The notes under the pieces were generated by a model. The model was not told where the DNA came from, did no database searches, and saw only the letters and a list, made by a program, of their open reading frames with translations. A stretch of 63,465 nucleotides of DNA, filler included, from Dugesia japonica (lineage: Eukaryota), in the NCBI GenBank assembly GCA_001938525.1. It is 5 parts of 5 records of this genome, joined end to end, with 100 filler letters (N's around TTAATTAATTAA, not from the genome) between each part and the next. Parts side by side here need not be neighbours in the genome. Positions count along the whole stretch, not along the records: positions 1 to 17,108 come from MQRL01645998.1; 4 more parts are not named here. One strand, given 5' to 3'. A program made the translations under genes and the position numbers. Positions 1-63,465 of the stretch are shown here, one piece after another. Within the stretch, counting starts at the first letter, position 1. Each line of letters opens with the position of its first letter.

Positions 1-774
1 AATTAGTTAGGGCGTAAAATTTGTTCAGTTTTTTTGTGAGAGTTTTGGTGTTGTTTTTAACTAAAATCAGGATTATTTTTATACGGTTTCTGATGCAACC
101 CGGCATCATTGTCATTGGGTACTATTTTTAACTTGAAATCTTGGATTTTTATTGGTGTTGGTGTCATGTTTCCAAANNNNNNNNNNNNNNNNNNNNNNNN
201 NNNNNNNNNNNNNNNNNNNNNNNNNNNNNNNNNNNNNNNNNNNNNNNNNNNNNNNNNNNNNNNNNNNNNNNNNNNNNNNNNNNNNNNNNNNNNNNNNNNN
301 NNNNNNNNNGATGGTGGTAAGATTTTCTTCTTAACAAATTTTAATGCTTCTTGTTATTTTCATTCTGAATTTTCTTACCCGGATTCTCACTGATTTTCCT
401 GAACGGAGTTATTTGGGTAAAACAGATTTTTTAACTAATTTTACTTCTTTTTATTTTAAAATTAATTAATATTTTTTCTGTTGATTGATTGTTTTCCCAT
501 AATGATTTTCTTGATTTTTATTATGAATTTACTAATTCTTTTGAATTCCAATACCGATGTAAGTTAGTTTTATGTCACCCGGTTTGTCATATCCATTTCC
601 AATTCTTTTCTAACAGTTATTTCATTATAATCTTCCTAGATCATAATTACTTTTCCTTTTTGGATTTCATTAAGGGTAAAAATAATCGTCCTGCCGTTCT
701 TCTATGCTGATTTTGGGTTTTATGCTTTATTACCTTCCTTTTTTTGTTTTTAAAACGATTGTTTCACCCCAACA
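1..774 (-). mobile_element. 5' part of long LTR (copy A), minus strand, running off the window start
   Basis: Reverse complement begins TGTTGGGGTGAAAC at 774, the same terminus as 13055. The rc of 60-175 (caccaataaaa...cccaatg...gggttgcatcagaaaccgtataaaa) matches the promoter at 22690-22780 (caccaatgaaa...gccaata...gggtgcattcggaaaccgtataaaa). Spans an N gap. Confidence 0.7.
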
Positions 775-1676
775 TATATATTAATCATAAAATGATAATT
801 TTTATTACTAATCTTAAATAATGTTTAAACTTCTCCTGACTCGATAATTGAATGAAATAAAATATCTTGATTATATAATGAAACGATAAAAGGTAATTAA
901 CCCTATGAGAAGTTGTGATAAACGCGAGGTGTTTCCTATCGAAAAGGAATTGTTTGTACATAAGGTTTTGGGTAACAATTCTAATATATAAGATATTTTT
1001 GTTTTAATGAATGTAACAATAAATTAGAGATTATGATTTGTCTTGAATTATTACTTTAGGAAATCGAATATAATTTTAGGATTATTAATAATTATAATTT
1101 CAATAAATCTGGTTAATATTTCGGGATACTTTTATTTAGTTACCATTTCTCTATTGTTAACTTATAGATATTTGTAATAATTAATTATTTTCGGTTAGAT
1201 AAAATATTTAAATTATGATTTTAATTATTATTTTTGATTAGTTTATTGATATTTTGAATAATTCTTTTGGTATTATGAAATGTTTTAATTAAATGTTTTC
1301 TGTTTAAATTTTGATAAGGAGCTCATCTTATAATATACTATTGATTAACAATATGATAATTGATTTTGATCGAGATTTTAAATAATGATTTAAACTGAGT
1401 GCTGTTACTTAAAACCTAGCTTAATAATAATAGACGCATAGCGAAGGAGGAAGTAGAATTCCCTGAAAACAATAAGATATGAAGTTGTCACCGAGGAATT
1501 CTAACTCCTGTTTCGCTGAAGTAATGAAAGGAGAGATCAATTGTAGAGTAAAGGAATTAACGATTTCATGCAACTGTTCATTATTTAAAGAGAAATTGTT
1601 TAGATGTCGAGAAGAATAAATATAGCAGAGGCCCCGAAATCGCTGAATAGATGATCGTTTACTTCCGGAAATTGTA

Positions 1677-2084
1677 ATGAGATTGCCGGTCCTATATGAT
1701 TCATGGGGTGAAGCAGGAACAGATCGAGACCCCTGGTGGGTAACTAAAGATAAAATACGAATAAAAGCCATCGAAATCCAGGAACAAAAAGAGGAGATAC
1801 TGAGGCTGAAAGCTCATGTTAAACAGTTACAAGAGCAGCTTAATGACCAGCAGAAGGATCGACAACAACAGAACACCGCACTAACAGATTTGTTGTCTCG
1901 GGCCAAGGATCATTTAAGACGAGCTCCAACCATCACGGATCGTCAAACGGTGCTGAAGAACAATCTCCTCACCCATAATCAGGCTAATAGAAGAATCTGG
2001 TAACAAATAGAACATGCGATGCCTGTGCTTACAGCCCATTTAGAGACGCTGGAGACAGAGGAGGTAGTGGAATTGGAAGTGTGA
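1677..2084 (+). pseudogene. Coiled-coil ORF in LTR copy D (in-frame stop at 2001-2003, frame continues to ..EEVVELEV*)
   Basis: Heptad-like IEIQEQKEEILRLKAHVKQLQEQLNDQQ; more GC-rich than the flanks. Confidence 0.45.
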
Positions 2085-2366
2085 TAATGTGTATTATTTA
2101 ATATATTTTGAAAATGTCGTTGTTAGCACTTACTGTGAATTCACATAAACTATAAATGATTTAAAATAACAGAATTAATTAAACGATAAACGATGCAAAT
2201 AAAATGTTTAAAACAAACAGGTCAAAGTAAATTGAAATATGATGAAATTAAATAATCCACTAAATAAAGCAGTTTTATCGAAGCAGCCACTCGAAACTAA
2301 ATTATTATAATCATAGCACATATTTGCAAATTAAATTAACATAAAAAATTCATGAATTATTTAGAT

Positions 2367-2714
2367 ATGTCAACCAGGATCACAAAACCTACAAGAGAAG
2401 AGTTGTTGATCAAACAGCAGAATACTCAGACAGAGATCAAGAGATTAAGGAAAGAGAATCGTAAATTGTGAGAGTTGGCAGGTGAAACTAAGATGAAGTT
2501 GTCCACATTGAAAGAAAAATTGAGTGTGGGTAGAAGAAGGGAACTCACACTCATAGCTAATAATCGGATGATGGCGGAAATTATTAAGGATTACGCCGAT
2601 CGAGAATCCGCAGTGCTAGGAAATGTTCGAATTCTATGGAGAGAGTATCATACTCAGAGCGTCAACGACCAAGAAGAAACCATCACGGATAAAACCATAT
2701 TCGGTTCACCATAA
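2367..2714 (+). pseudogene. Coiled-coil mini-ORF exon MSTRITKPTREELL...FGSP (one internal TGA)
   Basis: Acceptor ttatttAG at 2363-64, ATG at 2367, stop 2712-14, AATAAA 2725-30. Confidence 0.55.
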
Positions 2715-4376
2715 ACAGCGATTGAATAAATACTAATTGAGTTCAATGTTGTTTTCTTTCTCTTCGATTTAGAACGAAAATAAGAGGCAGTTTCAACCAG
2801 AACTTTCTGTCAGGAATGGGGGATCGTGATGTAAGAGAAGACATCACAAATTTCTGTGGTTACTAGGTATCATCCCCCAGACAATCGTTTCTTTTAAAAA
2901 CAATATAGCATTAAAAATTTAGATACGCAGGAGTGAATATAGTTAACATCAAAAACCTATTAACTCAACATATGTTTGATTTCAATTTAATTGTTCAAGT
3001 TTTTAAGAACTTATTCTACCACAGATTCACTTATCAGAATAACTCCACATCATTTGAAATAAATTGTGAATTTTTCTTTGATAAATTCCAATTCATACTT
3101 TTCTATGGGTGAAACACCAGATTGAAGAAGAAAATATAACCAGGGGCCCAAACGTTTGTCATTAAGAAAACGTAATATGATACGGAGGAGCTAATTAATA
3201 ATAATTTCGATTTCTGAAATAAAGTACACATAAATAATCGAAAAAAGATCAGAAGAAATACGGTAATGATCGGAAAGTGATAAAGATATAGTAAAAGTAA
3301 TAATAATCGACTGCAATTATGGAAATTATAATTTATATAAATGAAATATTACTAAATATAATTAAAAATAATGAAAGAAAATTAATAAATTATTTAAAAA
3401 AAGGAGAATTAATTATGAAAAAATACGAAAAAGACTGATAACTTGGCTCTAGAACAACAAAAATCATCATATTGAGTAACAATAATCGATGCTACTCCAT
3501 CAACAAAATCGCTCGCGTCGCCGTGATCTTTACTGTATTTATTATTAAAGTAGATAGTGATATTAATTTTATATTAATGATTCTATTATTCATATTAATA
3601 AAATATTACACGACGATTAATATCGTGATTAAATTCATTGTGAGTTATTCCCAATAATCAGAACTTGTTCATTGTGGTGTCCGAGATTATTTCTAATCAT
3701 CTTTTCCTTACTACGACTAAAATTATTAACAATTAGTAGGTCTATTCTTGCCACCGTACTCACTATAACCCTGACGTTTGCATCACATATACGGTCATAG
3801 ACATTAATTTTATTAAATGGCATGAATGTTCGAGGTCACTTGCTATCGTTAAATGCCATTTATTGTACATTTAAATTAATCCAATTTAACACTAATATTC
3901 TCCTTGAGTATGTAATTAATATTTCCTTCAGTGACTGATTAATTATGATTAGAATACTGATCATTATCATTGTTCGGCTAGCCCTATTCATTCGATATTA
4001 TCTCACTCTCATCTATAACTAACTCAATAAAACTCTATTATTCCGAGTCACATCTTTTATTGGTCGACACATAAGCGTTTATCTTGTTTATGTTATATTT
4101 AGTGAAATGGTTTACCAGACGAATAAATAATATCGCTACTGTCTTTATTATAATTGGTTGACTGTATTCCAATTACATCTTTTGAATTAAAGAAGAGTTT
4201 AGCTATGTCTATTTCACGGTTATGAATTCTTTGCTTTGATGTGTTATTGCGATAAATTAGCAGCACGCATCCCGTGCTCGAACTTACGAATTATATAAAA
4301 ATTCACTCCCCATTTGAGCTAGATAATTATTTTTGAGAACTTTATATTACTTTGTTTTTAATCTCTCACCATTTAG

Positions 4377-4589
4377 GATCACGCCTGCAGAATTGTGTAC
4401 CGCGTTGCGTTTAATTCGTAATGAGAGAAAGTCGGCCAGCCTAAATCTAATCATAGGCCATTTACTTTTCCCGAAACTAGTAGAGCATCCTGATAAAACA
4501 GACTTAACTGCATCGAGGAGAGGTTTCCGCTAAAATTTGCGGTTGATATGAATGATAACTAGTTTAATGATTATAATTTTTCGAATAAA
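4377..4589 (+). pseudogene. Cassette exon alpha, copy D (ATG decayed to ACG, frameshifted)
   Basis: PAELCTALRLIRNERKSASLNLIIGHLLFPKLVEHPDKTDL aligns with 24489 MSAELRKALRLVRKQRKTSQLRQLLAHILSRSKVEHPDETDL. Acceptor 4375-76, AATAAA 4584. Confidence 0.65.
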
Positions 4590-4658
4590 AATTGTTATTA
4601 GTGTTATTTGCTGCATATTTATCTATATTGACTTATAACTAATTATTGGTTTCTTCAG

Positions 4659-4989
4659 TGTCCGACTATCGCTGGCGTTTGGTTTTAGACGAAAATATGA
4701 ATCGAATGGTTTTCCAACGTCAACGAAATCTACATAACAGTTGTGCCGATATTTTAGCGGACCGTTCAAACGTGTCCCTCGCTAAAGAAGCCAAGCCTTG
4801 GCACCTCGATACCGTTGAGCGCCGCGCATATCAGAATTGGCCCACAAAAAGCCGGAAGAATACGAGAATGTCCATTCCCCTTCCTCACCTACTTCATCTG
4901 AACTAGAGGTGTTCATGGATGACTTGTTATGGAGTATTAGAAACTCCAATATTAAATCCTAATTTTTCTTGCTTTATTAGTTCAATAAA
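4659..4989 (+). pseudogene. Cassette exon beta, copy D
   Basis: cAG|TG TCC GAC TAT CGC TGG. SDYRWRLVLDENMNRMV..ILADRSNV..WHLDTVERRAY aligns with 24830 MDYVWEILLYVRTNKIV..VLRDNSNL..EWDAFERNTY. AATAAA 4984. Confidence 0.6.
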
Positions 4990-5171
4990 TCTTTATATTT
5001 AGTGTTCAAATAAGCGTTAATTAATTAAGATTTGTTTGATAGAGATTAGATTAAATACTTATGTTATTCGTTATTGAGATAAGTTTGTAAAAAATTGCGT
5101 TATGATAATACAGTATATACTCCTTATGATCTTAAATCGTCACCCTTGTTAATTTGTTTCTCTATCTTTAG

Positions 5172-5531
5172 TGAATTCTTCACGCCATCGATCCGTGGCT
5201 CATCCCAAGAAGGTGCGATACAATAGTGAGAATATATAATTTACCTGGGAGGTCTACTGCCACCTCCAACGCCAAAGTTAAGCGGTATAAAAAACGTTGT
5301 GCTGAATACCGTCTCAAAACAGAAGCCTCTAATATGCAGGAGAGAACTTAGAAAGGCCAGTTGGAAGACTTCACCAACATAATTCAGTCCTTACATGAGA
5401 AGGAAGGTAAATTAGTGACCAACATCATGTCATTACATAATCGCATTCCAATAGACACTCTCTACATCGATAAATCAACCCAAACTCTCACTCTCCAAAA
5501 CTGATGTTGAAATAGTGTAAAATGAAATAAA
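5172..5531 (+). pseudogene. Cassette exon gamma, copy D (coiled-coil, degenerate)
   Basis: tAG|TG AAT TCT TCA. AKVKRYKKRC...ERT*KGQLEDFTNIIQSLHEKEGKLVTNIMSLHNRIP..DKSTQT aligns with 25431 SKVKRYKTKC...DRVWKGQVESFTEIIRSSQDRENKLVDDILTLKEKIP..DKGIQA. AATAAA 5526. Confidence 0.7.
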
Positions 5532-5624
5532 ATTTTGTAGAATTAAACTCTCATTCCGGATTTATAACTTAAAATTTTTGAGCTTGTTCTTTTATAATTT
5601 AACTATGACTGATGAATAAATTGT

Positions 5625-7870
5625 TATAAAAAAAGCTTTATTTAACAATACACTTGGATGACTAGTCCATGGTTTAAGTCCGAGCAAGTATAGACAAGTC
5701 TGTAACCTAAACCTTTTTCTTTTATCAATTTAACTTTTTTTCAAACAGCCAAGTTCCAACAAATCTAGCTTAAACATCATAAAAGAGCAGTACAATCAAT
5801 TGTATTGTATCTGGCCTCGTTGATCATATGATCCAGAAAAATGCGATTGCTGGTTTTGATGACTTTTCTATAAGAGCAAGTGCAATATGCTTTATTTCTT
5901 TGTTGTTGAGTCTAATTGCCTTGAAAGCTCTTTGGTTTGCTGGATCCCACGATCCCAAGGTACAAAAAATTATTGCATCTAGTGTAACCTCTTTGCGGTA
6001 CTTGGCCCCAAGATCCTTTCGAATTTGCTCATATTTGATTTGGTTATCTATTCTAACTTTCTTGAAGCCTTCAATAGAATCATAAAGTACTTTGACATCC
6101 AAAATGTGAATCTTGTTGTTCCTATTGCTTGTAATAACCAGATCCGGTCTCAGCTTGGTTTCAAGGCCTTGAGGTTATCAATCATACTGTACGTCAAAGT
6201 CCCATTTTCTGAATATTAAGGCCGTCTTTTTCAGAATTCTGTTGTTTTTATTGTACTTCTGGATTTTCATGACTGGGAAGTGATTAAAGATGTGCATTTG
6301 TGTCTCTTCATAAGTACCACACTGTCTGCAATGAGTAGTCAAATTCATTTTAAGCCGATAAGGGCTGTAGTTAGTGCGGAGAAGGTTGTTTCTTGCTCTT
6401 ACAATAAATAAGAAATCCTTCTCTGTGACATTGATTTTTTTCATGAATTTGCTACTATAATCAAAAGCAAGAATAGTATTTGCGACGAGGCCTTAAGTGG
6501 AGAGTTTGAACCAATGTTGATAGTAATTAAAACCAATCTTTTTGTGTAGGGCCTTGAAGATCATTGATTTGAAGTCATTATTGAAAATGATACTTATTTG
6601 ATGAGTATAATAAGCCAAGCCAGTAAGACGTAAGGAGATAAGGTTTTTATCTCTATAAAAAGTGACTTTTAGCTTATGGGCTTCTTTGAGTCTGTTGACG
6701 GCTAATCTAACTGTAGTCCACCGGGAGATGACTACATCAGCTTTGTCCCGAGAGATAATGTTGTAAACACAGTCGAAACATTTGTCCAAGGATAAGTTGA
6801 CCACTTTACGAAAGCGATGTTTACCAGTAAGCTCTAATTCGCTAGTGGCAAATTTTCTGAATATTTCGGTGTTGGAACTTAGTGTTTGTATCAGTCCAAA
6901 TCCACCAAGATTGGATGATAAGTACAGGAAAACATTGTCATGGCTGGTATTAGGAGCCTCAGTGATTTCTTTAATCATTTTCTTGATGATTTGGTCATAG
7001 CCAGGTTGANTTTCTCCTTGTCAATAATAAGAAGTTTTTCTCCATAAATTTGAATTTCATTAGAGATGAATTGCCGGTTAGAAGTGAAGTAGCCACATTT
7101 GCTGAGTATGAATTTAAATTGACAAATCTCAGAGAGACCAACTATATGATTTATTATTGCAGCACTCTTTCATTGGTTATTTGTCATAAGTACGAGATCA
7201 TCAGCATATGTAAGTATGGCTGTATTAAAACCAGAGTTTATAAACGGAAACTTTGTTGCAGTATCCTTGATTAAGAAGTCAATAGTAAGGCTGAATAGAG
7301 TCATTAACATAGGGCATCTTGCTTAACACCTTTGCGAATTGCGATATCGCCAGTGTTGATATCGAGACAGCTGTAACTAGTATATACATCAGTGTAGAGA
7401 TCTCTATGAAAATGAATAGTATCACAGTGAAGACCCATTTTCTTGAGAGTATTCCATAGTAATTCATATGAAAGACTTCGAAAAGCATCAGCAAGATATA
7501 GCCAAGTCAGATAAAGATTTGGTTTTTTTCTTACTGCTTTTTCTTTGATTATTTGGTGTTGTGAACAGCCATGGAAGACATTGACAGCATTCTGAGTAAT
7601 TGAGAGAAGGCATCCGTTCTTTATCCATTGAAGGAGACTGTAGTTCATATATAATTGCAAAGATTCTGTATGAGATGTCTAGAATAGCAATTAGTCTCTA
7701 TGATAAAAAAATGTGAGAATCGTCTTCCTTTCAATGTTTGAGTATAAGAGTTGTCTGAAAGCGTTTTCATTGGTTTCGGATATCCTTTTGTTTAAGAACA
7801 TTGTTAAAGAGTTCTTTAAGAAAGCTATGACTATTGTCTAGTTTGATCCAGTCTGAGTAGCTGATCTTGT
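5625..7870 (-). mobile_element. 5'-truncated NeSL/R2-type non-LTR retrotransposon (RT + CCHC + restriction-like endonuclease), degenerate
   Basis: RT motifs (WLYLADAFRSL, RKGVKQD, GGFG), CCHC-like HCRQCGTYEETQMHIFNH, RLE RPDLVI..ILDVK, and TLGSWDPAN. Short 3' UTR with AATAAA near 5640 on the minus strand. Confidence 0.85.
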
Positions 7871-10800
7871 CAAATTTCACATCTTGGTTCACTGATGTCG
7901 ATATTGATTGCTATCTTAGCAAACATATCACCAATACTCAAGTTAAANNNNNNNNTCCTTGCATTGTTCAATTCATAATTGCATATTATAATAAACCTAG
8001 TACACTTTCCAGAGTTAATATTTCGAAAGCTAAAACTATTCTTTGTCTTGTAAATATTGAGAATATGCATTGGATTCTATTTGTCTGTCCTATTCAACAA
8101 ACTGAAAATAACTCATTTAATAAAATAATCTAAGAAAAACTTAAAACAGTTTTCAATTTCCTATCTACTATTGAAGCTAAACTAGTTCATCATTCATTGA
8201 AAAACTTACAAGATCAGTACAACAACTATGATTTGCGGGGCATTCACTTGTNNNNNNNNNNNNNNNNNNNNNNNNNNNNNNNNNNNNNNNNNNNNNNNNN
8301 NCCTATGCAATTCTTATACACAATAAATTAAGATCATTACCAGAAAACGTTATCAACGATATTCGTACAGAAACTTATCAATTAAAAATTAAAAGTGTTA
8401 ATAATAAAACAACAGAAAATAATGGTGGTGGTATTCCGATAATTAAACCCAACAAAAACAACTTAAAAACTAACAACTCCTCTAATAAAGATCGGGACTA
8501 CCAAACTCTGCAAAAGATGAAGCCTTGCATAATGACTCTACTTCAATATTGGTACCTCAAACATTTAGACTTGTTAATCTTATCTGAAGATCTAACNNNN
8601 NNNNNNNNNNNNNNNNNNNNNNNNNNNNNNNNNNNNNNNNNNNNNNTAAACATAATTTCCAATAATAACTCGTTCATTATTGATAATGTGTCTTTTAAAG
8701 ACTTTGTAAATGTTGAAAACTTAATTTGTGTTATTCCAAATGTTGATTATTGGTGGCTATTAATCTACTCTTTGAAACTTAAAGTCTGTCATATCTTTGA
8801 CTTTTGTAATGAACCTGTTTTGGATCGTCTAAATGCTATTGGAAAAAATAAAACTGACTACCTTAACGTATTTTTCCTTCAAAGGTCAATAAAATACAAA
8901 TGTGAACATGGTTTCAATCTAATTAATTTCTCTTCAACTGATCCAATTTACTTTGCAGCTGTATTTATTGTGCAAACAGAAACGATGTTGTTCAATTGCA
9001 GAATTAACAATACAATTGTGTATGATTCATTGCATGAACTGAATGAAAAAGTTCGTGACGCTATTACACCTTCTCTTAGCTTGATTAATGGCAACATAAA
9101 CGATAAAATTAGTCAAATGTATTTCAACGTCCTCAATTTGCCGATCACGTCTATGCTATTGAGAACTACATTGTGTACTGCAATCATAAAAAACTCATTA
9201 GAATACTTAAAGGATTTTCTTGACATCGAACAAGTCTGTTCAGCAACAAAAATTTTTCGCAGTTAAATTTTCTTTTAAATTTTAATGCCCGTTTTTTTTA
9301 AAAAAGTTTTATGCCCGTTTTTTAATTTCTTTTAAATTTTTATGGCCGTTTTTTAATTTCTTTTAAATTCGGAAAATATTCTGAAGATAAGCTTCAAATC
9401 AAATTTGCATAAATCATATATAAGCAAAAATCAAAACAAGACTGAATCAAATAAATATCAGCTCAGATTTCCATTTTTGACTAACATGAAACGGACTGTT
9501 ACAAAAATATTAAACAAAAACAATATACAATGTAATTCAAATCTTGAAGACATTCTCAGTCATTTTAANNNNNNNNNNNNNNNNNNNNNNNNCTGGGATG
9601 TCATATTAAAAAGCTGCAAAATATCAGACATGCAAGTAAGCTTCGAATCAATTAGCGAAAACGAAGTACTCAAAGATATCAAAAAAGCTGATAATTCTTG
9701 CCCTGATCAAGATTGAATTTACTATAGAGATATTTTGCGTTATTAGATCCTGAAGGCAAAGAACTCACATTACTCTATAACAGAATATTTGAATCAAAAA
9801 CTATTCCCAATAGCTGGAAAACTTTCAAAACAATTATTATTTACCCAGGTAAAGAAGGTCAATATGAAAAAATCTCATCATGGAGACCAATTACACTACT
9901 CTCTGTCATTTAAAAACTATTTGCTGTTATTTTAGCAAGGCGACTAAGCTGCTGAGTAAATTATAACAATCTCTTACACGTCAATCAAAAGGAAGATTTG
10001 GAATTTTAGAGGTTCATTGAACACAACTCAATTCTAACAGCTGTCTTAGAACACACTAAATCTGGTAAAAATCGTCCAATTGCGATTGCATGACTTGATA
10101 TAAAGAATGCTTTTGGTAGTGTTCCACACTGTTACTTATGGTCATTGCTACAATATATTGGAGTTGAAAATGACTTTGCTAACATCCTAGAACTCTTACA
10201 CTCTAATACATCCTCATTCTATACTTGTAGTTCAATAGTCACAACAAATATTCCAATCAAGAGAGGAGTCAAACAAGGCTGTCCATTACCTATGATTCTA
10301 TTTAATTTGGCAATAAATCAAATTCTCCAATCAATTTCTGCATCCGACACAAAACTTTATCTGATAGGTTAATCAAAAATTCAGATTCTTGCATTTGCGG
10401 ATGATTTGGCAATCGTTGCAACTAATACTGAATACCTTAATAAAATAATAAATATAGCAATAGAAACTGCAAGAATCCTTAAATTTGAATTTCGTTCTGA
10501 TAAACGAGCTTATATTCAACTACCTCAAACCAATTTCACCAGCAAAATCTCTATAAATGATAAGAAAATTAAAAAATTAGCTACAAAAAAATTTTATCAA
10601 TATCTTGGCGTTCTGATCTGAGATAGAAATGACCAAAGTACTTTTGAGAAGATACAACAAGTCATTGATGATTTAACAAAAATTGCTGATTCAAACTTAC
10701 TAGGATGGCAGAAGCAAAAGTCATACAAAGTATTCCTACATTCTAGACTCACATTTAAATTCCAAACTCGCGAAATCAAATTAGCGCCCTTAGCAATCCT

Positions 10801-11850
10801 CAGAATAATCCAAATGTCAGTAACAACAATATAAACAGTATATAAATATATACTGTATATAGTATATAAACAGTATATAAACAATATAAACAATAACAAC
10901 AACCAGTAAAGTTTGTTTCCAAACTAAAGCCATCTCTAAATGAATGTCTCAAATGGATAAATAGGAAAAAATCATTGAAAAACTCAAATGCAAAGAAAAC
11001 GCACTTTCAGCAAATAAGAACTGCAATGAATTTTTCATGAGGATTCATGATACAGATATATCGTTTAATGTACTTAATAAAGAAATAGTCCTTTATATGA
11101 TAAACAAGACAAGAGGAACCTATATTATTACTCATACCTCTCGTAAAGAAATTTCAAATATCATTCACAACCTACACTTTGATTCATACGCTGAAAATGG
11201 AAAAAGAGCAAAGTAAGCAACTTGATATTCACAACCATTCAATTGAGCCCTATTATTAATAAAATGATTTTCAAAAGTGACCTCAATGAATTTTAGTGAA
11301 ATTTCATTCTTAGTGCACAAAGAATTTCTCTATCAATACGTGGTAGATCCTTTTATGAAATAAAAAACTGTCGGCGCTGTTTTACTGAAAATGAATCTTT
11401 ATCAAATGTTCTTCAAAAATGCAAAATGAATCAGGCAATAGCAACTGAAAGACATAATGCTTGCCTTGATATTATTGTCANNNNNCTTAAGACCTCAAAT
11501 GCTATTGTTGAGGTTAATAGAATAAATAAATATATTTCAGATTCTAGGGAAAGAGTGGATGTTACAGTAATTAATGTTGAAAAAAACAATATATCTAATT
11601 GACGTCAAATGTCCAATAGACTCCAAAAAGAATTTTGAAGAGTGTAACAAAAAAATTCAGAAAAATATGATCTACTAAGAACTAAAGTGACAATAGCAAA
11701 GCCTGACTTTGAATTAGAATTACAAACTTGCATAATTGGATCCCTTGGCTCAATTCCAACCACAACCATCCGAATTCTAGAAATAATTATCGAAAACAAA
11801 AATATAATTAAAAAAATATTAAAAGAGTGCTCCAAATCAAATATAGCCTN
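7866..11850 (+). mobile_element. NeSL-clade non-LTR retrotransposon with N-terminal Ulp1/C48-like protease domain(s), degenerate
   Basis: WFTDVDIDCYL, HWILFV and QDQYNNYD(fs)CGAFTC (Ulp1). RT motifs WRPITLLS, LDIKNAFGSVPH, GVKQGCPL, LAFADDL, YQYLGV. CRRCFTENESLSNVLQKC zinc knuckle, RVDVTV..IDVKCP endonuclease, IIGSLGS. Confidence 0.85.
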
Positions 11851-12080
11851 NNNNNNNNNNNNNNNNNNNNNNNNNNNNNNNNNNNNNNNNNNNNNNNNNN
11901 NNNNNNNNNNNNNNNNNNNNNNNNNNNNNNNNNNNNNNNNNNNNNNNNNNNNNNNNNNNNNNNNNNNNNNNNNNNNNNNNNNNNNNNNNNNNNNNGTTAT
12001 GTTTAATAAATTTTATTATTATCAATAATAATATGACTCAACATCGGTTTCCTCACTATTTCTAGAACCCATGATAATTT

Positions 12081-15000
12081 TCAGATACTTTTTTTCTTGA
12101 TAAATATTGAGTGTAATTGACAACGTTCTCTGATAAGTTGTATATCATCTTTGGGTAAAGACTTGAGTCGGTCAAAATTCTCTAAATTGTTTAAAAAGGT
12201 GACAAAGAGTCCAACTGTCTCAGTTTTATCAGTTAGGCTGCCATTGTATTTGAAAAAATTGAAAACGTTGTCTAGTTCCAACTTTGCAAAGGAAGCCAAA
12301 TCATTTGAGAATCTTTGTATTCTGTTGATGATTTCGTTGGAGGTTTTGAGAACGTATTCTTCCATAATGGGATGTCCTTTATTAAAGGGATTTTTTGTCT
12401 TTGGTCTAAAGGTTGCTTCCGCATATGAGATAAATTTTGATTTGAGGTGGATGTCAGAACTTTCAGCTGTCAAATTGTTGGATTTGATAATTGAAGCAAC
12501 CCTTTTAGTANATGAGTATCTAGCTTTTTCAAAATTTGTTATGTCCAGAAGATATTCTAAATTCAATAGATGTAGCAGGATGTTAATTTCCCAAGGTTTG
12601 AATTTGTTACCATCTTGGCCTACGAGAAATTTGAGGAAGTCTTTGTTGATTGTTTTGATTAAACTAATAGTGAAGGTAGATGATTTGGAAGATTTCTGTT
12701 CAATGATCTTTAGGATTTTGAAGAGTACATTTTGATAGAATAGGTTTCTTGTATGACTATGATTTAAGAGATTGAAAATTTTAGATTTTGGAAATCTACT
12801 ATTTAATTCTTGATATTTTTTTACGTTTTCATAGGACATATATTTGTTATAGATATGTTTTTCGTTTGATACTTTTTCAGATATCTCTATTTGAGCATTT
12901 GCAGCAAGAGCGGATTTGTTGAAAAAATGCGTTTCTGTTTTATTTTTACCAACCTTCGGTTGGCGAAAACTTTTGGCATCTAAAATACTATGAGTATCTG
13001 ATAATAAAGAAACAAATTTCTCTTTATTTTCAGATATTTTTNANTTATTACATTTATTGGGGTGAAACATTTGAGAATGGAAAATAAACCAGCGATTAGG
13101 TACACCTGAAATTTAAAAGAATGTCACAAGAAAGAAAACGAAGAACACAGACAAAAGAAGGAGTTAGATCAGTTACCGAAAGGAATAATTGAAGAAAACA
13201 TCGAAATAAAGGAACTAAATATGGGAAATGATCCGCAACCTAGTGAGTTACAAAGGAAGAAAAGAAATGTTGGGAGACAAAAAGCGGACTGAGAGAACAA
13301 AGAAAGGAAAATTAATAACGTAAGAAAATAATTCATTAAATAAAAGAAAGAAAGTCAAAGGNNNNNNNNNNNNNNNNNNNNNNNNNNNNNNNNNNNNNNN
13401 NNNNNNNNNNNNNNNNNNNNNNNNNNNNNNNNNNNNNNNNNNNNNNNNNNNNNNNNNNNNNNNNTTTTGGAAGAAAATAAAATAAATAATTTATTTATTT
13501 AAATAAAATAAATCAAACCAATTAAAACAATTTAATTTTAAAAGAAAATTAAATATTTTGGGAAATATGGAAAAAAAGACAACTTTCCATGGCAAAAAAA
13601 TCAGCAAATAAAAACATTATGGTCCGGCAAAAATAGGAAATTTTAAAGATTCGAGTTAGAAAATCATAACGAGACTCAGAAAAAAGATACAAGGGTTTGA
13701 AGATGGACCAATAACTTTGGAATCCTAAAATAACCAACCATAAAATGAACTCATGTGATGTTCAAGCCAATAGAAACATTAGAAAAATCGTATGATGTTA
13801 AGTAACCAATGAAAGGAACGAGGGTGTAAAGAAAAACAGTATAAATACCATTTTAATTTCAGAAAAAAACTATTCATAAAAATTTCCTAAGCGAAAACTG
13901 AAAACAAAGTCGATCAAAAAACTTTTGAAACCAGACGTTAAACAACTTCAACTACAATTATTACTTAAAGGTAACCTCTTATTACCTGATTTCTACAATG
14001 GTTTCCGACTCAAAAGAATCTATCAGAAAATAATTGAAGAAGTGAATCATGAAATGATTCCCTATGTGCTTGCTCCAGATCGATATTGCAGTCCACGCTA
14101 GTTTTTAGTTTTATTGATGTAATTTTAAGTTAGTGTGTAATGGATGGAATTAGTAATATAACTTTCCATAACCATATTTCTTTTATTTAATATAGTTTTA
14201 TCTTAATTCTTTTGTTAAACTGATACCTTTAATTAGAACTAAAATGAGCTCACCTCGTTANNNNNNNNNNNNTATGTAGAATGATAAGTTAAAAATGTTC
14301 ATTAATGTATCTCCAGTAAAACAAAACTGGAATTTTAATATGGTTTTTCTCGGTTAATTTAACTCCAATCTTAGAAAACTTATAATTAATTCCGATAAAA
14401 ACTAGATAAAATGGTAAAGCCAACTAAACGACTCATAAAATGTACTGAACAATATAAGGACTACTAAGAAAGTAAGCAATATAAATCAAGTATGATTTAA
14501 AAATCACGCGAGTATCACGAAGTATAACATAAAGCAAAGGAATGCGAGTCTGTACTCGGACTCCGAGTCAACAGCTCCATTTAGAAGATCTGGAATTTTG
14601 AGGACACCAGATTAAATTCTTCGCGGGGTTTTACTAGGCCCTAGACTAAACTTTCTAAAGGATTAATCCACCTAGGTAAAACCCCAACACATTTTTCAGA
14701 TATTTTTGAAGTTGTATAGCTCGATACAAAAGCATTTGATTAGTTGAACAAATATTTTCTTGTTTCACGAGTTATCTTCGTTTCTTATAAATTAAGGGGA
14801 ATGGTGAACCCGAATTAAAGGTACGCGAGTGTGAACTCCAAATAAGCGTTGGGAGTCAACGACTCTATACCGAAAACCTAAATGAGGGACTTTAGGTAAA
14901 TTCTTCAAAGGGACCCCTGAGAGCTGTCTTTTCCACCAGCCATATTTTTCAATCACTAACTCAGGTGGAACCACAACACGTTTATATTGCTTTGATGTCA

Positions 15001-15260
15001 TTAATATATTAGTACAATTTTCAATTTACTTAATTCTCTTCGGGTAATTTGATAATTCCATTATTTTTGATTTATACGAGTTATTATTCTAAATTTATTC
15101 TTGCATTTGCTTCTTGTAAATCAATTTTTATCTTTATTTTACCATTTAGTGTGTTCTTTTTGTAATCATTGAGTTAGATTATTAATTTATTTTTTAAAAT
15201 ATTTTTTACTTTTCACCTTTTTCAACATTTCTGGACGGATTTTTCGACGGATCAACCATT
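12081..15260 (-). pseudogene. Unidentified ORF (>330 aa), probably element-derived, split by the solo LTR at 13055-14978
   Basis: Removing the LTR and one TSD copy joins MTSKQYK(R/C) (15001-14979) in frame to N..KISENKEKF (13054 downward). No recognisable domain. Confidence 0.45.
13055..14978 (+). mobile_element. Solo LTR (copy B, ~1.9 kb) of a gypsy-like element
   Basis: Termini TATTGGGGTG (TG>TA) and GGAACCACAACA; 4-bp TSD CATT/CGTT. Several CCAAT boxes plus TATA at 13840. The last ~170 bp are homologous to 26340-26513. Spans two N gaps. Confidence 0.75.
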
Positions 15261-15589
15261 ATATTTAGATAAAAATGAAAAAATGAGTTTTTTCAGTCTA
15301 TATTTTTTTCAATAAAAATTACATTTATATTCTAATAAAAACTTTTCTCTATAATAAAATTTTATTTTATTAAAATACCGTTTTAAACCAATAAAATCAT
15401 AAAGTTTTTAATTTTAAATTATATTAAATTTTTTGAAAAACCTATAAATAACAAAAATTGCAAATTATTTTACTCTGATTGTGGAATAAATTTTACATCT
15501 TATTTGTTTAGACAACTTTTTACTTTATTAGGAATAAAAAATCATCTACATCATATTTTTTATCTGCAATCAGATGATTTGATAAAGAG

Positions 15590-16170
15590 GACATTTAGAA
15601 CGGAATATAAAGGATTGGATCAAAGTTTTACCGACAATTGAATATGGTTTGAGAACTACTGCCCATAAAACAAGAAAAGGATTGGCCGTATGAAATTATA
15701 TTCGATCGCAATTCAAGGCTATAATTTTGCGATATTTCTAAAAACAATGATGCTGAGACAATAAATTATGAGCAGTTTACATTTAATCTACAAAGTAAAC
15801 TAAAATTGATACAAGAAAAGTTAAAAAGAATGTTGAAACAATGATCCATAAAAGAGCAGAAAAGTATGATAGAACAAGATTGAATAAGAAACCAAATATG
15901 GAGGATAGGGTAATGGTAAGAAACGAACACAGAGAAGGATTTGGTCAAATATTTATCGGACTCTTTATTATTAGTACAAATAAAAACTAGTTGAAAAGTG
16001 AAGTGTCAACAAGTAATACAAAACATTTATAATCTGATCAAACACATTCCGTAAGTTATCAACATCTCAAAGTACAAGTATTCAGAGAATGAGAGGAACA
16101 AACAAACAAGTTAGTAAGAACAAAATATCCAACTCGCTCTACTAGAAATTCAAATTTCAAATACAGATAG
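15590..16170 (+). mobile_element. Gypsy-type integrase C-terminal fragment, degenerate
   Basis: DWIKVLPTIEYGLRTTAHKT..PYEIIF.R matches the integrase W..LP.I..LR...H....SPYE..FGR motif. Confidence 0.6.
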
Positions 16171-17208
16171 TTATTGATGAGCAACGTCTATATTTTAATT
16201 TTTCTTTACTGAACTGAAAGATCTTAGCTGTTTCTTTTGTTTTAGTTCACAGTCGTTAGCTATTGTTTGCACGGATTTAAAATCACACAAATTTTTACAG
16301 TAAACAGTTGATTAAAGTATCGATTAGAATCAACACAAAACTGTTATTGTGAATATCATATTTTTACAATTATTGCAAGAATAATTGTTAGACGTAACTA
16401 TTGATCGTTTTTTAGAATTCATTTAAATAAAAGCTTCGATCAAATTATTTTAATAAAAAATCATATTTGATTTTTATGATAGGTTTATGATTTTAAAATC
16501 ACAATATATTTTTAGAGTCTTTTTGCAGCGCTATTCTTAGTTTAAAATAATGAAAATTGTTTTTTGTTTATTTTGTTCATTGCCAAAAACGCTGTCTGCA
16601 ACTTGGTAAACAAACTACTGCATTTCTTCAATGCAAAGGTGCAGCTTATATTCGGGATTTTACATTATTTATTTTTATTAATATTATTACAGGGTTTTGC
16701 ATAAATATATTTAAAAATTTGTTTGATTTTACATGATATGATACACTTTCAAAAAATAAATACATCGAATTAACAAACATTATCCAATGAAATTGACGAT
16801 ACTCAAGTTTTAATAAAACAGCGAAAAAAAGCCCTTGTAAAACAAGAATCTATTTAAATAAATGTTTATGAATATTGGAATATTTGATTTTCTTATATTT
16901 TAAACATTTTACAAGATTATTATTTTAAATATATTTTGAAACTTTTTTAATATATTTCTGCAAAAACCTATCTTAATTTTTGAAATAAAATAAATATTAT
17001 GATTCACAAACAAATTTACTTTTTACACAAATTACTTTTATTTATCATAAAAGCAAATAATTTATTTTCTAAAACAAAAAAGTTCATTATCTGATTTAGA
17101 AAAAGAAANNNNNNNNNNNNNNNNNNNNNNNNNNNNNNNNNNNNNNNNNNNNTTAATTAATTAANNNNNNNNNNNNNNNNNNNNNNNNNNNNNNNNNNNN
17201 NNNNNNNN

Positions 17209-17275
<67 letters not shown>

Positions 17276-17627
17276 TTGTACAATGGCAATTATTGCGAGA
17301 ATAATTGTTGGACATAACCATTGATCGTTTTTTAGAATTCAATTTAAATAAAAGCTTAGATCAAAAAATTTTTTTTTTGTTTATAGATTCGATATTTCGA
17401 CCTTGTCTTTGTTAGGAATTGACTTTTCAATTCCTGACATAGACAAGGTCGAAATATCGAATCTATAAACAAAAAAAAATTTTTGATCGAAGCTTTTATT
17501 TTAAATAATAATAATATTAATGATAATAATAATAATGATAATAATAATGATAATAATAATGATAATAATAATAATAANNNNNNNNNNNNNNNNNNNNNNN
17601 NNNNNNNNNNNNNNNNNNNNNNNNNNN

Positions 17628-17694
<67 letters not shown>
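17209..17694. repeat. (AAT)n microsatellite containing an inverted Penelope-type terminal repeat pair
   Basis: AAT tracts at 17209-17274 and 17505-17694 flank a ~165-bp near-perfect palindrome at 17340-17504. Confidence 0.8.
17430..17465 (+). ncRNA. Degenerate minimal type I hammerhead ribozyme motif (Penelope pLTR)
   Basis: attc-CTGAcat-agac-aag-gtc-GAAA-tatc-gaat. Sister copies (28030-28055 -, 34410-34437 -, 39280-39305 -, 39323-39353 +, 44795-44823 -, 45921-45955 +) give the consensus attcCTGAnGAAGAC..GTCGAAA....GAAT. Confidence 0.55.
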
Positions 17695-17695
<1 letters not shown>

Positions 17696-18599
17696 TTACC
17701 TCACCATCACAGCTGAGTAAGTTTGAAATGGATGAAATGCACGAATAGCATATCGATGGAGCGGTGTAACTCTTATAAAAAACATAAGAAAAATAAAATA
17801 AAATAATAAAAAAAATTGATTTTTACAATTTTAATAATTATGTGCAAGTAAGTATAAATTTTATATTTTCGTAAAATTCTAGTTAATTTAATTTGACAGT
17901 CAATCATATTAAAACAGCCACAAATTATCTGTTATCTCCAGAAAACAGTATGTGCATGTTTATATCAACAAATCTAAAAACTGGAATGTTAAAGTTGAAA
18001 ATTTCCTATTAATAATTATTGAAACATAAATAATAGAATGTCAAAAACAATGAATATATTCATTTATCGTGTTTAACTATTCAATTAGAATGAACAATTT
18101 CTCTAATTAAATATTTGATGACAGAACGATGTGGAATGGCATATATGAAATGTGTAATATGTGCACAACAATCAAATAAAATGTAAACAAAAGTAAATCA
18201 TGGAAACTTATTATTTTTTATAAAAAATCATTAACTAGAATAATTTTTTTCCAATTATATAAAGTGATAAAAAGAAATTCAGAGTGAAATCTTCTGATGA
18301 AGCAATCAAATCATTATAAAGGAAATAGCAAATAAAATTAGTATTTATTTAGTATATTTATATAGTATTTTTATAGTGTATTTATATTTATATAGTATAA
18401 AATACTAATTTCAATTAGTATTTTATTTGATAAACATGACTAAACTTGTCTAGAATTCCTCTACAGGAAGACAATAATATTCGACCAATCCATGCAAAAG
18501 TAAAATATCAAAAATCAAAATGCAAAGAAAGTAATATTGGCTTGTAAAGTTCAAAACACACTTCCAAAAATGAAAATATTGAGAACACGTGTCTCAATA

Positions 18600-19420
18600 T
18601 TGGAGTAATATTTTACAATGTGGTTTTCGACATTTAGTTTTAATATTTCAATTTAATATTTTGCGTTTAATAATTTCGTGTTTTCTATAATTGGGAGGTG
18701 CAGAAACTCATATTCGACATTGTTTGTTATACGAGTTCAGGAAAGGATCAACTACCTTTAGTGAGAACTTTGATCTATTTGAAAGTAGAGACTAAAGTTC
18801 TTCAAATTTGGACTTTTATTGAAGAAGACCCAGAGTTTACAACACTCGAATAGGAAGATCGCTTACAGGTCTCTCACGCCACCATTGCCACTCATATTTA
18901 TCAATTAAGTAACGTGAATAAAGAAAGGTCATGGGTTCCTCAATGCTTGTGTGTAAGCAAAAAACACAAAATTCTTTCATTTGTTCATCCATAATCTCTA
19001 TGTTCAAAAAACCTTTCTCAAACGAATTGCGACATGAGATAAAAAGTGGATGCTTTATGTTAATATTAAAAGATAAAAGGAGTAGTTAACACCTGGTCAG
19101 AAACCAATATCTACAGGTAAACAGGACTTCATCCTCGCCGGATAATGATGTCTGTTTGGTAAGATTATTGTAGTGTCATATATCTTTAATTATTACCACA
19201 AAACATTTATCTCAGGAAACATCTACTACGATCATTTCGGAAAACTGGGGGCTGAATTGAAAAATACAAGACCTGATCAATAGAAAGAATGTCATCATCC
19301 AACATGACAACGTCAGGACCCATACTTTAAAACTCACACTGCAAATAATTAGAAAATTAAAATGAGAAGTTTTTCCTTATCCAGCATACTCAAATAATCA
19401 AACTTGTATTTTCCAATTCA
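18600..19420 (+). mobile_element. Mariner transposase pseudogene
   Basis: WVPQCL (WVPHEL), KRIAT*DKKWMLYVN (TGDEKW), GLHPRRIMMSVW, IIQHDNVRTHT, EVFPYPAYS. Confidence 0.8.
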
Positions 19421-20032
19421 TCACTTGAATTAATATCCATCCCAAACCCTTAATAAATAAAAAATTATGTTTATATTTATGATTATATTTATATTTATGT
19501 TCATTGTGTAACAGCTCGTTTTCACCATTTTTTACAGAAAAATAATAATTTGCACCTCCAAATATAAGAAATTTAACAGCTAGCTTTGGATTATTTGATT
19601 AAGAGTGTTAAATTCTCAAACAATCCCAAATTCAAAATAATCAATTAATTGTTTGACAATTGACAATATTATTTATTCTGTGATCCCCTTGTAACGATTT
19701 TTATCTATTATTCACTATAATTTATTTTTAATTTTGTTATTTATTGATTTTAAATTGTTTGTATTGAAATTATTGATAGTTATTTCATTTTAAATAGTTA
19801 TGATTCTGATTTTGATTTGATTTATTGATTTTTAGGAATTGATTTTGATTATATTTTACTTTATATTTTTAATTAATTAATTGTTAATTATCTCCAATTT
19901 AGGTTAATTAGTTTGTCCTAAATTGGAGGTAATGAATTTTTATGTATGTGAATTTATCTTTGTTATTTTTATTTTTTTAATTGAATTAATTTCTGACCTT
20001 TCTGAGGAGATCTGATGAAACCCACTCTAGGT

Positions 20033-20301
20033 CAGGGGTGCACAATTTTTTTCTAGACCGTCCGCAAACATCAATTTAAATCAATATCGTCGGCCCTGCA
20101 TGCAAAAGTTTTGTGCATATATTATAGGTACTATACTATACTATATAACTTGGAAAATTTAATATAGCACTGTTAAAGAGTCATTTTGCATCAAGTATTT
20201 TGGAGGAGATCCTTGTAAATCTGTGAAATATTTATTGTATAGAATTACATTTTGGATTTTTTTATGTACTTGGGTTGCGGGTCGTATGTTGTGCACGCCT
20301 G
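20033..20301. mobile_element. hAT MITE
   Basis: TIRs caggggtgcacaa / ttgtgcacgcctg; 8-bp TSD ctctaggt/ctctaggc. Confidence 0.85.
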
Positions 20302-21011
20302 CTCTAGGCTCATATCAAACACATACAGATAATAAATTTTTTTAGTAATCCTAGAATCCTAAAAAACATTTTATTTGAACTTTTTTATGGATTTATTGTG
20401 GTTAGGTACTATTATTTATATTAAGTGAATTGAGTGAATAATTTAAATTCAAGTATAATGGTCTGATGTAACTCGTCGAAAACAGGAATTAAATGAAAAA
20501 ACTCAAAAAGAAAACAGTTTCATTATAGCAGAGTTTTAATCAAAGTCTACAGCAATCAGAATAAGAAACGTTGATAATCAAATTAATAAAAGATTTATCA
20601 AACTCAATATGAAACTCAATCAATAAACAAACTAATTTAATTTCGATATTAATCGTTAATGTTATAATGATTATTATTAAGGTTGCACCCCACTTGTGAT
20701 GTAAACATGTATTTGTGAAATGAAATCAATTGATAAAAAATATATTAGATAAATTAAAATAATTTCCATTTAATTGAATTTGTAGACATTTAATTTAAAA
20801 TTATCCACTAGAAAAACGTCTCCTGAGCTTATGTTAGACGGCTCCGCTAACTACTGATCAAATACTGATAATTCCCATTTGGATGAAAATTTGTTTAGTC
20901 GTTCGATCTGCAATAAATTTCTAATTTAGGGTTTTTACAAAATAGATTCAAATAGTGTCTGCATGTCTTAATCGATATTTAAATGATAATTATTTTTATT
21001 ATTATGTTATG

Positions 21012-21012
<1 letters not shown>

Positions 21013-21077
<65 letters not shown>

Positions 21078-21127
21078 NNNNNNNNNNNNNNNNNNNNNNN
21101 NNNNNNNNNNNNNNNNNNNNNNNNNNN

Positions 21128-21195
<68 letters not shown>
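21013..21195. repeat. (AAT)n microsatellite
   Basis: Pure AAT repeat on both sides of a gap. Confidence 0.95.
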
Positions 21196-21446
21196 TACTT
21201 TGGTTGACAATATCGCAAGTCTCAATAAATATTTCTTTAACCACAAATTGTTTTGGTTTATGTTGAAAGTTAAAAATGATGAATATTCAAACAAATTAAT
21301 TCTCATTAATATTTTAATGAAAAAGTGTTTTAAAACATAACCAATCTACTTTAAAATTTCAATATTTAAAATCTTTCTTAATATATTTTACACAAAATAT
21401 ATTTTAATATATACTCAATAATTTTAATTTTCGATAATAATTTTAA

Positions 21447-21635
21447 CACGTTCACTGCCAACTACGAGAAAAACCTCGTATAAGATGTTTCATTTATTGT
21501 AAAATGATTATTCTTTTTGTAATTACGTATGAGACTGTTAGTTGAAAATATATGATATTTATTTCAAAGATTAATATTTATATTCGATGTGACTTGCAGG
21601 TAAAAAATATAAAATTGTGTGTTGCAGCGAATGTG
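21447..21635. mobile_element. piggyBac-like MITE
   Basis: TTAA on both sides; TIRs cacgttcactgccaac / gttgcagcgaatgtg. Confidence 0.7.
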
Positions 21636-22137
21636 TTAATTAATATTTTCAAAATCGACAATTGAAGAAATGCCAAAAATAAATACTAAAGAATTTTAAT
21701 TACAAATGTTAACAAACAATAATAATTTAAAGCTAATCTATAAAATTGAAAAATTTCATATGGCCAGAGCTATTTCTTACAATAATAATCATCTTATACA
21801 TACAAAATATTTTTATGAATTAACCTACTCTGATAGAGGTTTTATTGATCATATTGATGCTTCTATTCATAGAACGTTGGTTACCCAGGCCGCATAGTTC
21901 TGTAAGATCACGAACATTAGTGTCAAAATACGCTACACTATTGTCTTTACAAATACAATCGATCTCAATAAGTTCGATTGTTACCGGACACTCTGAAATG
22001 TAAATAATATATTCAAACTGCAAAATATTATAAAATTGATTATCAAAATAACACAAACATTTCATTAATAATCAATTAAAATTAATAGATGGGTGGTAAC
22101 AAGCTTTACCAAAATTAAATATTAAATTCGTTTAAAT

Positions 22138-22441
22138 TAGGCCTGGCCAACACGTGCCCAACGTAATTTTTTTCTGACACTAATTTCTTTTTTTTTTTAA
22201 AAATATATTAAATGAAAATTGATGTGTTTCCTTGTTTTTCATGTGAATATATTTTTTCTAATGTAAAAAAATTTTAAAATATATATTCATACAATTTTTT
22301 CTTTTAAAAATAATAAAAAAAATTTTAGATTTTGGATATTACTTACTAAATTTAAAAAAACATTTATTTAAACTTATTATTTTATTTTATTTATTTATTA
22401 AATAAAATTACACGTGAAGCCATTTAGGTTGACCAGGCCTG
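22138..22441. mobile_element. hAT MITE
   Basis: TIRs taggcctggccaac / gttgaccaggcctg; perfect 8-bp TSD gtttaaat. Confidence 0.85.
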
Positions 22442-22689
22442 GTTTAAATCATATACAGTTATCCCTCGTATAACGCGATAAAAAATCTCCAATTTGGAAG
22501 TAATTATAAATAAAGCCTAGTAAAGTTAATTCTCTATAAACAGTGCATTACACAGGGTTCTTGGTGAGCGTTATATAGGAGTACTTCTATAACGCGTTTA
22601 CCAAAAAAACTAAGGAATGACAATCACATGTCACTACAAAAATAGCTACCAACAGAATCTCTAAAAATATGTAAAAATTTCAGAAAACT

Positions 22690-22785
22690 GGCACCGACAC
22701 CAATGAAAATTGAGTGCTTTAAACTAAAAATAACCAGCCAATACAAAACAAATTGGGTGCATTCGGAAACCGTATAAAAGCCAAG
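22690..22785 (+). promoter_or_regulatory. LTR promoter: two CCAAT boxes and TATA box
   Basis: caccaatg, gccaata and ccgTATAAAAg, with spacing conserved in copy A (rc 77-175) and a similar layout in copy B (13706-13846). Confidence 0.6.
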
Positions 22786-23248
22786 TGAAAAACACACGAA
22801 AAAAACAACAAAAAATTTACCATTTATCTCTGCTTAGCTAATATAGTAACTTTGTGAAATTTCTAATTCAATTACTCAATCAGAAATATAACTATCGATT
22901 AGTAAGTTCACATTCGAATAAACCAGTATTTGACAATATTATTCCGATTTCTAGTAAAGAAGTGTTGCTACTCACAGTAGCAAGAAGAACGACAGGAGAA
23001 ATTTTCTAACAGATTAATCAAAGTTAATTACCCACTAAACCCGTTGCAGTTAGTTCTATTCTTGACAGTAAGCCTATGTTTATTTTATATCTAGTTAATT
23101 GTATGTCATGAATGTTGAATAATTTAACAAAATATAAAGAATTAAAATCGCCACTTTACTGCGTTATGATTTTGTTTATTCCGTTATGTAATGTAACCAA
23201 ACATTAAATTATTAATAATATGCTCTTCACAAATACCTGTTTCGACAG

Positions 23249-24320
23249 TGATTGTTTTAGGTCCAGATCACAACGTGTACGATCTCATAAACTGCCGTGA
23301 GTATGAGAAGGAAATGTACACCCCAAAATACTGGTGAGTGCGGATATGTGAGATTAATTTCATTATAATTCTACATCTATTTTTTTATCAGAGACCAGAT
23401 GGCAATAATCTATGATTTTGAGCAGTGGTTAGAGAGAAAAGAATTTGCGATAATTGACCTCACAACATGCAAAATTGCACACCTACAATTAAGGCCTGAC
23501 AGTCGCACGTATCATTTCTGGCTGTTTGCTATAGATTAATATTAAGCCTCCACAATCTATAGCGTACTACACAGCAGTCATATCGGTTTCACTCTAGAAA
23601 AAATTAAATAAGAAGCTTCTAGTGATGATACTATCAGGTTAATCAGGCTAACTAAGATTGAGTCATCAGTTATGTTTCATTCCCTAGATCGGAATTAGTT
23701 TAATGTCAACGCTAAGTATTCTTAATGCTATTTAATCTAAGTTCTTTTTAAGGAAATCTCCATTTCTACTAGTAAATCGGTTGGTATTAGCACTATTCTA
23801 GTAATATGACCAAATGTAGCAACTACTTCGTTATCAACAGATTCATTATTATGGCTGTCAGGATTTTTTACAGATACAGTACCACATTTCGTATTATCCT
23901 GAAGTCGTTTGCATTAATAATGAAATGACGGAGATTGTTAGTAGTATTTTCAGTAGTTAAATGGCGAGTGAAATTTGAATGTTTGCCCGTATTGTATTAG
24001 CTACACCCAGGTTATGGTCCAGTGATTCTCCTTTTTGTTTATCAATATTTGTGATGAGTATTATTAACCTCTTATTTTTAAAATTCTGAGAGTTACTATT
24101 GGGAATGTTGTTCTTCTCAGACAAATGGAACATGATATTATAGATATTGCCAATAAATTAGTTAATGCAGTTAAAGGTATTATTAACTGCACCCAGCTTA
24201 TTCCTAACACAGGTATCCCTATCATCCCGACCACTGGCATTATTAGGATTTATTATGACTAATATTATCAATATTGTTATTAATTCTTGGTATTACTATT
24301 ATTATTAATATTAATACCAT
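23249..24320 (+). pseudogene. First, longer cassette ORF of LTR copy C (has an internal intron at 23334-23391, multiple stops)
   Basis: cAG|TG ATT GTT TTA GGT CCA opens (M)IVLGPDHNVYDLINCREYEKEMYTPKY. After the gtgagt..tatcag intron the frame continues (junction codon TGA) DQMAIIYDFEQWLERKEFAIIDL. The 3' limit is uncertain. Confidence 0.45.
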
Positions 24321-24488
24321 GTGAGTAATATTATTATTATCATGGGAGTGACTAACCTAAGTTTACTTCCATCCTATTATTCATATACCAGTATAGTGAG
24401 CCATGGTAATCAGTCAGATAATTGTTTAATTGAATCAAATTATGAATATATCTACATTGCTCATTTTAATCTATAATAATTTTAGTTA

Positions 24489-24683
24489 ATGTCAGCAGAA
24501 TTACGAAAAGCACTACGTTTAGTCAGGAAACAACGTAAGACCTCTCAATTGAGGCAGTTATTGGCCCACATCTTGTCAAGGAGTAAGGTGGAACACCCCG
24601 ACGAGACAGATTTAGCGTGTCTAACTGAGATATTCCCACTGATAACCAATGTAGATTTAGATGATGAGGACATACTCTCTTAA
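24489..24683 (+). CDS. Cassette exon alpha, 64-aa microprotein (intact ORF)
   Basis: Acceptor tttAG 24484-85, ATG 24489, TAA, AATAAA 24712; homologue at 4377. Confidence 0.6.
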   Translation: MSAELRKALRLVRKQRKTSQLRQLLAHILSRSKVEHPDETDLACLTEIFPLITNVDLDDEDILS

Positions 24684-24829
24684 GGATTTTCGTTATATTA
24701 GAATCGGTTATAATAAATTTATATGAAAAGTGTTTGGTTTCTTTTATTTACAAAAAATTCTTTTTTTATTATAGGTATCACCTTCAATGTTATGTTAAAT
24801 TAAAGCATGTTTTCCTTTATTTATCAGAA

Positions 24830-25177
24830 ATGGATTATGTATGGGAAATCCTTCTCTACGTACGCACAAATAAAATCGTGTTAAACGTTATTACAATCCC
24901 CATGATCGAAATGAAGGGAGTGCTGCGAGATAATTCCAATCTGGCGCCCCTCGACGCTGATAACGAGCGCGAGTGGGATGCCTTCGAACGGAATACGTAC
25001 TACGAACGGAGAGGTCCCGATAGGACTCAGGAAGTGCTTCATCGAACTACTGTATTAAATCCAATAACCGGTGAGTCTACTAGCGAGTGGCGGGACGATC
25101 CGACGCTTTTACGCTTGTCAGCCGCACCCTTACCACCCAATCCTGGTGCAACTGCCGACATAGGTAACACACTATGA
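24830..25177 (+). CDS. Cassette exon beta, ~115-aa protein
   Basis: Acceptor tatcAG 24826-27, ATG 24830, AATAAA 25288; homologue at 4659. Confidence 0.6.
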   Translation: MDYVWEILLYVRTNKIVLNVITIPMIEMKGVLRDNSNLAPLDADNEREWDAFERNTYYERRGPDRTQEVLHRTTVLNPITGESTSEWRDDPTLLRLSAAPLPPNPGATADIGNTL

Positions 25178-25430
25178 GATCTGCAAAATAGCGCAAGCGG
25201 TGGATCAGCCGAGAATAATGCTCCCTATTCGGAAAATGGGGCGCACTAAATGTCAAGAAATCCTCTGACTTAATGTTTTATATGAATAATAAACTTGTAT
25301 GTAAATTGCAAATTAATTTAATTTTTTTCCTTTCATTATCATTGTTACTCCGTCAATGTGATGCGGATATTAAGATATTTTTTAGACTCGTAACTTAAGT
25401 TGATAACAGTCGTAATTCTTCTCGTTTTAG

Positions 25431-25786
25431 TGAACTCTTCGCTCAAGAAGTCATCTGCCCCAACTATGAAAATGCGAGACACCCAAGAGGACCAAGAAAT
25501 GACTTGGGACCTCTACCGGTTGGCCAAGAGGCGGTGGGAGGCTGAGATACCGAATTCCATAAGCAAGGTAAAACGCTATAAGACCAAATGTCTAACCTTT
25601 AAAAAGGAAGACGATTCACACAGCCAGGATCGAGTCTGGAAAGGGCAAGTTGAGTCTTTCACCGAGATAATCCGTTCCAGCCAGGACAGAGAGAATAAAC
25701 TGGTCGACGACATACTAACTCTAAAAGAAAAGATACCCCTCGCACCCCGTATGGGGGACAAAGGAATCCAGGCATCATGGCTGTGA
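25431..25786 (+). CDS. Cassette exon gamma, ~118-aa coiled-coil protein, predicted split start A|TG
   Basis: ttttAG|TG AAC TCT TCG; open to TGA 25786; AATAAA 25804; homologue at 5172. Confidence 0.6.
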
Positions 25787-25903
25787 ACTTTGTCCAATTC
25801 TTTAATAAATAATTTTTCGACTTAATTTTTCAGATGATTCTTGCATTTATATTCAATATATTACTTTAAGTAAAAAATAATAGATTAATGTCATCCTATT
25901 TAG

Positions 25904-26264
25904 TGCCACGAATAACCTTCCCCAATAGTCTAAAGCAATGTCACCGGATTATCCGACGATTATTATTAGAGCGTCACCTTAAATGCCGATCTGAGCGAGA
26001 GTTAATGAAACATCTCGCACAACGAAATAGGCTTATAAAAAACTAGATCTCATAGTTAAGAAACAGGGAGATCTAGCCGAACAAACGAGATAGCTCCTTC
26101 AAAATAAAATTGATTTTTTGAAAAGGTAAATTGCAGATTTATCTCGTCAGCTTGGTAATGCGTCCTGGGTACAATAAAACGACAGTGATGACGAAGCTGC
26201 GTTTAATTTTTTAGATGACGATCCCACCCAGCGGTTAGACCCGGGTGCTATGGATCTCATGTAG
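25904..26264 (+). pseudogene. Cassette exon delta (basic helical N-terminus, acidic tail), degenerate
   Basis: tattTAG|TG CCA CGA opens (M)PRITFPNSLKQCHRIIRRLLLERHLKCRSERELMKHLAQRNRLIKN*; tail DSDDEAAFNFLDDD..MDLM*; AATAAA 26332. Confidence 0.5.
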
Positions 26265-27964
26265 TGTGTTATAAAATATAAATTAGTTTTAAAGATTTGT
26301 TAATTGATTTTGAATATAACATAATAGGGAAAATAAAGAACCCAAATTAAAGGTGTACGAGTGTGAACCTCCCGTAAAGGTTGAAGGTCAACCGATCTAC
26401 ACCGAAGATCTAACTTAGGGGCGTTAGATTAAATTCTTGAGGGGGATCCCATGAGAGCCGTTTTCCCCGGCCAGCATTTCCTTTTCATTATCAACTCAGG
26501 TGGAACCCCAACATTATTATTATTATTATTAAAATTATAATTATAATTATAGTAAAATAGGCAAAATAAAACTTTAAATAAAATAAAATTAATAATGTGA
26601 CAAGCCAGAACAAAACATGAAATAATAATTAAGAATCATATGGGGAATAATAGCAAATTTGTAAATGAATTCTAAAATGAAAGAATAATAAAATTAGTAA
26701 AAGAATGCTTCAATTACTCAATTAAATAGTTCGAGGAATGGAAAATAATAGAGATATGAATGCATTAACGGTGGAATTGTAAAGATTTATAAAATTAGAT
26801 AAATAATAGAGTAGAAATACACAGAAACAATGAAGCAGAATCTAAAAGGATTTATAATATTAATTAAAATGAATTTATAATAATAATAATATATTAAAAA
26901 AAATAAATAAAATTACTTCGAAAATTGACGAGCCGACCAAAGTAAAAAATGAAAATGAACAACTATGTATTAATTATTTATTAACTGATTGACTGTTTGA
27001 AAAGAGTAAACAATGGGGTCTCAGTAGTTTTCGACATTCAATAAAGAACGTGAAAGGAAAGGAAACACCCATCAATCATCAAATCACAGAATAAACAAAA
27101 AAATCTCTTTTTAGTATGCATAGAGTAAAAAATAAGAAAATCGTTTAAAAATAAAATTAAATATTTTATATTATGGAAAAGAGTTAATTTAGTAAAAATA
27201 TTAATTATATATAAAATATCATGTATATAATAATATAAATAACTATGAACATAAAGATGTTCATAGATCAATTAAAGAGGTATAATATTAGATTGTAATA
27301 TTGAATAGGGGGTCAAGCAATGAAAATGTAAAAAAAGTGATAACTTTATAAAATAATATAAAAATTAAAAGTATTTGTTAATCAGGCTCAAAACTATTAT
27401 TAAACATGTCAAACTAGATTTTAATATTATTATGATGTACATAATAATGTAAATAGCCATGTTAATAAAATACAGTTATATTAATCTAAATATAACTTTT
27501 ATTAAAAAATTACTAAACGTAAATGGAAAAGGTATCATGACAAAGTTGTGAATAAACACAAGCAGGGATCATTTTAAAATAAAGATGTCAAAAATTAACA
27601 AATCTAAATCGGGGTTAATTATAATAATATTCACAAATCGTTTTAAAATTACGAGAAGTTATTCTTACAGATGATTTTTGGGTTTAGCATTATAGACGAA
27701 ATTGAGCAATTAAACTTAAAGGAAATAACAAAATAATATACCTAGTTAGTTTGAGGAAGATTATAGATTAGTGTTATTAACAATTTGAGTATTATAAAAT
27801 TATTGGGGGTCAAACCCGAGCCCGATAATTGAAATGAGAAATAGAAGTTAATGTGCGACCAATTAAATAGTAGTGTGATCAACTGATTTTATTGGTTCTT
27901 TGAACATTAAAATTTTATCCTTGCTTACATTTTATTTGAGAAATATTTTTATTGATCATTATGT

Positions 27965-28160
27965 AAAATTTCATTAAAATAAAGAAAAAGCTTCGATCAA
28001 AATAAAATGTATTTGTAAAGAAATTCAAATTTTTGACGATAGTCTTCTTCAGAAACATGACGACTTCTTGATAGATTCAACGCAATCGATCTTTGTTACT
28101 CAATTCTTTAGATTTTATCGAAATTTTATTGGTTTATTTTAATTATGAATTTTTATTTTT
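27965..28160. mobile_element. Penelope-type terminal repeat fragment
   Basis: aaagcttcgatcaaaata...gtaaagaaattcaaatt...gtcttcttcag is shared with 44735-44900 and with the rc of 45860-46010. Confidence 0.6.
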
Positions 28161-28959
28161 AAATTAACTCTCAAAAATTTTTTAATTAAATAGAAAAGTT
28201 TTTTATTAAATAGAAAAGTTTTTTAGATATTTAATTTTCAGTTGTGTTTTCATATAATTTTCATATATTAGAGATTTTTTAAAGTCTTTTTTTACATTAT
28301 AAAACTTTTATATATTAATGATTTTTAAAATTTTGATTAGATTATAATTTTTACATATTAGGAATTTTGAAATTTTTTTAACAATTATTATATTATAAAT
28401 AAAATTTTTAAATTTTGTATTTTTCTATGTAAAGTGTTGATTGTGATGTGTAAAAGTTGTAAGCAATTGATAAGCAATTGTAAATTATCATAAAATTTGG
28501 TGAAAGTGCTTGTACACTGTAAACCTTTTGTAGAAGAAATGAGGTTAGTTGTAGAGTTCTTTTATATATTTTGTTTATTGTGTGATTATTCGATTTGTAT
28601 TCCAGGTTTTTAGGCTTCTACATGGACCTTTGCCTGAGAGGGAACAGGTTTAATTTAAAGTAAAATAAAATGTGATTTAAAAAAAGGAGTTTTTAAGAGT
28701 TTAAAAAAAACTCATATTTGTAAATCATCGAAATCATCATTTCCTAAAATAATTTTAATTAATGTAATATTGATAATTATGGCCAATACGTTTTATCAGT
28801 ATTACAATAATTTAGGCTTGGAAAACATTTGTTTTATTATTCAGAATTGAAAAACTTTCAAGTGGATATTTTAAATAATAAATTTTAACGAATTAATTTA
28901 ATTATTTAAATTTAATTATTTTCACGATTTATGGAAAACGAAATTTATAAATCAGTAGC

Positions 28960-29640
28960 GGTTTACAGCTAACGTTGAACTAAATCTATTATCATCGAGA
29001 CTGCTTCATTATCAAAAGCTTTCATGCTTGAGGCTTGTAGATTTATGTCATTAGAAAAAGAAGATATCCGAAACACTTTGATAACTTTCTGACATGTCTG
29101 ATGATATACTTTAGATTAGGAATAAAGTTGGATACCATGTTGTCAGTCTATTCTTTGTCAATATCAAAATAATCACATTCTTCATTCTGATAATCAAACT
29201 CGTTTATTTCTACATCATTCATATTGTTCTTATAAGATACACTCTCTTGACTTTTGTTTATGACATCACAAACATATAAATGAATAGTATATGCTAAACA
29301 AACAATGTAAAGTATTCAACAAGACTCTTTTAACAGGTTTAATGAATTAGTTCGTGTTAATGCTCCCATTATCTCTAATTAAACCAAGAAACTGGGAAGC
29401 AGTCAAATAAAATTTAAATTTATGAATATTCAGTTTCTAAATGATCTCAATTTATCGAAGCTTATCGAAAAGCGGCCAGCTTTCTCTTTGCTATAATAAA
29501 ACTTGTTGGTGATATCACTTTTCACCTTTTGAAAATTTTGCATAAACAGAATCCAAACGTAACACAAAAAAGTCATATTTACATTGATCTCTCTCTTTTT
29601 GTACATTCCTTGCAAAAATTTGACGAATAGTTTATTGTGT
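28960..29640 (-). mobile_element. P-element/THAP9-like transposase C-terminal fragment, highly degenerate
   Basis: FLGLIRDNGSINTN*FIKPVKRVLL resembles FFG.IR..GG.NNNP...F....KRLL, followed by YII..VRKLSKC. Confidence 0.4.
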
Positions 29641-31017
29641 TATAATAGATCTAATAATTGTTTAACTCTATGTTAAATCAATTTATTACTTTCCATGTTA
29701 ATACAAAGTCTGAACATGAGTTGCCAGTGAAAAATAATTCTAAAATGAATCTTGAAAAATTGGTAATATGATGTGAGCATACAGATGTGGGCGGAGTTAG
29801 AGTAGAGAAATAAAATAAATTATATTCTAAAATACGGAAGATGATAAGTTCCTATAACCAAATATTTATGAAACCCGAAAGATGTTATAATCATTGTTGA
29901 CAATAGTAAGTTCATACTGGAAAATCAGATCTTATATTGAACATTAGCCAGCATAGAGATATTTTTACACATAAACTGGCACCTGAAGCTGGAAAGAAAG
30001 ATGATTTCAAGCGAATCCTAAGCTGCCCAATATCTTTCATTAAACATCTATGAGGTGTTAGTATAAATACTCCATGTAACTTAAGGATTTAAAATAAATT
30101 ACCGTGCACATACTTTTGCTTGATTAACATTAAACATAAACGCGGTTGAGAATTAATTATTCAATTTATCGCAGTTACTGTCCCTTGTTTCATGGGCAAA
30201 GCCTCTAACTAGAAAATGAAAGAGTTAAGCAATGACGATTCAATGAATTTGGAATTCCATCGATTCTATAGAAAGGTCCAGGCACGAATTAAGAGTGTTA
30301 TTACAATAAGTTGTTATTACAATCAATCGTCTAAATATTTTAATATGTTTGTAGTATACTTTCCGCTATTTTAATGTAGTCTATGACACAAAATATTCAA
30401 TTATTGTTTAAAATGTGGTTTATTGAGGACTAACTCTTACTATTGTAAGAAAAATTTACATAAAGAAATAATTATCTTCCAGATTTAAGTCAAAACCGTT
30501 TGCAAAAATATTATATCCTAATCTAAGACGTATCATTATTGTTAGATGAGTTTTCAGAACTCATAGGATTATCAACATTAAAATTCAACTCCATAAATTT
30601 ATTAAAATAAAAGCTATTCTTAACACTATTTGTTTATTCAAATAAATTAAAATTCTGTGTTTTCATTGGTGATCATTTTTCAAAATCGAAAACTGTAATT
30701 TATTTAAAATTAATTTAATTTATTTATTAAAAATTTAAGACAAATTTTCTTTCACGTTAAAAGTTTTATTTATTTAAAATTTTACTTTATTATCCAATCA
30801 ACATTTTTGAATTTTTTACATTGAAACTTAATTTATTTAAAATTAATTTAATTTACTTTATTTCAAAACATTTTATTTATTTATTTAAATTTTTCATCAA
30901 TACTTTAAATCTTTCTTTTAAACAAAAGATTTTAAAAATATGATCAAAAATCACACAAAAAAACCTTAAAATTTTGATATAAATTAACTAAATAAATTTT
31001 AATAAAACAAGGAAAAC

Positions 31018-31141
31018 AGTAGGTAGCTAGTAGCGCACTGGACCATTTTCCCCCAAGGTCATTGATCTAGTATACTAGATCAATGACCTTGGGAAAATTG
31101 ACCTTGACGGGGGGGATCCAGTGCGCTACTATCTACCTACT
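31018..31141. mobile_element. 124-bp fold-back mini-element with AGTAGGTAG termini (Polinton-like)
   Basis: TIRs agtaggtagctagtagcgcactgga / tccagtgcgctactatctacctact; perfect 42-bp internal palindrome 31052-31093; 6-bp flanks gaaaac/gaaacc. Confidence 0.7.
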
Positions 31142-31584
31142 GAAACCAAAACAATTTAAATAAAAAAATTATAAAAATTCAGTTGAAATGCAAATTATTT
31201 GGCAAAATTATTTCATTTGTTTGAGAAAACCGATTAAATTTTTTATCTTTCTTTTTAATAAATTTTCAATTGATTGAAATAATCTTTTAACCATAATTAC
31301 GCCCAGAGCAAATATAGTTGCACGAGTTTGGTATTTGGATACTGAGGGAACGCATTAATGGTTGTAGTTAAATTGATGCGCACCATTAATTGGCTAGTTG
31401 ATCGTTGTCAAGATATCATTGAAAAATCAAGAACTGAAAATTGTAATTAAAAGTTGAAAGAAAAAAGATCAATAAAAGATTGAAAGAATTTTTAAAAGTT
31501 TAAATATATATTACGGATATGCATAAGTTCACATCGTTTTAAGACGAATAATTTTCATTAATATTATTACAAATAACACAGTAC

Positions 31585-31810
31585 ATTCAATCAAAATATT
31601 TTCCATCGTTATTCACAACTTTTCCCCATCTTTCAGGTAACAGATGAATACCCTTATGACTTAAGTCTTTTCTCTTGGATTGAATGAAGATGTCGATGAA
31701 TTTTCGCGCCTCTTCAATATTCCCGAATCGTGCATCCGAAAGACTGTGCTGCATGGAACGAAATAAGTGAAAATCTGACGGGGCTATTTCTGGAGAATAA
31801 TCCGGGCAGA
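31585..31810 (-). mobile_element. Mariner transposase C-terminal fragment
   Basis: YSPEIAPSDFHLFRSMQHSL...GIHLLPERWGKVVNNDGKYFD*. Confidence 0.85.
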
Positions 31811-32699
31811 TGAGAAAATTTGAATTTTATTGATTAAAGAATTTTTTATAAGAGAATTTATCTGTGGTGATTAGAGCATTGATGGACCTCGTTCTAGAAG
31901 CGCTACATCCTGGCAACTCTTTTGATATCGGTGACCTCAGAGAGTAGCTGACAGACTTTGAGATATACCTAGGAATCTCGTGAACGAATCGATATTCTTG
32001 GATTTTCCCTAATCATGTGCTCTTTGGATAAGCTTTAGATTTTTTTGTTTTCTCTCTAATCGTAATCTTGTGCTGCACTTTGTATTGATAATATACCAAC
32101 AGTGCTCCACAGGGGACCACAAGAGTTCTGAATGGAGTTTCCCAAACTCTTTGGGTTCCCAAGATTGTTAATATATCGATAAGTTTCCATGGCGCCTCAA
32201 ATCAAAATATTTATCAATCATTAAGCAATAATTTAATTGTATCGTTTCCAGTTATTATATTATAATTTGTCTATACTTTGGCGTATACAACTTGCAATCA
32301 TAACTCAATGGAATTTGAATCGTTTTATTTTGGATGTTCTACTGTATAGGCGGTGTTTGCTATTAGAAATTGTTGTTACACCCCTGTGAAACAACTGAAA
32401 CCCACACACTTTAGGTTACTTGTATAATACATCTCAGTAATTCAATAAGATGTATTCAATAAACCTAAAAACAGAAATAATCCGACAGAACAAGCTGATA
32501 TTATGAATTATATTTCCCCTTTGTGTCGGAATAGTTTTGTAAATTCTCAATGTTTTATTTAACCCAACAATTCATTTTTCAACTCAACTAGAAACGTATC
32601 GAGTCTAACCATTCAATTTGTTTAATACTGATTTCCAACTTGGACAATTGAAAATGAGCTAATAATAAAATATTTACCAATCAACAACAGATTGATCTC

Positions 32700-32890
32700 A
32701 TCAATAAATTTTACTTCTTTAAAGCAAAAATGTTCACACAAACGTATTGGAAATCTTGCTTGTCGATATTTGGAATATTTTATTTTGTTGAAAATGTCGA
32801 TTCGTAGTGAAATATCACTTCCGCAATTGATCTTGTCGCCACAATAATTGATCTAGAATAACATTGCATTGGTTCCCAGAAATATTTAAT
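32700..32890 (-). mobile_element. Possible hAT transposase dimerisation-domain remnant
   Basis: YESTFST..KYSKYR resembles Y.CES.FS....IK.KYR.RL. Confidence 0.35.
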
Positions 32891-33689
32891 AAAACCTTTT
32901 CTATTTCCAAATCAATTTCAACTTTAAAATTTGGCATCAGATTAAATGATAATTATGATGGTCATTTCCAAAAATATTTGGAAATTAATTCAATTTTAAA
33001 TTCACTCAACAATATATTTTAAACAAACTCGCGTAATAATTATAACTAATATTAATTTAATTAATTTAGCTTTTAAATTAATTTCAACTGTTATCTATGA
33101 AATATTATAATATTTATAGGCAAAATAAAAAGCACTTGATTTACAATAAATTGACATAAAATTGTGGTACAATTTACATAGTGGTCACTACTACCGAACA
33201 TTCAACGGTACAAAATACCATCTTTAGAGAAAATCTAAAATAATTTATCAGCCAATTTTGACGGATNNNNNNNNNNNNNNNNNNNNNNNNNNNNNNNNNN
33301 NNNNNNNNNNTTAATTAATTAANNNNNNNNNNNNNNNNNNNNNNNNNNNNNNNNNNNNNNNNNNNNTGAACTTTTTTTACAAATAAATTTTGTTTTGTTT
33401 TGATCGAAGCCTTATCTTATTTTAATGAAATTATAATTTCAAATTAAAATATTAATTATTTCTAAAAGTCCTTAAAATATTTTGCACACACATCTGTATC
33501 TAAAATATTTTCATTTCAATAAAGTAAAATTTAGTTCTAGAAAAGGCTGTGAGATCATATATTACATATATATTTATTTATTTTTCAACCTTATAATTTA
33601 AAAATTTATATTTTAAAAGTTTCAAAAAACCAATCTTAANATTAAATATAAAAATTAAAAAATCTCAGACATCCGAAATTCATGAATCG

Positions 33690-34355
33690 ATACTTACAAG
33701 ATGAAAGAAGATAATTTTTCAAAAAGAGTAATTGTTGCCTTAACAAATGTACAAACACTTGAAATCGAAATGGTCCCAAGTGTTCCAAAATACTATCATA
33801 TTGCTAATTCAATTATCTCTGACAAAGTTAATGATACTTTATATTATCCTATAGAACTTTTAAATACTCTGGTCCTATCTGGAATGCCTCCTTATTTGTT
33901 AACATTAAAAATTGAGTTATTATCATGTTGTTTTGAAATTTATATCCGAAAATTGATTGTATAATGGCACTTGACTGATAATTAAAGAATTAGCTCATAC
34001 TTTTATAAAATCGAAAATCATATTTGAATGTTGTAGAGAAAATTTTGTTTTTATACTAAGAAAGAATTTAGATCTGTCTGATACAACATTACCGTTTATT
34101 TTGAAACAAAACAGTTCTAAATTATTCCAGTGTTTGTAATCAAAATTAATAAATCTCAAGGTCAGACTATTGATTATGTTGAAAATGATATACAAACTTC
34201 TCATTGACATATTTACGTAGTCTCATTTCAGTCAATACATTCGTCAAATGTAAAAGTATAAATTTTACCTACAATTCAACATGNACAACTATTAAATGAC
34301 AATCGGCAAATTATAAAAAATATTACATACAATAAAGTTTTAAAACCAATTTAGT
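33690..34355 (+). mobile_element. Helitron PIF1-helicase C-terminal fragment, frameshifted
   Basis: YPIELLNTLVLSGMPPYLLTLK, YNGT, SDTTLPFILK, INKSQGQTID, and an SH..YV motif. Confidence 0.8.
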
Positions 34356-34599
34356 TTAATTTAAAAGTTTGAAATGAAATAAAAAATAAAATAAAAATTT
34401 AATTTAAAAAGTATTTTAACTTTGTCTTCGTCAGTAATTGACTTTTCAAACAAAATTTTGATCAAAGCTTTTATTTTAAATGAATTCTAATATATATCTT
34501 TCATCATTTTTCAAATAATATATGAATTTCCATATTGTTGCATGCTTTGCAACAAATAGTTTTTGGAATCGAGAATGCAATCCTTCGATTATTTATCCT

Positions 34600-35620
34600 C
34601 TTATATCCAGAAATTACAGAATTATAACTATTCCAAGTATTGAACAAAATCGTCTAATATAGAGATGAACTGCTAAAAAGGTCTTTGAATCAAGGAATTT
34701 AACAATTGTAACAAGGAATCTTTTTTTCTATGCTTTATATACTCATATATAGACAAGAAGACCTTTTTCTTGGACTTTTCTTCGCAGCGATTGATTTAAA
34801 TGAAACAGACATCCTTTATATCGACTATTTGGAAGAACGTCTGATATTGCGCTAATGGCTCCAATTTCGAAGTCCATCATAATAGTTTCTGAATTAAAAA
34901 ATAATCCGCTTCTAAGTGCAGTTCTAATGATATGCTGATAAATTATTTTATTGTATGTTTCAATTTACGAAGACAGAACATATATAAAAGAAATTCTATG
35001 CCCTCGAACTTCTCTGTGTTTTGTATATAATTGAACTAAAATATTTGGAACTGTATTAGATGTCCCATCGGCATATAAATGAGGACTTCCACTTATATAT
35101 TTAAGGCCTTCATAAGAAGAAAATATTAAAACTCTTTGAATATTTTCAATTTCAGAATTGTATCTAAGAAATGGTTTACCAATATATGTAGTATTAAATA
35201 GTGAGTTTATTCTGCAACAACAACTAATATTAGGAATAATTAAGGAATTCTGATTCATATCAACTATTTTAATCATTGATGTTTTTTGGCTATACCGGCC
35301 AAAACATCCAAATCGTTTATAGAACGTAGCATTTCTTTTATTAAAGTAGAAAGCTGAACAGTAGGATTTTCGAAGGCTTTTTCCCTTGTGTTACCTTTTT
35401 GACTATGATTTTACAAAAATTTGGAAAATGAGAGTGTGACTTACTCCCATATATTATAATATCATTGCTGCCTACACCAAATGTTTTGTTAGCCTATCAT
35501 TGCATATTCCAAATTTGGTGCAAACCCATTACATTCTAGTTGATATTTTACGGTTAAAGTAATATTCAAACTCAACATTTGTAAGCACCAACTTATTCTT
35601 AGTTGTCTTTTTAACTGTAT
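34600..35620 (-). mobile_element. MULE (Mutator-like) transposase remnant
   Basis: RVLIFSSYEGLKYI...LYADGTSNTVPNILVQLYT.H matches the MULE DGTF...P..F.QLYTIH motif. Confidence 0.7.
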
Positions 35621-37183
35621 ACATTTAAAAGTTTACATTTAAGTTTATATAAGAATTTTGGTTTAATATGAATTATATGATAAATGAAGCCTAAAAATCT
35701 GTTTCAACTAAAACAACTACTAGTTTCAAAAGATAAAATTGGAATATTGATTAACATGCTAATGCAATTTTCATCAAGAAATACTGTAAAATACTTTATT
35801 TAAGTTTAAATAATTAACTTATATATTTTGTGATTATATTATCTGATATAATAATTTGAATTTTTTCTTAATAATGCTTGATGTGTTCTTCTGATTTTTT
35901 ATTTATTTGATCTAATACATTATTATATATTGCTTCTGTAATATTTCTAAATTTTATGTGAAAAGTCTGTGTATCTTTTTAATTTTAGCCTCTACATTCA
36001 TTAGTTGACTGTATCGTTTTACATTGATTAGTTCATAACTTAAGATTATTTTGTGTTTTGTCAGCTGTGTGGGTCTTTCATCCGATTTATTTTCATCAAA
36101 ACAATTACTTTAAATAATCATTGATCATCTCTAATCTTTAGAATACTTAAAAGCTCCTTTCAATTGCTTTCCCTTTTTAATTTGTCTTTCAATTTTTGCT
36201 TTAATATTACAAATGCAATTTTCAACTTTTTCATCCAAATTTTCGTACAAACGGGTATTTAAAAATCTTTTGCATATCTATTCTTCTAATCCGGTGTCAC
36301 TTTTTTGCAAACTTCATCAATTTTCAATCCAGTTCTAACTTTTTAAACAATATCAAGTGTATTATTGTTTTCACAATTAATCTTCTATTGCTCATTTCTT
36401 AATGTATTTCTAGTAATTTAATAAACCAAATCAAACTCATAACATTTTTTTACTAAATCCTANGAATTCTTAAAATAAAATTGAATTTCTCAATTTCCAC
36501 GCCTATTGTTAATTAAATTTTGAAAATCTTTGATAACATCTTTCTCTTTCTTAAATTTCAAACGTAAACGAGCTTAAAATTCTTCTACTTTTCAAGGTAT
36601 TTGCATAATCGTTATCTAACAAACAAGAAACAAATCTCTCTTGTTGTTTCTTCTGGGCATTATTTTTAGCAACAAAATACAATTCACAACGTTTTATGAA
36701 TTTTTAAATGTCATTTCCTATATATTTGGCAATAACCTATCTGTATGTGAATCAGATTAATTAGGCAATATAATTATTAAGATCAAACAAAATTAAATAT
36801 CAACTATGAAAATATGACAAATTTAGAAATTAAAAAATCTATGTATTAAAGGTAATATAAAATAATGTATTTTAACGTGTTAGGTAAATCTTTTAAATTG
36901 ATTCCAGACATTTTATTTAACAATTATTGAATATTTCTAATTCAAATAAATTTAGGCTATATGGAAAAAATTTTATAAAATCAATTGTTCTATTCCATTT
37001 TTGTTGGATGATATTATTAATAATAATTTCTTTACAATTCTTACTTTTATTTTTATTTTCATTTTTATTTTTATTCTTATTTTTATTCTTATTCTTATTC
37101 TTAGATTTATTATTATTATATTTATTTCCTTATTATATCAATGATAATAGTTTAGTTTTTAGACATTTAAATGGAATCTTGAA

Positions 37184-38236
37184 ATGGACAGTGAAAATTG
37201 CAGTAATGGTTTTGCTACGTCTGATGACAATTCTACTGATTTAGCTGTACTAATTTATAATGTCCATAATCATGTTTTGCTCGTCCTCCCTATCATTAAT
37301 ATAATTCTTAACGGATTTTGCTTGTTTATATTTTTTGACAAAATTTGGAAAAAATCTATTTTAAGCGTTTTATTGAAATATTTGTCAGCAACTGAAATAG
37401 CATTTAACTTTTCAGGATTTCTGTATACAATTACAAAATTTATTGATTATCCATCAGTTGGTTACTTTTCAAAATTATTCTGGGTTTTCATATTACAATT
37501 TGGAACCTTTACAGTTGCAACTTCTCTGATTTGTCGAAACTGGACAATACTTCATCTAGCCGCCTACAGGTTCGAGAGTATTTGCAGACCATTGAGCTCT
37601 ACTAAAATTTATTCAAATAAATCTGCTTATAAATTACTCTGGTTGACATATTTCCTTGCGGCGATAATTGCTTTACCCCGTACCTTTGAATATGAAGCAA
37701 CATTTTGCAAAGGAAATCTTCAACTTAAACCGGGATTAGTTAAATATCATTGGTATACATATGGATATCAAGGTTCGTTAATTTTCATTACTCAAACTGG
37801 ATGTCCAGTGATTATCACTAGTATTTTAAGTATTGCCGTAATGAGAGCGATATTAAAAATGAAGAAATTTAGAAGAAGTCGTTCAAAAAAAATCCAAAAT
37901 AAAAACAGTTCTGTTTCTGGAGATATTCTTATGATTTTCATTTGTTTTGCATTTTTCGTTTTGGAAATTCCATCGTTTTTCAGCAAAGTTCTTCAGGCAT
38001 ATTTAATAAAAAATCAAAAGCTTATAGAAGATATCTTACTTGCAACTACTGCAAATTTATTGGTGTATCTTGATTCTGTAATCAATATTTTCGTTTACAT
38101 ATTATCTAATCCAACATTTCGTGAGAAATCAAAGAATCTTTTACGAATTAAATGTCAATCGAAAAGTGAAATGGCCACTGAAACGATAGCATTAAAAATG
38201 AAAGACAGTGTAAGTGATAATGAAATTGATAAATAA
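37184..38236 (+). CDS. Intronless rhodopsin-like 7TM GPCR, flatworm PROF1-like orphan family
   Basis: Intact 350-aa ORF with seven hydrophobic segments. TM3 RNWTILHLAAYRFESICRPL (RNW..R motif), TM4 ALPRTFE, TM6 FFVLEIP, TM7 DSVINIFVY..NPTFR. Confidence 0.9.
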   Translation: MDSENCSNGFATSDDNSTDLAVLIYNVHNHVLLVLPIINIILNGFCLFIFFDKIWKKSILSVLLKYLSATEIAFNFSGFLYTITKFIDYPSVGYFSKLFWVFILQFGTFTVATSLICRNWTILHLAAYRFESICRPLSSTKIYSNKSAYKLLWLTYFLAAIIALPRTFEYEATFCKGNLQLKPGLVKYHWYTYGYQGSLIFITQTGCPVIITSILSIAVMRAILKMKKFRRSRSKKIQNKNSSVSGDILMIFICFAFFVLEIPSFFSKVLQAYLIKNQKLIEDILLATTANLLVYLDSVINIFVYILSNPTFREKSKNLLRIKCQSKSEMATETIALKMKDSVSDNEIDK

Positions 38237-39453
38237 ATGTTATGAATATTGTTACATTTTTTATTTAAACTTAATATTTAACACACACACACATATAAGC
38301 TTATAAGAATGGATGAATTTTAAGAAAAACAATTTTTTTCATACATTAATTTTAACTTTTAAGGTTTGCCAACATTAAAATTTAAAACTTAAAAGATATA
38401 CTAACTTCAAATAATTTTTAAAATAATAAAATAAATTTTCTATTTTAAAATTCAAATGAAATTACTTAAAAATTATTAATTACAAATTTTTAAATTAAGA
38501 AATTAGAAAACTCTTATCAATTGAATATGAATTTCAATTTTTTTCGCTACGTTTATTTTGAAAAAGAAAATTTAAAAACTTATCTTTAATTTTATTATTA
38601 AATATGCGGACTTTTAAATTCTTTGTGATTGTTTCAGACTAGTCTAACAAAGATAACTAAAGTTAAGAGATAAAAGGTGATAAAGAAAACGGAAAAATAA
38701 AACTGAATAAAAACTAAAATGAGAAATAAGAAAATGATGCGATTATAGTAGAAGTAATTAAACGTATGAGTTCAAAAAGTAAGACTTTCTTATTTAAACT
38801 AGAAAACGGTATTTGAATGGCATAAGATTGTCACAGATTGCTAAGATTTAATAGAATATGCATATGGTTCTGGTCGTCCGAGATCATCAGTGACGGAAGA
38901 AAATGCAGAAGAAATTACAAGCAAATAATCATTTGACTACAAAAGACCTTTATAATTTAAACTTGAAGCTTTTGTTAGCAAATCACCTTTTCAAATCATT
39001 TGATGTTTTTGCAAAAATAACATTTTGTTGATATATTCAACATATTATTAATTGAGACGAGACTTAAGTTTACAGGTTTGATATGCTTGGGAAACAATAG
39101 GGTAAAAATGGTAACTAAGATCCAAAAGAGATCGCCAAACTTAATATCAAACAAAGGTAATACCATTGCAATTATTGCAAGAATAATTGTTGGGCTTAAC
39201 CATTGTTCCTTTTTCAGAATTCATTAAAAAAATAGCTTCGATCATAATTTGCTTTTCTTGTTTTTGATAATAATTGTGTATTTCAAGTATTGTCTTCTTC
39301 AGGAATTAAATTATTTTAATTGACTGACAAAAACAAAGTTGAAATATTGAATTATTATCATAAACAAAAAAANNNNNNNNNNNNNNNNNNNNNNNNNNNN
39401 NNNNNNNNNNNNNNNNNNNNNNNNNNNNNNNNNNNNNNNNNNNNNNNNNNNNN

Positions 39454-39800
39454 CTGAAAATGATAGAATTTGATTAAGAATAAAATCCTGAACATATTAT
39501 GTATAGGGTTTGCTGTTCAAAACATAGAAAATTACTGGGTACCATGCTCCATCTTGATAAAAGAAATTATTTACTCTGGAAATACTTATGATAATCAAAC
39601 AAGTTTGATTTTGTTGAACTCAGAATAAAAAACTGAACATATTTCTTATAGGATTTGCTGTATAAAAATGCTTCATTTAATAAATGATATATAATTATTT
39701 AATTTATTATAAATTATAGTTTAAGTAATAATAATTTTGAAAAATATCTTCAGACTTTTAAACTCAGAATTAAAATCTGAACATATTTCATTTAGGTTTA
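39454..39800 (-). repeat. Inverted copy of the ~310-bp complex repeat at 48480-51240
   Basis: ctgaacatattatgtatagggtttgctg is the near reverse complement of cagcaaaccccatacacaatatgttcag (49872). Confidence 0.75.
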
Positions 39801-40964
39801 AAATAATAATTAATTAATTAAAATTTAAAATTTGAAATAGTTTTAAATTAATATTATTTGTAATTTTAAATCTATTTCAGTAATAAAATTACNATTCTAA
39901 AATTTTAAAGCATTGTAATAACTCAATTCTTATAAAATTAATTAAATTTACATTAAAATAATACAAAAATCATACATATAATTTAAATTACAAGATTTAT
40001 TTAAAATCATATTGTATCTTTCGTTGATCTGTATTGGTATGGATTCTATAAACAGTCTGAAATTCAATACTATAATTTACTTTAATTGACTGATTTGATC
40101 GATTACTGTGATAAAATACTACCAGTTATGCCAACTAAGTTATTATATCTATTGTCTTTATTGAAACACATTAGCTTTATTGACACACGTGGGTTTTACT
40201 GTGTCATACTAATTTACTGAAATACATGGAATTTACTGTGTCACATTAGCTTTATTAAATAACATTGGCTTACTATGTCACGTGGACTTTAATGTGTTTT
40301 ACAGTATCATACCGGTCTTCTGTACCAATTTGCTACCTCTATCAACTTGTTTACTGTATATACTGGCTTTTTATATCTATTGCTAAACTCTAAAATTTAT
40401 AAAACCTAGAAAAATTAAGGAAATTAATGGAAATATAATAAATCTCAATAAAACTGGTCTGTATTATTACATTATTTTCTACTATTTTACGATAACCATT
40501 GGTCAACTATTTAAATACAACTGCTAAACTAAACAAAACAAAGACAATAAAGTACATCTATTGAATCCTATAAACCTATTATAATTGATACACTTTAGTA
40601 AAATTAATTAATTAATTAATTTTACTGAAGTTAATGTAAATTTAATAAATCTTGAAAAAAATTAGTCTATATTTTAATCATGGGTTTATACAGTTCACTG
40701 TTTTTACTTATGGACTTAGTAATATTTTCGGTAAATCCATATGAATTTATAAAATCCGGTTATCTAAATACAATTTTGACTTGACAAATTACAAAATAAC
40801 ATCTCAATGTACTATAGGTGGTGAGAATTTGCTCATAATTTATATTACAATTTATTCATAAGTGGTTACAATTTTTATTTAAAATGCTATCAAAAATGTA
40901 TAGAAAGAAGCTTTCAAGAGGAAAAAGAATAAAGTGATAAACAGTTCATTGTGTTTTTATTTAA

Positions 40965-41290
40965 ATAACAATAGATTTAGAAAGAAGTCTTTCACAGCAT
41001 TGATAAAATCTCCAGTTATGATGAGAATGAAAATGTTACAGTCATTTCCATCATTTATTAAAGATGATTTACTTGAAACTATTGTAAATGTCGTTCATGG
41101 TAATATAGCGTTAAGCAAAAATAGAAGTTAAGCATTGGAAAAACATATAAAGTTACTGTTAACAATTTTAAAACAAAGAATAAGAAATTAATGAAAAGGT
41201 TTTCTATAAACAATTTGGTGGCTTTATAGCAGCATTATTACTAATCGCATTAGCACTATTAGGACTCTCAAATTTCTCAAGAATAATGAG
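40965..41290 (+). pseudogene. Polinton/adintovirus-type small GGF protein, degenerate copy 1
   Basis: LLETIVNVVHGNIALSKNRS*ALEKH...KQFGGFIAALLLIALALLG; paralogue at 52842. Confidence 0.6.
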
Positions 41291-41836
41291 TCTGTGTGCA
41301 ACAATAAGAAAAATAAATTGAAAATAAAGAATAGTAATAAAAATAGAAGAATGGCAATAAGTACAACATGTAATTGAAAAAGATATAATTTATTTAAATT
41401 ATATTAATTAATTAATAAACTGTTAATATTTATACAAATTCTAGGAGATTACCAGACTTAATAGAAGATTAAGTATTCTAGGTATCAGAAATATACTTGT
41501 ACCAGATTAAAGAAAAGCCAGGAGTTGACGACAATGTATATGATTTAATAAATCTTGTTATTTCATTTACTTTTAAGTGTTTAATGTAAACATTTATTAA
41601 AAAAGTATATAAGTTGAATGTATTGAGGGTAAATAATAAAGCTATTGAATAACTAATTGTATATTTTAAGTGAATTTATCATATTTAGGTAATATTGAGA
41701 TGTCTTTTGGATTTCGAAAACGCAAATCAACCTTATCATGAGTTTATTATTTTTATATACTAAAATTCAATAGTTATACTTTATACGTTCCTCGTTCTTA
41801 ATATGATTATTATATATAAAACAATATGATATAAAT

Positions 41837-41871
<35 letters not shown>

Positions 41872-41879
41872 TGTATATT

Positions 41880-42330
41880 GTCCCAGTAAATTTCAGGAGT
41901 CCAGTATATAGATAAATCCTTTATGAATTTGCTCTTATAAAGTTTTTCTTATTATTTATTATCAAATTAAAATTTAACAACAATAAAATAATATTTAAAT
42001 CATTTTCTTTATCATGCATATTTTTCAACCAATCATTTATAGTTTTTTTCTACTTCCATAGCTTTCATATTTAATGATTTTTATAATAAAACGTCTTAAA
42101 AAATATCAATAAAACACGCACACACACAACAATTTATAAAAACATAATACATATTATTGAAAATATTTTTTTATGAAAATGATCNATGATCTACTCCTTG
42201 TATCCACTTATTCTCTATGTAGTCATTACTTTTCTGAATATTCGTCATATGGTAGCCATTGTACCTTTTGCATATCGTTGTTTTCTATCTGGAGATTATT
42301 GAGATTTAATAGAATTGCTTCCATTTTAAT
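41880..42330 (-). repeat. Diverged inverted paralogue of 44340-44730 plus 46065-46150, with tiny ORF MEAILLNLNNLQIE
   Basis: Long nucleotide similarity, e.g. gactcctgaaatttactgggacaa and attataaaaatcattaaatatg. Confidence 0.75.
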
Positions 42331-42668
42331 TATATAATTATTAAAGTTAATTTTATTAATATATAAAGATTCAGTAAATTATGTATGCAGCACCTAAACT
42401 TATATTACTTGTTAGGTTTTAGTTTTGGTAATAATAATAATAATAATACTCATGATTAATATTTTTGATCTGTATGAATTATTGTACTTAATACATATTT
42501 TTTTGGTCTTTAGTGTATTTAAGTCATTAGTGTATGCTGTATTGAATTTAGTGTATTTCTGCTTAAGTTTAAGTAATTTGTTATGAATTAATGCAAATTA
42601 ATATGTTTAAAAGAAAACCAGTCTATTTCTATGAAATCACGGTACATGCAGGTTTTCCAGGGGGCACT

Positions 42669-42890
42669 GTAGGTAGATGTGAGCGCACAAACACAGATGA
42701 GTGGGCTCGATAACACCTAATGTGTTTGATTTGATTGGTCGAATTTTGATTGGATTCGGGGAGATGTAGTTTTGTTTTAATTTGTAAAAAATTTTGGCGG
42801 GAAATTTAAAATTTATTTTTGTAATTGATTAAAACAAAAAATTAATTTTTCTAGCAAGGATCAATGTGTTTGTGCATTCACATCAACTGT
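42669..42890. mobile_element. MITE-like element with GTAGGTAGAT terminus
   Basis: gtaggtagatgtgagcgcacaaacac versus gtgtttgtgcattcacatcaact; interior has ATTGG boxes and ttggcgggaaa. Confidence 0.5.
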
Positions 42891-42919
42891 CTAAGTTACT
42901 AGCCACCTTGGATTTAAGA

Positions 42920-43040
42920 TTTTTTTGATCGGATCCGATTTTTTATCAGATCGCATTTCTTATCAGATCAGATTTTTGACCGGATCAGATTTTTTGATCG
43001 GATCAGATTTTAAGTCAGATCCGATTTTTGATCGGACTAA
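42920..43040. repeat. Minisatellite (gatcggatcmgattttt)n
   Basis: About six imperfect 16-20-bp units. Confidence 0.8.
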
Positions 43041-44734
43041 GTAAAAATATCTTAATGACACAAAAATACATTAAATTTAGATTGACCGCTATTTTTTTGT
43101 ATTTTCTTTAGACGATTATGGAATTTTTAGATTACTAAAATTTNNNNNNNNNNNNNNNNNNNNNNNNNNNNNNNNNNNNNNNNNNNNTTAATTAATTAAN
43201 NNNNNNNNNNNNNNNNNNNNNNNNNNNNNNNNNNNNNNNNNNNAAACAACTGAAATCTACTTTTAATTTTCTTTTAAAAGTAAAAATAATTTTATTTCTC
43301 TTCAATGCTACAAAACGTTTGTTCTTACACACATATTCATACTTATAATCAGAACTCGAATGTGTTTCAGTAATTTTCATTGTAAACTTAACGAAATAAC
43401 TGGAAAAATAATTAAATTCAAAAAAAGCTATATATATATATATATATATATTTGAGTCTAATAATTAGGTTACATTAAATAACTAATATTTATAATTGCA
43501 GAACACCTTTAAGCTTTATAGTAAATAAATTTCTTAAACTATCATTATAGTTATTAAATATAATTCATAATAATGATGTAATTATTAAGTAGATACAAAT
43601 AACTTGTAGTGTTAAATTAGAAAAGATAAATGACTTCATTTAAATAAAAATAATAAATAAAAAATTCCAATTGAAATAATAAAACAAATACAGTAAATCC
43701 TCGACATATGTATATATATATATACACTGCACCTTCTTTGCTGTTGAAAACATTGAAAAATATTAATTATTAAACTTCGATTTTTTTAGAAAAAATATTT
43801 CGAGTGTTTATAGTTTAGCGTTTTCAAGTTGCTTTATTGTGCCATTAAATTTATATCATATATTATATATCAGTTGTTTATTATTTGATGTTTTCAATAA
43901 AAAGTTCTAATTAGAATATTTACTAGTAACTCCCATATACATATTTTCATTATTTTGAATATATCTTAAAATGACCACTTTTTGAAAAGTTTCAATGTTT
44001 AAGCTGTTGAGTTCCGATACGATGTTTCTCATCTCATTATTTTTCATTATTTCTATATTTTGTTTTCACTTGTTTTGTGTGGGAATGATACCTCAGAATA
44101 GAAAGAATTTACAATGCTCTCTAGCACTGTATGCCGAGTTTAGCGTGTTGAATGAATTCCCGTCTTACGAATCTCAATATTCATTACTGAAGTCAATATC
44201 TATTAAATTCGTGTTCTGATTGTAATTAATATAAAAAGATACTTGCTAGTAAAAGTTTCTTTCGTATAGTAAATATTTAATAAATATATCCTCAAATTTA
44301 TTATCTTCTCTTTCTTTATGGTAAATCTAGCGGAGAGACTATCATTAAAATGGAAGCAATCCTGTCAAATTTAAATAACATGAAGATAGAAGACATCCAA
44401 GTGAAGAAGGAACAGTGGCCATCATATGGCAAAGATTCAGGAAAGGAGTGTCTATACAAAGGACAAGAGCATATAAGCAGAAGATTATCATGAAGATCAT
44501 GGTCCATTTTCTTAAATAAATATTTTAACGAAATTTAATGTTTTTTATTATCTGTTTTGTGTTTTATTGATAATTTTAAAGACGTTTTTATTATAAAAAT
44601 CATTAAATATGGAAGCTATGGAAGCAGAAGAAACTGAAAATGATTAGTTGGAAAACACGTTTGATAAAGGAAAAAAGTTTTAATATTATTTATTTCATTG
44701 TTGTTAATTTTTTATTTTTTTTAGAAATAAAAGA

Positions 44735-46062
44735 AACTTCATTAAAATAAAGAAAAAGCTTCGGTCAAAATAAATGTAATTGTAAAGAAATTCAAATTTT
44801 CGACACTTGTTTTCTTCTGGAATGATGACTTTTTGATAGATTCAATAAGAAAATAGATCTTTGCTACAAAATTCTTTATCTTTTATCTCAATTTTATTGG
44901 TCTAATTAAAATATATTGTTTTAATTTTAAAATTAAATCTCAAAAAACTCTTTTTTTTACTAATTTTTTTTAAAATTTATTAATTATTTTAATTGTTGAA
45001 AATCTTTAAAAAAATTTTATTTATTGAAAACTTCTAATTATTGTTATTAATGAAAATCACGTTAATCTTAGGTTTCTCCTATTTAATTTATATTTCTTCA
45101 TGTTTTTTTTCTGTGAAGTGTAGAAATGTAGCCTGTTCCTAATGTTTTCTATGTAATATGACGATTTCCTGATAAAACATTATGTTTGTTTTGAAAGTGT
45201 TTGAAGACTTCACTTTCTTCTGCCATAAGTTTGCATAATGAAGTAGATGGAGTATCAGAAGCATTGACAATAGGTCTTCCTTTCATTGTTGTTTTATGAT
45301 CTGAACACAGTACATAGATCATGGAACTAGTTAATGGCATTTTACTGCTAAAAATAAAGATGTTTTTTTGGGTCTTCATATTTCTCTGCCATTTTAATCA
45401 ACTCTTAAACAACTATTAAATTTATTCTCTTCAGTAATTGGTAGTATTTTATGGATGATGGTCTCATAATTATTTAGATTTACAGAGAAGAAATCTTTGT
45501 ATGTCTGTTTAGGTAAAGCTACCAAATTATTTGTTTTGTCTGTTGCAGTGATGATGATTGATTTTCAAATTTTGAAAACATTAGAAACATGCTACATTTC
45601 TACACTTCACAGAAAAAAACATGAAGAAATATTAATTAAAGAGAAGAAACTTAAGATTAACGTGAATTTTATTAATTACAATTATTAAAATTTTTTTCCG
45701 TAATTATAAAAATAATTTGCAAAGATTTTCAACAATTAAAATAATTAATAAATTTTAAAAAAAATTAGTAAAAAATTAGAGTTTTAATATTGTAATATCT
45801 TAATGTTAATAAAAAAGATTTTATGAGATTTAATTAAAAAATATATATTTTAATTAGACCAATAAAATTGAGAATTTTGTAGCAAAGATCTATTTTCTTA
45901 TTGAATCTATCAAAAAGTTATCATTCCAGAAGAAAACAAGGGTCGAAATTTTGAATTTCTTTACAAATACATTTTATTTTGATCGAAGCTTTTTCTTTAT
46001 TTTAATGAAATCTCAAATGCGATCAATGGTTAAGTCCAACAATTATTATCACAATAATTGTA
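44735..46062 (-). mobile_element. Penelope-like element fragment with inverted terminal repeats
   Basis: RT N-terminal motifs ATDKTNNLVALPK..Y and IYVL...HK....RPIVNASDTPSTSLCKLM. The ~300-bp arms at 44735-45030 and 45710-46010 are inverted. Confidence 0.75.
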
Positions 46063-48479
46063 ATAATAATAATAATAAACATTTTAGAGGAGCAATTCAA
46101 AAAGCATTTCTTTGTATACTAGACTCCTGAAATTTACTGGGACAAGATATATGAAAGTTATGGATTTGGAATTGATGCCGTAATAAAAATATATTTTTGA
46201 TAATCTTTTCGATGTGTTTATTCATGTGATCAGCATGAAGAATTTATTCTGAGGCATGTTATTGAGGAATACTTTGAAGATATAAATCATATATTTGAAT
46301 AAAGCTTGATAAAATTTCTAGTGTTTTTTATCTATGAACTACTATCATAAGTATACTCTAATTTCATACCAATATAATCAGAGTTTTGATACAATTAACC
46401 ATGACACATTTAATTTATTTAAAACTTATACTATACAAGCCCATTTAACACTATAAAACTAAATGTAATCCATAAACCAAGTATTCAAAATTATAATTAA
46501 AGTAAGCCACAGGCGTGAGGATTTTATTCATATTAGTCATACAAACATATACATGAAGGAAATATTTCTATAAATTACAAAAAATGTTTGTTTTTAATTT
46601 TTACAAGAAAGAAGGAGTGGAAAAAGCAGAGGTGCAAGCAGTGAGGCAGAGGAGTTGTATGCAGAGGTGCACGCAGAAAGGCAGGCAGATGGTGATGATA
46701 AAGGATAAATGACTATATTATTTTAAAAATGTTGGAATATTATACAGAATTTCAGAGAATTGTTTGAAAATTATACAGAGTTTCCGAGGATACTTGGTAA
46801 ATTCTGAAAACCTATGTAAGGGGGGTCAGTAGAGGAATTTGTCAGAGAAGAGGGTTTGTGGGGATCCGTGACTGATAAATTATGTTTTTTTGGTAAATTT
46901 TATAATTAGTCAATTCCATGTAGTAGATTTAATTACTGATGCATATACAGTAGTCTCTATTATGTGCTTTGTTTTTAGAATGACCAAACATTCTGACACG
47001 ACTTAAAAAGTTAATTATTTATTTTTAGTTTATATCTTTTCCAGTTTTTAACATAAGATGTTCATAACTTCTATAAAGTATTAGTGACGATTTATGATAG
47101 CCTAAAAAAAATCTTTAGTTTCCTTAACAGTCCTTCAAGTTTGGTTACTTTTAAATTGTCTTTTTCTTTAATTTTTTTAAATATTTTAAACTTAAAATTT
47201 TTTCTTCAACCAATTTAAAGTAATTATTTTTCATTATTTAAAAAATTACTAAATATTGGTTGAAGAAAAAAAATTTTAGTTCAGAATTTAGAAAAATTGA
47301 AGAAAAGGATAATTTCAAAGTACAAAATATTAGATTTTGTTTGTTTAATGTCGTTGTTATTACAAAATTCTTATTTTCTGTGCTTTCTCTTTAGAAACAA
47401 TAATAAATGGATATTTTTTAAGATATAATAAAACAACAGCAAAAATGATAGAGAAAAGTAGGTTATTATAGTTATCAGTAAACTTTTATATGTTTTGGAG
47501 ATAAAATTCATAATACAATGCACTTATTAAAAAGAAAATGCTAAAGTAATTTAAATTGTGTTTATTGGGTTCATTTTTTTTATTTGTAAAATTTTTTAAA
47601 TATATTTTTAAAAATAAAAAATTAAGCTTAATTTTTTTAGCCTAATCAATACGTATTAAATATGTATTGAATATATATTAAATATGCATTAAATACGTAT
47701 CTTTAGTTAAAAAAAGTTACAAATATAATAGGGGGTCCATGAAAATTTTATATTTTAAAAAAGGGGTCCGTGGTTAAAAATATTTAGAGAAAAAACCGGT
47801 CTAGATAAAAGATATACATATGTTGACACATTTTTCTTTTAATATTAAACAATTTCTAAAAGATTTGGCTTATATATATGAATAAAAAATTTTCAAAATT
47901 GGAAAAGATTACATTTATTGCAAACAATGAATTTTAACAAGGGATATTTAAGATTTTATGGCATAAAATAAAATAAAACACTGTTGTATTTTATCACAGT
48001 GTTTGTTCGAATCAATGAATTTTTTAATTTATTAAAATTTAAGTTCATTTTAGACTATTAATGTAATCTAACCTAATTATGTTTAGAAAAATTTGTACTA
48101 TTAAGAAAAATTCTGTTTAATTAATAAGTCTTGTAATTTAAATTTGTATGTTGTTATTGTTGTCAATAAATTTATTTTGTAAATTTTATAAATTTTTGAA
48201 AATTTAAATTTTACATGTGTTACCAATAGCGATATTTTAATAGTTTTAATTTTTTATCAATGCAATTTTATTATTATTTTTCAATTTTTAGTTTTTTAAT
48301 GGAAATAGTTTGAAAAAATTTAACGCTTATTTTTAAAAGTAAATCAAAATTTATATTACAAAAATCATTAAAATTCGACATTTACTGGAAAATTCAGGAA
48401 TTTAGAATAAATTGTAAAATTTTGAAATTAAATGAAAATAAATAAATTTAACATATGAAATAAAATTATTACAAGGAAA

Positions 48480-51446
48480 CATTTTTATACAGCAAAACCT
48501 ATCCACAAAATGCTCAGTTTTTTGTTTTGAGTTTAATGCCAGCAATTTTGAGGTCATCCGCTTAATAAAGACCGAGAAATTAAAAAAAACAAGTCAAATT
48601 GTTCCCGTGCGCTAGTACCTTTTCCCAAAGAACCAAGTATATTCTTATAACAAACCCTATATAGCGAATAAATAACTTTTGATTCTAAGAAAAGTGATAG
48701 TAAATTCAACATAATACGATAATGTTTCAATGAGAAATTAATTACTGAAAATTTTAATTAAAATCTTTGACCTCAATTTTTATTAAGAACGAAGCGTTTT
48801 CAGAAGTTTTACATAATTATGTTCCTGACCTACTTTTTAATTATCTATAAAATGATATTAGTTTCGAGTCTAAATCTTATAAAAACACTATGGAGTACTG
48901 TTCCCATGCGCTAATACCTTTACTAAGACAATCAAGTATGTTTTGAGAAACTTAACATTATATTCGTATAGAGTTTTTAATTCTGAGTTTAATAATATAA
49001 AATTATTTTTAAAAATTATCATTATTATTATTTTAATTATAATTATAATTAATTATATAATTATATATTATTTTGAGAACCAAGCATATTTGTACAACAT
49101 ACCCAATCGGATATATGTTCAGTTTTTAATTTTGAGTTTAAAAATACCAAATTTGTTTGATTATCATAATTATTTTCAGAGTAAATATTTTTTTATTTAA
49201 GGTGAGGCATGATGACAGGTAATTTTTTATATTTCGAACCAAGCATATTTTACAGAAAAACGCTATACAAAATATATTTAGGATTTTATTCTGAATCGAA
49301 TAGTTTAATTTGTGAAGCGATACCATACGTTTTGACGGAGAAATCCATTGATTAAGTTAAACTGATCCAGTGCTGACATACATTTATCTTGGAAAATAAA
49401 ATAATTCATATAGCAAATCATATTTAGAAAATGTTCAGTTTTTAATTCTGAGTTTAACAATACCAAATCTGTTTGATTATCATAAATATTTCGGAAAAAA
49501 ATAATTTTTTATCCTCGGTGCAACATGGTACCTGGCAATTTCCTCTCCTTGGAACTTAGCATAGTTTTATATATAAAATGTTCCGAATTTTAATTTAAAT
49601 CAAATAGTAAAATTTACAAAGAAATACGATAAGTTTTGGCAGGGAAATTAGTAGATCAAGATCAACTGATCCAGTGCTGCACATGCCATGGTCAGAGAAC
49701 CAAGCATTTTCATATAGCAAATCCTATACGAAAAATGTTCAGTTTTTAATTCGTAGCTCAATAATACCAAATTTTTCTCATTATCATAAGTATTTCCAAA
49801 GTGTAATTTTTCATTCTCGGTGGGGCATGGTAACCGGAAATTTTCTATCTTTCGAACCAAGAATATTTGTACAGCAAACCCCATACACAATATGTTCAGA
49901 ATTTAATTTTAAATCGAATGCTATAATTCCCAGTGCCATTCGATACGTTTTGACCGAGAAATTTGTAGATCAAAGTCGATTGATCCAGTGCTGACATACC
50001 TCTATTTTGGAAACTAAAAATATTCATATAGCAAATCATATATAAAAAATGTTAAGTTTTAATTAATGATTTCAACAATACCAAATTTTTTTTATTATCC
50101 TAATTATTTCTTGAAAAAAATAATTTTTCATTCTCGGTGTGATATGGCACCTATCTTGGGTATTTCTACTCAACAAAGTTATTTTATGGTTTGTAATTTA
50201 AAACTATAGGTTTCCTTATTTGAACTTAATTATATAAGTATTATTTATTGTCTAGCTATGTAGACACAATACTATATAGATGTAATATATTAAACAAATA
50301 AATAAGGTGATATAGTTTATTATCCTTATTTGAAATAAATAAATAAACAAGTCGTACTTTCAAAACAAATAATATTTCTGGTATATAACAAATATTGTAC
50401 AAGATTCTTATGACCTTATTCGGCTAATATTATTTAAAAAGAGAAAGTTGTTCGTAGAGATTAGTTTCTTAGTTTAAAATTGTACAAAATATCACTTAAA
50501 CAGATCAGTATTTATACTGGTTCTGAATCAGTGGCTTTTCATATATCTACTACTTTATTTTTAAAAATTACACTATATTTCAATAAAAATAAAACCTTAC
50601 ACAATTTACTTTTCATTAATTTCATATAGCCAGAATTTTTATTTACCAAAATCACTGATCGATAAAGTATTTTTTAATAAAAATCATTGATTTATAANGA
50701 TAACATATTTTCAAAATTCATCTGATCGTTCACAATAAAATTATTTCACATCACATTATTCATAAAAATTAATCAATAAAATTGTTTAATATTAAAAGTT
50801 TGAGTAAACATTTTATTTTGAAAAAATTGCTTTTGTATTAGCTGCTTGGAATATTGATTCTGATATTTATGTAATATAGTCTGTTTAAACTGTTTATATA
50901 TTATGCATTTGTGTATTGTTATTTATGTGTGGATGTAGTCAAATGTTTACATTGTCTGTTTTCTAGATCCAAACACCTGGCAAATTTCTATATTTCAAAC
51001 CAAACATATTTTTAAAGCAAACCCTATAAATAAATGTTCAGAATTTCATTCTGAATCGAATAGAGCTATTTGCGAAGTGATACGATAAGGTTTGGGCCTG
51101 AAAATTAGTAGACCAAGGTCAACTGATCTAGTGTTGGACACCCATTTCTCAGAGTAACAAGCATTTTCATATAGCAAATCTTAAACGAAAAATATTCAGT
51201 CTTAAATTCCTAGTTCAACAATACCAAATTTTAAATTGTACGAAAAAAATTGACCGAAAAACTTTGAACCAAAAATTTGAATTTTCGACCTTTCCGATCA
51301 AAAATTCGACCGTTCCAATCCTAATTCGAAAATTTTTTCCCGTCATTGTAACGACCAATCAAAATGCTACATTACTGGATCACTCAAATTACTATATCAC
51401 TTCATCAGCAGGGGGGAGTGATCCAGTGCTGACTTATCCATCTACT
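48480..51446 (+). repeat. Complex tandem repeat of ~305-315 bp, ending in a Polinton-like terminus
   Basis: gatccagtgctg recurs at 49364, 49668, 49982, 51125 (variant) and 51420. Confidence 0.75.
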
Positions 51447-51999
51447 TTCTACGAGAATCANATTTACAGATTGAAAGAGAGATTAGTTGAATTCCAAGAA
51501 AAACAACGAACGTTGGAAAAAATAATTGAGGGTCAGAAAGACAGAATCGACTAAGCAGAAGATAGAATTAAAATTTTCAAAAGCCAATATAGAGAAGAGA
51601 TTCAAAAATAAACAATATTGGAAAGAAAGAGAATGAGCAGTACTATTGAGGAATTACAATCGGAATTACATTGGAACCGAAAGAAAGCAAAGATGTTGAA
51701 GAAAACAATAGAGAAAAATAACAAGTCTTGACTACATGCAAGTAGGTAAATAGTATGAGTCCGCACCACGCACATAATAAGTACCCCCTTACCCCCGTTG
51801 ACGTAATCGGATTATTACATAAGTGAGCCAGTATTTTTCCAATGTAAATAGGCGGAGGCACACATTTGTGTGCATTACATAATGTAATTAATTTCGTTGA
51901 GAAATTATTATTTAATTTGGGGTGATTTTTCGCTGTGCATTTAGTTGGGGAAACTTTTTGCACACAAATTGTCATAAAATTAATTTCATCGTCGAGATT

Positions 52000-52730
52000 T
52001 TTACGTAATAGGATTAATTGGGGTAATTTTTCCCTGTGTATTTAGTTGGGAAAATTTTTTATACTTATTAAGCGGCCAATTTTTTTAGGTTTTTTTAGTT
52101 GAGAATTTATTCAGTGAGGTCAATTTTGTATGCGTTTTAGGTGAATTTTGTCGATAATTTCCTTGGTGAGGTCGAATAAGGTCGCCTTTGAATTGGTTTA
52201 GGTGAATTTGGTTGAATTTTTCCTTGAAAATGGACAGTTTTGGCCAACTTGCTAGAGTTTAGGTAATTTTTTGGGTAGTTTGGTTCATTTGGTTCATTTG
52301 TAGACGATTTGGTTGAACTTTTCCTCGGGATTGGTAATTTTCGGGTGATTTTGGTGAAATTGGTTGAAAGTTTTCTTGGTGAGATCGAATGAGGTCAATT
52401 TTTAATTGGTTCAAATGAATTTGGCCAATTATTTACTCGGTTTAGCTAATTTTCGATAATTATTTACTCAGTGTGGGTAAATGTTGGTTAGTTCAGGTGA
52501 ATTTTGTCCAATATTTTTTTAGGATTGCTCGGCTTGGGTAACTTTTGGGTGATTTGGTGGAATATTTCCTCGGGAATTGTTATTTTGGTCAATTTTTGGC
52601 TGGTTCAGATGAATTTGGCTCATTATTTCCTTAAGATTCGTAATTTTTGGGTGATTTAGGTAAAATTGGTTGAAATTTTCTTAAGATTTGGTTAACTTGT
52701 TTAATTATTTGGATAATTTGGTTGAAATTT
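52000..52730. repeat. Degenerate T/G-rich minisatellite (ttggttgaattttt..cct.gg)
   Basis: Recurrent ttggtt/gaattt/ggtaattt motifs with strong strand skew. Confidence 0.7.
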
Positions 52731-52841
52731 TACTATAAAATCATATAAAAAATATGAAAACCAAGTGATTCCTCAAACGAATATTAAACAATAGACAATC
52801 GATATAATATAAGCAATTTTATTTTATCTATTTTAATACAA

Positions 52842-53167
52842 ATGAATTTCGAAAGAAGTCTTTCTTTTTTTAAAGCATTGATAGAATCACCAACTATGAT
52901 AAGAATACAAATTCTGCAATTATTTCCATCATTTTTTATAGATGATTTGCTCGAGATTATTATAAATATTGTTCGTGGTAATGTAATTTTAAGCGAAGAG
53001 AGAACAAAAGCATTGAAGAAACATAAAAGACATTTTTAACACTTGTAAATACTAAGAACAAAAGATTAATGAAGAAGGTTTTGTATGAACAAGGTGGTGG
53101 TTTTATAGCGATATTACTACCAACAGCATTAGCTGTATTAGGTTTATCAAACTTTCAAACACATTGA
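52842..53167 (+). pseudogene. Polinton/adintovirus-type small GGF protein, copy 2 (one frameshift)
   Basis: MNFERSLSFFKALIESP...LLEIIINIVRGNVILSEERTKALKKHK(fs)LTLVNTKNKRLMKKVLYEQGGGFIAILLPTALAVLGLSNFQTH*. Confidence 0.65.
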
Positions 53168-53377
53168 GTCTACGTGTAACAATAAGAAGACTATATTGAA
53201 GATTAATATGTGTTTGAAAAAGGTTTGATAATTATTATTATGATTATTATAATTTTAAATTTATTATTATTGTTATTNNNNNNNNNNNNNNNNNNNNNNN
53301 NNNNNNNNNNNNNNNNNNNNNTTAATTAATTAANNNNNNNNNNNNNNNNNNNNNNNNNNNNNNNNNNNNNNNNNNNN

Positions 53378-53607
53378 AAAAGGGTAGGAACCATTGTACT
53401 AGGCACGTTGTTAACCAGAAAAGGGTAGGAACCATTGTACTAGGCACGTTGTTGACCAGAAAAGGTTAGAAACCACTGCACTAGGCACATCGTTAACCAG
53501 AAAAGGGTAGAAACCACTCTACTAGGCACGTTGTTAACCAGAAAAGGGTAGGAACCACTCTACTAGGGACATCGTTAACCAGAAAAGGTTAGAAACCACT
53601 GCACTAA
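53378..53607. repeat. 41-42-bp minisatellite, about 5.5 units
   Basis: aaaagggtaggaaccattgtactaggcacgttgttaaccag repeated with no spacers. Confidence 0.95.
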
Positions 53608-55710
53608 AATTTTGAATCACTAATTTTTTAATATATTTCCATTTATTACGTAAGTTATTTCCAATGAACTCTCTCGCTAGCGGTTTTTATCGAATAAAAA
53701 TTAAATTCGTATAATACAGTAATTCGCAAACTGGAGTCCGAAGTTCTAGGAAGCGCGAGGATAAAACCTTCCCGAGATATATCACCAACAACTTGACTCA
53801 GTCTATTTCAAATAAATCAACGAGGAAAACATTAAGAAATATTAGTAGATTTGTAAATCGTCCACCCCGATATATCTTGCTTAATTACGCACGAAGACTA
53901 AGCATTCATTCACGGATGGCGCTTATGTATTTTATTAATTATCAGCAATTAAATAAGAGATTTGCAATTTCTGATTGTTTTATTCAAGTTTACATCTCAT
54001 ATCGAGTTAGACTTCATTTTTATTTTTGCAGGCATAAAATAAACGTAGATGTAGGGTTTTTGACAAATTTCCATTGAATTCATTGTGGTAGGAGTAAATA
54101 ACAGATATCCAAGAATAGTATCATTTAAACTTCATGATATTTATTAATACTATTTGAGTATTGATATTATTTAGTGCTTTTAAACAACAATCGCTCAAGT
54201 TTAGTTACCGCTGTTTCCTCGAACGAATTCCGCGGGACAGGCATACATTTTTATTGAAATTGCATTTTTCACTTGAATTTTAAGTTTTTAAGAAACGTAT
54301 GTCCTCATCAATTTGTCCAACAAAACTTTTCATACAATTACAACTGACAGTCTGGACAATTTGGCTGTTCCAGAAGGTTCTATAAACTTTCGCGCGTCCA
54401 ACAATCTATTTGTGTTTTGATACTTCTTTGCTTTATTTTGGTATAAAAAGTTCAAGAATAATTTTATTTATTATTATGACACCAATTACTAGATCATTAA
54501 ACTCATGAAAATAATGCAAAATAGATACATTTTTGATTAAAAGTTAATGTTAATTAATTAATGTTAATTTTATCTGAATTATACGAAATTCCATGCACGC
54601 ACAGACAACAGAAAATGGGGTGTAGGACAAAATTCGCCAAGTGCAAAATTAGGACAATATTTTTCATTTATCGAAATTTTGTTCTTTAATTAATGATCTT
54701 AATATTAACACCCTGTATTGAAAAAATTCAACTCCTACGACATTTTCTCACTTGAAATTTTTGTCCAGTTACTCTGAAAATTATAGAAAACATTGCACTG
54801 GACTAGAATATAAATTTCTTAATTGGGTAGTTGCAATTTTAACAATAGTGTATGTTCCTGTTTCTCAACATTAAAATGTATAACTTTCAGTTTTTTGGTC
54901 TTATTATTTATTTTTTGTANNNNNNNNNNNNNNNNNNNNNNNNNNNNNNNNNNNNNNNNNNNNNNNNNNNNNNNNNNNNNNNNNNNNNNNNNNNNNNNNN
55001 NNNNTTTTTGATTGTTCTAATTTCATTAATTCGTAATTTCTGGAATATATTTAAATAAAATAAAATCAAAGTTGTGAATTAAATCAAATATCGCCATGCA
55101 ATTGTAACTTGCTTAATATAGCATTTAAAAATCATTTTCAGTCAAGTTAAGGCATTTTACTATGATGTTCAGAAAATAATCTTTTTACAGTTTCACTTTT
55201 GAAAAGAAAAATGCAATAGGGTAAGGAGAAATATGTCCAATACAATTCCTGAAGAAATTCTGTAAATTGTTTGTATAATGTTATTCACGCTTTTATTGTT
55301 GAACTACTACTTTTTTTTTATTCCAGATATTCATCAAAAAAATTTAATTTTTTGAATCATCATCTGAAAAATGAATCCGCATAAGCGATAGAGACATTTT
55401 TTTTATTTTAAAAGTTCGCGCGCTTAAATTTAGCCCAGTAATTTCAAATCTTTTTAACTTCATATCCCTTAGTGTCGAAGTTTTTTTCTTGTACTTTTAC
55501 CTTTCATTAATTTTTTTAGACTTGTTCATTAGAAACTATAGCCTGAAATTACTTCCTTCGCATTGTTAATTCTATTCTTTCTACTATTTCCTCTTGGCTA
55601 ACAAATGGACATTCAATGCAAATACTGCCATTTTCTTTAATTGTTCAGTTTAAAATAGTTTTGTAATAAATCCATCGTATTTATTTATTTCACTTTCATT
55701 GTTTTTCCAG

Positions 55711-56260
55711 CATTCAAAATGAAATAAAAACGCTACTCAATAAGTTACCACCAACCTATCGACTCGGTGAATTCATCAGATCAAAAGAACAGATTATTAT
55801 AGTGCCAGAAAACCCAAAGAAGTCTGTTGAATTAATAAAAGCATTTGTGTTTGGAAATACCTTTGTATCAGTTAAATGGATTCGCGAATCTTCAGAATTG
55901 AAAAAGTGGAAGAATTATTCATCATTTATAGTAAGGATATATAATTAATTAGCCGTTATTAATTTGTCTTAGATAAAGGATAACAAAATGATCGATATTC
56001 CGTTATCAAATGTTGAAAAATCATCTCTATTTAATGAATACAGTTCAATGTATTTATCTTCAGCTACAAATGGCATGCAAAAATACAAACTGAGAATAAT
56101 AATTGAAATGGCAGGAGGTCAAGTAACCGATTCTTTCAGACAAGCCGGAATTGTTATTAATACTAAAAAAGTTAATGCATTAAGCATAAACGAAAATTGG
56201 ATTTTAGATTCCATTAAAGAAGGCAAAGTTTTGAATACGAAACCATATTTACTATCGTGA
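55711..56260 (+). CDS. Tandem-BRCT protein, microcephalin (MCPH1)-like; exons 55711-55930 and 55973-56260, 5' end unresolved
   Basis: First BRCT FVSVKWIRESSELKKW; 42-nt gtaag..cttag intron; second BRCT GGQVTDSFRQAGIVI..INENWILDSIKEGKV..YLLS resembles MCPH1 GGRVSQVPRQASIVI..LSEKWVLDSI..YLLS; AATAAA ~56284. Confidence 0.75.
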
Positions 56261-56607
56261 TTTTACCTTGATTTTTATTTCTTTAATAAATCTTGTTTTG
56301 ATTTAACTTTAGAAATTAATAAAAATAACACCACAAAACCTATATTAAAATGCATTTCGAATGTTCAGGATACATTTATCTATTGAGAATTATTTATATG
56401 TTCAAATTTCAATCATACAATAATTTCACTTATATCTGTGTAATAATAAAAATTTCCAATACACAACACACAAGCACGCACCTGAATCTTATAGACAATG
56501 AATGAGGCAATAAAGCAGATCTCACAATATAAATATCAAGACACGCGTACATAACAGTATATTTAAATAGTTTTTAATGACTATCTCAGTTCGTATTTTA
56601 GCAAAAT

Positions 56608-59600
56608 TTAATTTGATGGATGCCATAATTGATTGTTGGATCGATTATTTCTCGACTGATTACCAGAAGACCCAGAACCTTGCGAAATATTGTTTCTGCT
56701 GCTTGGATTTGAAACCATTGATGTCATTAGATGTTCCTGAATTATATAAATTTTAAAAATGAGTGTAAAATAATTGTAAATAGTTTTGCCTTTTCTAACG
56801 GATATGGTGTTACTCTTACACTGTCGCAAAATTTTAAAATCCCGCATTAAGATTTGTTTATTAAAGTAAAACCTGAAAATATTAAACATTTCGAGAACAA
56901 AAGAATTTGTTGATTATATACAGCAGTTCCATTTATAACAATCTCTGATACAACAAACTGTTTTGTTTATAAATTGGGACCAAAAAAATCGTATGAAATT
57001 TTGAGAAAGATATCGAAATCTGTTCTATGACTATATCACGCCAATTGAAAATTTAACCATTTCGACATTTGCAATTAGCTATTGATTCGCAATGGAACGG
57101 ATGGTTTTTGTATCGCATTTTTACATGTGATAAAAAATTAATTCTTTTATAATAATCGTAGACTTCAAATGCTAATTCATTTCCTCGCCACATGCCAAGA
57201 TTCGAGTTTACCCAAATAAGACAATGATTATTGTTTGGTGGTCTGTGGGTTGCGTGAAACTTTTATAGCATAGACAAACACTATATTTGAGGTCATTATA
57301 AACGGAATCCACTGTATAAGAGTAAAAAAAATTATGACACCTATCAACACTCGATCCACATAACTCTTGAATATCTATCTGTTTCGTTATTCCAGAATCA
57401 CTCTTTATTATTGACAATTTGAAATTCATTTGCGATAAAAGAGCATACATACATCACGTACGCATAATTAGTTTATTTTTTAAATACCTGATTTTTGACG
57501 GGTCCTGCTTAAGTAAGCGTGCACATTTTTCCACTTTTCCGTACGTAAAAATTCCTTCCCCCTCAATATATTTCAGAAAATTAATATTGTAATGCAGCAA
57601 AATGAGACAAAAAAGTTCCTTATTCAAAGAACCCTGCCCTGCTAGATAGAGAAATCCAAACGCATTCCACCCAATTCTCCATAAAACCTTTCCCCTCAAT
57701 ACATGTGTTACACAGTAGATTTGTGAACATTTCGTTATATAAAAAATTTTAATATAAAAGCTTGGATCAAAATTTTTGGTTTTATTTATTGATATCGAAT
57801 TGTTATCCAATATCAATAAATAAAACCAAAAATTTTGATCAAAGCTTTTATATTAAATGAATTCTATAAAACGATCAATCGTTTTGTCCAACAATTATTC
57901 TCGCAATAATTGCAATTATCAAAAAAAATGTTCATAATATCCAATAATTCACCATATTCGAATTATATTTCAGGAAATTAATATTCTAATGTACCAAAAT
58001 GGAACAAAAAAGTTCATTATAAGCAGAATATACTGGATATGAATAACCACTAATATATAATTGCGTAACCGGCACCAATGGACAATTTTGATGATTTATC
58101 TGAATTTATGATTGTAGAACAGGGGTGTCAAACTCGCGGCCCTCAACCAACATTTTTGGGGTCCAGCCATATATATTATGTTTATTATAATGTATTAATT
58201 GAAATAAATCTGTGTTTCTATAGATATTCACATTTTTCGGCCCACCTAAAATTAAAACTAATTAAATTTGGCCCAATTAGCGTTTGAGTTTGACACCCTG
58301 TTGTAGAATTTAGCAAATGAATTGCTTATAAAAGATAATTTTAATGTTGTGCCAAATCTAAAAATCATTGATTAGAGTTTGTTGACAATATTTATTGAAT
58401 GTTTATTTAGGTAGCTTTTATTAAATATCAATAAACTGGACATTGAAATTTAGAAAATATATAATGCGACAACTGTAGAAAAAAATTTGTTGCTGTCGTC
58501 AGAACCCTGCTCTATTAGATAAAGAAATCAATACACATTCCTCCGACCTCTCCATACGCAAAAACTCCTAAATCCAACCACCTTTCCCTCTCAGTGCGAA
58601 CGCTACACAGTAGATTAGTGAACATTTCGGTACCAAGAAATTTATTCATTATATCGAATAATTCACCATATTCTAGATAAATTTATCGATATTTAAGGAA
58701 ATCACTATTCTAATAAAAGTGCGCATCCTTCGCCCATGAAAAATTTGATTATTTCCTTGAATTTATGATTGTAGAATACCGCAAATGAATTGCTTTTAAA
58801 AGATAATTTGAATTCTTTACCAAGTCTAATAAAAAATTATTGATAATTAGAGTTTGTTGATAATATTTGAGTGTTTATTTAGATAGCTTTTATTAAATAT
58901 CAATATTCTGGACATTTAAATTTAGAAAATATATCATGCAGTCACTGTAGTCAACAGCTAAGGGACTGTGCACTCTGCCCTAATAGATCAAGAAATCAAT
59001 ATACACAAATACACTAAATCCAACCATTTTTATCCCTCAATACGTACGTTGCACAGCACATTACAGTAGAATAATGAACAGTTTGGTACCCAATAATTTA
59101 TACATTATACCCTGCCCCAATAGATAAAGAAATCAATGCATTTAGTTGAGACCCGTATCGCTGTCCGTGCGGAAAATCTCCTAAATTCAACCATGCTTTC
59201 CATCAGCGCGTTTATAATAAAGTGAACATTCCGGAACCAAGAAATTGTTCACTATAAGCATATATAGCCAGAAATCAATAGACAACATTCAAAAGTGCAA
59301 GTATTGATTCCAAAAATGTTTAATTATGACAACAAATGAATTAATGCAAATAAAATAATCTCTCGCAACATTCAATAATAAGGTTCCCTGATTAATGGTG
59401 TAATTGAATATTCAATTCAATAGTAACCCTAACCCCCCCCCCACCAACATTGCACTACTTATTGTATTTAGTTCATTTATTGAGTGTGTAAAATCAAAAC
59501 CTTAACTGAAACGAACTAGAACATTTCAACTATTAATAATAATGATAATATTGATAATAATAATAATAATTTATTAAAATTTATACTAGATAATTTACTT

Positions 59601-62148
59601 GAAGTTGATATGATGGAGGAAAATTATGCATTTGCTGCTGCATCAAATGTAATTGGGTGGGAAATTGCTGTAAACCTCCTCCTTGGTGGGCCATAGCATA
59701 TGGATGAGGGGCAGTTGGATGAGCTCCTGTGGCAGTTACACAATTAAACATGTTGTTCTGATAAGGGTGGTTAGAATGTTGGTGGAACGTTAAAAATCGG
59801 GTATCATTTGATACGGATTGTTGTTGCTGTTGTTGTTGTTGCTGCTGTTGTTGTTGAGCTTGGTGTTGATTAGCACGATTGGATGAACCGAGATTCTGTT
59901 GTGGGTTTGGTTGCCGATTGATTTGAGCAGTATTATTGGCAAGTTTGGTGGATTTTTCTACATCTAGACCATCATCTTGGGATTTACCGACAAAATTAGA
60001 CACGTAATTTGGAGTGCGCTGCTGAAATTTCTGCTTCTGAATCAATTCATCATACTCTTCGGTCAATGGATAATTTCTATGGGGGGTAGGAAGATTAAAA
60101 ATCTGTTTAGTCGGAACCGATGATTGATTAACTTCTGAAGATTGAGAAGACGCGTTATGTCCTTGAACCGCGGGCATAAAATTGTGGAAATTATTCATAT
60201 ATACTGGAGGAAAACAACATATATTCGACATTGTCATCGCTGATAAAATCGTCGCTTGATTATCAGAATCGCTTATCTTTGACAACATTACCTGTTGGTT
60301 TTGATTTATTGTACTGGAATTAGGTATCGACGGAACATTACACAAATTATGCTTGGAATTAACAGATGTTTTCTGATTGAATTCTTTACTCGATTCCGAA
60401 TGGATAAATGGTTGCTGAACTTGATTTTCATCAGATGTTACAATATCGGAAAAATCATTGACTTGATTCATGTTACAACCACTGAAAATCGAAGATCCGT
60501 TAGGAATGTTGAATTGAAAATACTGAGGATTATTCTGAAATTGTTGTAATAAATGAGCATTTGACATACCGGGAGGAGGACATAACTGAGATGAAGAAGA
60601 TAGAATGGTAGTATTTAGAGATTGATTGCTGTGACTAATACAATCCGATAATTTATAATTGGTATTTGGATCAGAAAGTAATTTTTTGTCAGTAGGTATT
60701 TCCATAGAACGTTTATTGGTAACTGAAGAATTAGAGAACATATCGTTTGATTTTATATCAGATTTTGATTTAGTAACAGGTTTATCACCGGGAAGTCTTA
60801 AATTTGAAGGAACACATGATGGCGATGATGATAATTGAGATTCTTTTTCTGAAAAATTCGACTGAAGAAATTCTTCGGAACAATTTTCTTGTGGTAATGA
60901 TGATGAGGATTTAGTAGATTTATTTGAAGAAATTCCATCGAATGGTTGATTGGAAATGATTTTTGAAATGAAAGACTCAGAAGAATCGACAGATTTTGCC
61001 GATTGGGAATACTCGTTAAAATTCAAACCAAACGAAAACCCGGTCTTAATAGGAGTACTCATCACACCGGTTGAAGTCAACAATTTTACAGGTTCTAATG
61101 GCACTTTAGATGATGGTGCGGGCGGTTTGGTTCTTGAGAATTCGCCAAATATGTTCACTTTATTTGTTGATTTCGCTACTAATTCCAAAGGATTTAATTG
61201 ATTCACTTTTGTATCTTCCTTCAACTCGGGTTTTTCAGTTTCTACACACGAATCAATTAAATTCGTTTCGAGTTTCTCCATATTTAAGGCACTAGTAAAA
61301 TTAGAATTTTCGTTGTACGTTTTANNNNNNNNNNNNNNNNNNNNNNNNNNNNNNNNNNNNNNNNNNNNNNNNNNNNNNNNTGATTATCATATGATTTTTC
61401 AAATTCTACAAATTCGCTTGATTTGACATTATTATCAGATAACCAATCGTTACAGGCATCATAATGAGCACTCCATTCTGTAAATTCACGTATATTTGTT
61501 ATTACTGTTAACTGTTTTATTTCTTACTATTTGATTCTGCTGCTAGATTCTTGTCAGAATCCTGATCTATGTTTTCATCAAACACTATTTCCTCATTATT
61601 GTGATGCTTTGAGCGACCTTGATTCGTATTTAATCTATATTGTGATCTTTTACCTCGACCTCTTGATAATATTTTATTACTTTGAATATCGTTCTTTATA
61701 AATTAATTGATAAAAAATACAAGCAAAAAGTCAATACTGTTTCATCTTTTCCATTATAAATTTTATTATTTACAGCTTCATAATTTCGGCCATTATTTTG
61801 TGGAAACCTAGCTCTACCTCGATTAGTACCACGAGCGGGACGTGACTTTTCAGTAAATGTTTTAATTTCATTTAATTCTTTAATATCATTCTAAACTAAA
61901 ATAAGAACGCTTATCGAAAACAAATCCCTTTAACTAACATTTAATTCCATTACATGCATTTCAATTGATGATTGCTTTTTCTTGTACTTAGCAACTTCTT
62001 TCCAATCACTATTAATTTTATTAGGCTCATCAACTAAATTTCGTTGAGTTTGTTCAAATATTTTATCAATAGCCACTTCTATATTATTGCTAGAATCAAA
62101 CAATGCTGTAACAGCAACATCATTAGAACATCCAGTAAGCTCAATAAC
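56608..62148 (-). CDS. UBAP2/UBAP2L/lingerer-like protein. Exons ~62148-61939, 61890-~61774, 61693-~61528, ~61477-59599 (with gap), 56736-56608; 5' exon(s) not found
   Basis: UBA-like VIELTGCSNDVAVTALFDSSNNIEVAIDKIFE..WKEV..KKK (compare UBAP2L LIDITGKNQDECVIALHDCNGDVNRAINVLLE..WEMVGKKK). RG motifs RGTNRGRAR and SRGRGKR, an S/P/Q-rich body with polyQ, and a phase-0 join LQ|EHLM to a final exon ending LWHPSN*. Confidence 0.8.
57745..57920. mobile_element. Penelope-type terminal repeat with fold-back
   Basis: Palindrome 57748-57856 plus the family end gtccaacaattattctcgcaataattgc (rc of 17288-17313). Confidence 0.65.
58120..58300. mobile_element. hAT MITE
   Basis: TIRs caggggtgtcaaactc / gagtttgacaccctg; perfect TSD ttgtagaa; empty paralogous site at ~58769. 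Confidence 0.9.
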
Positions 62149-63438
62149 CTAATGATAAAATTTATTAGGCATTTATTTAATTAAAATATATAAATATATT
62201 TAACTTGTTTAACTTTGTTTAATAAATCTATATCAGAACTTATTAAATTCTGTGAAAAAGTATCCGTTTCGGTGGATTTCAATATTTCTGCTGAGTTCAT
62301 CTCAAATAGAATGCTCTATAAAATAAATGACAGAATTTACAATATATCAAAGAAATTCAATATGAATACCGTATATACAAATGTGACTTATCCTTTCGTA
62401 ACAAAAGTAGTTTAAAAAAACAAATGATTTCAATAATTAAATAATTAAATTATGAAAAAAAATAAACTAATATTCTGGGTGATAATTGATGTAAAAGAAC
62501 TTAATCAGTAATCTTTATAATCATATCAATATTATTTTCATTTTTTAAAATTTTTTGTAAAGTAATTCAATATATGCTGATTTGATATATTAAATTTTAA
62601 AAAGTAACATAAAATTTGATGTTCCTTTTGTCGTAATATTTAGAGCCAACATAAATTTTGCCCATTTTTTCCAATAAAAAAATAATAATTTAATTTTTTA
62701 TAAATATTAGTTAATTGCATTTTAACCTAAATATGTAGGATTTTTCATTGAATATATTTTCATTAATATTTAAAAATATTAAAACGTTAATTTAAAATAA
62801 TAAAGAAAACTGTTTTTCTAATATTGAAAAAGTCAAAATAAAATAAAGATTTAGTAAATACGNNNNNNNNNNNNNNNNNNNNNNNNNNNNNNNNNNNNNN
62901 NNNNNNNNNNNNNNNNNNNNNNNNNNNNNNNNNNNNACATGTGATATAGAACAAAGAAGTTATACTAACTTCTTAGTTTAGAAATAAAAAATTGAAAATT
63001 TTTACTGAAACATAAATAATTTTTAATATAAAAATCTCAAAAATTCTTGAGAAACATTTTCAAAATTATCTTCCATTACCCAGAATAATAAGAAACTAAA
63101 AAATAAATACAAATAACATACAAAGACATGATAGCATAGATACACGTGAAAATTTTAGTTCTAATAATAATTCAAAAAGTATTTTTAAAATTGAAGATTC
63201 TCTTTGTGAACGAAATTGTCAAATAAAATTTTCTTAGTGACAATTTCTTTATTATCTTCAACTAAAATTTAACAACTTGTTAGTTGAAATTTCTCATTGT
63301 CAATTACAAGTAAAATTTATTAATCAAAAAACTAAATTCAAAAGTAATTCAAGACTAAAAATGATGTACTTTTTAAGAGATTTTGCTAATAAAGTCGTGT
63401 GAAAATTTGGTTTTCATATATAGATAGAAAAATTAAAT

Positions 63439-63465
63439 AGTAGGTAGATACGTAAGCACTGGAAC
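63439..63465 (+). mobile_element. Start of another AGTAGGTAG-terminus element
   Basis: agtaggtagatacgtaagcactgga resembles the 31018 TIR. Confidence 0.5.

Follow-up and report, generated by a model that had tools for sequence, protein, structure and literature searches.

Protein-level selection on three small open reading frames of a multi-copy mobile element family in Dugesia japonica

Selected accessory open reading frames (ORFs) are already known in LTR retrotransposons, namely sORF1 and sORF2 of the MDG1 group, additional ORFs of plant elements and the extra ORFs of Burro. In other retroelements, extra ORFs that are conserved in U3 or near the 3′ terminus, some of them made from spliced mRNAs, share the single polyA site of the LTR and usually number one or two. 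The sORF1 and sORF2 of Drosophila MDG1-group Ty3/gypsy elements are described as 70–110 amino acids (aa) long with low dN/dS, and an internal polyA site is reported to yield a short sORF1 transcript, sORF1 being nuclear (bioRxiv 10.1101/2025.03.14.642691). In errantiviruses of the springer subclade, the env 3′ exon is described as joined to a leader that gives the AU of the start codon (PMC12992720). The CERV of C. elegans Cer1 is reported to be a new protein, made from a spliced mRNA, that exports unspliced RNA (PMC10309623). The planarian giant gypsy element Burro/GYPSM1 has large terminal regions and accessory ORFs (PMC6431247), and its giant polyprotein is described as containing BIR, MATH, BCL2 and env-like domains.

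We compared these systems with three small ORFs, named alpha, beta and gamma, that occur in two copies (A and B) in the window, that is, the whole stretch of Dugesia japonica DNA analysed here (63,465 nucleotides, filler included). Like the MDG1 sORFs, they are short, selected and probably accessory ORFs for which AATAAA-type internal ends are predicted. On the other hand, the MDG1 sORFs are described as unspliced and located upstream of gag, with sORF2 a membrane protein (bioRxiv 10.1101/2025.03.14.642691), whereas the ORFs here number at least three, lie at the 3′ end and have an acceptor-like site and an AATAAA apiece, with no transmembrane segment in any of them. The single transmembrane helix of MDG1 sORF2 and of FAST-like fusogens is absent from alpha, beta and gamma, and a retroelement Env, a large glycoprotein with a signal peptide and a transmembrane anchor, is likewise unmatched by products of 64–117 aa (copy B) lacking such a segment. 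A leader-completed start codon would be common to springer env and this locus, the leader supplying AU there and, as predicted, A here (PMC12992720); springer env is described as one large membrane glycoprotein, whereas the products here are several, small and soluble, each with a predicted polyA site of its own. The layout proposed below would face the same export problem as Cer1, but CERV is reported to be large and multi-domain with a tested function, whereas gamma is small and any such role for it is speculative (PMC10309623). A possible likeness to Burro/GYPSM1, compared by description, lies in large terminal regions, accessory ORFs and a probably common host group; the Burro extras are domains of a 4873-aa polyprotein or an upstream ORF, and the available part of that account mentions no 3′ cassette array (PMC6431247). 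An array of unrelated small ORFs, each with an acceptor and a polyA signal, was not found in the literature searched, with Repbase and the primary Burro paper lying outside that scope, and the element family itself may well be annotated already. Our verdict is that alpha, beta and gamma are real, selected and unexplained proteins in an unusual layout.

The preliminary description had matched the three ORFs between the two copies, and the match holds in order, position and strand: all lie on the plus strand, within 4377–5531 in copy A and 24486–25810 in copy B (Table 1). Between the copies, 21 of 40 alpha residues are identical, a score attained by none of 2000 shuffles. The gamma C-terminal part has 32 of 72 identical residues and the N-terminal part, read in another frame of copy A, has 11 of 28, each unattained in 500 shuffles. 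Beta is marginal (16 of 54 residues identical; 2 of 2000 shuffles), and its 3′ half fails to align between the copies (z −1.8). When 120 small-ORF pairs in the window were compared, just four homologous alpha/beta/gamma pairs stood out, and no paralogy among alpha, beta and gamma was detected in these 120 pairs. The cassette homology between A and B is invisible to nucleotide BLAST. Copy A is a decayed copy, while the three ORFs of copy B are open. Alpha A lacks a start codon at the homologous place and breaks frame near 4505–4510, and gamma A has stops near 5236 and 5349 in addition to its frame break.

Table 1. Positions of the cassettes, candidate signals and element parts in the window
Feature	Copy	Position	Strand	Remarks
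Alpha	A	4377..4563	+	Decayed; open to 4533, homologous tail in other frame; acceptor AG ends 4376; AATAAA 4584
Beta	A	4659..4906	+	Acceptor ends 4658; TG exon start; no ATG at ORF start; AATAAA 4984
Gamma	A	5172..5504	+	Frame break near 5258, two stops; acceptor ends 5171; TG exon start; AATAAA 5526
Alpha	B	24486..24683	+	Open; own ATG 24489; 64 aa; AATAAA 24712
Beta	B	24828..25177	+	Open; own ATG 24830; 115 aa; AATAAA 25288
Gamma	B	25431..25786	+	Open; 117 codons from 25433; TG exon start; basic; two long helices predicted; AATAAA 25804
Candidate leader donor	B	22902..22907	+	GTAAGT preceded by A; no ATG in 22773–22901
Possible cassette C1	A	1604..2003	+	Acceptor-like site; GC-rich ORF in pieces; AATAAA; coiled-coil-like; no partner in B
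Possible cassette C2	A	2365..2714	+	Acceptor-like site; GC-rich; ATG 2367; one internal stop; AATAAA 2725; coiled-coil-like; no partner in B
Possible small ORF	B	23399..23539	+	46 aa; acceptor-like site; no partner in A
Possible small ORF	B	24121..24262	+	ATG 24125; 45 aa; acceptor-like site; no partner in A
10-nt direct repeat, left	A	5595..5604	+	Candidate target-site duplication of the insertion splitting copy A
10-nt direct repeat, right	A	14355..14364	+	Pairs with 5595..5604
8.75-kb insertion	A	5605..14354		Minus-strand LINE-like remnant; nested plus-strand RT-bearing LINE remnant, about 8230–11830
End block	A	14786..14978	+	About 74% identical to 26315–26513; conserved ATTAAA and GT-rich tract; two shared hairpins; ends in CA
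End block	B	26315..26513	+	Short (TTA)n run follows

In the 194 codons aligned between A and B, identity at codon positions 1, 2 and 3 is 0.55, 0.65 and 0.30, with an overall pN of 0.41 and pS of 0.81. The pS is saturated both in alpha (0.98, with pN 0.32) and in the gamma C-terminal part (0.84, with pN 0.39), and beta has a dN of 0.89 and a dS of 2.05. Among the 80 identical residues, 51 are encoded by different codons in the two copies. A protein-guided alignment is biased toward a coding-type pattern, so four ungapped diagonals were also used; there, third positions take 88 of the 176 mismatches (binomial p 4e-6). The coding frame has 0–1 stops per diagonal and the most identities, and the shifted frames have fewer identities, all eight with stops in at least one copy. 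In dinucleotide shuffles the spacers score z −0.1 to 1.6 between A and B, and on the same scale alpha reaches 7.1, the 5′ half of beta 3.7 and gamma 8.5. Purifying selection on unknown proteins, as proposed earlier, would be contradicted by spacers as conserved as the ORFs and by substitutions free of third-position bias; instead the spacers resemble shuffles and the third positions are near saturation. Together with the kept first and second positions, this codon pattern supports the view that protein-level selection operated while the A and B lineages diverged.

An acceptor-like YAG (12–15 pyrimidines of 19) precedes all six ORFs within about 11 nt of the conserved start, against a background of 5.5 such sites per kb per strand. 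An AATAAA follows within 30 nt in five of the six (background 10% per 35 nt), a count in which the ORF ends of alpha A and beta A were chosen post hoc; the first stops of these two lie 51 and 78 nt from the AATAAA. The term ‘exons’ of the preliminary description has these sequence signals on its side; no junction read was seen. The splice phase would be the same in both copies for beta and gamma, and differs between them for alpha. The three exons without an ATG start (beta A, gamma A and gamma B) all begin with TG, compared with 30 of 686 background sites; gamma A and gamma B are homologous, so that this amounts to two independent events. No TG start is present in the exons with their own ATG (alpha B and beta B), nor in alpha A, which has lost its start. 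Thus, if the last base of the leader is A, splicing would give the ATG-less exons a start codon, made of A plus TG at the junction. The candidate leader donor in copy B (Table 1) is the single GTAAGT preceded by A in 21200–25430, where its rate of 0.06 per kb gives about 0.27 expected by chance; the true donor may sit in a 5′ leader outside this stretch, if this is an LTR element. No strong donor is present at the ORF ends. The GC content is 22–25% in the spacers versus 41–49% in the ORFs.

Further possible cassettes are listed in Table 1. C2 was considered as a gamma paralogue and rejected, its score being reached by 484 and 431 of 2000 shuffles. The small ORF at 23399–23539 has a strong donor ahead of it, at 23334, and a contig of sequencing run X9 begins at 23405.

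Downstream of the cassettes, A and B share a 190-nt end block (z 18.5), and the distance to it from the gamma stop is 522 nt in A, with the insertion discounted, versus 529 nt in B, which makes it likely that the two copies represent a single type of element ending at this block. Their right ends stop at an identical CA, beyond which the flanks are unrelated, and a (TTA)n tail is present after the end block of B and absent after that of A. Within the insertion splitting copy A, an RVT_1 match (E 1e-8) lies at 10094–10369, and the two LINE remnants match each other by tblastx; the 10-nt direct repeat taken alone is weak, being equalled by 95 of 1000 controls. The insertion also includes a 343-codon minus-strand ORF at 12084–13112 with no Pfam match above the cut-off, which has a weak second copy near 29502–29747.

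The end-block hairpins contain five double-change pairs, a level reached by 1 of 300 column shuffles, by none of 300 relocated-substitution controls and, in a pair-shuffle control on the two sequences, by 26 of 500. Folding energy of the block is no better than that of shuffles (z 0.38 and −0.40), and Rfam gave no match in 1–30000. A coding role was rejected (mismatches by codon phase 8/8/9). The block looks like an R-U5-type RNA element, as judged from its sequence. A 180-nt LTR confined to the end block is disfavoured, since the conserved ATTAAA leaves no promoter room.

The preliminary description had called A and B LTR copies. Their membership in a multi-copy mobile family stands and the right end is defined; LTR identity is plausible, and no left end, primer-binding site (PBS) or target-site duplication (TSD) was found for either copy, nor a TGG-type PBS after 14978. 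Purine-rich tracts occur near 14795, 25870 and 26325, none of them decisive as a polypurine tract. The 4-nt TSD candidates are at chance level, and they and TG starts are too common for a left end to be chosen (13 between 16200 and 24400). The divergence between A and B is too great for them to be the LTR pair of a single insertion. No gag or pol linked to the cassettes was confirmed in the window. A decayed plus-strand stretch at 15387–16100, 400 nt past the end of copy A, resembles by eye a gypsy integrase core and C-terminus; Pfam, PDB and protein searches gave it no support. Homologous repeat pieces at 1–176 (minus strand) and 22679–22860 (plus strand) are partly alike in translation and have a common TATA-like word; the piece lies just left of copy B, is inverted at the window edge, and may be part of the element or of some other repeat. 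The AT-rich composition and the microsatellites of the window fit a triclad host. Elsewhere, the window contains a 357-codon intronless ORF at 37163–38236 (plus strand; 7tm_1, E 6.5e-11), likely a host GPCR gene, a BRCT-domain exon at 55973–56260 (plus strand; E 6.6e-7) and a 600-codon low-complexity ORF at 59581–61383 (minus strand), both likely from host genes. The window also has small dispersed repeats whose ends are inverted, together with a tandem array of 41 nt, at 16364, 17284, 39166, 46001 and 57853 and at 22142–22442, 22455–22595 and 53378–53647.

Part of copy B is contained in 11 of 24 sequencing runs, none of the 11 being listed as RNA, and contigs or reads of four of the 24 were aligned, to copy B 22860–26560 only. 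Run X3, whose kind is not on record and which behaves as DNA, has 2392 contigs matching this region at 85–100% identity (cut-off 85%), many of them at 85–99%, and single contigs have a depth near 8–10. The summed X3 depth, a relative measure and not a copy number, is about 80–140 in most 5′ bins, 290–470 over alpha and 44 just before gamma, then 3400–8300 over the gamma core, 500–1250 over 25836–26207 and 18456 in the end block, with the last bin partly masked; at this cut-off, copy number and conservation both contribute to the depth. By this pattern, the end block and the coding cores occur in far more relatives than the spacers do, gamma most of all and beta not at all. A unit of at least 3.65 kb is multi-copy in X3, supporting the location of alpha, beta and gamma in a multi-copy mobile family. 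Near copies carry one-base indels in beta.

In the raw RNA of run X13, 41 of 13.6 million records match; they come from both strands and fall almost entirely on the gamma core and end block, and none is at least 95% alike. Run X16 gave no matching read, a result that carries no weight as a test. The few, diverged reads of X13 suggest that relatives of the element are transcribed at a low level. The listed contigs of run X9, whose RNA nature is a guess (it may be DNA or genomic-type RNA), are 90–96% alike over 23405–25090 and 25351–25510, and they span all three acceptors unspliced. No splice junction was found in the 41 matching X13 reads or in the listed X9 contigs, a pattern that counts against the splicing model or is at best neutral. 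One X9 contig has a T-rich loose end at 24032, where either a transcript from the minus strand may have its tail or priming may have occurred internally on a run of genomic T.

The products differ in charge, alpha being near neutral, beta acidic and gamma basic (pI 9.4), and none has a transmembrane segment (top 19-residue Kyte-Doolittle mean 0.75, 1.27 and 0.26, respectively). Pfam gave no significant match for any of them. A search of large protein sets with gamma B and alpha B, limited to candidates of near length, returned three for gamma B, none at E<=0.01, and none for alpha B. HMMER with gamma B over 1.84 billion representatives gave a single match, P0001, an opossum tandem-repeat protein, which we rejected as a homologue because it is a sum of weak helical matches (best single stretch 14/52). 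PHROGs and the Atlas offered nothing usable, and scans of viral and metagenome contigs found no relative. Low-confidence single-sequence folds model alpha as three short helices (pTM 0.39) and gamma as two long helices (pTM 0.34). Fold searches with these models gave no match at E<=0.001 and a best Z of 6.3, ordinary for a helical bundle, an outcome that shows neither novelty nor difference of fold. The earlier statement that no domain is recognisable agrees with this lack of a homologue, family or fold in the libraries searched. By eye, gamma has a basic stretch followed by a heptad-like stretch, which suggests a nucleic-acid-binding dimer. The function we prefer for gamma is speculative and rather unlikely: as the basic helical and most widely common ORF, it would regulate the element's own RNA in the manner of Rev or CERV, perhaps via the conserved hairpins.

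The explanation we consider probable takes alpha, beta and gamma for accessory genes, kept by selection, at the 3′ end of an LTR-type retroelement; they would serve as mutually exclusive last exons for one leader while unspliced RNA reads through. A single short leader exon from the element promoter would be joined to one of several acceptors; the mRNA would then stop at the AATAAA of the cassette chosen and encode one small protein. RNA left unspliced would extend as far as the structured end block and act as the genome, and an element with several internal acceptors would have to export it. PolyA sites on the sense strand within a retroelement require read-through, which counts against this proposal. 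We infer the splicing, the polyadenylation, the junction-made start, the LTR identity and the orientation of the element.

With the same genes and splicing, two placements within the LTR-type reading compete at not quite even chances. The cassettes may lie inside the U3 of a multi-kb LTR, A and B being solo LTRs, as the preliminary description held; this comes close to an even chance, with no pol upstream of B in the window, an X3 depth that is even from 22860 to 25340 with contigs extending past the left edge, and Burro elements reported to exceed 30 kb with an internal region of up to 25 kb (PMC6431247). Alternatively, they may occupy the env position of the internal region, before an LTR of about 600 nt starting near 25885 in B and 14410 in A, a placement somewhat below even: X3 depth climbs 5–10 fold in the non-coding stretch from 25836, a TATA-like site lies at 26034, and a TG follows an A-rich tract at 25889. 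Both placements suffer from the mixing of copy number and conservation in the depth and from TG starts and TSD candidates that are too common. The rise in depth toward the right end, the (TTA)n run after B, the conserved 3′ hairpins and the missing left end would also fit a non-LTR element (LINE-like or otherwise 5′-truncating) whose long 3′ region holds the cassettes, the hairpins acting as the reverse transcriptase recognition signal and (TTA)n as the tail. LINEs truncate at the 5′ end and use 3′ stem-loops. However, copy A has no such tail at the same end, both copies stop at the same CA, and neither cassette set has a LINE ORF linked to it on the upstream side within the window, so that we consider this reading unlikely.

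Segmental duplication of a host gene family, made up of small genes in tandem or of domesticated transposon genes, could account for gene-like signals at each ORF and for three ORFs that are open in B although the silent sites between A and B are saturated. This is improbable in view of the hundreds of diverged DNA contigs with substitutions and indels, the sharp common right end, the lack of any X13 raw RNA read at least 95% alike, and ORFs that are not paralogues of one another (120 pairs tested). We give even less weight to the three ORFs being remnants of one longer ORF or constitutively joined exons: their common strand and order would fit, with the junction data silent either way, but each ORF ends in a stop followed by an AATAAA and an AT-rich spacer, strong donors are missing at the ORF ends, and the alpha phase differs between the copies. 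The acceptors might instead receive a trans-spliced leader that supplies the start codon. If the AUG is the last triplet of that leader, it would be out of frame with beta and meet an immediate stop in gamma, in both copies. The reading frame would fit for alpha B, and flatworm leaders are reported to carry an AUG able to open ORFs (PMC9851317); on balance, trans-splicing is very improbable.

In its fullest form, the preferred reading of 3′ accessory genes in an LTR-type element would describe an animal LTR retrotransposon family whose accessory programme resembles that of complex viruses: one leader and between three and five alternative last exons, all with separate polyA sites, some with junction-made starts, and encoding new, unrelated microproteins. 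Cassettes would be gained and lost between subfamilies, and gamma and the structured RNA end would be kept family-wide as regulator and target. We regard this full form as doubtful. The layout predicts the position and phase of the junctions, a junction-made AUG and 3′ ends at three separate places. Recent reports ascribe biological roles to the accessory ORFs of LTR retrotransposons, as in the cell-to-cell spread by sORF2 and the RNA export by CERV. If true, our proposal would show a way for a retrotransposon to accommodate many small genes while keeping its genomic RNA intact, and would amount to a virus-like accessory protein set in a jumping gene. It would also provide new candidates for element–host interaction in stem-cell-rich animals whose PIWI silencing can be turned off experimentally.

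Follow-up and report, generated by a model that had tools for sequence, protein, structure and literature searches.

A multi-copy planarian repeat with a row of small reading frames: a candidate gypsy-type LTR carrying a predicted alternative-last-exon gene cassette

LTRs are viewed as regulatory DNA; a solo LTR counts as debris without genes. Can an LTR itself hold a set of genes? The question is raised by a segment (22690-26513, hereafter copy 1) of a 63,465-nt window, that is, the whole stretch of DNA analysed, consisting of five parts of Dugesia japonica assembly GCA_001938525.1 joined with filler. The original prediction took this segment to be an LTR containing a multi-gene transcription unit. 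In our reading, to which we assign a probability of roughly 60%, it is the 5'-truncated remains of an unusually long planarian gypsy-type LTR with an alternative-last-exon accessory-gene cassette, served by one promoter and a shared, ATG-free leader. What the analysis showed was the anatomy, the many copies, the homology of the promoter and 3' end to LTR-like elements of the TG...CA type, and purifying selection on three of the frames (islands C, D and E); copy 1 itself turned out to lack its 5' part and to have a broken island F.

Layout and copy number

The predicted anatomy, a row of small reading frames, holds up in the sequence and on firmer grounds than was originally seen (Table 1). The CCAAT/TATA motifs, both donors (a|GTAAGT and a|GTAAGC), the acceptor AGs of islands A, C, D, E and F and the terminal CCCCAACA on which the prediction was built are all present in the sequence. 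All five proposed GC-richer islands were found (41–49% GC vs 15–27% in the spacers), but a sixth, behind the acceptor at 23391, and possibly a seventh, behind 24120, had been missed. The last four islands had been said to end each with a stop and an AATAAA; these signals are there (24712, 25288, 25804 and 26332), but F is broken (its frame stops after 47 codons, near 26040, and three further stops lie in the frame ending at 26264), and the signal at 26332 is atypical, as its downstream stretch is 20% T vs 45–53% for the other signals and it has no counterpart at the aligned place of copy 2.

Table 1. Features of the segment and of related elements in the window.
Feature	Position	Strand	Remarks
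Core promoter	22679..22815	+	CCAAT 22700 and 22738, TATAAA 22773; from sequence
Predicted leader exon 1	22800..22901	+	start placed from TATA; free of ATG; last base A, then donor GTAAGT 22902
Predicted leader exon 2	22978..23067	+	candidate acceptors 22977, 23012, 23049; free of ATG; last base A, then donor GTAAGC 23068
Island A	23249..23337	+	acceptor 23248, then TG; 29 codons if A|TG start; donor-like GTGAGT 23334
Island B	23392..23539	+	acceptor 23391; own ATG 23399; 46 aa; no AATAAA within 120 nt
Possible further island	24121..24262	+	acceptor 24120; ATG 4 nt later; 45 aa; weak; 34% GC
Island C	24486..24717	+	acceptor 24485; own ATG 24489; 64 aa; basic N-terminus; AATAAA 24712
Island D	24828..25293	+	acceptor 24827; own ATG 24830; 115 aa; AATAAA 25288
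Island E	25431..25809	+	acceptor 25430, then TG; 118 aa if A|TG start; AATAAA 25804
Island F	25904..26264	+	acceptor 25903, then TG; broken near 26040, three later stops
Conserved terminal segment	26326..26513	+	ends CCCCAACA (26506-26513); no codon periodicity
Copy 2 (diverged subfamily, decayed)	4377..5531	+	C, D, E in same order, each with acceptor and downstream AATAAA (4584, 4984, 5526)
Terminal segment, likely of copy 2	14793..14978	+	about 9 kb of nested insertions between it and copy-2 island E
Complete 1.6-kb solo-LTR-like relative	13055..14689	+	TATTGGGG...CCCCAACA; CATT on both flanks (4-bp target duplication)
5' part of third related LTR	1..774	-	starts TGTTGGGGTGAAACA, 14/15 nt common to 13055; promoter homologous to 22679-22815

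A scan of 22780-26513 for an acceptor followed by a start and an ORF of at least 35 aa returned six sites; the mean over 500 block shuffles was 0.5, and no shuffle reached six. With AATAAA also required within 120 nt of the stop, three sites were returned vs 0.05 in the shuffles, none reaching three; at these thresholds C and A were missed, B was counted twice and F was scored with its premature stop and an AATAAA lying within the island. AATAAA was found in 7/7 spacers examined across the two copies, and in 13–42% of shuffles of any single spacer. Overall, donors, acceptors, stops and poly(A) signals stand in the order required for an alternative-last-exon unit, above chance and conserved. 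The islands would then be several small genes under one promoter, with a shared ATG-free leader spliced to alternative last exons; use of an acceptor would lead that exon to set its own poly(A) site, so that each mRNA encodes one protein, and unspliced RNA would read through the whole unit and serve as the genome.

The element is multi-copy: 2481 contigs of run X3 matched the segment at 85–100% identity, across all 30 bins, and contig depth peaked over C, E and the terminal segment, being highest over the last. Three RNA runs yielded 0 (X4), 0 (X8) and 42 (X5) partial reads, with no joint or poly(A) end among them; the 42 reads, all <95% alike and mostly on E and the terminal segment, indicate that relatives are transcribed. 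None of the 13 joints in X3 contigs was GT..AG.

Ends of the repeat and its relatives

The terminal segment is likely to be R-U5 or U5 with an integrase attachment site. It was identical at 145/190 nt to 14786-14978 (z 40) and at 109/148 nt to the end of the solo element at 13055-14689 (z 9.9), and its 3' CA, in CCCCAACA, has a short inverted match to the 5' TG of relatives that begin TGTTGGGG or TATTGGGG. Coding in this segment was rejected (codon-position identity 0.79/0.66/0.72, no periodicity), as was unusual folding (z −0.6 in copy 1 and −1.0 in copy 2; −4.7 in the solo element only). A second TATA precedes it in 3/3 copies, at differing distances and with a chance of 21–53% each. Across the site where the solo element is inserted, a candidate continuous frame covers 15 codons.

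The promoter showed 65.5% identity over 145 nt to that of the element at 774(-) (z 8.7), where it sits 692 nt inside the TGTTGGGG end; in the solo element CCAAT/TATA lies 785 nt from the 5' end. A Pol II promoter, predicted by homology, is placed inside the repeat and faces its 3' end. The corresponding 5' TG end of copy 1 was not found: there is no exact or one-mismatch TGTTGGGG on the + strand of 13276-27800, none of four two-mismatch sites in 15000-22700 has a matching target duplication, and transposon fragments occupy the place of the expected 5' part. Searches for a target duplication, primer-binding site, gag or pol of copy 1 were likewise negative, and the window held no paired direct repeats around gag-pol with a primer-binding site and polypurine tract; scans of viral contigs and metagenomes likewise yielded none.

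The missing 5' end and partner LTR would suit genes that are real but internal to an LTR element, with an internal promoter, or a non-autonomous deletion derivative with accessory genes from the internal region set between an LTR promoter and an LTR end. Consistent with this, the terminal 190 nt are far deeper in contigs, other subfamilies differ just before them as they would at a short LTR, a purine-rich stretch precedes them, and accessory ORFs outside the LTR are described for Burro-like (PMC6431247) and MDG1 (10.1101/2025.03.14.642691) elements. We nevertheless regard this as unlikely, given that the terminal segment does not start with a TG that matches CCCCAACA, that promoter and cassette have no U5 or primer-binding site between them, that the order of cassette and terminal segment is kept in two diverged copies, and that in 13055-14689 the terminal segment closes a single unit of 1.6 kb in which both termini and a 4-bp duplication are present. 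Moreover, the promoter and the terminal segment share no direct repeat, which shows that they are not a pair of short LTRs.

Leader, start codons and class of element

ATG is absent across 22780-23075, as it is from 17/2138 windows of equal size and from 4% of dinucleotide shuffles of that region. By contrast with a background of 9/145 pyrimidine-rich AGs (+ strand of the window), TG directly follows the acceptor in 5/9 cases when both copies are pooled (A, E and F in copy 1; D and E in copy 2; P ~1e-4), the nine acceptors having been picked from the original prediction and by homology rather than blind; adding 24120 and 2364 gives 5/11. The remaining acceptors have an ATG of their own 2–7 nt behind, except in one broken island, and island D has its own ATG in copy 1 and an acceptor-TG at the aligned place in copy 2. 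Because both leader donors end in A, splicing to such an acceptor would create A|TG in the conserved frame. Thus the splice itself likely creates the start codon of several islands (A, E and F; D and E of copy 2), other exons using their own ATG, and it is this split start that leads us to expect splicing from a shared leader. If so, unspliced genome RNA would be kept from translating the A|TG genes, and a new exon could join the set with only an acceptor and TG. In env of Drosophila errantiviruses (gypsy/springer subclade), leader-to-ORF splicing is likewise described as making the start codon, AU|G, by splicing to an AU dinucleotide (10.1101/2023.08.03.551782); env has one internal acceptor and one gene, whereas the A|UG predicted here would be used at several acceptors within the LTR.

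Spliced-leader trans-splicing and operons occur in planarians, the leaders of flatworms are described as ending in AUG, and in Schistosoma mansoni the median intercistronic distance is 99 bp (PMC12582326). The cassette could accordingly be an operon in which a single promoter makes a polycistronic RNA and each gene is cut out of it by poly(A) addition and a spliced leader; AATAAA-to-next-acceptor distances of 99–142 nt, with T-rich stretches, are near that median, and C, D and B have their own ATG. At the five TG acceptors, however, a leader ending in AUG would open frames of 1, 1, 4, 10 and 1 codons vs 29, 118, 47, 82 and 22 predicted if the leader's last base is A. There are two consensus cis donors ending in A further upstream, and not every conserved ORF has the start that such an operon would need, as the first frame of copy-2 island E, conserved from the acceptor (xNSS), contains no Met. 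These observations make the operon quite improbable.

Ginger/TDD-like DNA transposons have inverted ends and 4-bp duplications. The TG...CA units might be derivatives of such transposons that carry the same kind of cassette, as their 9-bp inverted repeat ends, 4-bp duplication and the lack of any visible link to gag-pol would allow. This we consider very unlikely: the inverted ends are very short, CCAAT/TATA lies 692–785 nt inside the 5' end and faces the 3' end, as in U3, and no transposase was found in any of the four copies.

Selection, protein properties and related systems

Compared between copies 1 and 2, islands C, D and E gave a pooled codon-position 1/2/3 identity of 0.53/0.62/0.29 over 221 codons, a pattern that persisted in a DNA-level alignment, with pS 0.80 vs pN 0.44 (bootstrap interval of the difference 0.25–0.48). 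C, D and E are therefore protein-coding and under purifying selection. A single pair of copies, both decayed, entered this comparison, and saturation of their synonymous sites precludes a dN/dS value; the original prediction had named dN/dS near 1 as evidence against it, and the codon-position pattern of C, D and E runs the other way. Individually, C showed 49% aa identity to 4378-4506 (codon-position identity 0.57/0.76/0.24) and E 43% to 5265-5495 (0.59/0.68/0.34), and D had a weak collinear homolog at 4659-4906 (18/75 aa, z 4.4, or z 3.0 when all of copy 2 was searched; DNA-aligned 0.47/0.59/0.35). A, B, the 24120 frame and F had no homolog in copy 2 (z 1.3 or less), nor did the leader and promoter within 775-5780. 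Paralogy among the islands was rejected (E vs the 2364 frame z 0.8; F vs others z 1.8 or less), and a match of F in the leader of the solo element was attributed to chance.

It is scarcely credible, and for C, D and E largely refuted by the codon-position selection, that the islands derive by decay from one captured host gene or longer polyprotein, with chance signals in AT-rich DNA. At 28% GC both AATAAA and pyrimidine-rich AG are frequent, four extra AATAAA lie inside islands (24869, 25694, 26103 and 26173) and A, B and F are unconfirmed, but C, D and E keep acceptor, frame, stop and AATAAA in two copies with saturated third codon positions, the observed layout was never reached by shuffles, C, D and E have no donor at their ends to close them, and no host or viral relative was found in the protein searches with D and E.

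The distance from TATA to the CA end is 849 nt in one relative vs 3740 nt in copy 1, which suggests that subfamilies gain and lose exons as modules. Evenly balanced, in our view, is the wider proposal that the LTR of a planarian retrotransposon family has become a modular accessory genome. A single promoter and an ATG-free leader with A as its last base would serve a variable last-exon array; several exons would be untranslatable until splicing completes the start codon, every solo LTR would be a self-contained multi-gene unit dispersed across the genome, and subfamilies would differ by gaining and losing whole exon modules.

For the island proteins a role as accessory factors of the element is likely; by prediction they are basic or coiled-coil, without a membrane segment (the highest 19-residue hydropathy in any island was 1.27); a role in RNA regulation or in countering piRNA silencing is a guess. 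Two long helices were predicted for E, although its structure model was poor (pLDDT 57.6), as was that of D (45.3), and a fold search with E gave no match at E 0.001 or better. No island reached the Pfam cut-off (seven island frames among 14 proteins), 0/7 frames matched PHROGs, and Rfam gave 0 matches. D and E had no homolog among 5.8 billion proteins (near lengths only), and a profile of E had 0 matches over 1.84 billion representatives; in the ESM Atlas, E hit weak bacterial clusters with low recognition and D had no match. Viral contigs gave no homolog of the islands, and seven metagenome pattern matches, all of 54–63% GC and with no similarity, were set aside as chance. Such empty searches are no proof of novelty, because the libraries may hold few planarian repeat proteins.

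The adenovirus major late unit has a shared multi-exon non-coding leader with alternative acceptors and poly(A) sites. The cassette here differs in that adenovirus is a DNA virus, has its start codons in body exons and has no LTR. Burro (GYPSM1), a giant gypsy element of Dugesiidae, comes from the same host group, as a GPCR nearby in the window with 70% identity to S. mediterranea GCR101 indicates; Burro is described as >30 kb long, with a giant Gag-Env-Pol polyprotein bearing BIR, BCL2, MATH and ankyrin domains, accessory ORFs and sizes that imply multi-kb LTRs; compared by description only, its accessory content lies in the polyprotein or in an upstream ORF with known domains, and section 7 of PMC6431247, the source of this description, mentions no LTR genes. 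The MDG1 group (412, Mdg1, Stalker, Blood) likewise has small accessory ORFs, sORF1 and sORF2, near the 5' end of a gypsy element, with an alternative poly(A) site after sORF1; these two ORFs are unspliced and upstream of gag, and sORF2 encodes a membrane fusogen (10.1101/2025.03.14.642691). The islands lack the sORF2/FAST-like features of a transmembrane segment and an N-terminal myristoylation (MG) start, and none of their 19-residue stretches exceeds a hydropathy of 1.3. The premise that LTRs are normally non-coding has exceptions such as MMTV sag, an LTR-encoded protein; sag is one gene in a 1.3-kb retroviral LTR with no last-exon array, and the six solo LTRs listed in that source were scored without the ORF (PMC11998498). 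BARE is reported to use two TATA sites to keep the RNA pool for translation apart from that for reverse transcription, and its abstract mentions no accessory genes in the LTR (PMC3735527); by analogy, this two-pool scheme could model how genome RNA escapes internal poly(A) sites. The cassette is likely a variant on known parts, with no prior description found in the literature searched.

In planarians, loss of smedwi-2 is reported to activate transposons (PMC8532177). If our reading is true, each solo LTR of the family would be a promoter plus several orphan genes kept by selection, annotation practice for planarian repeats would change, and the islands would supply tangible candidates for proteins with which transposons counter, or act on, PIWI control over differentiating cells.

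Architecture of the element and its relatives

We consider it about 0.6 probable that the element is an LTR with a leader-spliced multi-gene cassette. The material analysed comprised the window, which is eukaryotic, repeat-laden and 28% GC, four public sequencing runs (X3, X4, X5 and X8) and the literature. All promoter boxes, donors, acceptors and AATAAA signals named in the original prediction were confirmed in place. Its island list was correct in the sites named and incomplete, as island B was overlooked, and its claim that the last four islands close with a stop and an AATAAA needs correction for island F, in which the frame is broken in copy 1 and the AATAAA is weak and unconserved. Four AATAAA lie inside islands. 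GC content is 41–49% in the islands vs 15–27% in the spacers, and sites combining an acceptor, a start and an ORF numbered 6 vs 0.5 expected from block shuffles (at least 6 in 0 of 500 shuffles). As an observed feature, the element is real. The 946-nt B–C interval (23540-24485; 31% GC) holds several minus-strand frames of 58–66 codons and donor-like GTGAG at 24321 and 24396, and is covered by family contigs.

Features of the window and their positions
Feature	Positions	Strand	Remarks
Element (copy 1)	22690..26513	+	acceptors A 23248, B 23391, C 24485, D 24827, E 25430, F 25903
Copy 2, diverged and decayed	4377..5531	+	likely terminal segment 14793..14978
Complete 1.6-kb relative (solo element)	13055-14689		ends TATTGGGG...CCCCAACA; CATT on either flank
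Third relative	begins at 774	minus	begins TGTTGGGGTGAAACA; 14/15 terminal bases common to the 13055-14689 element
MITE-like DNA-transposon fragment	22131-22448		21-nt inverted ends
Second DNA-transposon fragment	about 22456-22600		repeated ATAACGCG words
Intronless rhodopsin-family GPCR	37184-38236	+	70% identical to Schmidtea mediterranea GCR101; marks the host as a dugesiid planarian, and is probably not the S. mediterranea copy of the gene
Q/S/N-rich open frame, 600 codons	59581-61383	minus	likely host-gene exon; Pfam search gave no hit
Diverged repeat units, about 304-316 nt, some inverted	49068-50152, 51025-51232, 39455-39778

The identification of the segment as an LTR was supported at the promoter and 3' end, both homologous to TG...CA elements, but not at the 5' end, which is absent from copy 1 (600–700 nt missing). 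Two DNA-transposon fragments occupy the place expected for the LTR 5' part, and contig depth is high in bin 22600-22732. The solo element shares homology with the element over their 3' ends (170 nt of the former, 175 nt of the latter; 109/148 aligned nt identical, z 9.9). In the third relative, a promoter lies 692 nt inside the start, and its sequence matches 22679-22815 of the element by homology (z 8.7). This promoter of the third relative also aligns with that of the solo element (z 4.7); direct promoter alignment of the element with the solo element was not significant (z 0.5). No direct repeat pairing the promoter with the terminal segment (the last ~190 nt) was found, nor a TGG primer-binding site behind any of the three CA ends. 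Together, these homologies and the lack of a direct repeat and TGG site point to the promoter and 3' end as parts of one LTR-like unit with a variable middle, and the cassette probably lies inside the LTR. The TATA-to-CA distance is 849 nt in one relative vs 3740 nt in the element.

Behind its promoter, the solo element has two short plus-strand frames (13950-14100 and 14411-14584), one open for 48 codons and the second with stops, which suggests that it carries the cassette in minimal form. Close to both its flanks, next to the 4-bp duplication, 15 nt are directly and exactly repeated (13027-13041 and 14693-14707); this may be a repeat local to the host frame.

Coding potential of islands C, D and E

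A translated search of the window identified homologs of two islands, C (4378-4506; 49% identity over 43 aa) and E (5265-5495; 43% over 77 aa), with a weaker island D homolog between them (18/75 aa). These three islands have the same order, acceptors, stops and downstream AATAAA in both copies. Over 221 aligned codons, identity at codon positions 1/2/3 was 0.53/0.62/0.29, and 95 codons had position 2 conserved and position 3 changed vs 23 with the opposite pattern (P 7e-12). The pattern was unchanged in a DNA-only alignment (C 0.57/0.76/0.24, D 0.47/0.59/0.35, E 0.59/0.68/0.34), and the terminal segment had no coding pattern (0.79/0.66/0.72). Since synonymous sites are saturated, no dN/dS value is given. 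The predicted small proteins thus found backing in codon-position pattern for C, D and E, which are almost certainly coding and under selection; A, B and F had no homolog in copy 2.

Two further GC-richer islands (1430-2085 and 2365-2730, plus strand) contain decayed coiled-coil-like frames. The latter is designed like the cassette (acceptor 2364, ATG 2 nt on, about 120 codons, AATAAA at 2725). They had no significant similarity to A–F and may represent additional modules, either in copy 2 or in a different subfamily. In copy 2, nested fragments of non-LTR retroelements, some on either strand (about 5750-13054), intervene between island E and the likely terminal segment. By their motifs (RT, CCHC, restriction-like endonuclease) these fragments are R2/NeSL-like.

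A predicted shared leader and split start codon

At both donors the last exon base is A (TTA/GTAAGT and ACA/GTAAGC), and TG directly follows the acceptor in A, E, F and copy 2 D and E. This is 5 of the 9 acceptors compared, which were not picked blind (5/11 with two more candidates having their own ATG), vs 9/145 pyrimidine-rich AGs on the plus strand (P about 1e-4). A leader ending in A would open 29, 118, 47, 82 and 22 codons at the five TG acceptors, in conserved frames. A less likely reading of the cassette is an operon with the flatworm spliced leader, the 3' end of which is AUG according to PMC12582326; such a leader would open 1, 1, 4, 10 and 1 codons there, which is evidence against the operon.

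Islands B, C and D each carry an ATG, lying 7, 3 and 2 nt past the acceptor, respectively, and copy 2 island C is broken and lacks a start. Island D is telling for a split start, as one and the same N-terminus is ATG-started in copy 1 and acceptor-TG in copy 2. In island E, conservation begins at the acceptor itself, and the internal Met is not retained in copy 2. Between the TATA box and 23075 no ATG occurs, which is a modest signal (17/2138 windows alike; 4% of dinucleotide shuffles). On these sequence grounds, a shared cis-spliced leader that completes the start codon by joining A to TG is predicted with good confidence.

Terminal-exon definition is established in Pol II genes. One promoter would give a leader of one or two exons, and acceptor choice would set the protein and, through terminal-exon definition, the poly(A) site that follows. 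RNA left unspliced would read through as genome RNA, from which the split-start genes would be untranslatable. The cassette would lie in R/U5, with genome RNA beginning near 22800, or else in U3, which would call for a second start close to the terminal segment; TATA-like words there occur in 3 of 3 copies, at differing distances and each with a 21–53% likelihood by chance. In BARE, two TATA sites are known to supply separate RNA pools (PMC3735527). Island proteins had no known relative in sequence, profile or fold searches and no membrane segment, and a low-confidence model of island E has two long helices. Our guess is that they regulate the element's RNA or counter piRNA silencing.

Every single part of the model has a precedent. 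Shared leader arrays are found in adenovirus. Published work describes an LTR-encoded protein (MMTV sag; PMC11998498), a splice-made start codon (gypsy env; 10.1101/2023.08.03.551782) and, for the MDG1 group, alternative poly(A) alongside small accessory ORFs (10.1101/2025.03.14.642691), and Burro and Ogre combine long LTRs with accessory ORFs (PMC6431247). No description of the combination was found in the literature searched, including portions of PMC8532177, PMC11410931 and PMC13238120; the Burro primary paper and supplements and Repbase may cover such LTRs.

Family size and transcription

The element is a member of a multi-copy family. Run X3, the kind of which is not on record, behaves like DNA, because introns are covered and 0/13 joints were GT..AG. 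A total of 2481 X3 contigs matched the element across 30/30 bins: 234 at ≥99% identity, 514 at 95–99%, 952 at 90–95% and 781 under 90%. Depth, which does not equal copy number, was about 70–180 over most of the element, with peaks in the first bin (1157), C (267–462), E (552–7743), F (357–3446) and the terminal segment (17544), which fits with more subfamilies remaining similar in coding and terminal parts.

Relatives of the element are transcribed. About 6% of X4 and 25% of X8 were read and gave 0 reads on the element, which carries no weight either way. The roughly 25% of X5 that was read gave 42 partial reads, all <95% alike and none with a joint. These fell in 7/30 bins, on both strands, chiefly on island E and the terminal segment.

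Follow-up and report, generated by a model that had tools for sequence, protein, structure and literature searches.

Several open reading frames (ORFs) at a locus of the planarian Dugesia japonica open with TG placed directly behind the AG of a predicted splice acceptor, which raises the question of where their start codons come from. The DNA analysed here (the window) is 63,465 nt long, filler included. An initial annotation had proposed that the start codons are assembled by splicing to a leader ending in A, and that the ORFs are thereby kept silent in unspliced RNA. From the sequence signals described below, we put the probability at about 65% that a single leader is joined by splicing to alternative last exons, its final A completing AUG on the exons beginning with TG. 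The proposed silencing is considered separately.

The probable LTR family in the window

The exons at issue lie in copy C (22680..26513, plus strand), which ends in CCCCAACA and, judging from its sequence, is likely the 5′-truncated giant LTR of a gypsy-type retroelement, with an intact length likely to be about 4.5 kb. The piece adjoining its 5′ end (~22463-22660) we take to be DNA-transposon-like. The last 176 nt of copy C at the 3′ side are 74% like B2 and also align with B1; this conserved, U5-like LTR end (26332..26513, plus strand) has an AATAAA ahead of it at 26332. B1 (13055..14689, plus strand) is a complete 1.6-kb solo LTR running from TATTGGGG to CCCCAACA, and B2 (14694..14978, plus strand), ending in CCACAACA, is the 3′ end of another LTR copy that was likely interrupted by B1. 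Copy E (1..774, minus strand) is the 5′ part of a further copy running off the window, with its start TGTTGGGG at 774, a U3-like stretch and a TATA box. Copy D (780..5600, plus strand) is a partial, decayed sister LTR that has diverged from it, and its leader lies beyond the window. The family ends can be summarized as T(G/A)TTGGGG...CCCCAACA, the 5′ end of copy C itself being missing. TG...CA ends with a short inverted repeat are a feature of LTRs, and a target-site duplication of 4-5 bp is a trait of Ty3/gypsy (Metaviridae) LTRs; both are present here, as TG...CA-type ends and as a 4-bp duplication, CATT, flanking both sides of B1. Within the window, neither C nor B2 is followed by a primer-binding site, and no gag-pol adjoins C, so the parent element of C is putative.

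The E-C promoter alignment scored 81 (mean of 50 shuffles 49, sd 10, maximum 88), and since this is below the shuffle maximum the E-C link leans also on common TATA-flanking words. The B1-C alignment, at 52, was not above its shuffles (48 ± 7), and homologues of the ORFs alpha, beta and gamma were not found in B1. A conserved RNA structure at the LTR 3′ end was considered and rejected: 13 of 37 pairs were changed on both sides in three sequences, but z was 0.32 for C alone. Elsewhere in the window, a G-protein-coupled receptor (GPCR) with 70% identity to Schmidtea mediterranea GCR101, one of just two hits, fits a planarian host, and probably one other than S. mediterranea.

It is quite unlikely that the unit is instead a non-autonomous DNA element carrying the same spliced cassette. 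Its TG...CA ends and 4-bp duplication presumably resemble those of Ginger-like elements, neither gag-pol nor a primer-binding site lies behind C or B2, and B1 stands isolated with its duplication. However, the terminal inverted repeat is just 8-9 bp, the order of promoter, leader, poly(A) signal and conserved 3′ end matches U3-R-U5, and gypsy makes up >90% of Dugesia LTR elements (10.64898/2025.12.11.693146). The split-codon claim stays the same under either identity.

An ATG-free leader and its predicted alternative last exons

A TATA-like box (22773..22779, plus strand) is conserved in copy E and lies in a 370-nt leader region (22706..23075, plus strand) that is the largest ATG-free gap of copy C. 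Of 2055 comparable windows, each of 371 nt, 5 were equally free of ATG (P0 from shuffles 0.0025-0.0045), and the gap in C stops 8 nt beyond the donor at 23068. The region contains donor-like A/GT sites (the slash marks the joint) at 22846, 22902 and 23068, and possibly, from an acceptor candidate at 23013, a two-part leader. As the initial annotation had it, A precedes both main donors: the last exon bases are 22901 and 23067, with introns from 22902 and 23068, and the weaker third site at 22846 is likewise preceded by A. Nevertheless, A is the commonest base before GTAAGY by chance (17 of 32 window-wide), so its presence at both donors weighs little alone. Real donors mostly end in G, and in B1, which has no TG-exons, a donor at 13971 stands at a similar distance from the TATA box (+131 vs +129 in C) but its last base is G.

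An upstream AUG giving all products a shared N-terminus was among the findings that the initial annotation had named as evidence against start-codon assembly. The leader of copy C holds no ATG up to the A/GT donor, so an upstream AUG cannot supply a shared N-terminus there. We accordingly give little weight to the idea that a different, AUG-bearing exon further upstream is joined in phase 1, adding a common peptide as in ZAM/Beagle env. The precedent of short-peptide leaders described for iERV env (PMC12992720) speaks in its favour, as does the fact that 7 of 10 exons (rival and speculative sites excluded), including 24828 and 2365, keep the long frame in the same phase. Against it, there is no ATG from the TATA box to the 23068 donor in C, and E lacks one over the 84 nt that follow its TATA box; moreover, alpha and a2 use other phases and each has an ATG of its own, and a TG at the acceptor would be needless.

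Downstream of the leader, copy C carries a series of candidate exons, all on the plus strand, whose ORFs are GC-rich, orphan and 28-117 aa long. Exon a (23249..23337; AG/TG, 28 codons after TG) is the weakest case: a same-phase rival acceptor lies 12 nt further on, at 23261, and there is no AATAAA within 400 nt. Exon a2 (23392..23539) has its own ATG at +7 from acceptor 23392, encodes 46 aa and is followed by ATTAAA 63 nt past the stop; an additional candidate (24121..24262) has its own ATG at +4 and encodes 45 aa. Exon alpha (24486..24717; own ATG at +3, 64 aa) has AATAAA at 24712, and exon beta (24828..25293; AA and then its own ATG, 115 aa) has it at 25288. Exon gamma (25431..25809; AG/TG, 117 codons after TG; AATAAA at 25804) was modelled as two long helices at low confidence (mean pLDDT 59.8, pTM 0.28). 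Exon delta (25904..26108; AG/TG, 46 codons after TG; AATAAA at 26103) has no early in-frame ATG and an apparent break near 26040. The exons of copy D, also on the plus strand, are at ~1400-2003, 2365-2714, 4377-4533 (alpha), 4659-4906 (beta, AG/TG) and 5172-5504 (gamma, AG/TG, interrupted by stops and a frame break), with AATAAA at 2725, 4584, 4984 and 5526. In C and D together, AATAAA follows 8 of 10 ORF ends at a distance of at most 120 nt (shuffle expectation 1.5, P = 1.5e-5; against the window-wide rate of 908/2927, p = 0.002), and the reverse word TTTATT does so at 2 of 10.

None of three candidates was upheld as a gamma homologue, nor either of two in the alignment search with alpha, nor any of 40 pattern matches in viral contigs. 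The ESM Atlas gave only low-recognition matches for gamma and none for beta, and all scanned ORFs were below the Pfam cut-off. A single Rfam match in 1-27000 (E = 0.67) and a metagenome match sharing 23 nt with copy C were both dismissed as chance.

Sequencing reads were searched over 22440-26940 at 85% likeness in 4 of 24 listed runs. Run X5 gave 81 reads and X8 gave 23, all partial matches and mostly <90% alike; depth was zero at 22893-23194, which leaves the leader nearly uncovered, and no read crossed a joint. Contigs from X1 and X3 covered 27/30 and 30/30 bins in a DNA-like manner, the conserved LTR 3′ end being among the deepest bins of X3, and none of the best 15 of 17 joints linked leader to exon.

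Proposed split start codons, chance and shared descent

The five acceptors that the initial annotation had singled out (23249, 25431, 25904, 4659 and 5172) were borne out: each is a pyrimidine-rich YAG followed by TG, and of the three frames at each, the one beginning after TG is the longest (28, 117, 46, 81 and 21 aa, respectively). As 25431 and 5172 are homologous, the five amount to four independent exon types. Exons of the other kind do carry their own ATG, 2 nt past 2365, 3 nt past 24486 and 2 nt past 24828. With element borders set when the finding was already known, TG followed an acceptor-like YAG at a GC step in 5 of 12 cases in C and D versus 3 of 52 outside these copies (Fisher p = 0.004; 0.12 to 0.0003 over the nine threshold pairs tried), and TG plus a frame of at least 20 aa, without the GC filter, in 5 of 43 versus 6 of 422 sites (p = 0.0016).

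The frames at these acceptors also bear on trans-splicing. Flatworm spliced leaders (SLs), all reported examples of which end in ATG (PMC12582326), might bring a whole AUG to the acceptors, and alpha is indeed in frame with such an SL. However, the +1 frame after the five TG acceptors measures 0, 0, 3, 9 and 0 aa, so a complete AUG from an SL would yield no protein at any of them, and a leader with donors already lies in cis. We regard this explanation as very improbable.

The two ORF-bearing copies (n = 2, C and D) were compared. Both have alpha, beta and gamma in this order and keep the offsets of AATAAA, with protein identity of ~45-50% (52% over 40 aa for alpha). The gamma exon keeps TG after AG in both copies, and codons 1-3 after TG specify the same residues; the two differences are both synonymous, and no in-frame ATG precedes them. 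The beta exon starts with TG in D and with its own ATG one codon later (AA-ATG) in C. The two beta starts, previously described as in nearly the same register, are in exactly the same one, and the contrast between TG and own ATG stands. The C-versus-D differences by codon position (62/41/97) were counted in blocks chosen by protein similarity, which biases them toward the pattern obtained. An antisense ORF common to C and D scored no higher than shuffles and was discarded.

These data bear on two further explanations. The exons may be real alternative last exons whose translation starts at a downstream in-frame ATG or an unspliced GTG, the TG being due partly to chance and partly to shared descent. 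AG/TG makes up ~5% of background acceptor-like sites (22/422) and occurs twice in copy D without an ORF behind it (3932 and 5003), and gamma of C and beta of D carry in-frame ATGs ~12 codons in that could give shorter proteins. But these ATGs are not common to the two copies whereas the codons directly after TG are, delta has no early in-frame ATG, and the ATG of beta in C is one codon past the TG position in D; we hold this explanation to be unlikely. That there is no splicing at all, the ORFs being decayed remains of one long frame and the signals chance in AT-rich DNA, is hardly credible. Copy D and delta are broken, and no homologues were found outside the window in the searches above; yet in C and D alike, diverged as they are, the same ORFs are bordered by AT-rich spacers, acceptors and AATAAA.

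Assembly of start codons by splicing is thus favoured by the ATG-free leader, the TG versus own-ATG starts of beta and the gamma codons, the junctions themselves being predicted. Transcription would start ~30 nt past the TATA box at 22773, and the leader would end at 22901 or 23067, with A in either case. The spliceosome would select one of 5-7 downstream acceptors in cis, giving one ORF per mRNA, and the AATAAA behind the selected ORF would terminate the mRNA, hence alternative last exons. Translation would begin at the junction in TG-exons and at an ATG 2-7 nt inside in the remaining ones, so that one leader could serve both kinds. Full-length RNA would need to escape the poly(A) signals along the way, for which U1 bound at the leader donor, in foamy-virus style, is the likeliest means. 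The idea that splicing acts as a switch, with the ORFs silent in unspliced RNA, fared poorly: the stretch from the leader to 23249 contains 8 ATGs and that up to 25431 contains 59, so scanning ribosomes would miss these ORFs anyway, and four exons have their own ATG. The split codon is less likely to be a dedicated off-switch than an economy allowed by an A-ending leader and gained or lost per exon, as in beta; we consider the latter most likely. The encoded proteins are probably small, helical accessories of the element that any LTR, even a solo one, expresses.

Known parallels and significance

In the adenovirus major late unit, a single promoter and a non-coding leader serve alternative acceptors, and there are several poly(A) sites. 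A common ATG-free leader, several acceptors and poly(A) signals after the ORFs are all present here as sequence signals, although the likeness is a functional analogy only, with a DNA virus whose leader adds nothing to start codons and whose proteins are unrelated. A molecular parallel is env of the springer subclade of Drosophila Metaviridae, where experimentally mapped splicing completes an AU/G start codon (PMC12992720; 10.1101/2023.08.03.551782). There, in a gypsy-type element, a short leader from upstream is spliced onto an ORF exon and completes its start codon, as proposed here. However, springer has a single internal F-type envelope ORF downstream of pol, whereas in copy C the codon would be A/UG, at the predicted junctions of several orphan ORFs that seem to lie within the LTR and have a poly(A) signal apiece.

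Burro/GYPSM1, the giant gypsy of Dugesiidae (>30 kb in total, up to 25 kb internal), shares with copy C the planarian host, the implied very long LTRs and the mention of accessory ORFs. In the review of these elements, such ORFs sit upstream of the polyprotein and no spliced LTR cassette is described (PMC6431247), whereas those of copy C appear to be inside the LTR; Burro/GYPSM1 also has a Gag-Env-Pol polyprotein of ~4,900-5,100 aa with MATH/BIR/BCL2 domains, and the window has no internal region. In foamy viruses, the major splice donor of the LTR lies upstream of the poly(A) signal and U1 suppresses early polyadenylation (PMC3694450); their short R has no ORF array, unlike copy C, where suppression would be a matter of analogy. 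The MDG1-group sORF1/sORF2, small accessory ORFs near the gypsy 5′ end with alternative poly(A) after sORF1, are described as having unspliced transcripts and their own start codons (10.1101/2025.03.14.642691), whereas splicing is predicted for copy C. A multi-exon split-start-codon arrangement within an LTR was not found in the literature searched. Split start codons are already known from springer env, and the multi-exon version predicted here would be new.

We tentatively propose, at somewhat less than even odds, that the planarian giant LTR is a self-contained multi-gene unit, in which an A-ending leader provides a universal start-codon base for 5-7 orphan proteins in a 3.5-kb R region, expressible from solo LTRs without gag-pol. 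Planarian gypsy elements are abundant and become de-repressed tissue by tissue upon PIWI loss (PMC8532177). If the proposal is true, the LTR, usually seen as control DNA that encodes nothing, would amount to a small spliced genome, which would explain the great length of these LTRs, and it would be a rare example of several unrelated ORFs that owe their start codon to one leader. Gene finders would overlook such proteins because the start codon is absent from the DNA and, with the coding cassette within the LTR, each solo LTR could go on expressing them without gag-pol.

Probable LTR identity of the copies

The last 176 nt of copy C (22680..26513, plus strand) match 14806-14978, within the LTR 3′ end B2 (14694..14978), at 74% and can be aligned with 14525-14689, the end of the 1.6-kb B1 (13055..14689, both plus strand). 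All three terminate in CCCCAACA or CCACAACA. T(G/A)TTGGGG followed by TGAAACA, which is these 3′ ends in reverse complement, forms the start of B1 (13055) and of E, an LTR 5′ part (1..774, starting at 774 on the minus strand). B1 is a complete solo LTR with CATT on both sides as target duplication; short inverted ends with a 4-bp duplication are what characterises a solo LTR. The stretch upstream of the E TATA box aligns with C 22683-22840 (score 81 versus a shuffle mean of 49, sd 10, maximum 88). Given the shared ends, the CATT duplication and the promoter alignment, C most probably represents a single LTR, about 4.5 kb when whole, from which about 650 nt of U3 are missing, and copy D (780..5600, plus strand) is most likely part of a diverged sister LTR. 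The last AATAAA (26332) is located at the start of the conserved 3′ segment, and its position would give an R of about 3.5 kb and a U5 of about 170 nt.

In contig set X3, 3081 contigs were placed on C, covering all 30 bins, and 2249 were less than 95% alike; many diverged copies of the family therefore exist. Depth was greatest over exon gamma, the LTR 3′ end and a repeat beyond it. A further high-copy AT-rich repeat seems to start just 3′ of C (26590-26940, deep bins in X1 and X3). No gag-pol adjoining C was found within the window. Burro/GYPSM1, the giant planarian gypsy family (PMC6431247), is the obvious candidate for the parent family.

B1 directly precedes B2 and is likely nested in the B2 LTR copy. 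It has C-type ends without the ORF cassette, and there are acceptor-like sites at about 14240 and at about 14406, each with its own ATG. The conserved 3′ ends (26338-26513, 14806-14978 and 14525-14689) may form hairpins with compensatory changes; folded alone, the C end did no better than shuffles. A MITE-like inverted-repeat element and a Tigger/pogo-like element end lie at 22140-22660 in place of the C U3. The middle spacers of C (23540-24400) and D (2880-4330), both on the minus strand, resemble decayed antisense coding sequence, and no similarity between the two was found.

Two decayed non-LTR retrotransposons, presumably with protease-like and endonuclease-like motifs, lie at 5800-7700 (minus strand), truncating D at its 3′ end, and at 7860-12030 (plus strand); there is a reverse transcriptase match at 10094-10369 (Pfam RVT_1, E 1e-8). 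A 343-aa open frame adjoins B1 (12081-13050, minus strand), with no Pfam match and no likeness to C or D. The short frame at 15387-15641 (plus strand) carries what we assume are integrase-core-like motifs and gave no Pfam match. Elsewhere, we observed a 58-nt perfect-looking hairpin within a dispersed repeat (17365-17484, arms 95% complementary, loop 4 nt), a host-gene exon with a BRCT domain (55973-56260, plus strand; Pfam BRCT_2, E 7e-7) and a single-exon rhodopsin-type GPCR (37184-38236, plus strand). The latter is 70% identical to Schmidtea mediterranea GCR101, the named one of its only two database homologues; the host is accordingly a planarian, and probably a species other than S. mediterranea.

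Predicted splice acceptors and the reading frames behind them

The window is AT-rich animal DNA (GC 20-37%, 1290 N). The five acceptors listed in the initial annotation, 23249, 25431 and 25904 in C and 4659 and 5172 in D, were as described: a pyrimidine-rich YAG followed by TG, where AT-rich sequence turns GC-richer, with the frame after TG the longest of three in every case. They represent four independent exon types, and 23249 (exon a) has a rival acceptor at 23261. The other exons have their own ATG, lying 2, 2, 3 or 7 nt inside; D alpha has none near its acceptor. In blind counts, TG followed 5 of 12 acceptor-like YAGs passing a GC-step filter in C and D versus 3 of 52 elsewhere (p 0.004; 0.12 to 0.0003 over nine threshold pairs). 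TG with a frame of at least 20 aa, unfiltered, gave 5/43 versus 6/422 (p 0.0016). These counts support TG enrichment at C and D acceptors, although two AG/TG sites in D leading to no ORF count against it, as do the reduction of the five sites to four exon types and the rival at 23261.

C and D DNA no longer give a blastn alignment. Predicted exons alpha, beta and gamma keep an identical order in both, with identities of 52% over 40 aa for alpha, 44% over 48 aa for gamma and, weakly, 25% over 56 aa for beta (E 0.001). Differences at codon positions 1/2/3 numbered 62/41/97 in blocks selected by protein similarity. The common beta register was borne out, the first conserved codon lying 5 nt past AG in both copies; these 5 nt are TG plus one codon in D and AA plus ATG in C. 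The first three gamma codons past TG encode identical residues in the two copies, both changes being synonymous, and they precede the first in-frame ATG of C, which is absent from D. The beta register and first gamma codons are consistent with putative initiation at the splice junction. Flatworm SLs terminate in ATG (excerpts of PMC12582326), and SL trans-splicing was considered and rejected: the SL ATG would yield only 0-9 aa at the five TG acceptors. No homologues of the element ORF proteins were found by Pfam, ESM Atlas, homologue and viral-contig searches (varied by ORF). The gamma protein model has two long helices at low confidence.

Leader, poly(A) signals and proposed mechanism

Copy C has a TATA box at 22773. 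Its largest ATG-free stretch, 22706-23075, stops 8 nt beyond a GTAAGC donor at 23068, and few comparable windows are free of ATG (5/2055; shuffle P 0.0025-0.0045). Each of the three donor-like sites within this stretch is preceded by A; this alone proves little, because 17 of the 32 GTAAGY words in the window also follow A. B1, with its donor at TATA+131 (TATA+129 in C), is a partial counter-case to an A-ending leader: its donor ends in G, and no ORF-bearing TG-exon was found in it.

A signal that the initial annotation did not include, AATAAA, lies within 120 nt past the ORF end in 8 of 10 ORFs of C and D (chance expectation 1.5, P 1.5e-5; with the rate across the whole window as reference, p 0.002), a count omitting exon a, which has none within 400 nt. 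The offsets are alike in C and D (alpha 28/50, beta 110/77, gamma 17/21), and thus each ORF looks like an alternative last exon.

We put a probability of about 0.65 on the whole reading, in which a leader is cis-spliced to alternative last exons and TG-exons begin at A/UG. Transcription would begin from the TATA box, the leader would be cis-spliced to a single acceptor in each mRNA, the 3′ end would be formed at the nearest AATAAA, and AUG would be built as A/UG on TG-exons. The adenovirus late unit offers an analogy for such a transcription unit. Full-length RNA would arise by read-through with U1-type suppression, for which foamy viruses are the model (PMC3694450, in part). The demonstrated part of this mechanism comprises the sequence signals and their C-D conservation.

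Four of 24 listed sequencing runs were compared with 22440-26940. The raw poly(A) data of two runs contributed 81 and 23 reads, aligned only in part and mostly less than 90% alike, with no joints and zero depth over 22893-23194, so blind over the leader. The two contig sets resemble DNA, with no leader-exon joint among the 15 joints listed out of 17.

The proposal of a start codon assembled by splicing thus stands as to acceptors and TG and is supported in part as to interpretation. The accompanying idea of an off-switch silencing unspliced RNA is weak and is not adopted here: with 8 ATGs upstream of 23249 and 59 upstream of 25431, the ORFs are unreachable in unspliced RNA anyway, and own-ATG exons are interspersed with TG-exons. 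On the simpler view, a leader that ends in A allows an exon to retain or drop its own ATG.

A splice-completed start codon is already known in gypsy-type elements: splicing to an AU dinucleotide completes the start codon of springer-subclade env (excerpts of PMC12992720 and a preprint). Most known extra ORFs of LTR elements are located after pol and before the 3′ LTR (PMC7264820, in part), and the sORFs of MDG1, in the extracts available, lie near the element 5′ end and are unspliced. A multi-exon LTR cassette with a poly(A) signal per ORF and a shared split codon was not found described in the full-text literature searched, which covered few subscription papers, or in the extracts of PMC8532177, PMC11410931 and 10.64898/2025.12.11.693146. 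Tentatively, and at slightly less than even odds, the LTR may be a self-contained multi-gene unit.
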